A program made the position numbers and the translations under genes. The notes beneath the pieces are model-generated. The model ran no database searches. It was not told where the DNA came from and worked only from the letters and a program-made list of their open reading frames with translations. Shown one piece after another: positions 1 to 64,000 of a stretch of 64,000 bases of DNA (the stretch's first letter is position 1; every line of letters begins with the position of its first letter). The DNA lies in contig NIVC01000452.1 of assembly GCA_002269645.1 (NCBI GenBank), forward strand, positions 186,001-250,000. The letters are read 5' to 3'. Source of the DNA: Macrostomum lignano. Taxonomy: Eukaryota.

Positions 1-443
1 CAGACAAAAATCGAAAAGCTAAATGGAATCTAATCTACGAGTAGCTCAACAAATCAGCAATACAGGGCCATTGAAAATACAAAAAGCACAAAGTACTCTT
101 ATTATAAAGAAGTTGCTTGATTCAAATTTGATCGTCAGAACAATTACTCGTAGTTACGAGCGTATAATTGCACAGAGCCTTGAATTTCATCTGAATAGCA
201 GTAGGTTAAACATTCCAGAGTTTTTTTACATGTTGGAAATATTTTTGTAAGATTGAGTGATGGCATAAAAACCAATATTATATTTTTTTTCGACACTGAA
301 TAAGAGCTTATCAACAAGAAAGAATAATGTCATAATTCGAAAGGGATAATAAGAAAATGTGTATTAATAGCTAAATTAGAGTACTCACAAATTTATCCGT
401 ACTTCTAGGGGTTAAAACGGTGGTAAAGACCATGATTGCACAC

Positions 444-1082
444 TGCACAGTCCTGGCCAAGGCCAACTAGCGGTGTACATTGGGGCAGGGGATATAAAGA
501 GGGCCGTTGCACAGTCCTGGCCAAGGCCAACTAGCGGGTGTACATTGGGGCAGGGGTTATAAAGAGGGCCGTTGCACAGTCCTGGCCAAGGCCAACTAGC
601 GGGTGTACATTGGGGCAGGGGTTATAAAGAGGGCCGTTGCACAGTCCTAACCAACTAGTGGGTGTACATTGGGGCAGGGGTTATAAAGAGGGCCGTTGCA
701 CAGTCCTGGCCAACTAGTGGGTGTACATTGGGGCAGGGGTTATAAAGAGGGCCGTTGCACAGTCCTAACCAACTAGTGGGTGTACATTGGGGCAGGGGTT
801 ATAAAGAGGGCCGTTGCACAGTCCTAACCAACTAGTGGGTGTACATTGGGGCAGGGGTTATAAAGAGGGCCGTTGCACAGTCCTAACCAACTAGTGGGTG
901 TACATTGGGGCAGGGGTTATAAAGAGGGCCGTTGCACAGTCCTGGCCAACTAGTGGGTGTACATTGGGGCAGGGGTTATAAAGAGGGCCGTTGCACAGTC
1001 CTGGCAACTAGTGGTGTACATTGGGGCAGGGGTTATAAAGAGGGCCGTTGCACAGTCCTGGCCAACTAGTGGGTACACTAGG
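444..1082. repeat. 59-bp minisatellite, about 11 copies, G4-capable
   Basis: Unit GGGCCGTTGCACAGTCCTAACCAACTAGTGGGTGTACATTGGGGCAGGGGTTATAAAGA. Confidence 0.95.
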
Positions 1083-1625
1083 GTAGTGGCTGTAATGTAG
1101 GCCGCTGCAAACGGCGATAAATTTAAAGCAACTAATTAACAACAATGGAAGTTAAATTGATCATATAGGCTGGAACAGGGTTATAAAGAAAATGAACGTT
1201 TAACACAGTCCAATGGAAAACAGTGGGTGTACATTGGCAAAGTAAATATATATATATAAAGATATATATTTTTATATTATACTTTTTCACATGATAAGTT
1301 CCTCACCTATAATCAAGACCAGAGCAGAATTACTAGCACATTCATATATATTTATGGGCGTACAAAAAGTTAAACCGGTTGAGAACAAAAAAACAAAGAA
1401 ACAAACAAATTATTATTTATTCGACGAGATCCCAGAAGGAAAACACACAATTAGCTCACTCTAATAGTGGTAATATGTTTATTTATATATCACCACTAGT
1501 AAAAGTACAAACTTGTGATGTACTTTAAAGGAAACTAAGGGCCTTTTTACTTAAATATAAACTGGTCGACATAAATTGCGCTTAATTAATCAATAGGTCA
1601 TTAACGCATAACTACTCGTATATGC

Positions 1626-1951
1626 GCCACTCAGTGCAAATTTTTGTGTAAGCTACTTTCAACTCAGTAGAAAGTTAAGCATTTTAATGTATTTAAGGAC
1701 AAGACTCTAATTAGCCCTGTTTTATTGCCTTCCTCAGAGTTCCAGCCTTAAGCTGCCTGCCATGTACATTCTCAGCGGCGCTAGTTAATGTACATTAACG
1801 GCTGCGCCAATAGCAAGCCGTTTTCCGGCTGCACGTCACTCCAACCGCCTTTCTTATTATAAAATATTTTGCACATGCTTCTTTACTACTGCACTGAAAG
1901 TCATAGAAACTGCTAGGCCAAGCCAATATGCCTAACTGGCCCATCCAGCTA
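1626..1951 (-). mobile_element. MITE family A copy, starting about 17 nt after the SCAMP stop
   Basis: Reverse-complement similarity to 45747-46196; termini ...GGCCCATCCAGCTA and GCCACTCAGTGCAAATTT; subterminal CTACTTTCAACTCAGTAG. Confidence 0.75.
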
Positions 1952-1968
1952 TTAAACACTATCTGTGA

Positions 1969-4900
1969 TCAGTAGCGACCGCCGCCGCCGGTGAAAGCGG
2001 ACCTGGCTGACGACGTGGCGGCATCGGCGGCCACCCCACGCACGGTCTCGTTAGAGAGAACGCCCTGGCTGAACTCTTGCTTGGCCTTGGCGAAGCTGGC
2101 CCCCGTGCTGCGGTAGATCCTGTGCACCTGTAAGCGCGACGATGATGCACTTGAAGCTGAGACGACACAAACAGACAGATACTGAGACAAACAGCACATA
2201 ATGAGACACAAATAGACAGATACTGAGACACAAATGGACAGATACTGAGACACAAACAGACAGTATAAATTATTGTACGTAGTTTTCAATCGAAACAAGT
2301 TAACACACGGTGCAGTAGCGTACACTCCAAGGTAAAACACGCTGAGTTGGCGGCTGGCACCCCCCATAGCTAGCTGGCAGTTTAGGCTCGGGTTCTGATC
2401 TTTGATGTGCATAGCCTCTAAGATATTCAAAGTGTGCTCATGGCGGCAAGAATCGATAATCTTAAATAAATCAATCGGTTTGCTGTTACAGCATGCAACT
2501 TATATTGTGTATTCAACTTATTACAGGTATATTTATTCAACTGTTTATTAGAATTTTCAATCTCACTACTGCACCGACTATGACCTACAAGTGTCGAAAT
2601 GCATTGGCAATTGAATTAAAGTAAATAAAAACAAGTTAATGTTTGTTCTCTCATTCATTTTATTCCTATTTATTAAGCGAGCTACTCTACCACAAACAGA
2701 CACATAATGAGACACAAACAGACACATAATGAGACACAAACAGACACATAATGAGACACAAACAGACAGATACTGAGACACAAACAGACAGATACTGAGA
2801 CACAAACAGACAGATACTGAGACACAAACAGACAGATACTGAGACAAAAACAGACAGATACTGAGACACAAACAGACACATACTGAGACAAACAGCACAT
2901 AATGAGACACAAATAGACAGATACTGAGACAAAAACAGACAGATACTGAGACAAAAACAGACAGATACTGAGACACAAACAGACAGATACTGAGACACAA
3001 ACAGACAGATACTGAGACACAAACAGACAGATACTGAGACAAACAGACACATACAAGGACACAAACAGAAAGACACAAAGTCGCACTAAAATATACAAGT
3101 CTAAAAAACAAAAGCGCACTAAAATTGATGCTAAGGCACGCACTAATAATTTAAAAAAACACATCATACATTTAATTCACACTACTCACCCGAATAAGTA
3201 GTATCATGTCAAGCACAGCCAGACAGGTGAAGCAGGCGGCGATGAACAGCATGAACCCGGCGGCGCCAAGGTTAGATTTCAGCATGCTGCTGCCGTTAAT
3301 CCAGCCGCACGAGCCCAGATAGTTGAAGCCGAGGCACTGCACAACCAGAATGACGAACTGGACGAAGAACACCAGAAAGAACAGAAAGAAGTTGAAGCTG
3401 CTGTCGTTCCTGCAATTTCGTAGGGGAGTTGGATTTGGGATCTGGGAGTGTGCCAGTGAAACACTGGGGATTTGGGAGTGTGCCTGTGAAACACTGGGGA
3501 TTTGGGAGTATGCCAGTGAAACACTGAGGATCCGGGATAATGCAGTGTACATGCAAGCACTCAATCAGCAAAGCCTCACTTGAACGCCTTGTACAGCGGG
3601 CGAAACCAGCAAATAAAGGAGCAGGGCGGCAGGATGACACACAGCAGCAGAGACACGCCAAACACGGCTCCAGCTGTTGAGGCGTCGGTGCTGGAAGCTT
3701 CAATAAAGTACGCCAGGGTGCCCAGGGTGTTGATTAGTAGTACAGCCACGTGCGCCATCCACAGGTAATAGCCCAGCCTCACAATCCACCGAAACTCCTG
3801 AGAAATTTCCAATTCAAAGTCCTGATAGAAGCAGGGCCCGACAGGGCAGAATGACGGAAGAGGCGGCCAGTTGTTGTTGCGGTCTGGAAGCAGAAATTCA
3901 GGCATTGTGCATAAAGCTAACTGTTGTTTTATTGGATTAAGGGGACAATCTACATCTACTGCTAAACTGGGGATCAGGGGGGGGCAATCTACTGCTGGAC
4001 TGGGGATCAAGGGGGGCAATCTACTGCTGGACTGGGGATCAAAGAGGAGGGGCAATCTACTGCTGGACTGGGGATCAAAGAGGAGGGGCAATCTACTGCT
4101 GGTCTGGGGATCAAAGAGGAGGGGCAATCTACTGCTGGACTGGGGATCAAAGAGGAGGGGCAATCTACTGCTGGACTGGGGATCAAGGGGGGGGCAATCT
4201 ACTGCTGGACTGGGGATCAAAGAGGAGGGGCAATCTACTGCTGGACTGGGGATCAAAGAGGAGGGGCAATCTACTGCTGGTCTGGGGATCAAGGGGGGGG
4301 GCAATCTACTGCTGGACTGGGGATCAAGGGGGGGCAATCTACTGCTGGACTGGGGATCAGGGGGGCAATCTACTGCTGGACTGGGGATCAGGGGGCAATC
4401 TACTGCTGGACTGGGGATCAAGAGGGAGGGACAATCTACTGCTAAACAGGGGATCAAGGGGGGGGCAATCTACTGCTGGACTGGGGATCAGGGGGGGGCA
4501 ATCTACTGCTGGACTGGGGATCAGGGGGGGGCAATCTACTGCTGGACTGGGGATCAGGGGGGGCAATCTACTGCTGGACTGGGGATCAAGGGGGGGACAA
4601 TCTACTGCTGGACTGGGGATCAGGGGGGGGGACAATCTACTGCTGGACTAGGGATCAAAGGGGGGGGGACAATCTACTGCTGGACTGGGGATCAGGGGGG
4701 CAATCTACTGCTGGACTGGGGATCAGGGGGGGGATCAAAGGGGGGGACAATCTACTGCTGGACTGGGGATCAGGGGGGCAATCTACTGCTGGACTGGGGA
4801 TCAAGAGGGAGGGACAATCTACTGCTGGACTAGGGATCAAAGGGTGGGGGGACAATCTACTGCTGGACTGGGGATCAGGGGGGGGGACAATCTACTGCTG

Positions 4901-7900
4901 GACTGGGGATCAAAGAGGAGGGGCAATCTACTGCTGGACTGGGGATCAAAGAGGAGGGGCAATCTACTGCTGGTCTGGGGATCAAGGGGGGGGGCAATCT
5001 ACTGCTGGACTGGAGATCAAGGGGGGGGGCAATCTACTGCTGGACTGGGGATCAGGGGGGCAATCTACTGCTGGACTGGGGATCAGGGGGGCAATCTACT
5101 GCTGGACTGGGGATCAAGAGGGAGGGACAATCTACTGCTAAACAGGGGATCAAGGGGGGGGGCAATCTACTGCTGGACTGGGGATCAGGGGGGGCAATCT
5201 ACTGCTGGACTGGGGATCAGGGGGGGCAATCTACTGCTGGACTGGGGATCAGGGGGGGGCAATCTACTGCTGGACTGGGGATCAAGGGGGGGGACAATCT
5301 ACTGCTGGACTGGGGATCAGGGGGGGGGACAATCTACTGCTGGACTAGGGATCAAAGGGGGGGACAATCTACTGCTGGACTGGGGATCAGGGGGGCAATC
5401 TACTGCTGGACTGGGGATCAGGGGGGATCAAAGGGGGGGACAATCTACTGCTGGACTGGGGATCAAGGGGGGCAATCTACTGCTGGACTGGGGATCAAGA
5501 GGGAGGGACAATCTACTGCTGGACTAGGGATCAAAGGGTGGGGGGACAATCTACTGCTAGACTGGGGATCAGGGGGGGGGACAATCTACTGCTGGACTGG
5601 GGATCAAGAGGGAGGGACAATCTACTGCTAAACTGGGGATCAAGAGGGAGGGACAATCTACTGCTAAACAGGGGATCAAGGGGGGGCAATCTACTGCTGG
5701 ACTGGGGATCAGGGGGGCAATCTACTGCTGGACTGGGGATCAGGGGGGGCAATCTACTGCTGGACTGGGGATCAAGGGGGGGGGACAATCTACTGCTGGA
5801 CTGGGATCAGGGGGGGACAATCTACTGCTGGACTGGGATCAAAGGGGGGACAATCTACTGCTGGACTGGGATCAAAGGGGGGCAATCTACTGCTGGACTG
5901 GGGATCAGGGGGGGGGACAATCTACTGCTGGACTGGGGATCAAGAGGGGGACAATCTACTGCTACTGGGGATCAAGAGGGAGGGACAATCTACTGCTGGA
6001 CTAGGGGATCAAGGGGGGGGGACAATCTACTGCTGGACTGGGGATCAGGGGGGGGCAATCTACTGCTGGACTGGGGATCAGGGGGGCAATCTACTGCTGG
6101 ACTGGGGATCAAGGGGGGGGACAATCTACTGCTGGACTGGGGATCAGGGGGGGGCAATCTACTGCTGGACTGGGATCAAAGGGGGGGGACAATCTACTGC
6201 TGGACTGGGGATCAAAGGGGGGGACAATCTACTGCTAAACTGGGGATCAAGGGGGGCAATCTACTGCTGGACTGGGGATCAGGGGGGCAATCTACTGCTG
6301 GACTGGGGATCAGGGGGGGGCAATCTACTGCTGGACTGGGGATCAGGGGGGGCAATCTACTGCTGGACTGGGGATCAAGAGGGAGGGACAATCTACTGCT
6401 GGACTAGGGATCAAAGGGTGGGGGGACAATCTACTGCTGGACTGGGGATCAGGGGGGGCAATCTACTGCTGGACTGGGGATCAAAGAGGAGGGGCAATCT
6501 ACTGCTGGACTGGGGATCAAAGAGGAGGGGCAATCTACTGCTGGTCTGGGGATCAAGGGGGGGCAATCTACTGCTGGACTGGGGATCAGGGGGGCAATCT
6601 ACTGCTGGACTGGGGATCAGGGGGGCAATCTACTGCTGGACTGGGGATCAAGAGGGAGGGACAATCTACTGCTAAACAGGGGATCAAGGGGGGGGCAATC
6701 TACTGCTGGACTGGGGATCAGGGGGGGGCAATCTACTGCTGGACTGGGGATCAGGGGGGGGCAATCTACTGCTGGACTGGGGATCAGGGGGGGCAATCTA
6801 CTGCTGGACTGGGGATCAAGGGGGGGACAATCTACTGCTGGACTGGGGATCAGGGGGGGGACAATCTACTGCTGGACTAGGGATCAAAGGGGGGGGGACA
6901 ATCTACTGCTGGACTGGGGATCAGGGGGGCAATCTACTGCTGGACTGGGGATCAGGGGGGGATCAAAGGGGGGGACAATCTACTGCTGGACTGGGGATCA
7001 GGGGGGGGGCAATCTACTGCTGGACTGGGGATCAAGAGGGAGGGACAATCTACTGCTGGACTAGGGATCAAAGGGTGGGGGGACAATCTACTGCTAGACT
7101 GGGGATCAGGGGGGGGGACAATCTACTGCTGGACTGGGGATCAAGAGGGAGGGACAATCTACTGCTAAACTGGGGATCAAGAGGGAGGGACAATCTACTG
7201 CTAAACAGGGGATCAAGGGGGGGCAATCTACTGCTGGACTGGGGATCAGGGGGGGGCAATCTACTGCTGGACTGGGGATCAGGGGGGGCAATCTACTGCT
7301 GGACTGGGGATCAAGGGGGGGGGACAATCTACTGCTGGACTGGGGATCAGGGGGGGACAATCTACTGCTGGACTAGGGATCAAAGGGGGGGACAATCTAC
7401 TGCTGGACTAGGGATCAAAGGGTGGGGGGACAATCTACTGCTGGACTGGGGATCAGGGGGGGGACAATCTACTGCTGGACTGGGGATCAAGAGGGAGGGA
7501 CAATCTACTGCTAAACTGGGGATCAAGAGGGAGGGACAATCTACTGCTAAACAGGGGATCAAGGGGGGGCAATCTACTGCTGGACTGGGGATCAGGGGGG
7601 GGCAATCTACTGCTGGACTGGGGATCAGGGGGGCAATCTACTGCTGGACTGGGGATCAAGGGGGGGGGGACAATCTACTGCTGGACTGGGGATCAGGGGG
7701 GGACAATCTACTGCTGGACTAGGGATCAAAGGGGGGGACAATCTACTGCTAAACTGGGGATCAAGGGGGGGGGCAATCTACTGCTGGACTGGGGATCAAG
7801 GGGGGGATAGCGAAGGGTCAGAAGCAATTCTGAAAGAGACACAAAGTCAGTCTTACATCCGCCAGAGCCACCGGCCTGCATTTCCTGTTCCCGTCGCCGT

Positions 7901-10900
7901 TGTTCCTCCTCGCGGCGCTCCAGCTCCCTGGCCTTGGCCTCCAGTTCTCGTTGGCGCCGTTCCAACTCCTCCGAAGTGACACGCTGCTGGGCGCTGGCAC
8001 TGTAGGCAGGCGGCGGCTGCTGCTGCTGCTGCTGACTAGAAGGCAGCACAGCCGGCTGACTTGGCGGCTGCTGTTTGGCTGATTTGTCAAACGGATTGAA
8101 TTCGTCTGTTGGTCGCTGGGCTGGCTGGCTGCCGCCACTGCCGCCGCGGGCCTGCTGAACTGATGCATCCTGGTTGGTTTGGATACGAGTCTTGGTTTAC
8201 AACAGTTATAAATGACTATAATATTTAGCCATAAATAAAGAGTTTTCTCTATTTAGGCATGTGATTGATTTCAGAAAAAGCTCAACCGATCCTCATAAAA
8301 CTGGCACCATTCAATTGGAAATTTTTCTAGCAATGGTACATGTGATGTGGCTAAGAAATTGCTCAATGCTAAAGGGATTAAATACTTGAAAAATATGCTT
8401 TTAGCAAAGGTCAAGCATACTTTTTGACTTGAAATGAATTTTAAATAGTATATTTTAATATAGCACAATCAGGACACAGGTGATAGCTATTCTCCTTTTG
8501 GCTAAGACCTAGAAAAGTTCAAGGCAAGACAAAGTGTATTTTAGCCAAAATATAGGCCTGCCCTCTCTGCCCTCCCCTTGTATCTTCACCTCTAGAAACT
8601 GCCCTTTTTATTAAATCTTTTGCTGCAAAGCAAAAACAAATTAAGTTGCTTTCAGCTGTCATGATGAGCTACTCAGATATATGGGCTTATGGTATCAGTT
8701 TGATCAATAGTTCCATAGTCTCAGCTCCTTAGACTGGCTAGCCATGGTTAACAGGTTAAAAAGAATCCAAAAGTTAATATTCAAGACTTTTCCTGCTTTG
8801 TGGAACTTGGAAGAATAACAGTGAACAAAATTTCAAATAAGGAATTGCACTTTTGAAGTGTTTCTGCTGCTTGGCTTCCCTATGCGCCCTTTCTAAAGAA
8901 AACAAGCTTGTAGGCTTTTTAACAAGGGCATGGAAAGCTTTTGCTACAAGTATAAGATGAAAGATAAGACATGGGTATACCTAAACAGCTTTGGTATAAA
9001 CAAGGGCATAGCTACTATTTTTTTCAAGGGTGTTGATTTTTACTCCTAGGTTCTGAACTTTTGCTTAGAAAGTTAAATACACTATCAATTTTCACTTTTG
9101 CATAAATATTCTATGCCAAACTGCACCAGCATGGTAGACTGTGCCTGTATTGCTAGGGGCCAATCTATGCTAGATACTATCTACAATAAGGGCCATTTGC
9201 TGCAATAGGGTCATCAACCATATTTAGCAACTGCAATAAAAATTGAGAAGCTACTTTGTAGTATATAAGAAGTCTTGATAAAGTTAGCTTAAAAATAATT
9301 GTTTAACAACTTATTGACCAATACTAAGCTACAATCAGCTATCCTATAGAATGTTTGTTAAATTAATTTTTGCTTGATTCAACCCCAACAAGTGAACAAA
9401 CTAACAATTAATATATGCTAGCAACTAAATTGTTTGTTATATCTCTATAGGTGGCACAATCCAACTTAAAACTACTAGTTGTCTAGCCATCTAGACAATC
9501 TAAATCAAAAAAGTAAACGATAGCTTGAGTTGAATACCAGTATTAGTAGCTTAGCAGCTAATTTTTCAATTTCAAATACATCTCTTTTTAAAGGTCCCCT
9601 TTTATTGTCACAGCCTTTTGACCATAGACATGTTTTCATGCTTTATACATGCAAAACTGATATTATTTCAAGAATTCCTAATATATATATCAATGCGAAA
9701 ATTCAAATTGAATAGAGATATATTGTAGATAAAATTACCTAGTCATATTATTACTTTATGGTAAAGTAGTAGGAGCCTAACCTTATATTTAATTATGGCA
9801 ATTGACTATAACAAATAATTTATTTATTAGTACATGATAAACTGTTACTTTGTTTACTTTTTTATATTTTTAGACTTTAAAAATGAAAACAATCAAATTC
9901 AAGCAAAAAGTTAATGATTAGGCCTAATGAATGCTTCTATAAGATCTAAAAAGCCAACTGTGTAGTCTCCCTTAATACAATCAGTGTTGGGTACCATTAA
10001 TGAAAATCTTAATTTCCATTAATGGGAAGAGCATTAGTGTTAAAAAATATTAACTTATCAACTTTTAACTTCATTAAGTTAACTGAAAGTTAACTGATAA
10101 TTGTTAATTTTAATTTGTTAAAGTTAACACAAAAATATAGAAACCTTGCACATTTTTATAATACACTGTCTTTGCTTTCCCCTTTTTAGCAAAACATAGA
10201 GGTCATCTAAAGGATTTACAAGCTAAAAAGTAATAAATAATAATTTAAAAAACTTGTTTATATAATACTACTAAATTAAGCATATATGATATAATTAAAG
10301 TAGTAACTTTTTTATTTGAAACTTGAAAACTCATCTATAATTTTGCAACTTTTTTAAACTTATATTTTTGTTTTTTCTTTGCATCTTTGGTCATTGACAT
10401 TTCCATTAACATTAATGATGAATTTGTTATTAACTCACAAAGTTATTAATGCAAATTTGTTAGTAAATTTGTTTAAAAATCTTAATGGTAGTCCATTAAC
10501 ATTAGGCCCTAATGAAAAATCTTAACACTTATTAATGTTTATTAATGGATTAATGTTTATTAACACTAATAGACTAGTGCCTAACATTGAATATAATCAT
10601 AACTCAGTTATTTAAGTCTAGCATACCATACAGTGCACCATCCCCACATTTTCATTGGAGCTGCAGTATGTGAATGATACACAAATATATAATCTTAAAA
10701 ATATGCAAAGACAAATATATATGCAACCTCATTGCATTTGGCATATAGCCACAAGTATGCAACCCCCAACCCCATTTTAGATACATATAAAAGCCAGCGG
10801 CATAAAATAAAACTTTTATTGGGCCTACATTGCATAAATTAACATCTATCTAGATAAGGCCTAATTGTTAAATTAAATCCTGAATATAGCTTGTATATAC

Positions 10901-11443
10901 ATTGAAGCATGCATTGAAGCTTGTGCCCCATGCCATGCCCATAGTATGGCTTTCTCCAAAATGACTTGCCAAACTTTCTCCAAAATGACTTTTGCCTTAA
11001 TGTCTTTTTGGGTATCTTCAAGTTTCGTTCGTTTAATTCCAACCACCCTTGAATAGAGGGCGAAATAATTCCGGAAATAATTAAACAAACGAAACTTGAA
11101 GATTGCCATCTTTTTGCCTATGTGACCTACACCCTATGATCACCTACCCACCATATACTAAACTTAGAAGCCTGTAATTAATTGATACAACACTAAGCAT
11201 TAAAAAATTCCAACCCCAAAGCCCACTAGAGGCCTATTGTGAAAAGGCTTTGTCTACATTTCAACTATAGCTAGTCCTACTCACTCCTAATCAATGACAA
11301 TGTTATTATATGGTCAAGACTTCCCAGATAGTTAAAGCAGGATAGATAGACGTTATATACTTTTTCACTTAGGCTAAGGCACTTACCATGAATGGATTGC
11401 TATCTGATGATGGTTCAGCAAATGGGTTGTCAAAAGTAGACAT
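1969..11443 (-). CDS. SCAMP: Secretory carrier-associated membrane protein (SCAMP), 5 coding exons, 350 aa
   Basis: Exons (minus): 11443-11387 ([19 protein letters not shown], donor GTAAGT), 8169-7857 (DASVQQAR...DEFNPF...coiled coil [21 protein letters not shown]), 3883-3580 ([21 protein letters not shown]...[11 protein letters not shown]), 3409-3190 ([13 protein letters not shown]3-4), 2127-1969 ([25 protein letters not shown]). All introns are GT-AG with matching phases (0,1,2,0); total 1053 nt. Three NPF motifs, NWPP and the E-peptide [10 protein letters not shown] are SCAMP hallmarks. Confidence 0.96.
2158..3075. repeat. 22-bp minisatellite in two blocks (2158-2270 and 2694-3075), SCAMP intron 4
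   Basis: Unit GAGACACAAACAGACAGATACT, with a CATAAT variant. Confidence 0.95.
3434..3535. repeat. 30-bp minisatellite, about 3.5 copies, SCAMP intron 3
   Basis: Unit GGGATTTGGGAGTGTGCCAGTGAAACACTG. Confidence 0.9.
3945..7807. repeat. 3.9-kb G-rich 28-32-bp minisatellite with higher-order structure, SCAMP intron 2
   Basis: Unit CAATCTACTGCTGGACTGGGGATCA(A)G(n). The marker variant TAGGGATCAAAGGGTGGGGG recurs near 4830, 5525, 6405, 7062 and 7410. Confidence 0.97.
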
Positions 11444-12685
11444 GACTTGAATATACAAAAAAATTAAAGGAATAAGGGGCACAAGAGGCAAGACTTGATT
11501 TAGACTTTGAGAAGTGAACTCAAATTTGTGCTTTGCTTATCTTTTAATTGTACGTCTGTATAGGCCTATCTTCTTAAAGTAAGAAAATTAGAAGAACTAC
11601 GACTGGCCTGAGATCTTAAAAATCGGATCAGCTGGCTGAATATCCGCAAAATTTACACTAAGTTCATAGAAAAACTGCTACTCAAGATTTATTTGAAAAC
11701 CGAAGCAATGGAGCACTTTGTGAAAAAAAGCACGCTGGTATTTTTGTAATTTTGATTCTAATCTTGAGAAAAAATAAATTTCCTTAAAAAATTACAAAAT
11801 TAAAAAAGAGCACAGTTTGTTATACGGGTAGGCCTAACTTTATCTCGAACCCCACTTTTTTTCGTTTTTATGTCTAGGTTTTATGTCTAGGTTTTGTTTA
11901 GACAAAAATCCTTTTTGTCTAAACAACCTTTGTTTATGATACTGATCATACAAATATAACAACTTATAAACTTTAATAAATTATAATTATGAACTTTATT
12001 GCTTGCGTTGCATAAGCCTACGCCTATAAGCATCACTTTGATTCAATAGTTTCCTAATCTTTAGTAAATTTCTACTATGCTAGTGCTTTGAAACAATCTT
12101 TCCTATTTGTATTTTATTAATTCAATAATTGATTTAAAAAATCTTACTAGAGTCCCTAATTTAATAGCAAATAAAGAAATTATTGGCAAACAATAAAAAC
12201 AAAAGGTTGAAAAGCTTTTAAAATAAATATTTTTAAGAGCTTAATTTTTTCTAGATAGGAAAACATTGTAAAGCCTATTATACATCTTGTAAAAATCTGT
12301 GTAAGTGTAAGATAAAAGTGTAAGATAAAAGCTAAAATGCAAAAAGCTCTTAGTAGATTTTGAGCTTAGTTAGAGAAAGTTGTAGAAACAGATGACATTT
12401 AGATTGAATAAATTTGTTCTTGACAGCTTATATGATTCTTTCTGCATATGGAATAGTAGGTGCTGAATTGATAGGGTTCTTTTTCCTACTCCTATGCTAA
12501 AACCTTATCTCATGCATTTCAGCTCTGCACTTATTTGTTTGAATTTAAATCAAAATATACTTATGCATTACTTATACAAAGTGTGACATTTCAATGGAAC
12601 CACCTTACAAGCATAGTATATTCTAGTATGTAGTATATTAATCATTCTAATCTAGTACTCCTAGTCCCAACTAAGATATCTTACA

Positions 12686-13650
12686 CTCACGAGAGATTGC
12701 TCGGATTGTCAGGGACTCACAAGAGATTGCTCAGATTGTCGGGACCTCACAAATTCACAAGAGATTGCTCAGATTGTTGGGAACTCACAATATATTGCTC
12801 AGATTGTCAGGGACTCACAAGAGATTGCTCAGATTGTCGAGAACTCACAAAGTCACAAGAGATTGCTCAGATTGTCGGGAACTCACAAAGTCACAAGAGA
12901 TTGCTCAGATTGTCGAGAACTCAGTCACAAGAGATTGCTCAGATTGTCGGAACTCACAATATATTGCCCAGATTGTCAGGGACTCACAAGAGATTGCTCA
13001 GATTGTCAGGGACTCACAATATATTGCTCCGATTGTCAGGGACTCACAAGAGATTGCTCAGATTGTCAGGGACTCACAATATATTGCTCCGATTGTCAGG
13101 GACTCACAATATTGCTCAGATTGTCAGGGACTCACAAGATATTGCTCAGATTGTCGAGAACTCACAAAGTCACAAGAGATTGCTCAGATTGTCAGAGACT
13201 CACAAGATATTGCTCCGATTGTCAGGGACTCACAATATATTGCTCAGATTGTCAGGGACTCACAAGAGATTGCTCAGATTGTCAGGGACTCACAAGATAT
13301 TGCTCCGATTGTCAGGGACTCACAATATATTGCTCAGATTGTCAGGGACTCACAAGAGATTGCTCAGATTGTCAGGGACTCACAAGGTGTTGCTCCGATT
13401 GTCAGGGACTCACAAGAGATTGCTCAGATTGTCGAGAACTCACAAAGTCACAAGAGATTGATCCGATTGTCAGGGACTCACAAGATATTGCTCAGCTTGT
13501 CAGGGACTCACAAGATATTGCTCAGATTGTCAGGGACTCACAAGAGATTGCTGAGATTGTCAGGGACTCACAAGAGATTGCTCAGATTGTCAGGGACTCA
13601 CAAGGTATTGCTCAGCTTGTCAGGGACTCACAAGATATTGCTCAGCTTGT
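12686..13650. repeat. 30-bp minisatellite just upstream of CIAO2B
   Basis: Unit ATTGCTCAGATTGTCAGGGACTCACAAGAG, with 39-bp variants. Confidence 0.96.
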
Positions 13651-13706
13651 TAAAAATGGCATACTGTCTCTCAGATTCCAGCAGCAGTGCGCCTATACAC
13701 TACGCC

Positions 13707-14372
13707 ATGGACAATGCCAACCCAGTTGTGTACGCCAGGACTACCGAGCGTCCAATAACGCCTGGCATGCTTAACGAAGACCTTGCTGATCAGTTCGATG
13801 CTCGCGAAGTATTCGACTTAATCCGGGTTATCAACGATCCGGAGCATCCGCTAACGCTAGAAGAGCTCGGCGTTGTCAGCGAGGCTGCCGTTCAGGTTGA
13901 TGATCCGGCCAATCGGATTAGCATAGAATTCACGCCGACCATCCCGCACTGCAGCCAAGCGACTCTCATCGGTCTGAGCATTCGGGTCAAGCTGATCCGG
14001 TCGCTGCCCTCGCGCTTCAAGGTTTGTAAAAAAGTTTAATGTTACTTAGATTTGTGCGCGTATATTTCTACTGTTTCTACTGTTAGTAGACTAAAGGGAA
14101 AAGTTTTTACTTATTATGATCTTTGTCTTTTATTATAGCTATAGTAGATTTCTTAAGATTAAGAGGTCGCTTGTATAACTATTGCGGGCTGGATACGTTG
14201 ATTTATTATACGAGCTATATTGCTAATATATACGGATAGATAGTTTGGTACTTTGTTGATAGATAGATAGATAGATAGACAGATAGATAGATAGACAGAT
14301 AGATAGACAGATAGACAGATAGATAGATAGATAGATAGATAGACAGATAGATAGACAGATAGATAGATAGAC

Positions 14373-14407
<35 letters not shown>

Positions 14408-14615
14408 CAGATAGTCCCAACTCCACTGCAAGTAATAAATATCGAAACTCCGCCCCAACCAACAGGTAGGCGTCCGAATCGCTCCGGGCACGCACAACTC
14501 TGAGGAGGCGATTAACAAACAGCTAGCCGATAAAGAGCGCGTGGCGGCCGCTCTGGAGAATACCCACCTTCTGGCTGTTGTCAACCAGTGTCTGGGTGAA
14601 ATGCGCGAGCACTGA
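13707..14615 (+). CDS. CIAO2B: Cytosolic iron-sulfur assembly component 2B (MIP18/FAM96B), 2 exons, 154 aa
   Basis: Exon 13707-14021 MDNANPVVY...[28 protein letters not shown]...[31 protein letters not shown], phase-0 intron, exon 14466-14615 [32 protein letters not shown]...TGA. Family motifs [16 protein letters not shown] and [15 protein letters not shown] are present; the ENANP-like N-terminus favours CIAO2B over CIAO2A. Confidence 0.95.
14258..14414. repeat. (GATA)n/(GACA)n microsatellite in the CIAO2B intron
   Basis: Mixed GATA/GACA tetramers. Confidence 0.97.
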
Positions 14616-15214
14616 GTGTTCGGTTAAGAATTATTTATTACAATTTGGGGTTAGATTTCTTTGTTAGAAATCCAATGTCCAGCAATCAATTTGGAATTTG
14701 TAAATCTTTTTGGAATCCTTGATTTGGAATTGGGAGTCGTGTTTGGAATCCCTGGGATTTCGAATCCATAGCTCGTGCTCTTTGTGAATTGTAAATTGTC
14801 TCATATTTTTTTCCATAACGTGACTAATTTCATATTTTCGCTTCCGTATCTGGCATATTAGATTGGTGTAATCTTTTCCAATTAAATGTCAACCTGTTGT
14901 TCTGCTATATTATAAACCGGCCCTACAAATAGCAGTCAAACTTAATCATGATTCGTTCCGATCGTTCGTTAACATTTCTTTAAGCAAAGAAAGCATTTTC
15001 GCATGCTTGAATGCTTGAATAAATTGACACAATACACTATCCTAACATTGGTACAGATACTTTGAGAGCCTGCTCAAATTGTACAAGCTTTGTTTTTTGT
15101 TTACATGCTCCAAAAAAATTAATAGCTAAGTATAAATTAGTTTTATAGTTGTTAGCTTAGTATTTTTTTATTTTCATATCCCTTTAACGACTATTATACC
15201 CCAATTTCCAATCG

Positions 15215-15490
15215 ATCATACAGCATCAAATCATACAAGATCAAGTCTTACGAGATCCAGTCGTACAAGATCAAATCGTACTACATCAAATCATAAAAGA
15301 TCAAATCGTACAACATCAAATCATGCAAGATCAAGTCGTACAATATCAAATTAAAGAAGAACAAACCGAACAAGATCAAATCATACAAGAAAAAACCTTA
15401 GAAGATCAATTTATGCAAGATCAAATCATACAAGATCAAGTCGTACAAGATCAAATCGTACGAGAGCAAATTATACCAGATCAAATCATT
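15215..15490. repeat. Degenerate 15-bp tandem repeat
   Basis: Unit approximately ATCAAATCGTACAAG, about 18 copies. Confidence 0.85.
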
Positions 15491-15574
15491 TAAAATCATC
15501 ACTGCAAACCAAATCAATATACACACAGTACACCCGTGTGTGCACAGCCTTTAAAATCTGATTTTGAGAAAATT

Positions 15575-15627
15575 TTGGTTCAACTTGCAGTCAACGCGGA
15601 TACAACACCGCATCAATACTCATTAAA
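15575..15627 (+). promoter_or_regulatory. Splice acceptor 37 nt upstream of the XRCC4-like ATG (5' UTR intron or trans-splice site)
   Basis: TTTTGGTTCAACTTGCAG| ends at 15590; no coding donor partner was found upstream. Confidence 0.45.
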
Positions 15628-18600
15628 ATGTCATTTGACCGCCTGGTGAAGCTCTCCGGCCTCGACTCGCTGCTCTTGCCAGCTGGCGGCGGGTTCAGTC
15701 TAATTGGCGAGCTGCGCGACTCCGCGCTCTGGCTGTCTCTGTCCGACGGCGATGCCGTCTATTGCGCCAAAATTGACCGGGCCGAGCTGGCCGAACTGCG
15801 TGTCCAATTGGGCCTGGAAGACGATTCTAGCGTATTCAGCGCTGTGAGGTGCGTGCACGTTCTCAGTAGTTTCTTGATTTTCAACGGTTTTTAGGATATT
15901 TTGTTACTTGTAGGCTATTAGTGTATTGGATTTATAAATTACACATGCATGTACATGTAGCTAGGAATCTGTGGGCTGCGGCAACTGTGCCAGCCTAAAG
16001 AGTTAAACTAAAGAATATTTCGATCATTATTAAGACTGACGATCATAGAATAAAGTAAAGTAGTATGACGCGCGCGCGCGCTACGCTCGATTTCTTAGAT
16101 ACAAACTGGAGCTGGCCGGTAAAAAGGTATAACGCTCTCGAGAATAAGGTTTTCGAAAGGTAGACATTTTCTGTGGAGAAAAATCTGATTTAAGGTTATT
16201 TGCATCTCACTTGCACTGGTCCTGCTACATGTAGATAGATTTTGAAACGGACGAAGATTTCTCTAACCCGAAGCCTTACCCTCGCTAGCCGATATAGCAT
16301 CATTGACGCTTGTATTGCACTCCTCAATTCCGGATCCGCCTAGATGCTCCACAGCCGACCGTAAACGCTCGTTACACTTTGTCCTCGACATCTCCAGGAT
16401 GAAAAATTTCATCAGCCGCTAGATCCAACTTGGTGAACTCGTCCATCTCTTTCAGAAACATAAATCATTGCAGGTCCGCTGCAGGAACTCCCAAGTTTGT
16501 TTTTTTCGCCTCATGCAACTCCTTAAACGTACATGTAGCTCTAACTATCATTCGCTCGCATTTCTTTAAGGTGCTTGGTAGAATTAAATGACTTTGCAGA
16601 AAATGTAGACTTAGTAGCGAATATTTCTGACTCTTCTTCATTTCTCCTCTTAACTTACGAGCTATATCTCTCTGAGTGTGTTCAGTACATGGAGGAAAGA
16701 ATAGAATGGAGTGCTAATCTGAGCCAGTTATTTTTATCTCGCTCGATTTTCGCTTTTAACATCCCTTTCCCCCCCGTTCCTTCCTATTGGCTGAAAGCAT
16801 ATTTTGATGCGAGCTCATATTATGCTGGGACAGACCTTTCAGAGGGGAACGAAAACGAAAACGAGACGAAAAATACTTTGTCTATGGCAGTCACGAGCCA
16901 ATAGGAAAGAACGGGGGGGAAGGGATGTTAAAAGCGAAAATCGAGCGAGATAAAAATAACTGGCTCAGATTAGCACTCCATTCTATTCTTTCCTCCATAG
17001 TTCAGTACTGTTGGCCACAGAATATACTGTTGGCTTTAAACGTTGGTGGCCATAGAAAAACGATTATTTAAACAAAATGAGTTAAATATACTAGGGTCAG
17101 GGTGTATGGCTTCTGATTCAATGAAGAATTAGACCATAGGCAGCAAAACCAATTTTGGTATCCAAGATATGTTTGCCATAGTAATGGAGCGATTTGGTCC
17201 ATAGATCTTATATTCTCTAGATAGGCCCCTTGGTATTGCAGCAATAGGGAAAGTCCGACCGCTGTTTTTCGTCACTTGTGCGACAAAAGCCAACATGGGT
17301 TGCTAAAATTTTGATTTCAGTAGCTTAGGGACATAGGGACATGAATAAAATAAAAAGCTACTCCATCAAACTTAGACTGATGCATGCACTGCAGAGACTA
17401 CTGATTAAATTGAGTTCAGTGGCTAGTTGATTTTTGAGCTGTCACGAGTTGCAAAATTTTTAACGTTAGCTTCTATGGCCACATAAGTGGTTAATGAGTG
17501 GCCCATCTTGTGTATATATGATCTTTGATTGAAGCTATCGGCTATTTGTTAGTCCAACAAGCATCTATTTGGTTCATAGCAGCTGAACGAGCTACAGTTT
17601 CATCCCTAGGTTTTCATTTAGACAGACTGTCACAAGCAGTGGGGACGAGAGCAATGCTTCATTTGCAGCGGCGAAGCACGGTCAGTCCCAGAATCGTGGA
17701 CCATATGCTAGATTGTCAAACGAACGCCATGGGCTTGTGATCGAAGCCGAGTTTTGAGCTAGCTAAAAAAACTGTGTGCCAAATAGTTTGATGTTAGAAT
17801 TTTCAGTCTCAGTTTTATCAGTCGCGGACTAGCTGCTTGTATGCTTTGATTAGAAAATCTCTGTTTACACTAGAAGGATTTTGTTTTTGTCCTTTCTGGA
17901 GTAGAAATCGCTCTTTGCAAAAAACAAGTTTCATACACTAAAGCTGCTTGTAAAAAAATAGGTAGCTGAGAAAATCAAATGAAAGCAGCTCTTGTAATGC
18001 TATTCTTTACAGAAGTCATGATTTACAAACAGTTAACTGTTTAACTAGCACAAAGCATCGCTGATACTATAGTGTTCAGGCACGATTCTCATTTGCCTGT
18101 AATATTTTTGTGCAATTTTAGCCTTTACACAGTTGACCCGCAGAAGTTTGCAGATTACTCAAATTTGTCCACGACTTGAAGGTTGGTGGTTCGATTCTTG
18201 ACACTCAGAACAATCTGTGTCCTTAAGCAAGACACTTGACTCTGCAATTGCTTCAGTTCACCCAGCTGTAAAATGGGTGCCAGCATTAGCTGGGGTATTT
18301 GAAAGTGTGTGGCGAACCCCTCCCAGTCTATGGACCGAACAGCCGTACACAGCCTTCAGATGCGCTGCGCAATAGCTGCGGCTGAGCTGTCGGTTGCACA
18401 TCTGCCTATTAGAGCAGGTGAAAGCAATTATTAATTTTATTATTACCAGTGGTAAATTTTCATATCCCCTTCAATACACTCCCTACACAGGGCAGCACTT
18501 CTTTGCCAGAAACTGCCGCAGCCGCCGCCGTTGCGACCGTCTGAGTCGCCGCCGGCTTTGATCTTGCCGGTTCGTGGCTGCTCCATTCGGCTGCTGCCCG

Positions 18601-18779
18601 CTGACGATCCGGCGCCAATTAGGCGCCATCTGCTCACCCTGTTAGCCAGACGCGCCGTGGCCGCAGCTGCTGAGCTGTCAGAGCTTCAGAATCAGCAGCC
18701 AGTGGCTGACATGGCCGAGCAGGAGGAGCAGGTCGGAGAGGATGTGAGTCAGTTCAGTCGAGAAGCGTCTTCTGGCTGA
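15628..18779 (+). CDS. XRCC4/XLF/PAXX-superfamily head-domain protein (about 169 aa if exon 2 is terminal)
   Basis: Exon 15628-15848 (donor AG|GTGCGT, phase 2) joins acceptor TACACAG|G at 18491 in frame: ...LWLSLSDGDAVYCAKIDRAELAELRVQLGLEDDSSVFSAVR/AALLCQ...GCSIRLLPADDPAPIRRHLLTLLARR. This parallels recalled XRCC4 motifs (ITLTDG..AW, LRKALL, GSFNLEKVENPAEVIRELI) and PAXX motifs. A possible further donor GTGAGT lies at 18744. Confidence 0.6.
16688..16999. mobile_element. 312-bp MITE with ~105-bp TIRs and 8-bp TSD (P-element-like termini)
   Basis: CATGGAGGAAAGAATAGAATGG... and ...CCATTCTATTCTTTCCTCCATA are near-perfect inverted repeats, flanked by GTTCAGTA at 16680-16687 and 17000-17007. Confidence 0.85.
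18150..18443 (+). mobile_element. tRNA-derived SINE family 1 (CORE-like central domain)
   Basis: B-box GGTTCGATTC, central TGTGTCCTTAAGCAAGACACTT...CACCCAGCTGTAAAATGGGT, (ATT)n tail; four copies in the window. Confidence 0.85.
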
Positions 18780-18899
18780 TTTATGACAATGAGTCGAAGA
18801 TCAAGGACCACTGATAGTAAGAGGCGGTCGCACTGCAAAATTGAGTGAGCCTGATTTCGCTTAAAAATGCATTTGCAGGATGGGAACTTTTCAGCCATT

Positions 18900-19142
18900 T
18901 ATACTGCAATATACACATGGAAGTTGGCATTACGTTGGAAGCAATGACCATTAAGGAACACTTCGTTATATATATAGAAAGAAGTTATAGTGTGGAAAGG
19001 CACGGTTGGAGAGGGTTTATGCTGAGGGAGGGGTAAGAGCCAATAAATGAGTCTTGGCTTTAAAATACAATAAAATGCTTCTGTTTAACTTGCTACTGAA
19101 CTGAAAGTAGCCCAAATGTGCTGAGATGGCCCATCTAGCTAT
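18900..19142 (+). mobile_element. MITE family A partial copy
   Basis: GGGGTAAGAGCCAATAAATGAG...CTACTGAACTGAAAGTAG...GGCCCATCTAGCTA matches the right half of the copies at 46080-46196 and 47240-47345. Left limit approximate. Confidence 0.7.
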
Positions 19143-20564
19143 TCTAGTATCTGTGCATTGAACCAAACGCATGCTAGCTAATTTTCATGTTATCGCCCAA
19201 AGTACGGATAGTAAGTAAGAAATCGTAAATTTACGATTCAAGACTTGTTAATTAATTAATGGCTGGGCCAATTTGGATGATGCATTTTAAAGCAACGCGT
19301 CCTTGTGGTCATTGTGGCAGATCAAGAAACTTTTATAGCAAATAGTTACGAGTCTTTACAGCTCTTCCATCAGCTGCCCTTTTTGCGACCAGTTCGGTGC
19401 AATTATAACAAAATATGTCATGACCCGCTTTTATTTTGTTCCAATTATGACGAAAAACCCGATAATTTGTCTTCCACAATTTCTCGCAAGCAATCATTCA
19501 TTTATATTCTTTATTTGTTTTTTGAACTTTTACTAGAGTAAGTAAAATGAACTTTGCAAGTTTTGTATTTGGTATTAGCCGCCCACTTACATGTATATTA
19601 GCTTGTATATGTACTTCAATTTAGTTTTTGTTGTTGTTGAAAGTCAATTTTTCCCTATGCAAAAGTCAGTACAGGGCAGTCTGCTCTTTTTCTGTAATTT
19701 TTTGGTAGCTATGATCTTTTCCATATTGATTATAATCGTTATAATATATTTTCTGGTATTGTGACGATTAACCGGCAGACTCGAAATTAACTGACGAAGA
19801 CAACTACAGCAGAGGCAAATTTTTTTAGCGGTAGCACTTGATGATTTAATAGAGATGGGTCAGAGTATTTGCTGAATCCGTAAGGAATGCACTGGGCGGC
19901 TACGCAACAATAAGATAGATTATAGATGATAGAGCGAGCGAGTCGATGAGCCTGAGGCAATGGCGACGATGTGATCGCAGTGATCGTGATCGTGTGGTGG
20001 CGGTACTCGTAGCGAGAACCCTTTACAGACGGTAGTGGTGGCGTGATCGAGCATTGACGGTGGCGGTGGCGTGACTGAGACTTGGCAGAGGCGTGGTTTA
20101 GAACTGGCGGAGCGAGGCGGAGAGACAAGACGGGTAAACAAGCAAACAAGGGTTGAAAAACAAGGGTCTAACCCCGGGCGCCCCAACCAGACAGGACTGA
20201 TAAAGAGCGGGCTGGGGGTGGATGCGCGAGGAGAGCTTAATTTCAGGCTAGCATAATTTATGCGCGGCTTTTCTATTGGCCGGCGAGAAAAACCAACTTG
20301 TAAACAGAAATTATCGATCGCATTGTACATAGGCTTTACAAACGCACGCAATATTTTTTAAAATTCTTCGGGCATTACTTTAAGCAGACGTGAGAGTACG
20401 AGACCATTAAATTAACAATATTATAGATTGGCACTGCTTTCGCTAAAACGGCCCTTGTCGGGGCTACCTCAACTGACAACGTCACAGTATATTACACAAA
20501 AACTAGCGTAATTTTTTGCCAAGTTGCCAAGTTTTTATTGTGCAGTTACTTTTTGTTTCTTTAA

Positions 20565-20870
20565 TTAAGTCAGTTAGAGCGTTGGAATCACGACTGAAAG
20601 GTTGGAGGTTCGATGAGCCCACTTGGAATAATTTGTGTCCTTCAGCGAGATACTGAACTCTGCATTGCTTCACCCAGCTGTGTAAAATGGGTACCAGCTA
20701 GCTTGGGTAATTGAGGGTGTGTGTGGCGACCCCCCTTCCCCAGTCCTTGGACTGAACAGCCGTACATGTACATGTACGCAGCCTTCTTAGATGCGCCGAA
20801 TAGCTGCGGCTTTGTCGCGGTTGCACATCCGTTAAGGCAGGTGTGGTGTAATAGAGTATTATTATTTTAG
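20565..20870 (+). mobile_element. tRNA-derived SINE family 1
   Basis: Same body as the 18150 copy: GGTTCGATG, TGTGTCCTTCAGCGAG, CACCCAGCTGTG, ATT tail. Confidence 0.8.
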
Positions 20871-20904
20871 TTTTCAGCTGAAGAAAACATTTTCTTCAGC
20901 AAAC

Positions 20905-21130
20905 TTTGATACATGGCAAACTTTTTTATTTCAAGGGCCAGATAGAAAATCTAGCTGATGGCTGCTGGCCAGATGAGAGTAGAGGAGAGAATTGATCGAA
21001 GAGAGCTGAGAATAAGAAACCTTGAGCGGGCCGGATCGCTATTATGAACTTTAAAAGGGTCCGAGGGCCGAATAGAGATGCTTCGAGAGCCGAATGCCTC
21101 CCGTGGGGCTGTATTTTGCTGACCCCCGTC
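20905..21130. mobile_element. hAT-like non-autonomous element fragment
   Basis: GGCAAACTTTTTTATTTCAAGGGCCAGATAGAAAATCTAGCTGATGGCTGC recurs at 23885-23940; ends in TATTTTGCTGACCCCCG. Confidence 0.5.
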
Positions 21131-24039
21131 TACAGGTTAGAATTAAAAGTCCCTATCTTTTAAACGAGTTATATTCTTCAACGGTGAAGCATTTTTCGTG
21201 GAGTTGTTTTGGAAGTCGTAGATGTGTTGTTGAATACTATTTTTAGGGGGGTCGCATATGGATATTATCGTGAGGATCGAGGGTAGAGCCAAGAATTCTG
21301 TATGTACACATTTTTTCGAGAATTGGAAATGTTTTATACATACATGTAGCACCACTCATTTTGACGCAGCAGCCGCGGGTACTCATTTCGGCACCGCAGA
21401 CACTTAAGGCGCCCTGAAAAAGGCGTGAAGCAAAATTATTGATTTCCACAACAAGGTGCAAGGTGAGTGACAAAGAAAGCATAGCATGTCCCCCATATAG
21501 CTTCTACTGGGGGGGGGGATCCCACTCCCCATGTCGCCCCCGTGGCGACGACGCATATGTTATTTAATTATCTGCACACATCAAGTGTTAGTCCACCACT
21601 GTAAATACATTTTTATGTACATGCATATGCATGTAAACAATTGTATAAAAAACACAACAAGAAGCTCATGAAAATTCTCAGCTGTAATGTTTCTGTTTTG
21701 TTTTTCTACGTGCATTTAGCTGAAGAGCAAATTACTTTAAAACAAAAGTTCTACGTGTACCATACCATTTTTCATGCCCTGTGCCTAAAATTAGCCATTG
21801 GCATTAAAAAGGCAACGTACAGCTCGGCTCATTGGTTTTATGAGTCAATTTTAGCATTCTTAGCTCACTGTGTAACAGATGATAAAATAGATTCATACAT
21901 AAAAACCAAAGATTCAAGCTGTGCCATGTATTTTTATGATTTTTATGTACAGGAAATGCGTAGAAAAAATTACCATAATACTAATCTTCTAAACAAAAAG
22001 CTTGGTGAATATCAATAGGGCTATAAGAAAGGCAAAACATATCAGAAATGAACATCGGGTCTGCCTCCAATCGAAAGCAATAACACAAATTTAATATGAA
22101 AAGTTAAAAGTTTTTTAACTCAGTAGTGTAGCTATTTTAAACACTTTCTAAGAAACGTAGTTTACCTCCGTGGTAGTCCTTGGTTAACCATCGGTTAAAA
22201 AGCGACCTTAATGTGAATTATTAGATGGGGTTTCAACCAATAATTCTAATAATTCCTGACTCCATAATGTAAACTCCAATCTATATGTTCTAATTACTTC
22301 ATAACGTACTATGCTTAGGAAGTATAACAAAAGCATAATTATTTGTAAAATTGTCATGACTATCTTGAAAAATATACAAACACTTTTAGCACAGTATTTT
22401 TTATTTTTGCTTTTTTATGTTTTTTAACTTTAAGAAAATTAAAATACCAGTTTCTTAGTCCGGACACGAACCAGATCGTCGGCCAGTCCAGTTAGTACAA
22501 CTGGCGCAACCCGCTCAAGCCAAAATTGCTTGAGCTACTTTTTCTAACTAGGTCCTTTAGACTCGCTACTAGAAGATATAAAAATAGCCTTTTCGCGTGA
22601 AAATGTTTCGTGATTTAGGCTAAAGCCAAGTGTTATTTACAATGCTATCAAATAATTGCCCGAATCACAACTGGAGACCGATGTTCAAAGAAATGAACAA
22701 TTAAAGTTGGTGATCACACGAAATTTGGCCTTATTTGCAGGGTTCCTGCGCCCTCCCTTATCTCCTTTATCTCTTTTATTTGGCAAACCTCCTTTATTTC
22801 CTTTATCTCCTTTATTTGGAAGATTTTTGGGACTTTCTCCTTTATTTTAGTCACTTTAGCTCCTAGGATTTTTAGGCTTAGCACACAATACATGTACTAA
22901 ATATATTATTAGTTTAGAGTCCTTTTAAATAATCATTTTCAAGAAGACTTTTCCATTGCCTTGTATTATTTTCCTGGACAATTTTATATAGAAGAATAGT
23001 TTGTAAGTCTCAACAAAATGGTTCGTTAGAAAGTTAGATTAGGTCCTAATCATAATCATATGATTAGGACATTAGTTAGGTCTAGTTACTAGGCCTAATT
23101 GAACAAACTTTTAAGCATCAATCCTAGCCATTCCTAGGTTAGCCACAATATTAAATATGTGGAACTGTGGAGTTGGAGATATATAAGTTCCTCTCATAAG
23201 GTTGCAAATTGGCCAGAAGGATGACATGATCAAAGCAGTCAACAAATAGGCCACAGAATGAAACAACCATGAGAATACTAACTATGTCTTAAAAACTGGC
23301 TTTTGAACCACGGGTTGGTAAGGCAATGTTGTAGTTTGTTTTGCATAATTTTTTTTTATTTTTAAATACGTGTCAACCTGACACAAAGGGTTTAAATTCT
23401 TGCTGAATTGTTATGCCACATCATCCTAAAAGGCTATAAACACTTTCAGGCAGGCAATGAGGCAAGTTTTAGTTAGGGGTGAAGGTGAAGAACCATGCCA
23501 TTGTCAACCACCATCTGCACTTTGTCAACCCTCAGGATGTGACGGTTCATACAAACATAATTGAAGGTACATAGGCATATGCTAAGCACAAATTCAGATT
23601 GATGCATGGCACATCCAATGCTCTCTTTGAAAGTGATCTCAAAGAGTTCCTCTAGTGTTGCATGTACCCTATAAATGTCTTTGGTGCAGTGCTATATTGG
23701 ATTGCCCATTACTATCCCCTGTAAGGATTTGAGTTCTAAGACTTGTTTTGAGCAACTTTTAAAGATTCAGTGACTAAGAAGCGATGTTATACTCCTGTTA
23801 ATGTTTACTTGTTTGATTGTTCATGACATTGGTGCATATTCAAAAGTAAAAATAATTATGCGAAACAAACTGCAACATTTCTGGTTGGCAAACTTTTACT
23901 TCAAAGGCCAGATAAAGAATCTAGCTAATGGCTGCAAGGATAGATAAGAATGGAAAGAAGAATGAATAAACAAGAAGAAAAGAGAGGTAAGAGAGAGAAA
24001 AAGAAAAAATAAAAGATAAGAGGAGGGTTGCCTTTTATT

Positions 24040-24397
24040 AATAGTAAGGGGGTTATGTGCACCCTGGTGCACTTTAAGCGACATAGGCATACAACCGGCG
24101 AGAGGCATTATTGCCCATTTCTCCAACTCCCTAAAATAGGCATACAAATGCGCAGTCGCGTGGATACAAATTCAGGCATATTGCACATACTCACATAAGA
24201 GTGTACAGCTTCCCTAACTTTATATTATTGTTAGGCATATATACTTTATTCCACCTTGGGGGGTTGGCTCCCAAGGCCATTAATTTCACAAGCAGAGCCA
24301 AGCCAAGATTCCAATTCAGCCCCAAATTAATGTGACTGCACTTGGAATCAAGCCTGGGTTGCTGGCACACTAGAGCAGCTGCGCTACTGCTGGGCTA
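24040..24397 (-). mobile_element. tRNA-derived SINE family 2 (second copy)
   Basis: Similar to 36255-36508; its head abuts the MITE at 24411. Confidence 0.65.
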
Positions 24398-24410
24398 TGG
24401 CCCCCCTGAG

Positions 24411-25021
24411 CCCTATAGGAAAAAGTTGTAAATCCGCGGACGGCGTCCGGCGCACTTTTGAAATTTTTCTAAAGCGCGGCGCGCGCACAGGCGCGCAGCG
24501 CCTGCGCGGCGTGCGCGCGCTGCCTTTTCTTGCTGGCTGCTGCTCTAGCAAATACATATGCATGGAAAGGGGTCATCTAATACCTCTGTGGAAGGGGCCT
24601 ATACACTTATAATTTATAAAGCTTAGAGATGTTCCGAAATTTCAATTTGAATTTTCCAAAATTAGAATTTTTATTAAGAGCAAATTTCAATTTCGAATAA
24701 AATTAGAAGTCAAAATTTGGAAGCTAAAATCGAAAAGTCAAAAATCGCTAAAAAAGCAGTAATTTCTGCTACATCTACGTGTATTTCATTTTGCATAAGC
24801 AGTAAATCGAATGTAAAAAGTGAGTATTGGTCATACTAAACTTTGTTTTTCTGCATTTTGATTTCGGAAAATTTCAATTTTGAGTTTGGAAAGTTAACGA
24901 ATTTTGATTTCGAGGAAACTGCTCTTTCGGGACATCTCTAATTATCCTAAAGCGCGGGAAAATAATTTGACTCTATTCTAAAGCGCGCGTCCGCGGGTTT
25001 TCAACATTTATTCCAATAGGG
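24411..25021. mobile_element. MITE with 8-bp TSD containing a nested hAT-like MITE (24624-24940)
   Basis: Outer TIRs CCCTATAGGAAAAAGTTG...CCGCGGACG / CGTCCGCGGG...CCAATAGGG, TSD CCCCTGAG on both sides. Inner TIRs TAGAGATGTTCCGAAA / TTCGGGACATCTCTA. Confidence 0.75.
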
Positions 25022-25029
25022 CCCCTGAG

Positions 25030-25745
25030 GAGATAGGATGGTAAAGAGAGAGGGCAGAGAAGAAGGGAAGGAGTAAGGAAAGAGAAGTGAGAGGACATTA
25101 GAGATGAAAAGGAGATAAGAGAGACAAAAGAGAGAAGAGAGAAATGAGATGAGAGAAAGATAAGAGATAAGAGAATAGAGAGAAAAGAGGAGAAAAAAGA
25201 GAGTAAAGAAGAGAACAGATGGGAGAAAAGAGATTTAAAGAGAATAGATAATAGGGGAGAGAGTTAAGAAAAGAGAGAGGAGGGAAAAAGAAGAGAGGAG
25301 ATATATAGGCAAAGGGGATAGATAAAAGAAGAGAAGAGAAGAGGGAAAAGATGAAAGGAAAGATGAGAGAGGTGAGAGAAAAGAGGAAAGATGAGAGAGC
25401 TAAGAGAAGAAAGGAAAGATGAGAGAGCTGAGAGAAGAAAAGAAAGATAAGAGAGCTGAGAGAAGAGGAAGATAAGAGAGCTAAGAGAAAAAGAGGAAAG
25501 ATAAGAAAGCTGAGAGAAGAGTAAAGATGAGAGAGCAGAGAGAATAGAGGAAAGATAAGAGAGCAGAGGGAAAAGAGGAAAGAATAGAGAAAAAGTGGAG
25601 ATGAGCGAGATGAGAGAAGAGATTAGAGAGAGCAGGAGAAAGGGAAAAAGAGAAAAGAGACAATAGGAGAAAGAGAGAAGAGGAGACAGAAGAGGAGATA
25701 GAAGTTTCAGAACACCCAAGGGACATAGAAAGATGCAGAGAAGCA
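25030..25745. repeat. Polypurine (GA-rich) low-complexity tract
   Basis: About 700 bp of almost only A and G on the + strand. Confidence 0.9.
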
Positions 25746-27431
25746 AGAGGCCAGATTTTGTTTATACAGGCCTTGGACAGACATTGCCTGTCATTCTATG
25801 GCAACACCAACCAAGAAGATCAATATACCCTCAAATCTTAATTTACGACAAATTTACTCTAATTTTTTTATTTACCTCTATTCTAACTATTAACAAGTTT
25901 TATTGGAGTATGACTTCAGATTTGAAAATATTGTTCCAGGGATTAAAACTCAGTGGGTTCAAAATCTGCAGGTTAAAACAGTTTGTTAAAGTATAAATGT
26001 AACAAACAAGTGATGTATGTTTAGGTCTATATTTAATATCATATATTACCTATTATTACCTATACTATATTACCAAATTAAATCTCCTTTATTTTGGCAT
26101 CAGTCAAAAGTCTCCTTTATTTTACTTGCTCAAAATGTGTAGGCACCCTATATTTGATAACTGTGAGAACAAGCCTCAATAGCAATAGATACAAACATAC
26201 TGACTCAAACAGCAATAAAGCTTTGTCCTATATTTTAATAGGACTCCAGCAATTTTTGAATGTTATTTTTAATATTTAGGGGCCTAGCCTAGTTTAGTCT
26301 ATTCAATATGTCCCATTTGTCTGAATTATAATATAAGACACATTATTCATTATCCTTACTTTTGAAAATTGGACAAGTTACCAAGTAGGCCTAATAAAAA
26401 GTTACAAAACTTTTATTCTTTTTGTATCCTTAATTTTCAACATTTTTGTAATACAAGTATATTTGCCCTTTAGGCCTATTAATTAGAATTAGGCACTGCT
26501 GTGATCATCTTTGCTTGAAAATTTTAGTTTTTTTATTAGGTATACCTTTTTTGGCAAAATAACTTTTTTGGAAATCTTTTATTAATTTACTTTACTGCAT
26601 TAAATTATTTTCAAATAAAAAATAGTAAAATACAAAGTCATTAGTCATTAGAGTTTCGTCAATAGTAATGCCTTACTCAATACAAAAAGTTCCCAAACAC
26701 TTTACCACAGTAAAGTAAAAGATTTCCACTATTTTACTTAACCAATTTCTTTACCCAAAATATTATTTTTAACTTTTTGATCTCTTATCTATTGTTATTA
26801 ATAAATCTAAAAGTAGGCCTAAGCCAAACCCTTTGAAAAAATACCTTTAAAGTCAGCTTTGCCTTTAGTTTAGCTTAATGATAAAGTATATAGAAGGAAA
26901 AATATTGTATAAGAAAATTTACTATTTTTCTATAACCTATATTAGTTTTTTTTAAAACAAAAATGCCTACCAAAAGAGATATAGACATAGTACTAATTAG
27001 ATGCTAAGGCATTTAGCCTTAATAAGATAGTCATGGCCAGTGTAAATCAGGGGGTTGCGCATGTATGTAAGCCTTTAGGCTAAAGATCTTAGCCTTTTAA
27101 CTCCTAAAAAGGTAAGACAAAATCTTAATATAGAAATAAGCTTAAGTTATTTTTTCTTTAGTCTAAGTAACAATAAATTAGGCTAAATTTGCAATAGGAC
27201 TAAACAATAGAAAAAAGGAGCCACTTTTTGTTTTTTGATTATTATTATTTACAATTTGCATTAACTCACATATACTTATTGATTTTTTAAGTCAAGTTAA
27301 CTTCTTTGACTAATCCTTTCATGGACTGTCTTGTTTGTCATCCTGGCTATCGCCACTAGAAACAAGCCTATGCAAATTTGAAACTATATAACCTTTATAG
27401 CTTTATCACCTAGTGCTGCTTCATCAATCAA

Positions 27432-30400
27432 ATGCAGCCATATTTAGGTACCAGCCAATCTAATGGCACTTGTGCCACTTCATTAAGTGGACCAACTTCT
27501 AATAGTAGTGCTATGGACGAGCAGCAAATGGACCTGCTGCTAAGTGTTATCAATGACCAGCAGCAGCAGCCGCAGACTCCGCAGTCTCAACAGTCCAGCC
27601 TTAATGGCGTCCAAGCGGCAAGTCCAGTGCAGCAGCAGCAACAGCAACAGTCTCAGCAGTCATTGCTTCAGCAAGCTCACCAATCTGAGCAGCCTGTTGT
27701 TAGCAATTCCACCTTAACCAATCTGCTGCAGCAAATTCTTCAGCAACAACAACAGCAGCAGCCGCAGCAGCAGCAGCAGCAGCAGCCAGCTTTGTCACTG
27801 CAGCCGGCCACTGCTAGTCAGCTGGCTTACGCCTGCGGCGGCTCTTCAGACTTGAGCAACCTGTTGCAGGCTTTGGCTAGCCAGACTGCTCAAATGCAAT
27901 CGGTTATTTTAGCTTTGTTAAAGCAACAGCATCAGCAGCAGCAGCAGCAGGTGCATCTGCTTCAGCCTCAGCGTCTCGTTCCAGCAGCCAACGATAGCTT
28001 TTTGAAAACCCTGATCGCCGAACTGGAGGTCAAGGCCGAGCCTCCTGAACAGCAGCGCCAATTGACGCCTTCCACTGTGTCAGCCTCTCTGCCTGCCAGC
28101 TCGACTCTCCGGTCAATCTTAACAGACTCTTCTACCTCAGCCGCTATCGGCCGCTATGCTGCACCGCCAGCTGCTTTGAATCTCTGGCAGCATCAGCAGC
28201 AGCCTGCCGAACAGCAAATGCAGCAACAACAGCTTCCATCTGCAGATCAGCTGATATCTCTCTCTAGAGAAGGTGAGAAGTATTGTTTGTGCTGTTGGCG
28301 AATGGGTTTTACAATGCATATTTTTGGCCACGCACTGGCCCAATGACTTCCTGGCCACTCGTGTTAGGGTATAAGTTGAAGTTCATGTGTCAGGGTTTAG
28401 GTTAGGGCTCATGTTAGGGTTTAGGTTAAGGTTCTTATGTTAATGTTTAGGTTGGAGTTTAGGTTGGGGTTTAGTTTAGGCTTTTTGTGTTGAGGTTTAG
28501 GTTAGAGTTAGGGTTAGGACTCTTGTGTTAGGGTTTAGGACAAGGTTAGGGTTTAGATTTAGGTTAGGGTCGGCAGTCGTGGCCAATGCACATTAAGACT
28601 TAACCAGATCAAACGCGAATGATATTTAAACTGAATATAAATATATTTTAGCGCAACCGTCCCAGTGTCTTGTGGCGCCAGTCAGCGCCTCCGCCATCAC
28701 CGTAGCTTCATCGTCTTCGTCTGCGCCGCCTCCGGATGTCGTCGGTGCCACCGGCGGCGGTAGCAGCAGCGGCGGCGGCGGCGGCAACTACAAGTACAAG
28801 CGGGCCCGCGTCTCCGACACTGCCATGTCGTCCTCGTCATCGCCGGCCAGCTCCTCGTGCACGTCGCCCGCCCGAAGCCGGTCGCCAATAACCGTGGTGG
28901 ATTCGGACACCCAGTTGTCAAGTATTAGACGCGACTGCGGCGAGTTGTTCCTCGGATCGGCATCCGAGGAAGAGCCCGGCATTCTGTCTGGCGAAGCGTC
29001 CAGTCTGCGGTCTGAATTGCTGAAGCGGCGGAACTCCGCTGCCGCCGCGGCCGCTGCTGCCGCTGCCGCTTCGGGCTCCAGCTTCGGTGGCGGCCAAGAC
29101 AGGCAGGCTTCGTCTATTGAATACGGCAGCGTGTCCAGGTTGGCTGCTCTTGCATATAGTGCTTAATCCTTGCTACTGTTTTTTGATTGAAGTACTTGCT
29201 GGGCCAGCCTCCCAGATCCCACAGTTGCTGGGCCAGCCTCCCAGATCCTCAGTTGCTGGGCCAGCCTCCCAGATCCTCTGTAGTTGCTGGGCCAGCCTCT
29301 CAGATCCTCAGTTGCTGGGCCAGCCTCCCAGATCCTCAGTTGCTGGGCCAGCCTCCCAAATCCTCTGTTGCTGGGCCAGCCTTCCAAATCCTCAGTTGCT
29401 GGTCCAGCCTTCCAGATCCTCAGTTGCTGGGCCACTCATCCTCTCAGATCCTCAGTTGCTGGGCCACTCATCCTCTCAGATCCTCAGTTGCTGGACCACC
29501 CTCTCCAGTTGCTGGGCCAAGAGCAAAACCAGATTAAAACAAATTTTATCCTATCTTTTTTAGCCCTTCCTAACCTAATCTCCGCATTCTATTAATAAGC
29601 CAAATTCAAATTTACTCAACCGTGTCACAATTGAAAACAGCCTCACTTAATCCGAATCTCCACCCGTATCGCAGCTGCAGGTCAGACGAGGTCACCTCTT
29701 CCCCTGCATCGGTGCACACGAACTTTTCTGGCGACGCAGGCAGCGATAGGCGCCGGTCTGGCAAGCCCAGCCTATTCAACTGCTATCCGAGGAAGCACGG
29801 CCCATTCGAACTGCTAATCGTCTCCCAGCCCGAGCAGCACCACCGGGCTCGGTACATGACCGAAGGCTCGCGCGGCTCGGTTAAGGATCGGTCGCAGCAG
29901 GGCTACCCCACTGTGCAGGTGAGCGGCTTCCTAGTAGATTCTTGGGTAGAGCTGTCCATCCTGTCATTAGCCTCAGGTAGAGCTGCCAACCCTGTCATTA
30001 GCCTCAGATAGAGCTGTCAACCCAGTCATTAGCCTCAGGTAGAGCTGTCAACCCAGTCATTAGCCTCAGGTAGAGCTGTCAACCCTGTCATTAGCCTCAG
30101 GTAGAGCTGTCAACCCTGTCATTAGCCTCAGGTAGAGCTGTCAACCCTGTCATTAGCCTCAGGTAGAGCTGTCAACCCTGTCATTAGCCTCAGGTAGAGC
30201 TGTCAACCCTGTCATTAGCCTCAGGTAGAGCTGCCAACCCTGTCATTAGCCTCAGGTAGAGCTGCCAACCCTGTCATTAGCCTCAGGTAGAGCTGTCAAC
30301 CCTGTCATTAGCCTCAGGTAGAGCTGCCAACCCTGTCATTAGCCTCAGGTAGAGCTGTCAACCCTGTCATTAGCCTCAGGTAGAGCTGCCAACCCTGTCA

Positions 30401-33400
30401 TTAGCCTCAGGTAGAGCTGTCAACCCTGTCATTAGCCTCAGGTAGAGCTGCCAACCCTGTCATTAGCCTCAGGTAGAGCTGTCAACCCTGTCATTAGCCT
30501 CAGGTAGAGCTGTCAACCCTGTCATTAGCCTCAGGTAGAGCTGTCAACCCTGTCATTAGCCTCAGGTAGAGCTGTCAACCCTGTCATTAGCCTCAGGTAG
30601 AGCTGTCAACCCTGTCATTAGCCTCAGGTAGAGCTGTCAACCCTGTCATTAGCCTCAAGTAGAGCTGTCAACCCTGTCATTAGCCTCAGGTAGAGCTGTC
30701 AACCCTGTCATTAGCCTCAGGTAGAGCTGCCAACCCTGTCATTAGCCTCAGGTAGAGCTGCCAACCCTGTCATTAGCCTCAGGTAGAGCTGTCAACCCTG
30801 TCATCAACATCGGTAGACCCGTCAGATACCCTCGAGTAACCAAGCTAAACTGTTAACTGAATCTCTAAACAGATTTAGTTTGCTGGGTGTCTGGTCTGGC
30901 CTGGAGTATGCCGTATTGTATTTTAATTTAGGAGCAACCCGTACTCACAGAACAGTTAACGGCTTGATTAGTAAGCATAACAGTGACCCTTTCTGTTATA
31001 ACTTGCTATAATACCAGGGCGTAATGTATCTCTCATCAGTTACATTGCGTAGATCTACTATTATCTCAGTATAAGTTGTGCTATGCCCTGCATTACACTG
31101 TACTCATTTGCGCATAGGGACAGGCTCGTAGCAAGGCCAGAACACAGCGCGCTCACGCGACCCCTTTAACCTCTCTTCTTTAATCAGTTTAATCAGGTGT
31201 TCACGCAGGCCCCGTATGACAGTTCAAGTGTTAGTACCTGGCGTACGATCCCCGAGCGCTTTTGTCCAAGTCTATATGTAATAGAGAGAACGAAATTCGG
31301 TCGGCATGCCATTGATAAAGCGCTGTGCTGAGCTGTGGGTCTGCCTAAATTTCTACTACAGTAGTTAATACGATATGACTGGTAAAATGTGCTTTGAATA
31401 ATTCTCCGAATTCTGGTCAGTTGGCTAATTCTTTCCTGGAAAAAGCTAGCCTTCAAATATTTTTCTAGGAAATATAAGGTTAATCCCGTCACCAATTTAT
31501 CCGCTTCAAGATTATTTATATATAATAGTAATTCGATTAAATGCTTTGATTAATTCAACAAAGCTAACTGAACATGAAAGCGCTTTGGATTTAGCCATCC
31601 ATAAAAAATGTTTTTGTTAGGATTATGTTTCTGTGTCTGAAACCGGTTGTAGGTGGGTAGCGGTGGCTACGGCGAAGACTGTTGCCGATGCACTTAGCCT
31701 ATTTTTAGATTGCTATATTTACTATTAGGAGTAAGAGACGGAGGGGCAGAGGGTCAGACCGGCTTGGCCCTCTGTGTGCGGCCAGTTTTCTTGCTTTTCT
31801 TGTCCTTCTGCAGATAATGCAGATAAACCCCGACCTTGTCTTAAAGTCCTCATTTCTAACGCGCGGCAATAGATTCTCTTTTAGTTGTTGCTAGCTGCAT
31901 ACTAATTTTAAGATTCGCTGGCTATTTTCAGCTAGTATCGTACATATTATCCGGTAAACTGGGCCAGAGTTAGTGTGTGGCGCCAGAATGCCAGAATGGC
32001 ACCAGTGTATATGTGGCGCCGGAATGAGTAACTGTGTAGCGCCGGAATGAGTAACTGTGGCGCCGGAATTGGTAATCTGGTGGCTCTGGAATGAGTAACT
32101 GTGTGGCGCCGGAATGAGTAACTGTGTGGCGCCGGAATGAGTAACTGTGTAGCGCCGGAATGAGTAACTGTGTAGCGCCGGAATGAGTAACTGTGGCGCC
32201 GGAATTGGTAATCTGGTGGCTCTGGAATGAGTAACTGTGTGGCGCCGGAATGAGTAACTGTGTGGCGCCGGAATGAGTAACTGTGTGGCGCCGGAATGAG
32301 TAACTGTGGCGCCGGAATTGGTAATCTGGTGGCTCTGGAATGAGTAACTGTGTGGCGCCGAAATGAGTAACTGTGTGGCGCCGGAATGAGTAACTGTGTG
32401 GCGCCGGAATGAGTAACTGTGGCGCCGGAATTGGTAATCTGGTGGCTCTGGAATGAGTAACTGTGTGGCGCCGGAATGAGTAACTGTGTGGCGCCGGAAT
32501 GAGTAACTGTGTGGCGCCGGAATGAGTACATGTGTGGCGCCAAAAGGACTGTTCTAATGACTAAACGAGTGCTATATTAGGTCACACATTGTAGGCTACT
32601 AAGTGTTATGTGATCGGGTTTTGTAGACAGTTAGCTAATTGAGAGTTATTAGCTAAGTATAATATTCTATACCATTCCTACAAATATACGATGATCTTCT
32701 GTGTTAGAAGTTTGCGCATTTGCGGCTGGTGGCTAATCTGTGCGGTTGCGGGTGAATGCGGTGTTATAATGAGTTCGGAACTACTGCTAATGCTAGCACT
32801 TATGAGAGAGTGGTGGGGGCATGGCAGATACAGATGCGCTGGCTTTAGCTACAGCACAATGGCTCAATGTCAGGCATGTTGCCTCTCGCGGATAATATAG
32901 TTTTTTCACTTGCTTAACTTCACTTGCTGTCGTAGCATGTATAAAAAATATACCTAATATTATAGCATAGCCTAAACACTGAAGTAAGGAAAGACACTAC
33001 CAATAGTGCACAAGGTACTCTCCAGAAGAGTCTATGCACCGTTGCATCCCCTCAAACCACTTATTGAAGCAGCTAGACCACTATGAACTTGGCACCCCCT
33101 TGAAATGCTTGATGAAGGCCTCGAATGCAGCTTCCAGCCATGAATAACGACTGCCACGCATCTGCTTGATTTGCCGAAACACGAAGAAGTCGCACGGGGG
33201 TCAGATCTGGGCTGTAGGGTAAATGGCCGATCTCTTGAATGCGTTTTTCAGCCAGGAATTCGACCACTTGCCTGGACTCTTGGGCTGGGGGGGGGTTGTC
33301 TTGATGAAGAAGCACACTCCGAGCTCGAGTCCTTGGGTGGCAACTAGAGAGACAACTCAGCACTTTTGGCAGGCAGCAGTTGGTACACCAGTTGCCAGTG

Positions 33401-36400
33401 ACTGTGCGTTGCTGCACAAGTGGCACGGTCGCTAGATGATCAGCTTTCATCACAAAAATGGCCACCATCTGCTTTGCTACGCTGCGCTCTCGCTGCAGCT
33501 TCAATGGTAGGGCGCCTCCAACTGGTGTCCACTGGATCGACTGCTGCTTGGTCTCTGGGTCAAAACTACAGATCCAGGATTCGTCACCACTGACGAGACC
33601 CCAAACCGAGTTTGAGCGGCCACCATCGAATCTGTCAAGCATGGCATGGCACCAAGCCACCCGAGCCTTCTTTGCTCCTCCACCAGATCATGAGGCACCT
33701 AACGTGCAGAAACCTTGCTCAGGTTGAGCCTTGAGTGCAGGATCGTGCGGATGGTTCCCGATGAGATGCCCACTTCTGTCTCTATCTGGGTCACAGTTAC
33801 CCTGGCATCATCCTTAATCATGGCCCGAATGGCAGCAACATTCTCTTCGCTTTCTGCGGAGGTGGGCCGGCCGCTGCACTCTTCATCATCCAGACTTGGT
33901 ACCACTTGGTACCAGACTTGGTAGTGGCTTGGTACCACTGACGAGACCCCAAACCGAGTTTGAGCGGCCACCATCGAATCTGTCAAGCATGGCATGGCAC
34001 CAAGCCACCCGAGCCTTCTTTGCTCCTCCACCAGATCATGAGGCACCTAACGTGCAGAAACCTTGCTCAGGTTGAGCCTTGAGTGCAGGATCGTGCGGAT
34101 GGTTCCCGATGAGATGCCCACTTCTGTCTCTATCTGGGTCACAGTTACCCTGGCATCATCCTTAATCATGGCCCGAATGGCAGCAACATTCTCTTCGCTT
34201 TCTGCGGAGGTGGGCCGGCCGCTGCACTCTTCATCATCCAGACTCCGCTGACCACGTCGAAATGTGGCAAACCACTCAAAAACAGTGTTCCTGGAAGGTG
34301 CTTTATTGCCTAAAGCCGCTTGAAGTCGCTCAAAGCTCTCATACTGCCTTAGACCACTTTTGTAGTCATAGTAAATCATTGCTCTCAAATGGCCTCTGTT
34401 GAGCTCCATTGTGAATTCTCAGTGTTTGAGGGTATGCTAACTTTTCGTGTGCGTAGCACAGGCTTTATAGAGTGAATTTGTCTGAAATCGCACAAATATA
34501 ATCACAAGACGATGTATATAATACCTGCTATGCCAAATTGTGTACATCACCCTCAATTCGTGCATCCAGAAACTTATTGAATACCCCTCGTATTGATGTA
34601 CATGTAATATGGTAAAACTGTTTATAAAACCTTTTGGAATTAGGTCGGATCTGAGTTCAGGCTTTTCGGGATTGGGATCAGGATCAAATGTTATGTGATC
34701 GGGACAGAGAGTTTTTAGGATCGGAATCAAGTGTTATTGGGATCGAGGGTTATCGGGATCGAGGTTTATCGGGATCGGGATCCGGATCGAGGTTTATCGG
34801 GATCGGGATCCGGATCGAGGTTTATCGGGATCGGGATCGAGGGTTTTTGGCATCGGAATCGAGTGTTATTCTGATCGAGGGTTATCGGGATTGGGATCAA
34901 GGGTTTTTTAGATCGAGATCGAGGGTTTTTAGGATCGGAATCAAGTGTTATTGGGATCGAGGGTTATCGGGATCGGGATCAAGAATTTTTTGGGATCGGG
35001 ATCGAGGGTTTTTGGGATCGGAATCAAGTGTTATTCTGATTGAGGGTTATCGGGATCAAGGGTTTTTTAGATCGAGATCGAGGGTTTTTGGGATCAAGAT
35101 CGAGTGTTATCGAGATTGAGAGTTTTCGTGATCGGAATCTAGGGTTTCCGTGATCAGATCCAAGATTTTCGGGATCGGGGTGCAGGAATTTTAGGAATCG
35201 GGATCCCGTACTACTTCTACCCGGTCACAACAGAAGCTGAACTGAAGCTCTGCTTAAATTACGACTCTCCCCAGCTGCGTGTACTAACCGCAACTAACTT
35301 TGCTTAACCTTGCAAACTACGGTATAAGGTCTGAAACTAAAAAGTCGGGGGTTCGATTCTCAACCTACTCTAAGAAACAATCTGTGTCCTTGAGCAAGAC
35401 ACTTGACTCTGCATTGCTTCAGTTCACCCAGCTGTAAAATGGGTGCCAGCATTAGCTGGGGTAATTGAGGGTGTGCGTGGCGACCCCCCAGTCCTTGGAC
35501 CGAACAGCCGTACGCAGCCTTCAGATGCGCCGCGCAATAGCTGTTAGGGCGTAGGTGTAATCAATATAATAATAAATATTATTATTATTGCAAGCTATAA
35601 TAAATAATCCCTGCTCTATGCTCATATTATCCCGCAGCTGATTGGCTGGTCGCAGCCAGCCAGCCTGTCAATTTTTGTTGGCACAGATGTTGGCCGGGTG
35701 AAGCCGCACGGCTATTATCAGGCCTGCAGAGTGTCCGGCAAAGCCACCACGTGCGAGGCGGTAGAAACCGAACAGGAGGGCACCCGAGTGTTGGAGGTGC
35801 CGTTCGATCCGCAGAAGAATATGATACTCAAGTGAGTTATTTGTTAGTTGGATTTGCTTTTTATTTAAAGTTTATGTTTAATGATAATCAGCTGGCTGGT
35901 TACATGCATACTGCCAACTTAGCCCCGTTCTCTCTCTCTCTTTCTCTCTGTGCCACATGCCGCCTCAAGCTTATGATAGTTCTGTATATGTGTTGCACGC
36001 ACACCTGGTTTTACCTAATTTCTCTTATCTATCCACCTGTCGGCGTTCTTTGTTCGCCTACTTAACTTACACTTCGCTTATTAATACCTCTGTTTAAGCT
36101 TGCGAAAAAGTTTGCTTTATTGGTCTAATAGAGAGCTTACTATCTGCATTTCGGACCCTGGGACTGACAAGACTGAAGGGGCGTTGGTGTACCCTAGCCA
36201 CTTTATATATATATAGCTACCGACCGTTCTTAGTTCCAAGCTGCCATTTCCTTGCATATTTTTTTATTACCGCACTTAAAGCGCCATTGTCACTCAACCG
36301 GGGAGAGGCGTTACTGCCCATTTCGCCTTGACTCCCGTTAGGTATGTACACTTCACTGTGCCTCGGGGGGGTTGGCCCTCAAGGCCGTTAATTGCACGAG

Positions 36401-39400
36401 CAGAGCCAAGCCGAGATTCCAATTTAGCCCCAAATTGATGTGACTGCACTTGGGATCGAGTCTGGGCCGCTGGCACATGAGAGCTCTGCGCTAGACCACT
36501 GGGCTAATGTATATCTAAACTATCTAGTGTTAATATTATTATTAATGTCTTTCAAGTCAGCCAAGTATCGCTAGTGCTTTTCTCTAAAAATATACATTGC
36601 CGACAACCGTATGCAATTTCTGGCTGTGTATTTTTGCTTTAAAAAGAGAATAAACACTAATATGTGTTAGATTAACACGCGGTTGCTTCTTTAAGCGCTG
36701 TGTCTGCCTTATTGGATAGTCAAATCTAGCGGAGATAAACGATCGGAGGGCACGCTGTACTGTTTTAGTCGCAGCAGCTGTAAAAACCTTCCGATTGCTG
36801 GTCAAAATCATAATAGTAAATAGAAAATTGAGGCACAATTAATTGCTGTACAAATGCACTATTCTTAGTACTGTGAGTAGGCTTGTATAGAATATCGTGT
36901 CATTTTCTTTCGTTATTATCAAATATGAAAAGAAATGGGTTGGAACACCTCGGCCATATAGTTTGCATTGCCTCAATTAATTAACTTTGGAGTCCGCTGT
37001 AATCCCCAACGTTAATCCGTGCCCGCATTGCTAATCCACCCCGCCAGTCTGGACTGCGTGGGCATCCTGAAGCTGCGCAACGCCGATGTCGAACAGAAGC
37101 GCGGAGTCGGCAAGAATCGAAAGAAGAGCATCAAAGCTAGGCTGGTTTTTCGAGTCAACCTGCCGCTGGGCGGTGGAAACTTCATCACACTGCAGGCTGC
37201 CTCCGATCCTATTGTGTGCAGTGAGTGCCGCGCAGAGTCATAATCCCATATCTTATCCTATTTCATCCTATCAGTCCCACCATCCCGAAGAGCTAATCCC
37301 AGCCTCAATTTTGTGTGATTTGCTCCTTGATAAGCCCAAGCCGAATATGAGCATGATTCCGCTACAATAATCCCATTACGATAATCCAACTATCTTACTC
37401 CGATCATCCCATTACGATAATGATATCTCCAACTATCCCACTCCGATCATCCCATTACGACAATCCCTAACTATCCCACTCCGGTAATCCCATTCCGCTA
37501 ATCCCGAACTATCCCACTCCGATAATCCCATTACGATAATCCCTAACTATCCCACTCCGATAATCCCATTACGATAATCCCCTACTATCCCACTCCGATA
37601 ATCCCATTACGATAATCCCCAACTATCCCACTCCGATAATCCCGTTAAGATAATCCCCGACTATTCCACTCCGATAATCCCGTTAAGATAATCCCCGACT
37701 ATTCCACTCCGATAATCCCGTTATGAAATCCCTAAATATTCCACTCCGATAATCCCATTATGATAATCCCCAACTATCCCACTCCGATAATCCCATTATG
37801 ATTATCCCCAACTATCCCACTCCGATAATCCCATTATGATAATCCCCAACTTTCCCACTCCGATAATCCCGTTAAGATAATCCCCGACTATTCCACTCCG
37901 ATAATCCCGTTATGAAATCCCCAACTATTCCACTCCGATAATCCATTGTGATAAACACTTGTACTGTCCCACTCCGATAATCCCCATACTAACAATTTCT
38001 AATTGGATGATCCCTATCTGAATTTCCTGTCCGTCAGCAATCCATTTTTACGACTCCCATCTTGGCATTCCATTCAGATAATCTCCATTCTCATACTTTA
38101 ACCCACACCGCACCCCGCAGTCACCCAGTAGTCCCACTTTTAGCGTTACACGAGCGCACCTGTCTTCAACTAAATCTTTCGCTCAACATCTTTTTAGCCC
38201 AACCTGTGGGCTCCCCAGAGATGCACAGAATCTCCATGATGGAGGGCCCGTGCCACGGCAACGAGGACATGTTCATCATTGGCAAGAACTTCACCAAGGG
38301 CACCCGGGTCATATTCCAGGAGTACATTGAAAACAAAGGCGTAGTGTGGGAGGCCGAGGCCAAGGTCGAGTCCGAGTACTTCTCGCAGACTCACTTAATC
38401 TGCCGGATTCCGCCGTACGGCAATCCGGACTTGAAGAACCCGCTGACGGTGCAGGTGGTGATCCACTGCGGGCCTCGGGTGTCCGAGCCATTCTATTTCA
38501 CCTATAAGCCTGGTGAGTCTGATTTGGTTTTTGGCATGCTCAGCATAATAATCGTTTTTTGTTATTTTACCTGCTACTTACTTATACTTTTACTGTTAGT
38601 ATAGTAGATGGAGATTTAAACGCTAAGCATAGGTCTAAAGTACACTAATGCAAGCATCGCTGACAACACTTCAGTTACCTGTCCGAACGATTTGTCGGCC
38701 GTCACACTGCTAAAAGCAGCCGCTGCAGCCACTGGCAGCGACAGTCCGGGCGACTTGAAGCCGTCGCTGTCCTGCGTGTCGCCTAGTGAGTTTTGTAGCA
38801 TAGGGGCTGTGTGGGAAAGCTTTAAGGATGTTTTGGGATAGTTTGGAGAATGAGAGAGCGGAGAATGCACTGGGTGAGAGCGGAGAATGCACTGGGTGAG
38901 AGCGGAGAATGCACTGGGTGAGAGCGGAGAATGCACTGGGTGAGAGCGGAGAATGCACTGGGTGAGAGCGGAGAATACACTGGGTGAGAGCGGAGAATGC
39001 ACTGGGTGAGAGCGGAGAATGCACTGGGTGAGAGCGGAGAATGCACTGGGTGAGAGCGGAGAATGCACTGGGTGAGAGCGGAGAATACACTGGGTGAGAG
39101 CGGAGAATGCACTGGGTGAGAGCGGAGAATGCACTGGGTGAGAGCGGAGAATGCACTGGGTGAGAGCGGAGAATACACTGGGTGAGAGCGGAGAATGCAC
39201 TGGGTGAGAGCGGAGAATGCACTGGGTGAGAGCGGAGAATACACTGGGTGAGAGCGGAGAATACACTGGGTGAGAGCGGAGAATACACTGGAAGGCTGAA
39301 TCAGTAAGCGAGTCTTTCTAATTGCTTTGCAGTGGCAGCCCAGTTGAACAAGCTGATTGAGGAGAGCTGCCGCAGTCAGCAGCAGCAGCAGCAGCAGGAG

Positions 39401-39820
39401 TCTGCGCACTACAGCGCCGCCTCCGCAGCCAGTCAGGAGCTTCTGCCTGACCTTGGCAACTCGGCTATGGACTGGAATGTCAGCCTACAGCCAGCCGAGC
39501 AGACGGTTGATCATCAGCAGGTTGGCGGAGGCGGCGCCAGCGCTGTCGGCTTGCCGCTGCCCGCCTGGTCTCCGGTCACCGATCCGACTGTGGCGGTGCC
39601 GGCTCAGGCCGCGGTGGCTCCGGCGTCAACCGCCGCTTCTTACATGCAGCTGAGCAGCCAAGTGCTGGACTCTCTGTTCAACGGCGCCACAGGCGTCAAT
39701 TCGGACTCGGTGGCAGTCTCAGCCGAGGCAGTCGGACCCGAGTCTGTCGACGTGCTGTCTAACGCCGTACCGACGTCAGCGGCCGGCACAGTTGACGATT
39801 CGTCCGTTTTTATGCTGTGA
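27432..39820 (+). CDS. NFAT5: NFAT5/TonEBP-like Rel-homology (RHD + IPT/TIG) transcription factor, 8 exons, about 950 aa
   Basis: Exons 27432-28272 (Q-rich), 28652-29138 (S-rich), 29675-29918 ([37 protein letters not shown]), 35638-35831 ([35 protein letters not shown]), 37048-37220 ([15 protein letters not shown]...ARLVFRV), 38198-38512 (IPT: [17 protein letters not shown]), 38675-38785, 39333-39820. Phases match, 2853 nt. [16 protein letters not shown] is the NFAT5-type recognition loop (NFATc has RAHYETEG). The first and last exon limits are less certain. Confidence 0.92.
28320..28590. mobile_element. Degenerate TTAGGG/TTTAGG-rich element with 9-bp inverted ends (Helentron/HINE-like?) in NFAT5 intron 1
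   Basis: TTGGCCACG (28324-28332) and CGTGGCCAA (28578-28586) bracket about 200 bp of GGTTAGGGTTTA-like repeats. Confidence 0.4.
29197..29520. repeat. 28-bp minisatellite, NFAT5 intron 2
   Basis: Unit CAGTTGCTGGGCCAGCCTCCCAGATCCT. Confidence 0.93.
29948..30803. repeat. 31-bp minisatellite, about 27 copies, start of NFAT5 intron 3
   Basis: Unit GTAGAGCTGTCAACCCTGTCATTAGCCTCAG. Confidence 0.97.
31975..32542. repeat. 23-bp minisatellite with higher-order unit
   Basis: GTGGCGCCGGAATGAGTAACTGT, periodically interrupted by GGAATTGGTAATCTGGTGGCTCT. Confidence 0.93.
32997..34592 (-). mobile_element. Mariner (Tc1/mariner DD34D) transposon, inactive, in NFAT5 intron 3
   Basis: Start [14 protein letters not shown] at 34409, HTH region, WVPH mutated to *VPH (TAG), SGDESW, LHQDN, YSPDL, and a C-terminus [16 protein letters not shown]. 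Contains frameshifts and a 310-bp internal duplication. A 5' TIR-like TA|CGAGGGGTATTCAATAAGTT lies at 34571-34592; no matching 3' TIR was found. Confidence 0.93.
34660..35195. repeat. Degenerate GATCGG-based tandem repeat
   Basis: GGGATCGAGGGTT(A/T)TCGGGATC-type units. Confidence 0.85.
35310..35592 (+). mobile_element. tRNA-derived SINE family 1
   Basis: GGGGGTTCGATTC B-box, CORE-like body, AAT/ATT tail ending about 45 nt before NFAT5 exon 4. Confidence 0.85.
36255..36508 (-). mobile_element. tRNA-derived SINE family 2
   Basis: Minus-strand head AGCCCAGTGGTCTAGCGC...GACTCGATCCC. The body GCAGAGCCAAGCCGAGATTCCAATTTAGCCCCAAATT recurs at 24290-24330. Confidence 0.7.
37235..38060. repeat. About 38-bp C/A/T-rich minisatellite, NFAT5 intron 5
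   Basis: Unit ATAATCCCATTACGATAATCCCCAACTATCCCACTCCG, degenerate at both edges. Confidence 0.92.
38853..39290. repeat. 22-bp minisatellite, about 20 copies, NFAT5 intron 7
   Basis: Unit GAGAGCGGAGAATGCACTGGGT. Confidence 0.97.
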
Positions 39821-40077
39821 GCTTGTGACCAATATTGAGCAGCTGCATTGCGGCTTGGACAGCAGTGGGTCTGCTCTTTTCTTGTTTAGTGTCTGCTTTT
39901 GTTTGTTAACATAGCTAACATTTAACATTGTTGTTGTTATGTTTGAAACTTTTTATTCCTGTGATTTTTCCAACCGGTACTAAAGTACGAACTGTACTGT
40001 TTCTGAGACTTCTCCGACTAAATGGGCTGCTATTTTTGCTGTTTACAGCTGGTCTTCTTGTGTCCTAAACTACCATT

Positions 40078-40940
40078 TTGGTGTGTGCTCGGGTCCTTTG
40101 GTGTGCTCACTGGTCCTTTGGTGTGTGCTCGGGTCCTTTGGTGTGCTCACTGGTCCTTTGGTGTGCTCACTGGTCCTTTGGTGTGCTCACTGGTCCTTTG
40201 GTATGCTCACTGGTCCTTTGGTATGCTCACTGGTCCTTTGGTGTGCTCACTGGTCCTTTGGTATGCTCACTGGTCCTTTGGTGTGCTCACTGGTCCTTTG
40301 GTATGCTCACTGGTCCTTTGGTGTGCTCACTGGTCCTTTGGTGTGCTCACTGGTCCTTTGGTATGCTCACTGGTCCTTTGGTATGCTCACTGGTCCTTTG
40401 GTGTGCTCACTGGTCCTTTGGTATGCTCACTGGTCCTTTGGTGTGCTCACTGGTCCTTTGGTATGCTCACTGGTCCTTTGGTATGCTCACTGGTCCTTTG
40501 GTGTGCTCACTGGTCCTTTGGTGTGCTCACTGGTCCTTTGGTGTGCTCACTGGTCCTTTGGTATGCTCACTGGTCCTTTGGTATGCTCACTGGTCCTTTG
40601 GTATGCTCACTGGTCCTTTGGTGTGCTCGGGTCCTTTGGTGTGCTCACTGGTCCTTTGGTGTGCTCACTGGTCCTTTGGTATGCTCACTGGTCCTTTGGT
40701 ATGCTCACTGGTCCTTTGGTGTGCTCACTGGTCCTTTGGTATGCTCACTGGTCCTTTGGTGTGCTCACTGGTCCTTTGGTATGCTCACTGGTCCTTTGGT
40801 GTGCTCACTGGTCCTTTGGTATGCTCACTGGTCCTTTGGTATGCTCACTGGTCCTTTGGTGTGCTCACTGGTCCTTTGGTGTGCTCACTGGTCCTTTGGT
40901 ATGCTCACAAGTCATTTGGTGTGCTCACTGGTCCTTTAGT
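40078..40940. repeat. 20-bp minisatellite, about 43 copies
   Basis: Unit GT(G/A)TGCTCACTGGTCCTTTG. Confidence 0.97.
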
Positions 40941-41177
40941 ATACTTTAGTTTATGAGCCAGAAAATCTCTTAGTCTATAGAGCGGTGGTGTTTGGGAATC
41001 TCAATACGAACAGAAATCTATTTCTTTTCTATTTTACATTCATTGTTACCATGGCTACATGAATAGAGCGAATACTGCCAGGCGTTTCCCCGGTGAGCAG
41101 CTGCACCACAATTGTAAACCATACTATTTATTGGATGGATTTGCGAATAAGTCAGTAGTTTTATCATTTTCGTAGTG

Positions 41178-41181
41178 TGTA

Positions 41182-41279
<98 letters not shown>

Positions 41280-41347
41280 TCTCTCTGTGTCTCTCTCTCT
41301 CCCTCTCTCTGTCTCTCTCTCTCTTTCTCTCTGTGTGTGTGTGTGTG
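41178..41347. repeat. (CT)n-(GT)n compound microsatellite
   Basis: Direct reading. Confidence 0.97.
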
Positions 41348-41429
41348 TCGGCTTTTCTCGGACCTTCTGTAGAGTGTTAAATTCTTATTAACATGTGTAG
41401 TCTAGAGAAGCAGTAGAGCCCTTGTTTCT

Positions 41430-41995
41430 CAGTAGGCCATGGACCCTCATATCTCAGTAGGCCATAGACCCCTCGTATCTCAGTAGGCCATGGACCCCTC
41501 ATATCTCAGTAGGCCATGGACCCCTCATATCTCAGTAGGCCATGGACCCCTCATATCTCAGTAGGCCATAGACCCCTCGTATCTCAGTAGGCCATGGACC
41601 CCTCATATCTCAGTAGGCCATGGACCCCTCATATCTCAGTAGGCCATAGACCCCTCGTATCTCAGTAGGCCATGGACCCCTCATATCTCAGTAGGCCATG
41701 GACCCCTCATATCTCAGTAGGCCATGGACCCCTCATATCTCAGTAGGCCATAGACCCCTCATATCTCAGTAGGCCATGGACCCCTCACATATATGTAGGC
41801 CATGGACCCCTCATATCTCAGTAGGCCATGGACCCCTCATATCTCAGTAGGCCATGGACCCCTCATATCTCAGGAGGCCATGGACCCCTCATATCTCAGT
41901 AGGCCATAGACCCCTCATATCTCAGTAGGCCATGGACCCCTCACATATATGTAGGCCATGGACCCCTCATATCTCAGTAGGCCATGGACCCCTTA
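41430..41995. repeat. 26-bp minisatellite
   Basis: Unit CATATCTCAGTAGGCCATGGACCCCT. Confidence 0.96.
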
Positions 41996-43034
41996 CGTGG
42001 ACAACTGTAAGCCCACTCAAATGAATTAAAAAATGAAAAAAATCAAAATTGATTTGTAAATAGATGATTCTGTGTTGGATTTTTTGTCTTCGTTAGCCTC
42101 TGTTCAGAGTGTTTAATTTGCACAGCTTTGCTATACGTTCCCTCAATTAACAAATTAATTAATTTTCGACCACTTATAACCAATATGTGTTGTGCTGTTT
42201 TTATAGTCTTTAGAATTCCTGATACTTGCAGCGCAATCTGCTCTTGTAATGTGTAAAAATCTCTGACCTGATTGTCATTTTGCGTTTTCGATTGCCCCCA
42301 TGCCTCCCTCCTATGCAAGCTGCGTCAGTGTTTTAGACAATTAAATTATTTTAAATATTGCAATTTCAATTGTAGCCAACAAATCTACTAATACTACTGT
42401 TTTTATTGCTTTTATCGATTATAAGTAGTAAGTATAAAGTAGCACTGAACACTAGGCCGAGATCTCAATAGCTAGTTTATATTATTCTTTAATATGTGTA
42501 CTATAACGCTTTTCATGTTGGAACTTGATTGACAGGTTTCGAACAAACTGGCTGAGCCCATATCCGTTTGTTGCTTGTTGACTCTGCCCTGTTTCAGATT
42601 GTTGTGCGATTTTTGAGCACTAATTATTGAATTATTGTTGTGTCAGGCTTGGATGGATGGGGCTTTAGCTTGTTTGTGCTTGCCTTCTATAATATTTATC
42701 ATTGACTTCAATATTCATTTGGCCTCTTAACTCTCTCTGATCCTGGATCCATTTTTATCAGTTTTGGCTATACTCGCTACTTTATTTTTTATTTGAACGC
42801 GCTCTGTCAAGCTCTATTGTGTTCTGTTGTTTCTGCAACACTGCGTTAGAGCCTTTTGTATAATAATTATATTAATAATAATTGAATATAAATTATGAAT
42901 TTTGCTATTGGTTTATTAGTAAGAAACCAAAGTAATGCTTTCATTATGTCAGAAATTCTCTATGCTAATACTGCTGCAGCTATTGCATTGTCTTCCAGTT
43001 GGGAATTTAAATTCTTTTCATTTAAAACTGCCTC

Positions 43035-43265
43035 CACTCCCAGTTCTCAGCTGTCAGTCACTCCCAGTTCTCCAGCTGTCAGTCACTCCCAGTTCTCAGC
43101 TGTCAGTCACTCCCAGTTCTCCAGCTGTCAGTCACTCCCAGTTCTCCAGCTGTCAGTCACTCCCAGTTCTGAGCTGTCAGTCACTCCCAGTTCTGAGCTG
43201 TCAGTCACTCCCAGTTCTCCAGCTGTCAGTCACTCCCAGTTCTACGGCTGTCAGTCACTCCCAGT
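43035..43265. repeat. 24-25-bp minisatellite
   Basis: Unit CAGCTGTCAGTCACTCCCAGTTCTC. Confidence 0.93.
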
Positions 43266-44008
43266 AGTGCCACTTTCGTGCCATTGCCAACTGACTACAA
43301 GACTTAAGTTATGAGACGCTTCGTTGTCTTCTTACAGACTTTGATGTCAGTATCGCTCTGGTGCTGCTGCATGTAGTTCGGACAGTTTTGGTTACATCGG
43401 TTGCTTTGGTACCTGTTAATAAAACCTATTCAAAATATCAAGAAGACGAAGAGCGTTCTATGAGCAGTAGTTTGTCAGTAACCTGTATATATAGTAGCAG
43501 TAGTAAGGAGCGAGTTGGGATTAGATTGGTGCTATGTCCGCAGTTTTCAAATGCAAGTACATGTAAGCCTAGCGAGGGCATAATTTTTTAACCAATTGCA
43601 GCCGCAAATGTCGGGTACCGGTAGGTGTAAATAATCTTGGGCGATCAGCTAAGGGTAGTCAATTTTTATGAGGCTGTACAATTTAACTTCAAGACACTAC
43701 GTATACAATACAGGTATGCACAGTTAAAGTACGAGTTCAACAACCCTAGCCAGCCGTGCAAACACCTACGCACAGTATTCTAAATGATGTACACTCGCAG
43801 TATATGTACATCAATGCTCTACTGCTGATTGGACTTGAATCTAGCCTAGCCTATTACCGGCTTGAGTGGGCGTGAAAACTTTATTTTATAAATAGACTCG
43901 CACCCGACGGACCTACACTCCATGCAACCCTAAACTGAATTTGCTTTTAAAATTGCACCGTTCTGATGCTTAAGTGGTCAATATAGTGGATAAGATAATT
44001 GAACTCTC

Positions 44009-45496
44009 GTGAGCATGTGGAATTTATCAGCTTGCCTGCGGACAGGCTTCAGCCAGCTGGTGCACAGGCGGGATCAGCGACCGCTGCTGCTGGAACTGGC
44101 CATGATGCTGCTGTCTACTCCAGTGCTGCTGTCCGCTGCCGCGCTGCTGGGACGGGCGCAGAGGAGGCGGGTCAGCGGTGCCCCGTCATGCAAGCAGGTG
44201 ACTGCAGCGTGGGGCCTTGAGCAAGTGTACACGTGTACTGTTGGGTCCTTGGTTCCCTGGGCTGCGGTCACCCTCCCAGATGCTCATGCAGTTGCTGGGC
44301 TGCCGTCACCCTCCCAGATGCTCATGCAGTTGCTGGGCTGCCGTCACCCTCCCAGATGCTCATGCAGTTGCTGGGCTGCCGTCACCCTCCCAGATGCTCA
44401 TGCAGTTGCTGGGCTGCCGTCACCCTCCCAGATGCTCATGCAGTTGCTGGGCTGCCGTCACCCTCCCAGATGCTCATGCAGTTGCTGGGCTGCCGTCACC
44501 CTCCTCTATTTTCTTTTTCGATCAGCATCTCGGGTAGAAGCTTGCAGGCACACACACTGGAGCCCATGCAGCTGCCAGCCAGCTCCATCAGTCACAAAGA
44601 TGCCGCTGCTCCCTTCTCAATACAACCCCCCTGCCACTGCCACATCGCTGAAGCTCCGCGTCCATCGCAGCCTTCTGTGCGCCTTCATCGGCCACTACAG
44701 CGTCAGGTCCTTCCGCATCGTCACTTGGCCAGCCGTCTCCGCCTGCGTCTCCGGCCGGCCGTCGCTGACTACCCAGACGCTGACCGCCGCCGCTGAGCTG
44801 GCCGACGCCGCCACCTACTGCACTATTTTCGGCTGGCTGCTGGCCGAGTCGCTCTGCCTGCACGTGGACACCCTGGCCAGGGCCGGCCGTAGCTCCCAGG
44901 CCGCAGGCCGGCTGTTTCCTTACAGCGCCGCCAACGCGGCAAACTTGTTCGGCTGGGGGTCGCCCTGCCTCATCGCCGTGGTGTACTTCTCCGTGCACCT
45001 GCTGCCGCCAGGCCGGGACGGCGGCAACTCCTGGCTGCTGGTGAAGCGGAACAGCAGCTCGGTGTTCTCCTACGCTGTGCGCCTTCCTGCAGGCTGCCTT
45101 CTGCTGAGCAGCCTGGCCATCAGCGCCTGGTCGCTGCGCATCTGCCTCAGCCGGGCCGCCGCCAGTCAGCCGAGCGGCCGCAGGCTGGCCAGGGCGCTGG
45201 CTCTCGCCAAGGCCGCCGCCAGTCTCTGCCTGCTGACTGGCGGCCTTCTGCTACTCGAACTGCTGCCCGGCGACCTGCTGGAATCGTCGAATGTCGGCGT
45301 CGGCGGTTGGGGATTGGAGGCGGCCAGGTGCGCACAGATCAGCCTGCTGAGCCTGCAAGGCCTGCTGGTGACGGTGCCGCTGTGCTGGGCGAATCGACGG
45401 CTGGCCAGCCTGCTGTGGCCGCGCCGGCTGCGCAGGCGGCGACATCTGCGACGACGATGGCACGCGTGGTCGACAGCTGCCTGCAGCCGAGTGTAG
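44009..45496 (+). CDS. Divergent class B (secretin-receptor-like) 7TM GPCR; 5' exons and structure around 44190-44640 unresolved
   Basis: The ORF carries class B-like signatures in order: WNLSAC (end of the ectodomain), a hydrophobic TM1, LRVHRSLLCAF (TM2), FGWLLAESLCLH (TM3), FGWGSP (TM4) and SLQGLLVTVPLCWAN (TM7). A 38-bp repeat block interrupts the region between TM1 and TM2. Confidence 0.7.
   Translation: MSMWNLSACLRTGFSQLVHRRDQRPLLLELAMMLLSTPVLLSAAALLGRAQRRRVSGAPSCKQVTAAWGLEQVYTCTVGSLVPWAAVTLPDAHAVAGLPSPSQMLMQLLGCRHPPRCSCSCWAAVTLPDAHAVAGLPSPSQMLMQLLGCRHPPRCSCSCWAAVTLLYFLFRSASRVEACRHTHWSPCSCQPAPSVTKMPLLPSQYNPPATATSLKLRVHRSLLCAFIGHYSVRSFRIVTWPAVSACVSGRPSLTTQTLTAAAELADAATYCTIFGWLLAESLCLHVDTLARAGRSSQAAGRLFPYSAANAANLFGWGSPCLIAVVYFSVHLLPPGRDGGNSWLLVKRNSSSVFSYAVRLPAGCLLLSSLAISAWSLRICLSRAAASQPSGRRLARALALAKAAASLCLLTGGLLLLELLPGDLLESSNVGVGGWGLEAARCAQISLLSLQGLLVTVPLCWANRRLASLLWPRRLRRRRHLRRRWHAWSTAACSRV
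44255..44482. repeat. 38-bp minisatellite, about 6 copies, inside the GPCR ORF
   Basis: Unit CCGTCACCCTCCCAGATGCTCATGCAGTTGCTGGGCTG. Confidence 0.95.
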
Positions 45497-45746
45497 GGTC
45501 ACGTGATTCGCGCAACACTTCAGCGTTATGGAATCTTAACAATCGTAATCCTTATCTCAGTTGTCAAGACTAATTTAGTTACTAAGGCACTGCTAACCTT
45601 GGGAACAGAGGTGTCAAATCAGTGCGGCTAAGCTAAGGGCCCCCCCCCCATAACTTTCTTCAGCCTATTAGGGGGGGGGGGGGGCGATGCCCTCCCTGCC
45701 CTCTCCCAGGCTACACCCCTGATACTAAATATATAAACTAGATGAC

Positions 45747-46196
45747 TAGCTAGGCCAGCTGGGCATATTTGTTTGGCCTAAAAGTTTATCTATTTTAAGT
45801 TCAGTAGTAAGGAAGCATCTGTAAGCTATTTTATAAAAAGAAAGGCAGCTGGAGGAACTTGCAGCCGGTAAACGGCTTGCTATTGGCGCAGCCGTTAATG
45901 TACATTAGCCAGCACCGCTGAGAATGTACATGGTAGGCAGCTTTAGTGTTAGGCTGCAACCACTTGAAGAAGGCAATAAAAACTGGTCGGTAGGGCCGGG
46001 GGTGGGGGTAGAGGTTTTGGTGGGGTTTGGTGGGGAAACCCGGTCAGGGGGGTACGAGGCTGAGGTGGGGGGGGGGGGTTAAGAGAGCCAATAAACGAGT
46101 CCTGTCAAAAATACATTAAAATGCTTTTTTATTTAACTTTCTACTGAACTGAAAGTAGCTTACACGCAAATATGCGCCGAGTGGCCCATCCAGTTA
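45747..46196 (+). mobile_element. MITE family A copy
   Basis: Imperfect TIRs (GGCCAGCTGGGCATATTT / AAATATGCGCCGAGTGGCC) and an internal AATGTACATT core shared with the other copies. Confidence 0.75.
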
Positions 46197-46317
46197 TTTA
46201 ATAGAAAAAATCCGGATACTACAGGACTTCCTTTTTACCAAGACATTAACCGTTTCTCCCACCCTCTGTCTGAATTTATGATAGCATTGCATGTAGACTT
46301 GGTTATGCGTGTTTCGA

Positions 46318-46492
46318 TCCCCCCAGACAGTAGTTGATTTTGTGCTGTTAAATCTAGTACGAGCTACAGATTTGTAATAAATTTATTGTATTTTGCTTTC
46401 TGATTCCCCCCAGACAGTAGTTGATTTTGTGCTGTTAAATCTAGTACGAGCTACAGATTTGTAATAAATTTATTGTATTTTGCTTTCTGATT
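46318..46492. repeat. About 87-bp direct tandem duplication
   Basis: CCCCCAGACAGTAGTTG...TTTGCTTTCTGATT occurs twice. Confidence 0.92.
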
Positions 46493-46957
46493 TGTAAATC
46501 GCTTCTTTCTAACAAAGAGTTCTTGTTTGTAAAGGACTTTTCCTGGCTATTTTACTTGCATTGTAATTTGTAAACGAAGGTCTGTTACGACGGTCACACA
46601 CTCACCCCTATCATATTTTCTTTCAGGGAAATTCGTCTTCACGCTTGTAGGTGTATTCCTTTAATAGTGGTAACTTGATTTTCTAAGCCTGAGAGCTTTA
46701 TTACACACTTCCGGGTTGAGATTAAGGATTGGTTTTAGTGCCAGCTCAACCATTCTGGATTGCTAAGTACTTCAGGTGATAATAAACAAATCCTTCATAT
46801 GGCTGCTCCATGATAAATTAAAGCATTCCCTCATGACCGCTTCAGGTTTGAATACAGAAATGAATTCAGACATAAGTCGCTTGTGAAGTTTCTATTTGTA
46901 TTTTTAAAACGCAACAACTTCGTTAAAGCCACAGATTACTAAAATAACTATTGTGAA

Positions 46958-47345
46958 TGCGCCACTCGGGCATAGTGAAACAGCTGTCTACTTTCAGTTC
47001 AGTAGCAAATAAGAATAGATAAGCTATTTTATAAAAACAAAGGTGGCTAAAATGACTTTGCTAAGTTTAGAAGCCCAAGCTTGCAGGCCTAAACAGTTTA
47101 ACTTGCTAATTGGTTCTGCAATAATGTACATTGGCCAGTCCACAGAAATGTACATGGCAGCAATTAGGCTGGAATTCCGAGAAAGGAAATAAAAATTGAG
47201 ACGGGGTAGTGTGGGAAGGCGCTGTTGAAGAGTTTAAGCTGGGGGGGGGTAAGAGCCAATAATTAAATGAGCCTACTTTCAAACGCTTCTGTTTAACTTA
47301 CTACTCAACTGAAAGTAGTTTACACACAAATGTGCTGAGTGGCCT
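46958..47345 (+). mobile_element. MITE family A copy
   Basis: GCCACTCGGGCA...TGTGCTGAGTGGCC inverted ends; CTACTTTCAGTTCAGTAG and its complement are subterminal. Confidence 0.75.
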
Positions 47346-48057
47346 ACAAATGTTTCTAGGAAACAACTCGCTTTCTAGGAAATACTGGGCCATGCAGACA
47401 GAGAAATTCATTTAGTAAGGACATCATCGGTGCCGAGGCTGTATGCAGGTTTCTTGTTTGTCCAGAAAAATTTGTGCTCTCGGCTGCAGGACAGTCAGAG
47501 AAATCGAACTGCCCTCAAGGACGAGCGGCTGCACAAGCTGTGTAATTACTTTTTTTGCTGAATTTCTGCTACAATAGTGCGCTAATAATTCCCCCATCAG
47601 TGACCATTTCCGGTTTAAATCTGTTTTTTAATTTTGGATTATACGATCGTATACTACATATTATATTATATTTCACTACTCCGCCGCAAATTATTAAAAT
47701 AAAAAAGATTTTCAATATTTGCTTTGCTATTATGCTTATATGCACGGAATTGAGTTTTAGGAACTCAATAATTGTTGCCCAAATAGATCGATAAAAAAGG
47801 ATGAGGGCAATTAGCGGTTTAATTATGCTCTTGCCCGGATTTCAGAGAGCTCGTAAGTAAAACAAAGAAGCCATCGATTCGAAACTTTTAAACTTCGAGC
47901 GTAATACAATAATTACACTAATTACGAGGTCAATATTAATTGAACGAGCATATTGAAACATCTTGCTAGATTATTTTTGTGATAGGTAAATTAAATATTC
48001 CACAAAAAACACGAAAAGTCAATACAATCGATCGACTTCAGGGTGTTCTGGTGTGAT

Positions 48058-48520
48058 TGTGTGTACAGCTTATGTACAGCTTGTGTACAGCTTGTGTACA
48101 GCTTGTGTACAGCTTGTGCATAGCTTGTGTACAGCTTGTGCATAGCTTGTGTACAGCTTGTGTACAGCTTGTGTACAGCTTGTGTACAGCTTGTGTACAG
48201 CTTGTGTACAGCTTGTGTACAGCTTGTGTACAGTTGGTGTACAGCTTGTGTACAGCTTATTTACAGCTTGTGTACAGCTTGTGTACAGCTTGTGTACAGC
48301 TTGTGTACAGCTTGTGTACAGCTTGTGCATAGCTTGTGTACAGCTTGTGTACAGCTTGTGTACAGCTTGTGTACAGCTTGTGTACAGCTGGTGTACAGCT
48401 TGTGTACAGCTTATTTACAGCTTGTGTACAGCTTGTGTACAGCTTGTGTACAGCTTGTGTACAGCTTGTGTATAGCTTGTGTCCAGCTTGTGTACAGCTT
48501 GTGTACAGCTTATGTACAGC
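48058..48520. repeat. 11-bp quasi-palindromic satellite
   Basis: Unit GCTTGTGTACA (contains TGTACA and AGCT), about 42 copies. Confidence 0.97.
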
Positions 48521-50891
48521 TCACAGACCTGGCTGTGTTGATGGTTGACACAACTAGACTATTACGCTGAGTACTTCTTTTATTTTCTTCGATATTGAAT
48601 TTAAAGCTATTCCGCAGGTGCAACAGGCGGACTAATTAAATAGCTAATCACCTATGCTTGTCTGCAGGGATTTTTAATGCACATCGATCTGACTCATCCA
48701 TCACTGCAAAGCTGAGTGAGGCCTCAGATCTGTATTGACCCGAGTCCCAGTGAAGTGCTGAGCGCCTCGAAATTAATCAGATTAACCTGTCTAGTCCCAA
48801 CTCGAATCCTGCCTGGAGATTCGAATCGAGGCAATCTAGGCTGAGTTCATGTGAATCGGAGCGCTGTCGAATGTCAGATTAGCCATGTCCCGGGGTATCC
48901 GTGGGTCTCCTGCGCACTTGACTCCGCCTGATGCAGGGCTTTCTCAGCCTCGACTCGAGTTCAGCCCCGGGAGTGCTGCGAGAATAGCTGCCTCATTTCT
49001 GAGATGATTAATGAGTCGCTCAATCTCCTTCTTCTTGCCTTGCAGCACTTCCTTTTGTAACCTCTAAATCCTCTTTTTCTGACCAGCCGGGACCCCTTTT
49101 ATTATCCGTGCATGCCCAGCAGGTGGGCCAGCTCGTTTCCTCCCTTCAACTTGAGCTTGAGTTGCCCTCCCTTCTCCTGTCTCTGCGCCTGGGTGCCTTC
49201 GTCCTGCCCTTTTCCCCTTCTACTGCCTGTTTGATTCCTTTTAGAGCTGCCTGGATTTCCCTAGCTGTCTTTTGCAGACCGGCCCCTCCATCAACTGATG
49301 GTGCAGTTACAATATTCCCCCCTCCCAAAGCTGGGAAGTCACTTTGAACCGTGACTGCTCCTCCCCTCCGGCCTCCTCCCTTCCTGCAGTTTGAATTGGC
49401 AATTCAGAAATAGAAATTAGCGGAGCCAAGAGCTTAATTACTGCTAGCTACTAAAGAGCTCAAACCGTTCAACTCTCAGCTATAAGAGATGCAATCAGGA
49501 GTTTCCGTTCTGCTTTACGAGCTAGAAGCAGAAATTCCCAGAATTTCTAGATCTTTGAAGTGCATCAGTTCAGACTCTGCAACAAGCAGGAGCAACCAGT
49601 CAAAAGGAAAGGGAGATGAATCAAAATAAGAAGAATTTTTTGATTGAAGCCGGAACAAGGCAAGCGGCTAATTTCCCCTGGGAGAGCATTAACAGCAATA
49701 GCAGCAGCGGCTGAAGCGGCAAAGGCACTCAAGCACGACCTGGCTGTGGTCCTCCACCCTGGAGATGGGACCTTAACTTGTTGCTTTTGCTAGAAAGTTT
49801 CTGCCAATGCATGCGCTTTCTCATGCATAAGTAAACTGAACACTTGTTCTGCGAGGCCTTTTCCTTCTGCATTGGTTGATAAAAAACCCAGCTACACTCC
49901 GCAATGTGTTCAAGTTTCCGCTCCAAGACCAGTTCCGACACCAACTCTCCATTCTCTCCTCACCAGCCTAAGCCGGGCCTTGTGACGCAAACTGCATCAC
50001 CCGCAGAAGAGACGAGAGCCGCGGTCGTAGTGTGAATTGCGTCACTTTAGGGCTGAGATCTGAGAACAGTTGATGACCGCTGGTTTCAGGGGTGGAAGCT
50101 TAAATATGTTGCTGGGTGTAGTTGCCATGGCGTGCGACTTCTGACTCTTTTTCATTAAAAGTACAATTTTGAACAGGCGCAGAGCAGCTCAGCGGTAGGC
50201 GCGCCAGACTCTCGCGCCAGACCTCTAGCTTGATTCCACCTTCATTTGGGGCTTGTGTCGCGTGATTCACAACCATGAGAGCCAATACCCAAGGCACACA
50301 GAGTGTACATGCCTGACGATTTGAAAGTCAGGGCCGCTGTACACCCTGTGTGAGCGAGTGTGTGAGTGCGTGCTTGCGCAACGCATGTGCTCAAGAGCCA
50401 GCGGAATGGGCAGAACGGAATGATTATCATTTTACTATAGGGTCACTCATTAGAGGGTCACTCGGCCTCTGCATCGAGCGTCGGGTAACACGCGAGGTCA
50501 CCCTGAGACAAATCTACGAGTATTTTTCTTGTCCAGCAGAATCTCGCGCGCGCAAATCCCAGGAGAGAATTCGTTCATTGAAAAAAGACAAGCTAAGGGT
50601 TTTAATTCTCCTCACTCGCTTTTTCAATACAGACAGCTCTGCCTAATCCAGAGCTGCCACGCAAATCCGTTCACCTGGCCTTCCTGACACTCGCTGCTTT
50701 TTAGGACCGTGAGATCGGGTGGGACAGGGGGCAGGGGACAATGCACTTCAAGCTCCCTGCCCTGTCCAATCCAGCCATCCCTTGGAAGAATTCTCCAACC
50801 CACCCCCCCCCCCCTTCCATAGCTTCAACTATCGCGTAAAAGCGGGTCTAGAAGCTTAGAAGCAGCAGCTCCAGAAGAGAGGAACTCAGCC

Positions 50892-61568
<10,677 letters not shown>

Positions 61569-62527
61569 TGCCCTTCTAAACGATTTCGTTTGGGTAAACG
61601 GCGGGAGTAACTTTAACTCTTAAGAGCCAGTAGAATGCTTCGCCATCTTGTTAGTATAGATTAGCGATGTGAAGTTGTATTGAAGTTGAAGTCAACAAAA
61701 TAGGTTTAAATAATTACAGTAAGGGCATTTTACAAGCTTGAAATTTCACATTGTCAAAAATTCGATCTTGTCAATCAGTTTCTGTCTGGTCAAATACAAC
61801 TTAAACCATTTCGAAAATTTTAAACTTATTCGAGCTTATCAAAGTTCGCTCCAGTCAATAGTAACCAGCTTCTACCTTCGTAGTAGCAGTCAGTGGTCCT
61901 TGTTTTTAGACACAAACACACACACACACCTGACCCACTTCAGCCAATGTAACGAATTGAAGGATGCAATGTACTTTTACTTCAGCTTTTTCTATTTCTA
62001 GTTGTCCTTGGCTTATACGTAGAAAAATGCGCTTCATTAACTGAGTTCTCCTCATCGAGCGAGTGTGAGTTTAAAGAACAGTATTTAATTAAGAATTTTT
62101 GTATCGCTAATTGTTATTCAAAATTACAAACTCATTGTAGTACTTTCAGTAGAGCGTTAAGTACTAAACAAGGAAGATTTACTGTCTGGACATGGCCTAT
62201 ACTCGAAGCTCTTGGACTGAAATGCAGAGAATGAACAAGCCGATTGATAAAGTATAGTACTATAGTACGCAAAAATTATAATGTATTAACTTTGCCAAGC
62301 TGTTGCCATGAACTATAAACCATTGCGTAAAATATAATTAGTTATTTTTCTTTTAATCACGTAAAAACCTGGCCGTTCAAATGAATTTTTAAAAATTCTT
62401 TCATAACTTTTGAAACAGGAATACAATTTAACTGCAATTTATACTAAGTCATCTACTTCAAGTAGGTCGGTACCGGTTTATTTTTATAAAGATATCACTG
62501 TAATTAGAATTGGAACTTTAGAATAAA

Positions 62528-64000
62528 GTCTGTGTCAGACAATCGCATGCACTCACATTGGAGTCTGTGTGTCAGACAATCGCATGCACTCACATTGGAG
62601 TCTGTGTGTCAGACAATCGCATGCACTCACATTGGAGTCTATGTGTCAGACAATCGCATGCACTCACATTGGAGTCTATGTGTCAGACAATCGCATGCAC
62701 TCACATTGGAGTCTATGTGTCAGACAATCGCATGCACTCACATTGGAGTCTATGTGTCAGACAATCGCATTAACTCACATTGGAGTCTGTGTGTCAGACA
62801 CTCGCATTGGAGTCTGTGTGTCAGACAATCGCATGCACTCACATTGGAGTCTGTGTGTCAGACAATCGCATGCACTCACATTGGAGTCTGTGTGTCAGAC
62901 AATCGCATTAACTCACATTGGAGTCTGTCAGACAATCGCATGCACTCACATTGGAGTCTGTGTGTCAGACAATCGCATGCACTCACATTGGAGTCTATGT
63001 ATCAGACAATCACATGCATTCACATTGCATTACGATTGCATTACGATAGTAGTAAACAAAAATTAAGTAGTCCCGTGTCGCATGCACTCACATTAGTCTG
63101 TGTGTCAGACAATCGCATGCACTCACATTAGTCTGTGTGTCAGACAATCGCATGCACTCACATTAGAGTCTATGTGTCAGACAATCGCATGCATTAACAT
63201 TGGAGTCTGTGTGTCAGACAATCGCATTGGAGTCTGTGTGTCAGACAATCGCATGCATTAACATTGGAGTCTGTGTGTCAGACAATCGCATTGGAGTCTG
63301 TGTGTCAGACAATCGCATTGGAGTCTGTGTGTCAGACAATCGCATTGGAGTCTGTGTGTCAGACAATCGCATTGGAGTCTGTGTGTCAGACAATCGCATT
63401 GGAGTCTGTGTGTCAGACAATCGCATTGGAGTCTGTGTGTCAGACAATCGCATTGGAGTCTGTGTGTCAGACACTCGCATTGGAGTCTGTGTGTCAGACA
63501 CTCGCATTGGAGTCTGTGTGTCAGACAATCGCATTGGAGTCTGTGTCAGACAATCGCATTGGAGTCTGTGTCAGACACTCGCATTGGAGTCTGTGTGTCA
63601 GACAATCGCATTGGAGTCTGTGTCAGACAATCGCATTGGAGTCTGTGTCAGACAATCGCATTGGAGTCTGTGTCAGACACTCGCATTGGAGTCTATGTGT
63701 CAGACAATCGCATTGGAGTCTGTGTCAGACAATCGCATTGGAGTCTGTGTGTCAGACAATCGCATTGGAGTCTGTGTCAGACACTCGCATTGGAGTCTGT
63801 GTGTCAGACACTCGCATTGGAGTCTGTGTGTCAGACAATCGCATTGGAGTCTGTGTGTCAGACAATCGCATTGGAGTCTGTGTGTCAGACAATCGCATTG
63901 GAGTCTGTGTGTCAGACAATCGCATTGGAGTCTGTGTGTCAGACAATCGCATTGGAGTCTGTGTGTCAGACAATCGCATTGGAGTCTGTGTGTCAGACAA
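62528..64000. repeat. 37-bp to 27/25-bp minisatellite running off the window end
   Basis: GTGTGTCAGACAATCGCATGCACTCACATTGGAGTCT at left; deletion derivative GTGTGTCAGACAATCGCATTGGAGTCT at right. Confidence 0.96.

What the first reader, a model, noticed from the sequence alone, without database searches (positions are those of the whole stretch)
15628..18779. Unannotated-looking XRCC4/PAXX-like NHEJ factor
Seen: two exons splice in phase to a ~169-aa protein. Recalled motif comparison: LSLSDGDAVY~ITLTDGHSAW, VRAALL~LRKALL and SIRLLPADDPAPIRRHLL~SFNLEKVENPAEVIRELI (XRCC4), with LAELRVQLGL~LAALKARFGL (PAXX). The short helical tail is more PAXX-like than XRCC4-like, but the PAXX C-terminal Ku-binding motif was not found. 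PAXX is mainly characterised in vertebrates, so an invertebrate PAXX-like or truncated XRCC4 paralog would be notable. SAS-6 and CCDC61 share the fold and are not excluded.
Basis: partly seen in the sequence, partly recalled or inferred. Interest (0 to 1): 0.7.

Follow-up and report, generated by a model that had tools for sequence, protein, structure and literature searches.

The report
Unannotated flatworm PAXX-like gene lacking Ku motif
The two exons form a real, unannotated gene of the flatworm Macrostomum lignano whose small protein has the fold of the DNA-break-repair scaffolds XRCC4 and PAXX. It is a diverged second copy of the worm's PAXX-like gene and has lost the tail motif that PAXX uses to bind Ku.

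Summary
ATG 15628, exon 1 15628-15848, a GT..AG intron, and exon 2 18491-18779 join in phase to a 169-aa ORF. The exons are 61-63% GC against 41% in the intron.

The window is Macrostomum lignano contig NIVC01000452.1. No gene is called here or in the two other assembly copies, although all three keep the ORF, the splice sites and the stop.

An exhaustive HMMER search of 1.8 billion proteins found one relative, M. lignano Mlig032148g3 (E 5.6e-9, 38% identity). It spans both exons and has its intron at the same position and phase. Its C-terminus carries a PAXX-type Ku-binding motif (Pfam PAXX, E 0.004).

An AlphaFold2 model built without any PAXX or XRCC4 sequence gives a beta-sandwich head with an inserted helix-turn-helix and a 29-residue stalk. 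All 50 listed Foldseek PDB hits belong to the XRCC4 superfamily. XRCC4 has the best E-value; human PAXX has the best TM-score and identity.

No Ku-binding motif was found anywhere in the window.

Verdict: this is a PAXX-lineage paralog without the Ku-binding motif. Expression and function are untested. PAXX outside vertebrates was already reported, so interest is moderate.

The parts
15589..15590 (+). AG of a possible 5' (spliced-leader trans-splice) acceptor, ttgcag|TCAACG, 37 nt upstream of the ATG
   Evidence: Sequence. In the paralog locus L001 the annotated mRNA starts right after ttttcag. About 30% of M. lignano genes are SL trans-spliced (PMC8629364). This is an inference, not tested.
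15628..15848 (+). Coding exon 1: residues 1-73 plus 2 nt of codon 74. Encodes strands beta1-beta4 and the helix-turn-helix of the head domain.
   Evidence: GC 0.61. Aligns to P0001 residues 8-81. AF2 secondary structure.
15849..18490 (+). Phase-2 intron (2,642 nt), GT..AG. It contains a palindromic MITE-like insert and a dispersed repeat.
   Evidence: The paralog gene in L001 has an intron at the same position and phase (GG|G against AG|G).
18491..18779 (+). Coding exon 2: residues 74-169 and the TGA stop. Encodes a Pro-rich loop, the last two head strands (res 97-110), the stalk helix (res 114-142, 18609-18695) and an acidic low-confidence tail (res 143-169).
   Evidence: GC 0.63. The stop is conserved in L002 and L004.
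18744..18749 (+). Unused or alternative donor-like site GTGAGT. The exon would end at 18743 in phase 0.
   Evidence: Sequence only. No downstream exon with a Ku-binding motif was found.
19042..19074 (+). Two AATAAA hexamers (19042, 19069), 263-290 nt after the stop. Candidate polyadenylation signals.
   Evidence: Inference only.
13707..14615 (+). Upstream same-strand neighbour CIAO2B/MIP18 (FeS_assembly_P), CDS exons 13707-14021 and 14466-14615. Its stop lies 1,012 nt before the ATG at 15628. It identifies the organism and may be an operon partner.
   Evidence: The 154-aa product matches UniRef A0A1I8JKJ1 of Macrostomum lignano exactly. NCBI gene call in L003.

Best explanation
This is an intact but unannotated two-exon gene of the flatworm Macrostomum lignano. 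It lies on contig NIVC01000452.1 at about 201,628-204,779 (window coordinate + 186,000). It encodes a 169-aa XRCC4-superfamily protein made of a beta-sandwich head with an inserted helix-turn-helix, a short stalk helix of about 29 residues, and an acidic, probably disordered tail.

It is an old, diverged paralog (38% identity) of the worm's PAXX-like gene Mlig032148. That gene has the same exon-intron layout and carries a PAXX-type C-terminal Ku-binding motif. The window gene has lost that motif.

Shown here: the gene model, the fold class, the paralogy, the conserved intron, the absence of the motif, and retention of the ORF in three assembly copies.

Inferred mechanism: like PAXX, it dimerises through head and stalk. 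Lacking the motif, it cannot dock on Ku70 by itself. It would therefore act either as a heterodimer partner or modulator of canonical PAXX (leaving one Ku-binding tail per dimer) or through head-domain contacts with another end-joining scaffold, as plant PAXX does with XRCC4. It may be transcribed with, or just downstream of, CIAO2B and receive a spliced leader at the AG at 15589-15590.
For: Gene model.

Paralogy: the only homolog among 1.84 billion representative proteins is P0001, M. lignano BOX15_Mlig032148g3. E 5.6e-9, query residues 1-137, spanning the splice junction.

Conserved intron: same position and phase 2 in both genes.

Paralog is PAXX-like: P0001 residues 176-206 (PGMSLLNPMQRKRPAARGVVL) match Pfam PF15384 PAXX positions 160-190 of 194 at E 0.0042. 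hhalign of the two-protein profile against 24 mammalian PAXX gives probability 79.7%, E 1.5e-5, colinear from head to motif.

Fold: the AF2 model came from a two-sequence alignment holding no PAXX or XRCC4. The core has pLDDT 70-89. Topology is four strands, a helix-turn-helix, two strands, then helix 114-142. In Foldseek against the PDB, all 50 listed hits are XRCC4 superfamily. XRCC4 reaches E 5.9e-5. Human PAXX has the highest TM-score (0.46/0.56) and identity (22-25%). The motif-bearing paralog gives the same ranking pattern.

Head-only hhalign controls: PAXX P 0.0075 (26% identity), XRCC4 P 0.039, XLF P 0.65.

Organism: exact match of the neighbouring CIAO2B protein, and the window is 100% identical to L003.

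Retention: L002 and L004 keep the ATG, splice sites, 169 codons and stop. There are no indels in the CDS, against 13-15 gap openings in the intron. dN/dS is about 0.36.

Context: M. lignano has DNA-PKcs (PMC8021618).
Against: - There is no transcript evidence. The gene is missing from NCBI's gene calls on this assembly at all three loci and from every protein collection searched.
- Evidence for constraint among the three copies is weak: 6 synonymous against 6 nonsynonymous changes, binomial p 0.07. CDS mismatch is 1.4-1.8% against 1.9-2.0% in the intron.
- The window protein alone gives no Pfam hit, no PDB sequence hit and no significant BLASTP match to human PAXX.
- Foldseek E-values rank XRCC4 above PAXX.
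- The model is of medium confidence (mean pLDDT 67) and shows only two strands after the helix-turn-helix. A Pro-rich loop sits where human PAXX aligns with a further stretch of sequence.
- Dimerisation, heterodimerisation and any role in end joining are untested.
Confidence: 0.6

Rival explanations
1. It is a silent or decaying duplicate. The ORF is a young-looking relic of a PAXX-like duplicate that is no longer expressed or is under relaxed constraint, having already lost its Ku-binding tail.
For: It is not annotated at any of the three loci in NCBI's gene calls for this assembly. Nonsynonymous changes equal synonymous changes among the copies, and the CDS substitution rate is close to the intron rate. 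The family's functional motif is missing.
Against: The ORF, both splice sites, the start and the stop are intact in three copies. There are no indels in 510 nt, where about 3 would be expected at the intron rate. At 38% identity to its paralog it still keeps a foldable core pattern and the intron phase, which implies long selection after the duplication. GC3 is 0.68 and there is a sharp exon/intron GC contrast.
Confidence: 0.2
2. It is a truncated XRCC4 paralog rather than a member of the PAXX lineage.
For: The best Foldseek E-values go to XRCC4 chains (5.9e-5 against 1.7e-2 for human PAXX).
Against: The motif-bearing paralog P0001 shows the same XRCC4-first Foldseek ranking, so that ranking does not separate the subfamilies. 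The only sequence relative carries a PAXX-type motif, not an XRCC4 tail. Head-only hhalign favours PAXX (score 21.5, 26% identity) over XRCC4 (18.3, 21%). TM-score and identity are highest for PAXX. The stalk ends near residue 142, so there is no counterpart of the LIG4-binding segment. Pfam XRCC4 does not hit at E up to 10.
Confidence: 0.1
3. The true product is longer. The 18743 donor joins a downstream exon that supplies a Ku-binding motif or another C-terminal module, and the 169-aa form is a minor or artefactual model.
For: There is a good donor consensus, GAT|GTGAGT, 33 nt before the stop. The paralog is 75 residues longer.
Against: In the paralog the tail and motif are encoded in the same second exon, with no further intron. 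A motif HMM over all six frames of the 64-kb window, tblastn with the paralog tail, and a regex scan all found nothing credible.
Confidence: 0.07
4. It is a centriolar SAS-6 or CCDC61 family protein.
For: SAS-6 and CCDC61 heads appear among the Foldseek hits (E 1.2e-2 to 2.2e-2).
Against: Their TM-scores are lower (0.30-0.38). The protein has only 169 residues and a 29-residue stalk, whereas in the Foldseek alignments the window model matches only the head and the start of the coiled coil of the SAS-6 and CCDC61 chains, which continue well beyond the crystallised fragment (from general knowledge). The paralog has a PAXX-type tail.
Confidence: 0.02

Closest known systems
Macrostomum lignano hypothetical protein BOX15_Mlig032148g3 (P0001, 244 aa, contig NIVC01000006.1)
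   Same: Same genome. 38% identity over residues 1-137. Same start context (MSF/MSL), the same two-exon layout with a phase-2 intron at the aligned codon, the same predicted head with helix-turn-helix and stalk, and the same Pro-rich loop after the helix-turn-helix.
   Different: P0001 continues for about 100 more residues: a second short helix, a Gly/Ala linker, a PAXX-type Ku-binding motif (PGMSLLNPMQRKRPAARGVVL) and a charged tail. The window protein stops after a 27-residue acidic tail with no motif. P0001 is annotated and the window gene is not.
Human PAXX (C9orf142; PDB 3WTD, 3WTF, 4WJA, 7ZWA)
   Same: A small protein with an XRCC4-type head and a short stalk. It gives the best TM-score (0.46/0.56) and identity (22-25%) of all PDB hits. 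hhalign is colinear at 26% identity over 99 columns. LWLSLSDGDAVY...LAELRVQLGL aligns with FNLYVTDAAELW...LAALKARFGL.
   Different: The window protein has no C-terminal Ku-binding motif. It gives no Pfam PF15384 hit. A Pro-rich loop sits where human PAXX has a further stretch of sequence in the alignment. Pairwise BLASTP is not significant.
Human XRCC4 (PDB 1FU1, 1IK9)
   Same: Same head fold with the best Foldseek E-value, 5.9e-5.
   Different: The XRCC4 stalk is far longer and carries the DNA ligase IV binding segment. Here the helix ends near residue 142 and the protein at 169. Identity (16-19%) and TM-score are lower than for PAXX. Pfam XRCC4 does not hit.
Non-vertebrate PAXX orthologs already described: Arabidopsis PAXX (PDB 8P26), with sea urchin and sponge PAXX, C. 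elegans NHJ-1 and ciliate Die5p
   Same: They show that PAXX-fold proteins are widespread outside vertebrates (bioRxiv 10.1101/2023.05.26.542399). AtPAXX is a Foldseek hit (E 4.7e-3).
   Different: [quoted passage not shown] This protein has none. No flatworm PAXX, and no PAXX paralog lacking the motif, turned up in the literature searched.

Membership tests
XRCC4 superfamily (XRCC4, XLF, PAXX, SAS-6, CCDC61) | N-terminal beta-sandwich head with a helix-turn-helix inserted between strands | tested here: met
   The AF2 model has strands 17-19, 23-30, 33-39 and 44-49, helices 51-61 and 66-78, then strands 97-101 and 104-110. All 50 listed Foldseek PDB hits are superfamily members at probability 0.89-1.00. 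The model is of medium confidence (core pLDDT 70-89).
XRCC4 superfamily (XRCC4, XLF, PAXX, SAS-6, CCDC61) | Alpha-helical stalk directly after the head, mediating a parallel coiled-coil homodimer | tested here: inconclusive
   A helix at 114-142 is predicted directly after the head. Dimerisation could not be modelled or assayed with these tools.
PAXX (Pfam PF15384) | Short stalk (about 30 residues) and small size (about 200 aa) | tested here: met
   The helix at 114-142 is 29 residues and the protein is 169 aa.
PAXX (Pfam PF15384) | Sequence-profile match to the PAXX family | tested here: inconclusive
   The window protein alone has no Pfam hit at E up to 10, and BLASTP to human PAXX is not significant. 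Head-only hhalign gives P 0.001-0.0075 for PAXX, against 0.039 for XRCC4 and 0.65 for XLF. The profile with the paralog against mammalian PAXX gives 79.7% probability and E 1.5e-5, driven largely by the paralog's motif.
PAXX (Pfam PF15384) | C-terminal Ku-binding motif (P-KBM, human residues about 177-204, PGESLINPGFKSKKPAGGVDF) | tested here: not met
   A motif HMM over the six-frame window, tblastn and a regex scan found nothing. The ORF stops at 18779 in all three assembly copies. The motif is present in the paralog P0001 (Pfam PAXX E 0.0042).
PAXX (Pfam PF15384) | Direct binding to Ku70/80 on DNA and stimulation of end joining | not testable with these tools
   This needs pull-downs, end-joining assays, or RNAi with irradiation.
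XRCC4 (Pfam PF06632) | Long coiled-coil stalk carrying the DNA ligase IV BRCT-linker binding segment (human residues about 155-195) | tested here: not met
   The predicted helix ends near residue 142 and the tail is acidic and low-confidence. There is no Pfam XRCC4 hit.
XLF/Cernunnos | Fold-back helices after the stalk and a basic C-terminal Ku-binding motif | tested here: not met
   hhalign P 0.65. No XLF chain is among the 50 listed hits for the window model. There is no basic C-terminus.
SAS-6 / CCDC61 | Very long coiled coil after the head | tested here: not met
   169 aa in total with a 29-residue helix. Foldseek E is 1.2e-2 or weaker, with TM-scores of 0.30-0.38.

The most novel reading that the evidence does not exclude
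M. lignano keeps, besides a canonical PAXX, a dedicated PAXX paralog that lacks the Ku-binding motif. This paralog would be expressed, possibly as the downstream gene of a CIAO2B operon. It would tune end joining by forming heterodimers with only one Ku-binding tail, or by using its head to contact XRCC4 or XLF, which would make it a natural 'PAXX delta-KBM' regulator. From memory, this animal is known for regeneration and high radiation tolerance.
Probability: 0.25. Interest if true: 0.55.

Novelty: new variant of a known kind. Interest (0 to 1): 0.4.

Why it matters
PAXX function is understood almost entirely through its C-terminal Ku-binding motif. What the head and stalk do on their own is still unclear. 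A naturally retained paralog that keeps head and stalk but has dropped the motif, next to a canonical copy in the same genome, would be a natural separation-of-function allele. M. lignano supports RNAi and transgenesis and also has DNA-PKcs (PMC8021618).

The finding also adds a missing gene to the M. lignano annotation. It gives sequence-level evidence for a PAXX-type gene pair in flatworms, a group for which the literature searched here reports none. The gain is modest, because PAXX orthologs outside vertebrates are already known and nothing here shows expression or function.

Tried and rejected
- Pfam scan of the 169-aa protein found only YBL010C/LAA2 at E 0.13.
- phmmer against PDB sequences found only C/EBP bZIP noise at E 0.66.
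- The word-indexed homolog search found nothing, not even the protein itself.
- The A1 profile against PDB sequences found nothing relevant.
- BLASTP against verified human PAXX was not significant.
- The PAXX homolog search listed only mammals among its best 120, so no invertebrate PAXX profile could be built.
- The search for a downstream Ku-binding exon failed by three routes. The [LIVM][LIVM]NP regex gave one weak site at 24425 (KVVNPRTASGALLKFF*) inside a GC-rich stretch, with no basic patch, and I rejected it. tblastn with the paralog tail gave nothing. The motif HMM had its best hit at E 0.043 on the wrong strand at about 35,100.
- The +1 frame of 18710-18811 (HGRAGGAGRRGCES...) weakly resembles the paralog's Gly/Ala-RR linker. 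I rejected it as a low-complexity coincidence. All three assembly copies agree on the frame, so an assembly frameshift is unlikely.
- There is no synteny between the window and the paralog locus L001.
- Rfam found no RNA family in the window.
- Foldseek E-value ranking does not discriminate between subfamilies, because the motif-bearing paralog also ranks XRCC4 first.
Full report
**1. The observation**

- An ATG at 15628 follows in-frame stops. Exon 1 (15628-15848, 221 nt) ends at a good donor (GAG|GTGCGT).
- An acceptor (ctacacag|G) opens exon 2 at 18491. The frame closes at TGA 18777-18779.
- The spliced CDS is 510 nt and encodes 169 aa.
The exon would end at 18743.
- The exons are 61% and 63% GC. 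The intron is 41% and the flanks are 32-39%. This is the sharp contrast expected of real exons in this genome.

**2. The organism and the annotation status**

The same-strand upstream neighbour is a CIAO2B/MIP18 gene with CDS at 13707-14021 and 14466-14615. Its 154-aa product is an exact match to a Macrostomum lignano UniRef entry.

Fetching the loci that encode it showed that the window is 100% identical to contig NIVC01000452.1 of assembly GCA_002269645.1 (L003; window coordinate = contig coordinate - 186,000).

Two further copies of the locus exist, on NIVC01002080.1 (L002) and NIVC01004785.1 (L004).
- In none of the three does the NCBI annotation call a gene downstream of CIAO2B.
- The 169-aa sequence is not in the 15-billion-protein collection.
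- A word-indexed search found nothing.
- The exhaustive search found no representative above 38% identity.

So 'unannotated' is correct for every collection I could query.

**3. Relatives**

HMMER against 1.84 billion representative proteins returned one real hit, P0001 (E 5.6e-9, 38% identity, query residues 1-137).
- P0001 is 'hypothetical protein BOX15_Mlig032148g3' of M. lignano itself. It is therefore a paralog.
- The alignment runs straight across the proposed splice junction.
- The P0001 gene (locus L001) also has two coding exons. Its intron splits the aligned codon in the same phase: GG|G there, AG|G here. This is independent support for the exon join.
- The paralog's second exon continues for about 100 more residues and contains PGMSLLNPMQRKRPAARGVVL. 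That stretch matches the C-terminal part of the Pfam PAXX model (PF15384 positions 160-190 of 194, E 0.0042, 17.1 bits against a 25-bit cut-off). It lines up with human PGESLINPGFKSKKPAGGVDF, including the V and F/L positions.
- hhalign of the two-flatworm profile against 24 mammalian PAXX sequences gives 79.7% probability and E 1.5e-5. The match is colinear from the head to that motif.

**4. Fold**

AlphaFold2 was run on an alignment holding only the window protein and P0001, so no PAXX or XRCC4 information was supplied.
- Mean pLDDT is 67, with the core at 70-89.
- The model has four strands, a helix-turn-helix (51-61, 66-78), a low-confidence Pro-rich loop, two more strands and a 29-residue helix (114-142).
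- In Foldseek against the PDB, all 50 listed hits are XRCC4-superfamily chains. XRCC4 reaches E 5.9e-5. Arabidopsis PAXX is at 4.7e-3, SAS-6 at 1.2e-2 and CCDC61 at 1.6e-2.
- Human PAXX is at 1.7e-2 but has the best TM-scores (0.46/0.56) and identity (22-25%).
- The paralog's model behaves the same way. XRCC4 is first by E-value, while PAXX has the lowest rmsd (4.4-4.6 A) and the highest target-normalised TM-score. The E-value order therefore does not separate the subfamilies.

Head-only hhalign controls used sequences verified against the PDB.

| Template | Score | P | Identity |
|---|---|---|---|
| PAXX | 21.5 | 0.0075 | 26% |
| XRCC4 | 18.3 | 0.039 | 21% |
| XLF | 10 | 0.65 | not reported |

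On its own the window protein gives no Pfam, PDB-sequence or BLASTP signal.

**5. The missing Ku-binding motif**

Three searches failed to find a PAXX-type motif anywhere in the 64-kb window: a motif HMM over all six frames, tblastn with the paralog tail, and a regex scan. The two other assembly copies have the same stop codon, so the short C-terminus is not an assembly frameshift. The tail (QNQQPVADMAEQEEQVGEDVSQFSREASSG) is acidic and was modelled with low confidence.

**6. Is it maintained?**

All three copies keep the ATG, both splice sites, 169 codons and the stop.
- The CDS has no indels, while the intron has 13-15 gap openings in about 2.25 kb.
- Twelve codons vary, 6 synonymous and 6 nonsynonymous. 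dN/dS is about 0.36 and the binomial p is 0.07.
- CDS mismatch is 1.4-1.8%, against 1.9-2.0% in the intron.

This is suggestive, not conclusive. The stronger argument is the deep one. At 38% identity to its paralog the protein still has a foldable XRCC4-type core and the same intron phase. A long-dead copy would not keep either.

**7. Most likely mechanism (inferred)**

By analogy with PAXX, the protein should dimerise through head and stalk. Without the motif it cannot bind Ku70 on its own.

Two options seem most plausible:
- It heterodimerises with Mlig032148, giving dimers with a single Ku-binding tail.
- It acts through head contacts with XRCC4 or XLF, as reported for plant PAXX (bioRxiv 10.1101/2023.05.26.542399).

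An AG at 15589-15590 lies 37 nt before the ATG. This mirrors the paralog, whose annotated mRNA starts right after an AG. [quoted passage not shown] The gene lies 1,012 nt after the CIAO2B stop, and about 340 nt of that is a minisatellite. An operon with CIAO2B is therefore possible but untested.

**8. Comparison with what is known, and novelty**

An early paper stated that PAXX is absent from most invertebrates (PMC4339890). Later work reports orthologs across Filozoa except insects and nematodes, and then in C. elegans (NHJ-1), ciliates and plants. M. lignano also has DNA-PKcs (PMC8021618). A flatworm PAXX is therefore expected rather than surprising.

What is new here:
- an unannotated second family member;
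- its loss of the family's signature motif;
- its retention in three assembly copies.

I file it as PAXX-lineage by descent, not as a PAXX in the functional sense, because the Ku-binding motif was tested and not found.

**9. Verdict**

Novelty is 'new variant of a known kind' and interest is moderate (0.4). Expression and function are open. RNA-seq mapping is the cheapest decisive test.

Noticed in passing
window 15190-15528: A 15-bp minisatellite (about 23 units) lies directly upstream of the gene, between the CIAO2B stop and the ATG at 15628. It inflates the intergenic distance that matters for the operon question.
   Followed up: partly
window 16689-17024 (intron): A palindromic MITE-like element with 86-nt arms, 99% complementary. 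It is present only in this copy of the locus and absent from the sister copies L002 and L004, so it is a recent insertion.
   Followed up: partly
window 18119-18402 (intron); L002 and L004: The sister copies carry an extra segment of about 237 bp at window 18119-18122. Window 18170-18402 recurs at 74-77% identity at other positions in the fetched flanks (which of L002-L004 was not resolved), which suggests a dispersed repeat.
   Followed up: no
window 3576-7722, 12697-13774, 38616-39409, 40022-40956, 56510-57454, 59148-60083, 62532-63131: Long minisatellite arrays stay open in several frames and produce spurious ORFs of 200-400 aa. One array runs right up to the CIAO2B start.
   Followed up: no
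window 13707-14615 (+); L002, L003, L004: The CIAO2B/MIP18 gene is present in three assembly copies. One amino-acid difference (R/Q at DDPAN[R/Q]ISIE) separates L002 from the other two. A SCAMP gene is called on the minus strand upstream, at window about 3677-11443.
   Followed up: partly
window 38062-38604 (+): An exon with a Rel-homology dimerisation / IPT-TIG domain (Pfam RHD_dimer, E 3e-21), NFAT/Rel-like. The Q-rich ORF at 27432-28346 may belong to the same gene but has no Pfam hit.
   Followed up: partly
window 44009-45496 (+) and 50892-52043 (+): An ORF with a secretin-family 7TM match (7tm_2, E 3e-6) and an ORF with a Major Facilitator Superfamily match (MFS_1, E 6.5e-26).
   Followed up: partly
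window 33073-33660 (-): A 195-aa ORF that looks by eye like a mariner/Tc1-type transposase fragment. Pfam gave no hit at E 0.001.
   Followed up: partly
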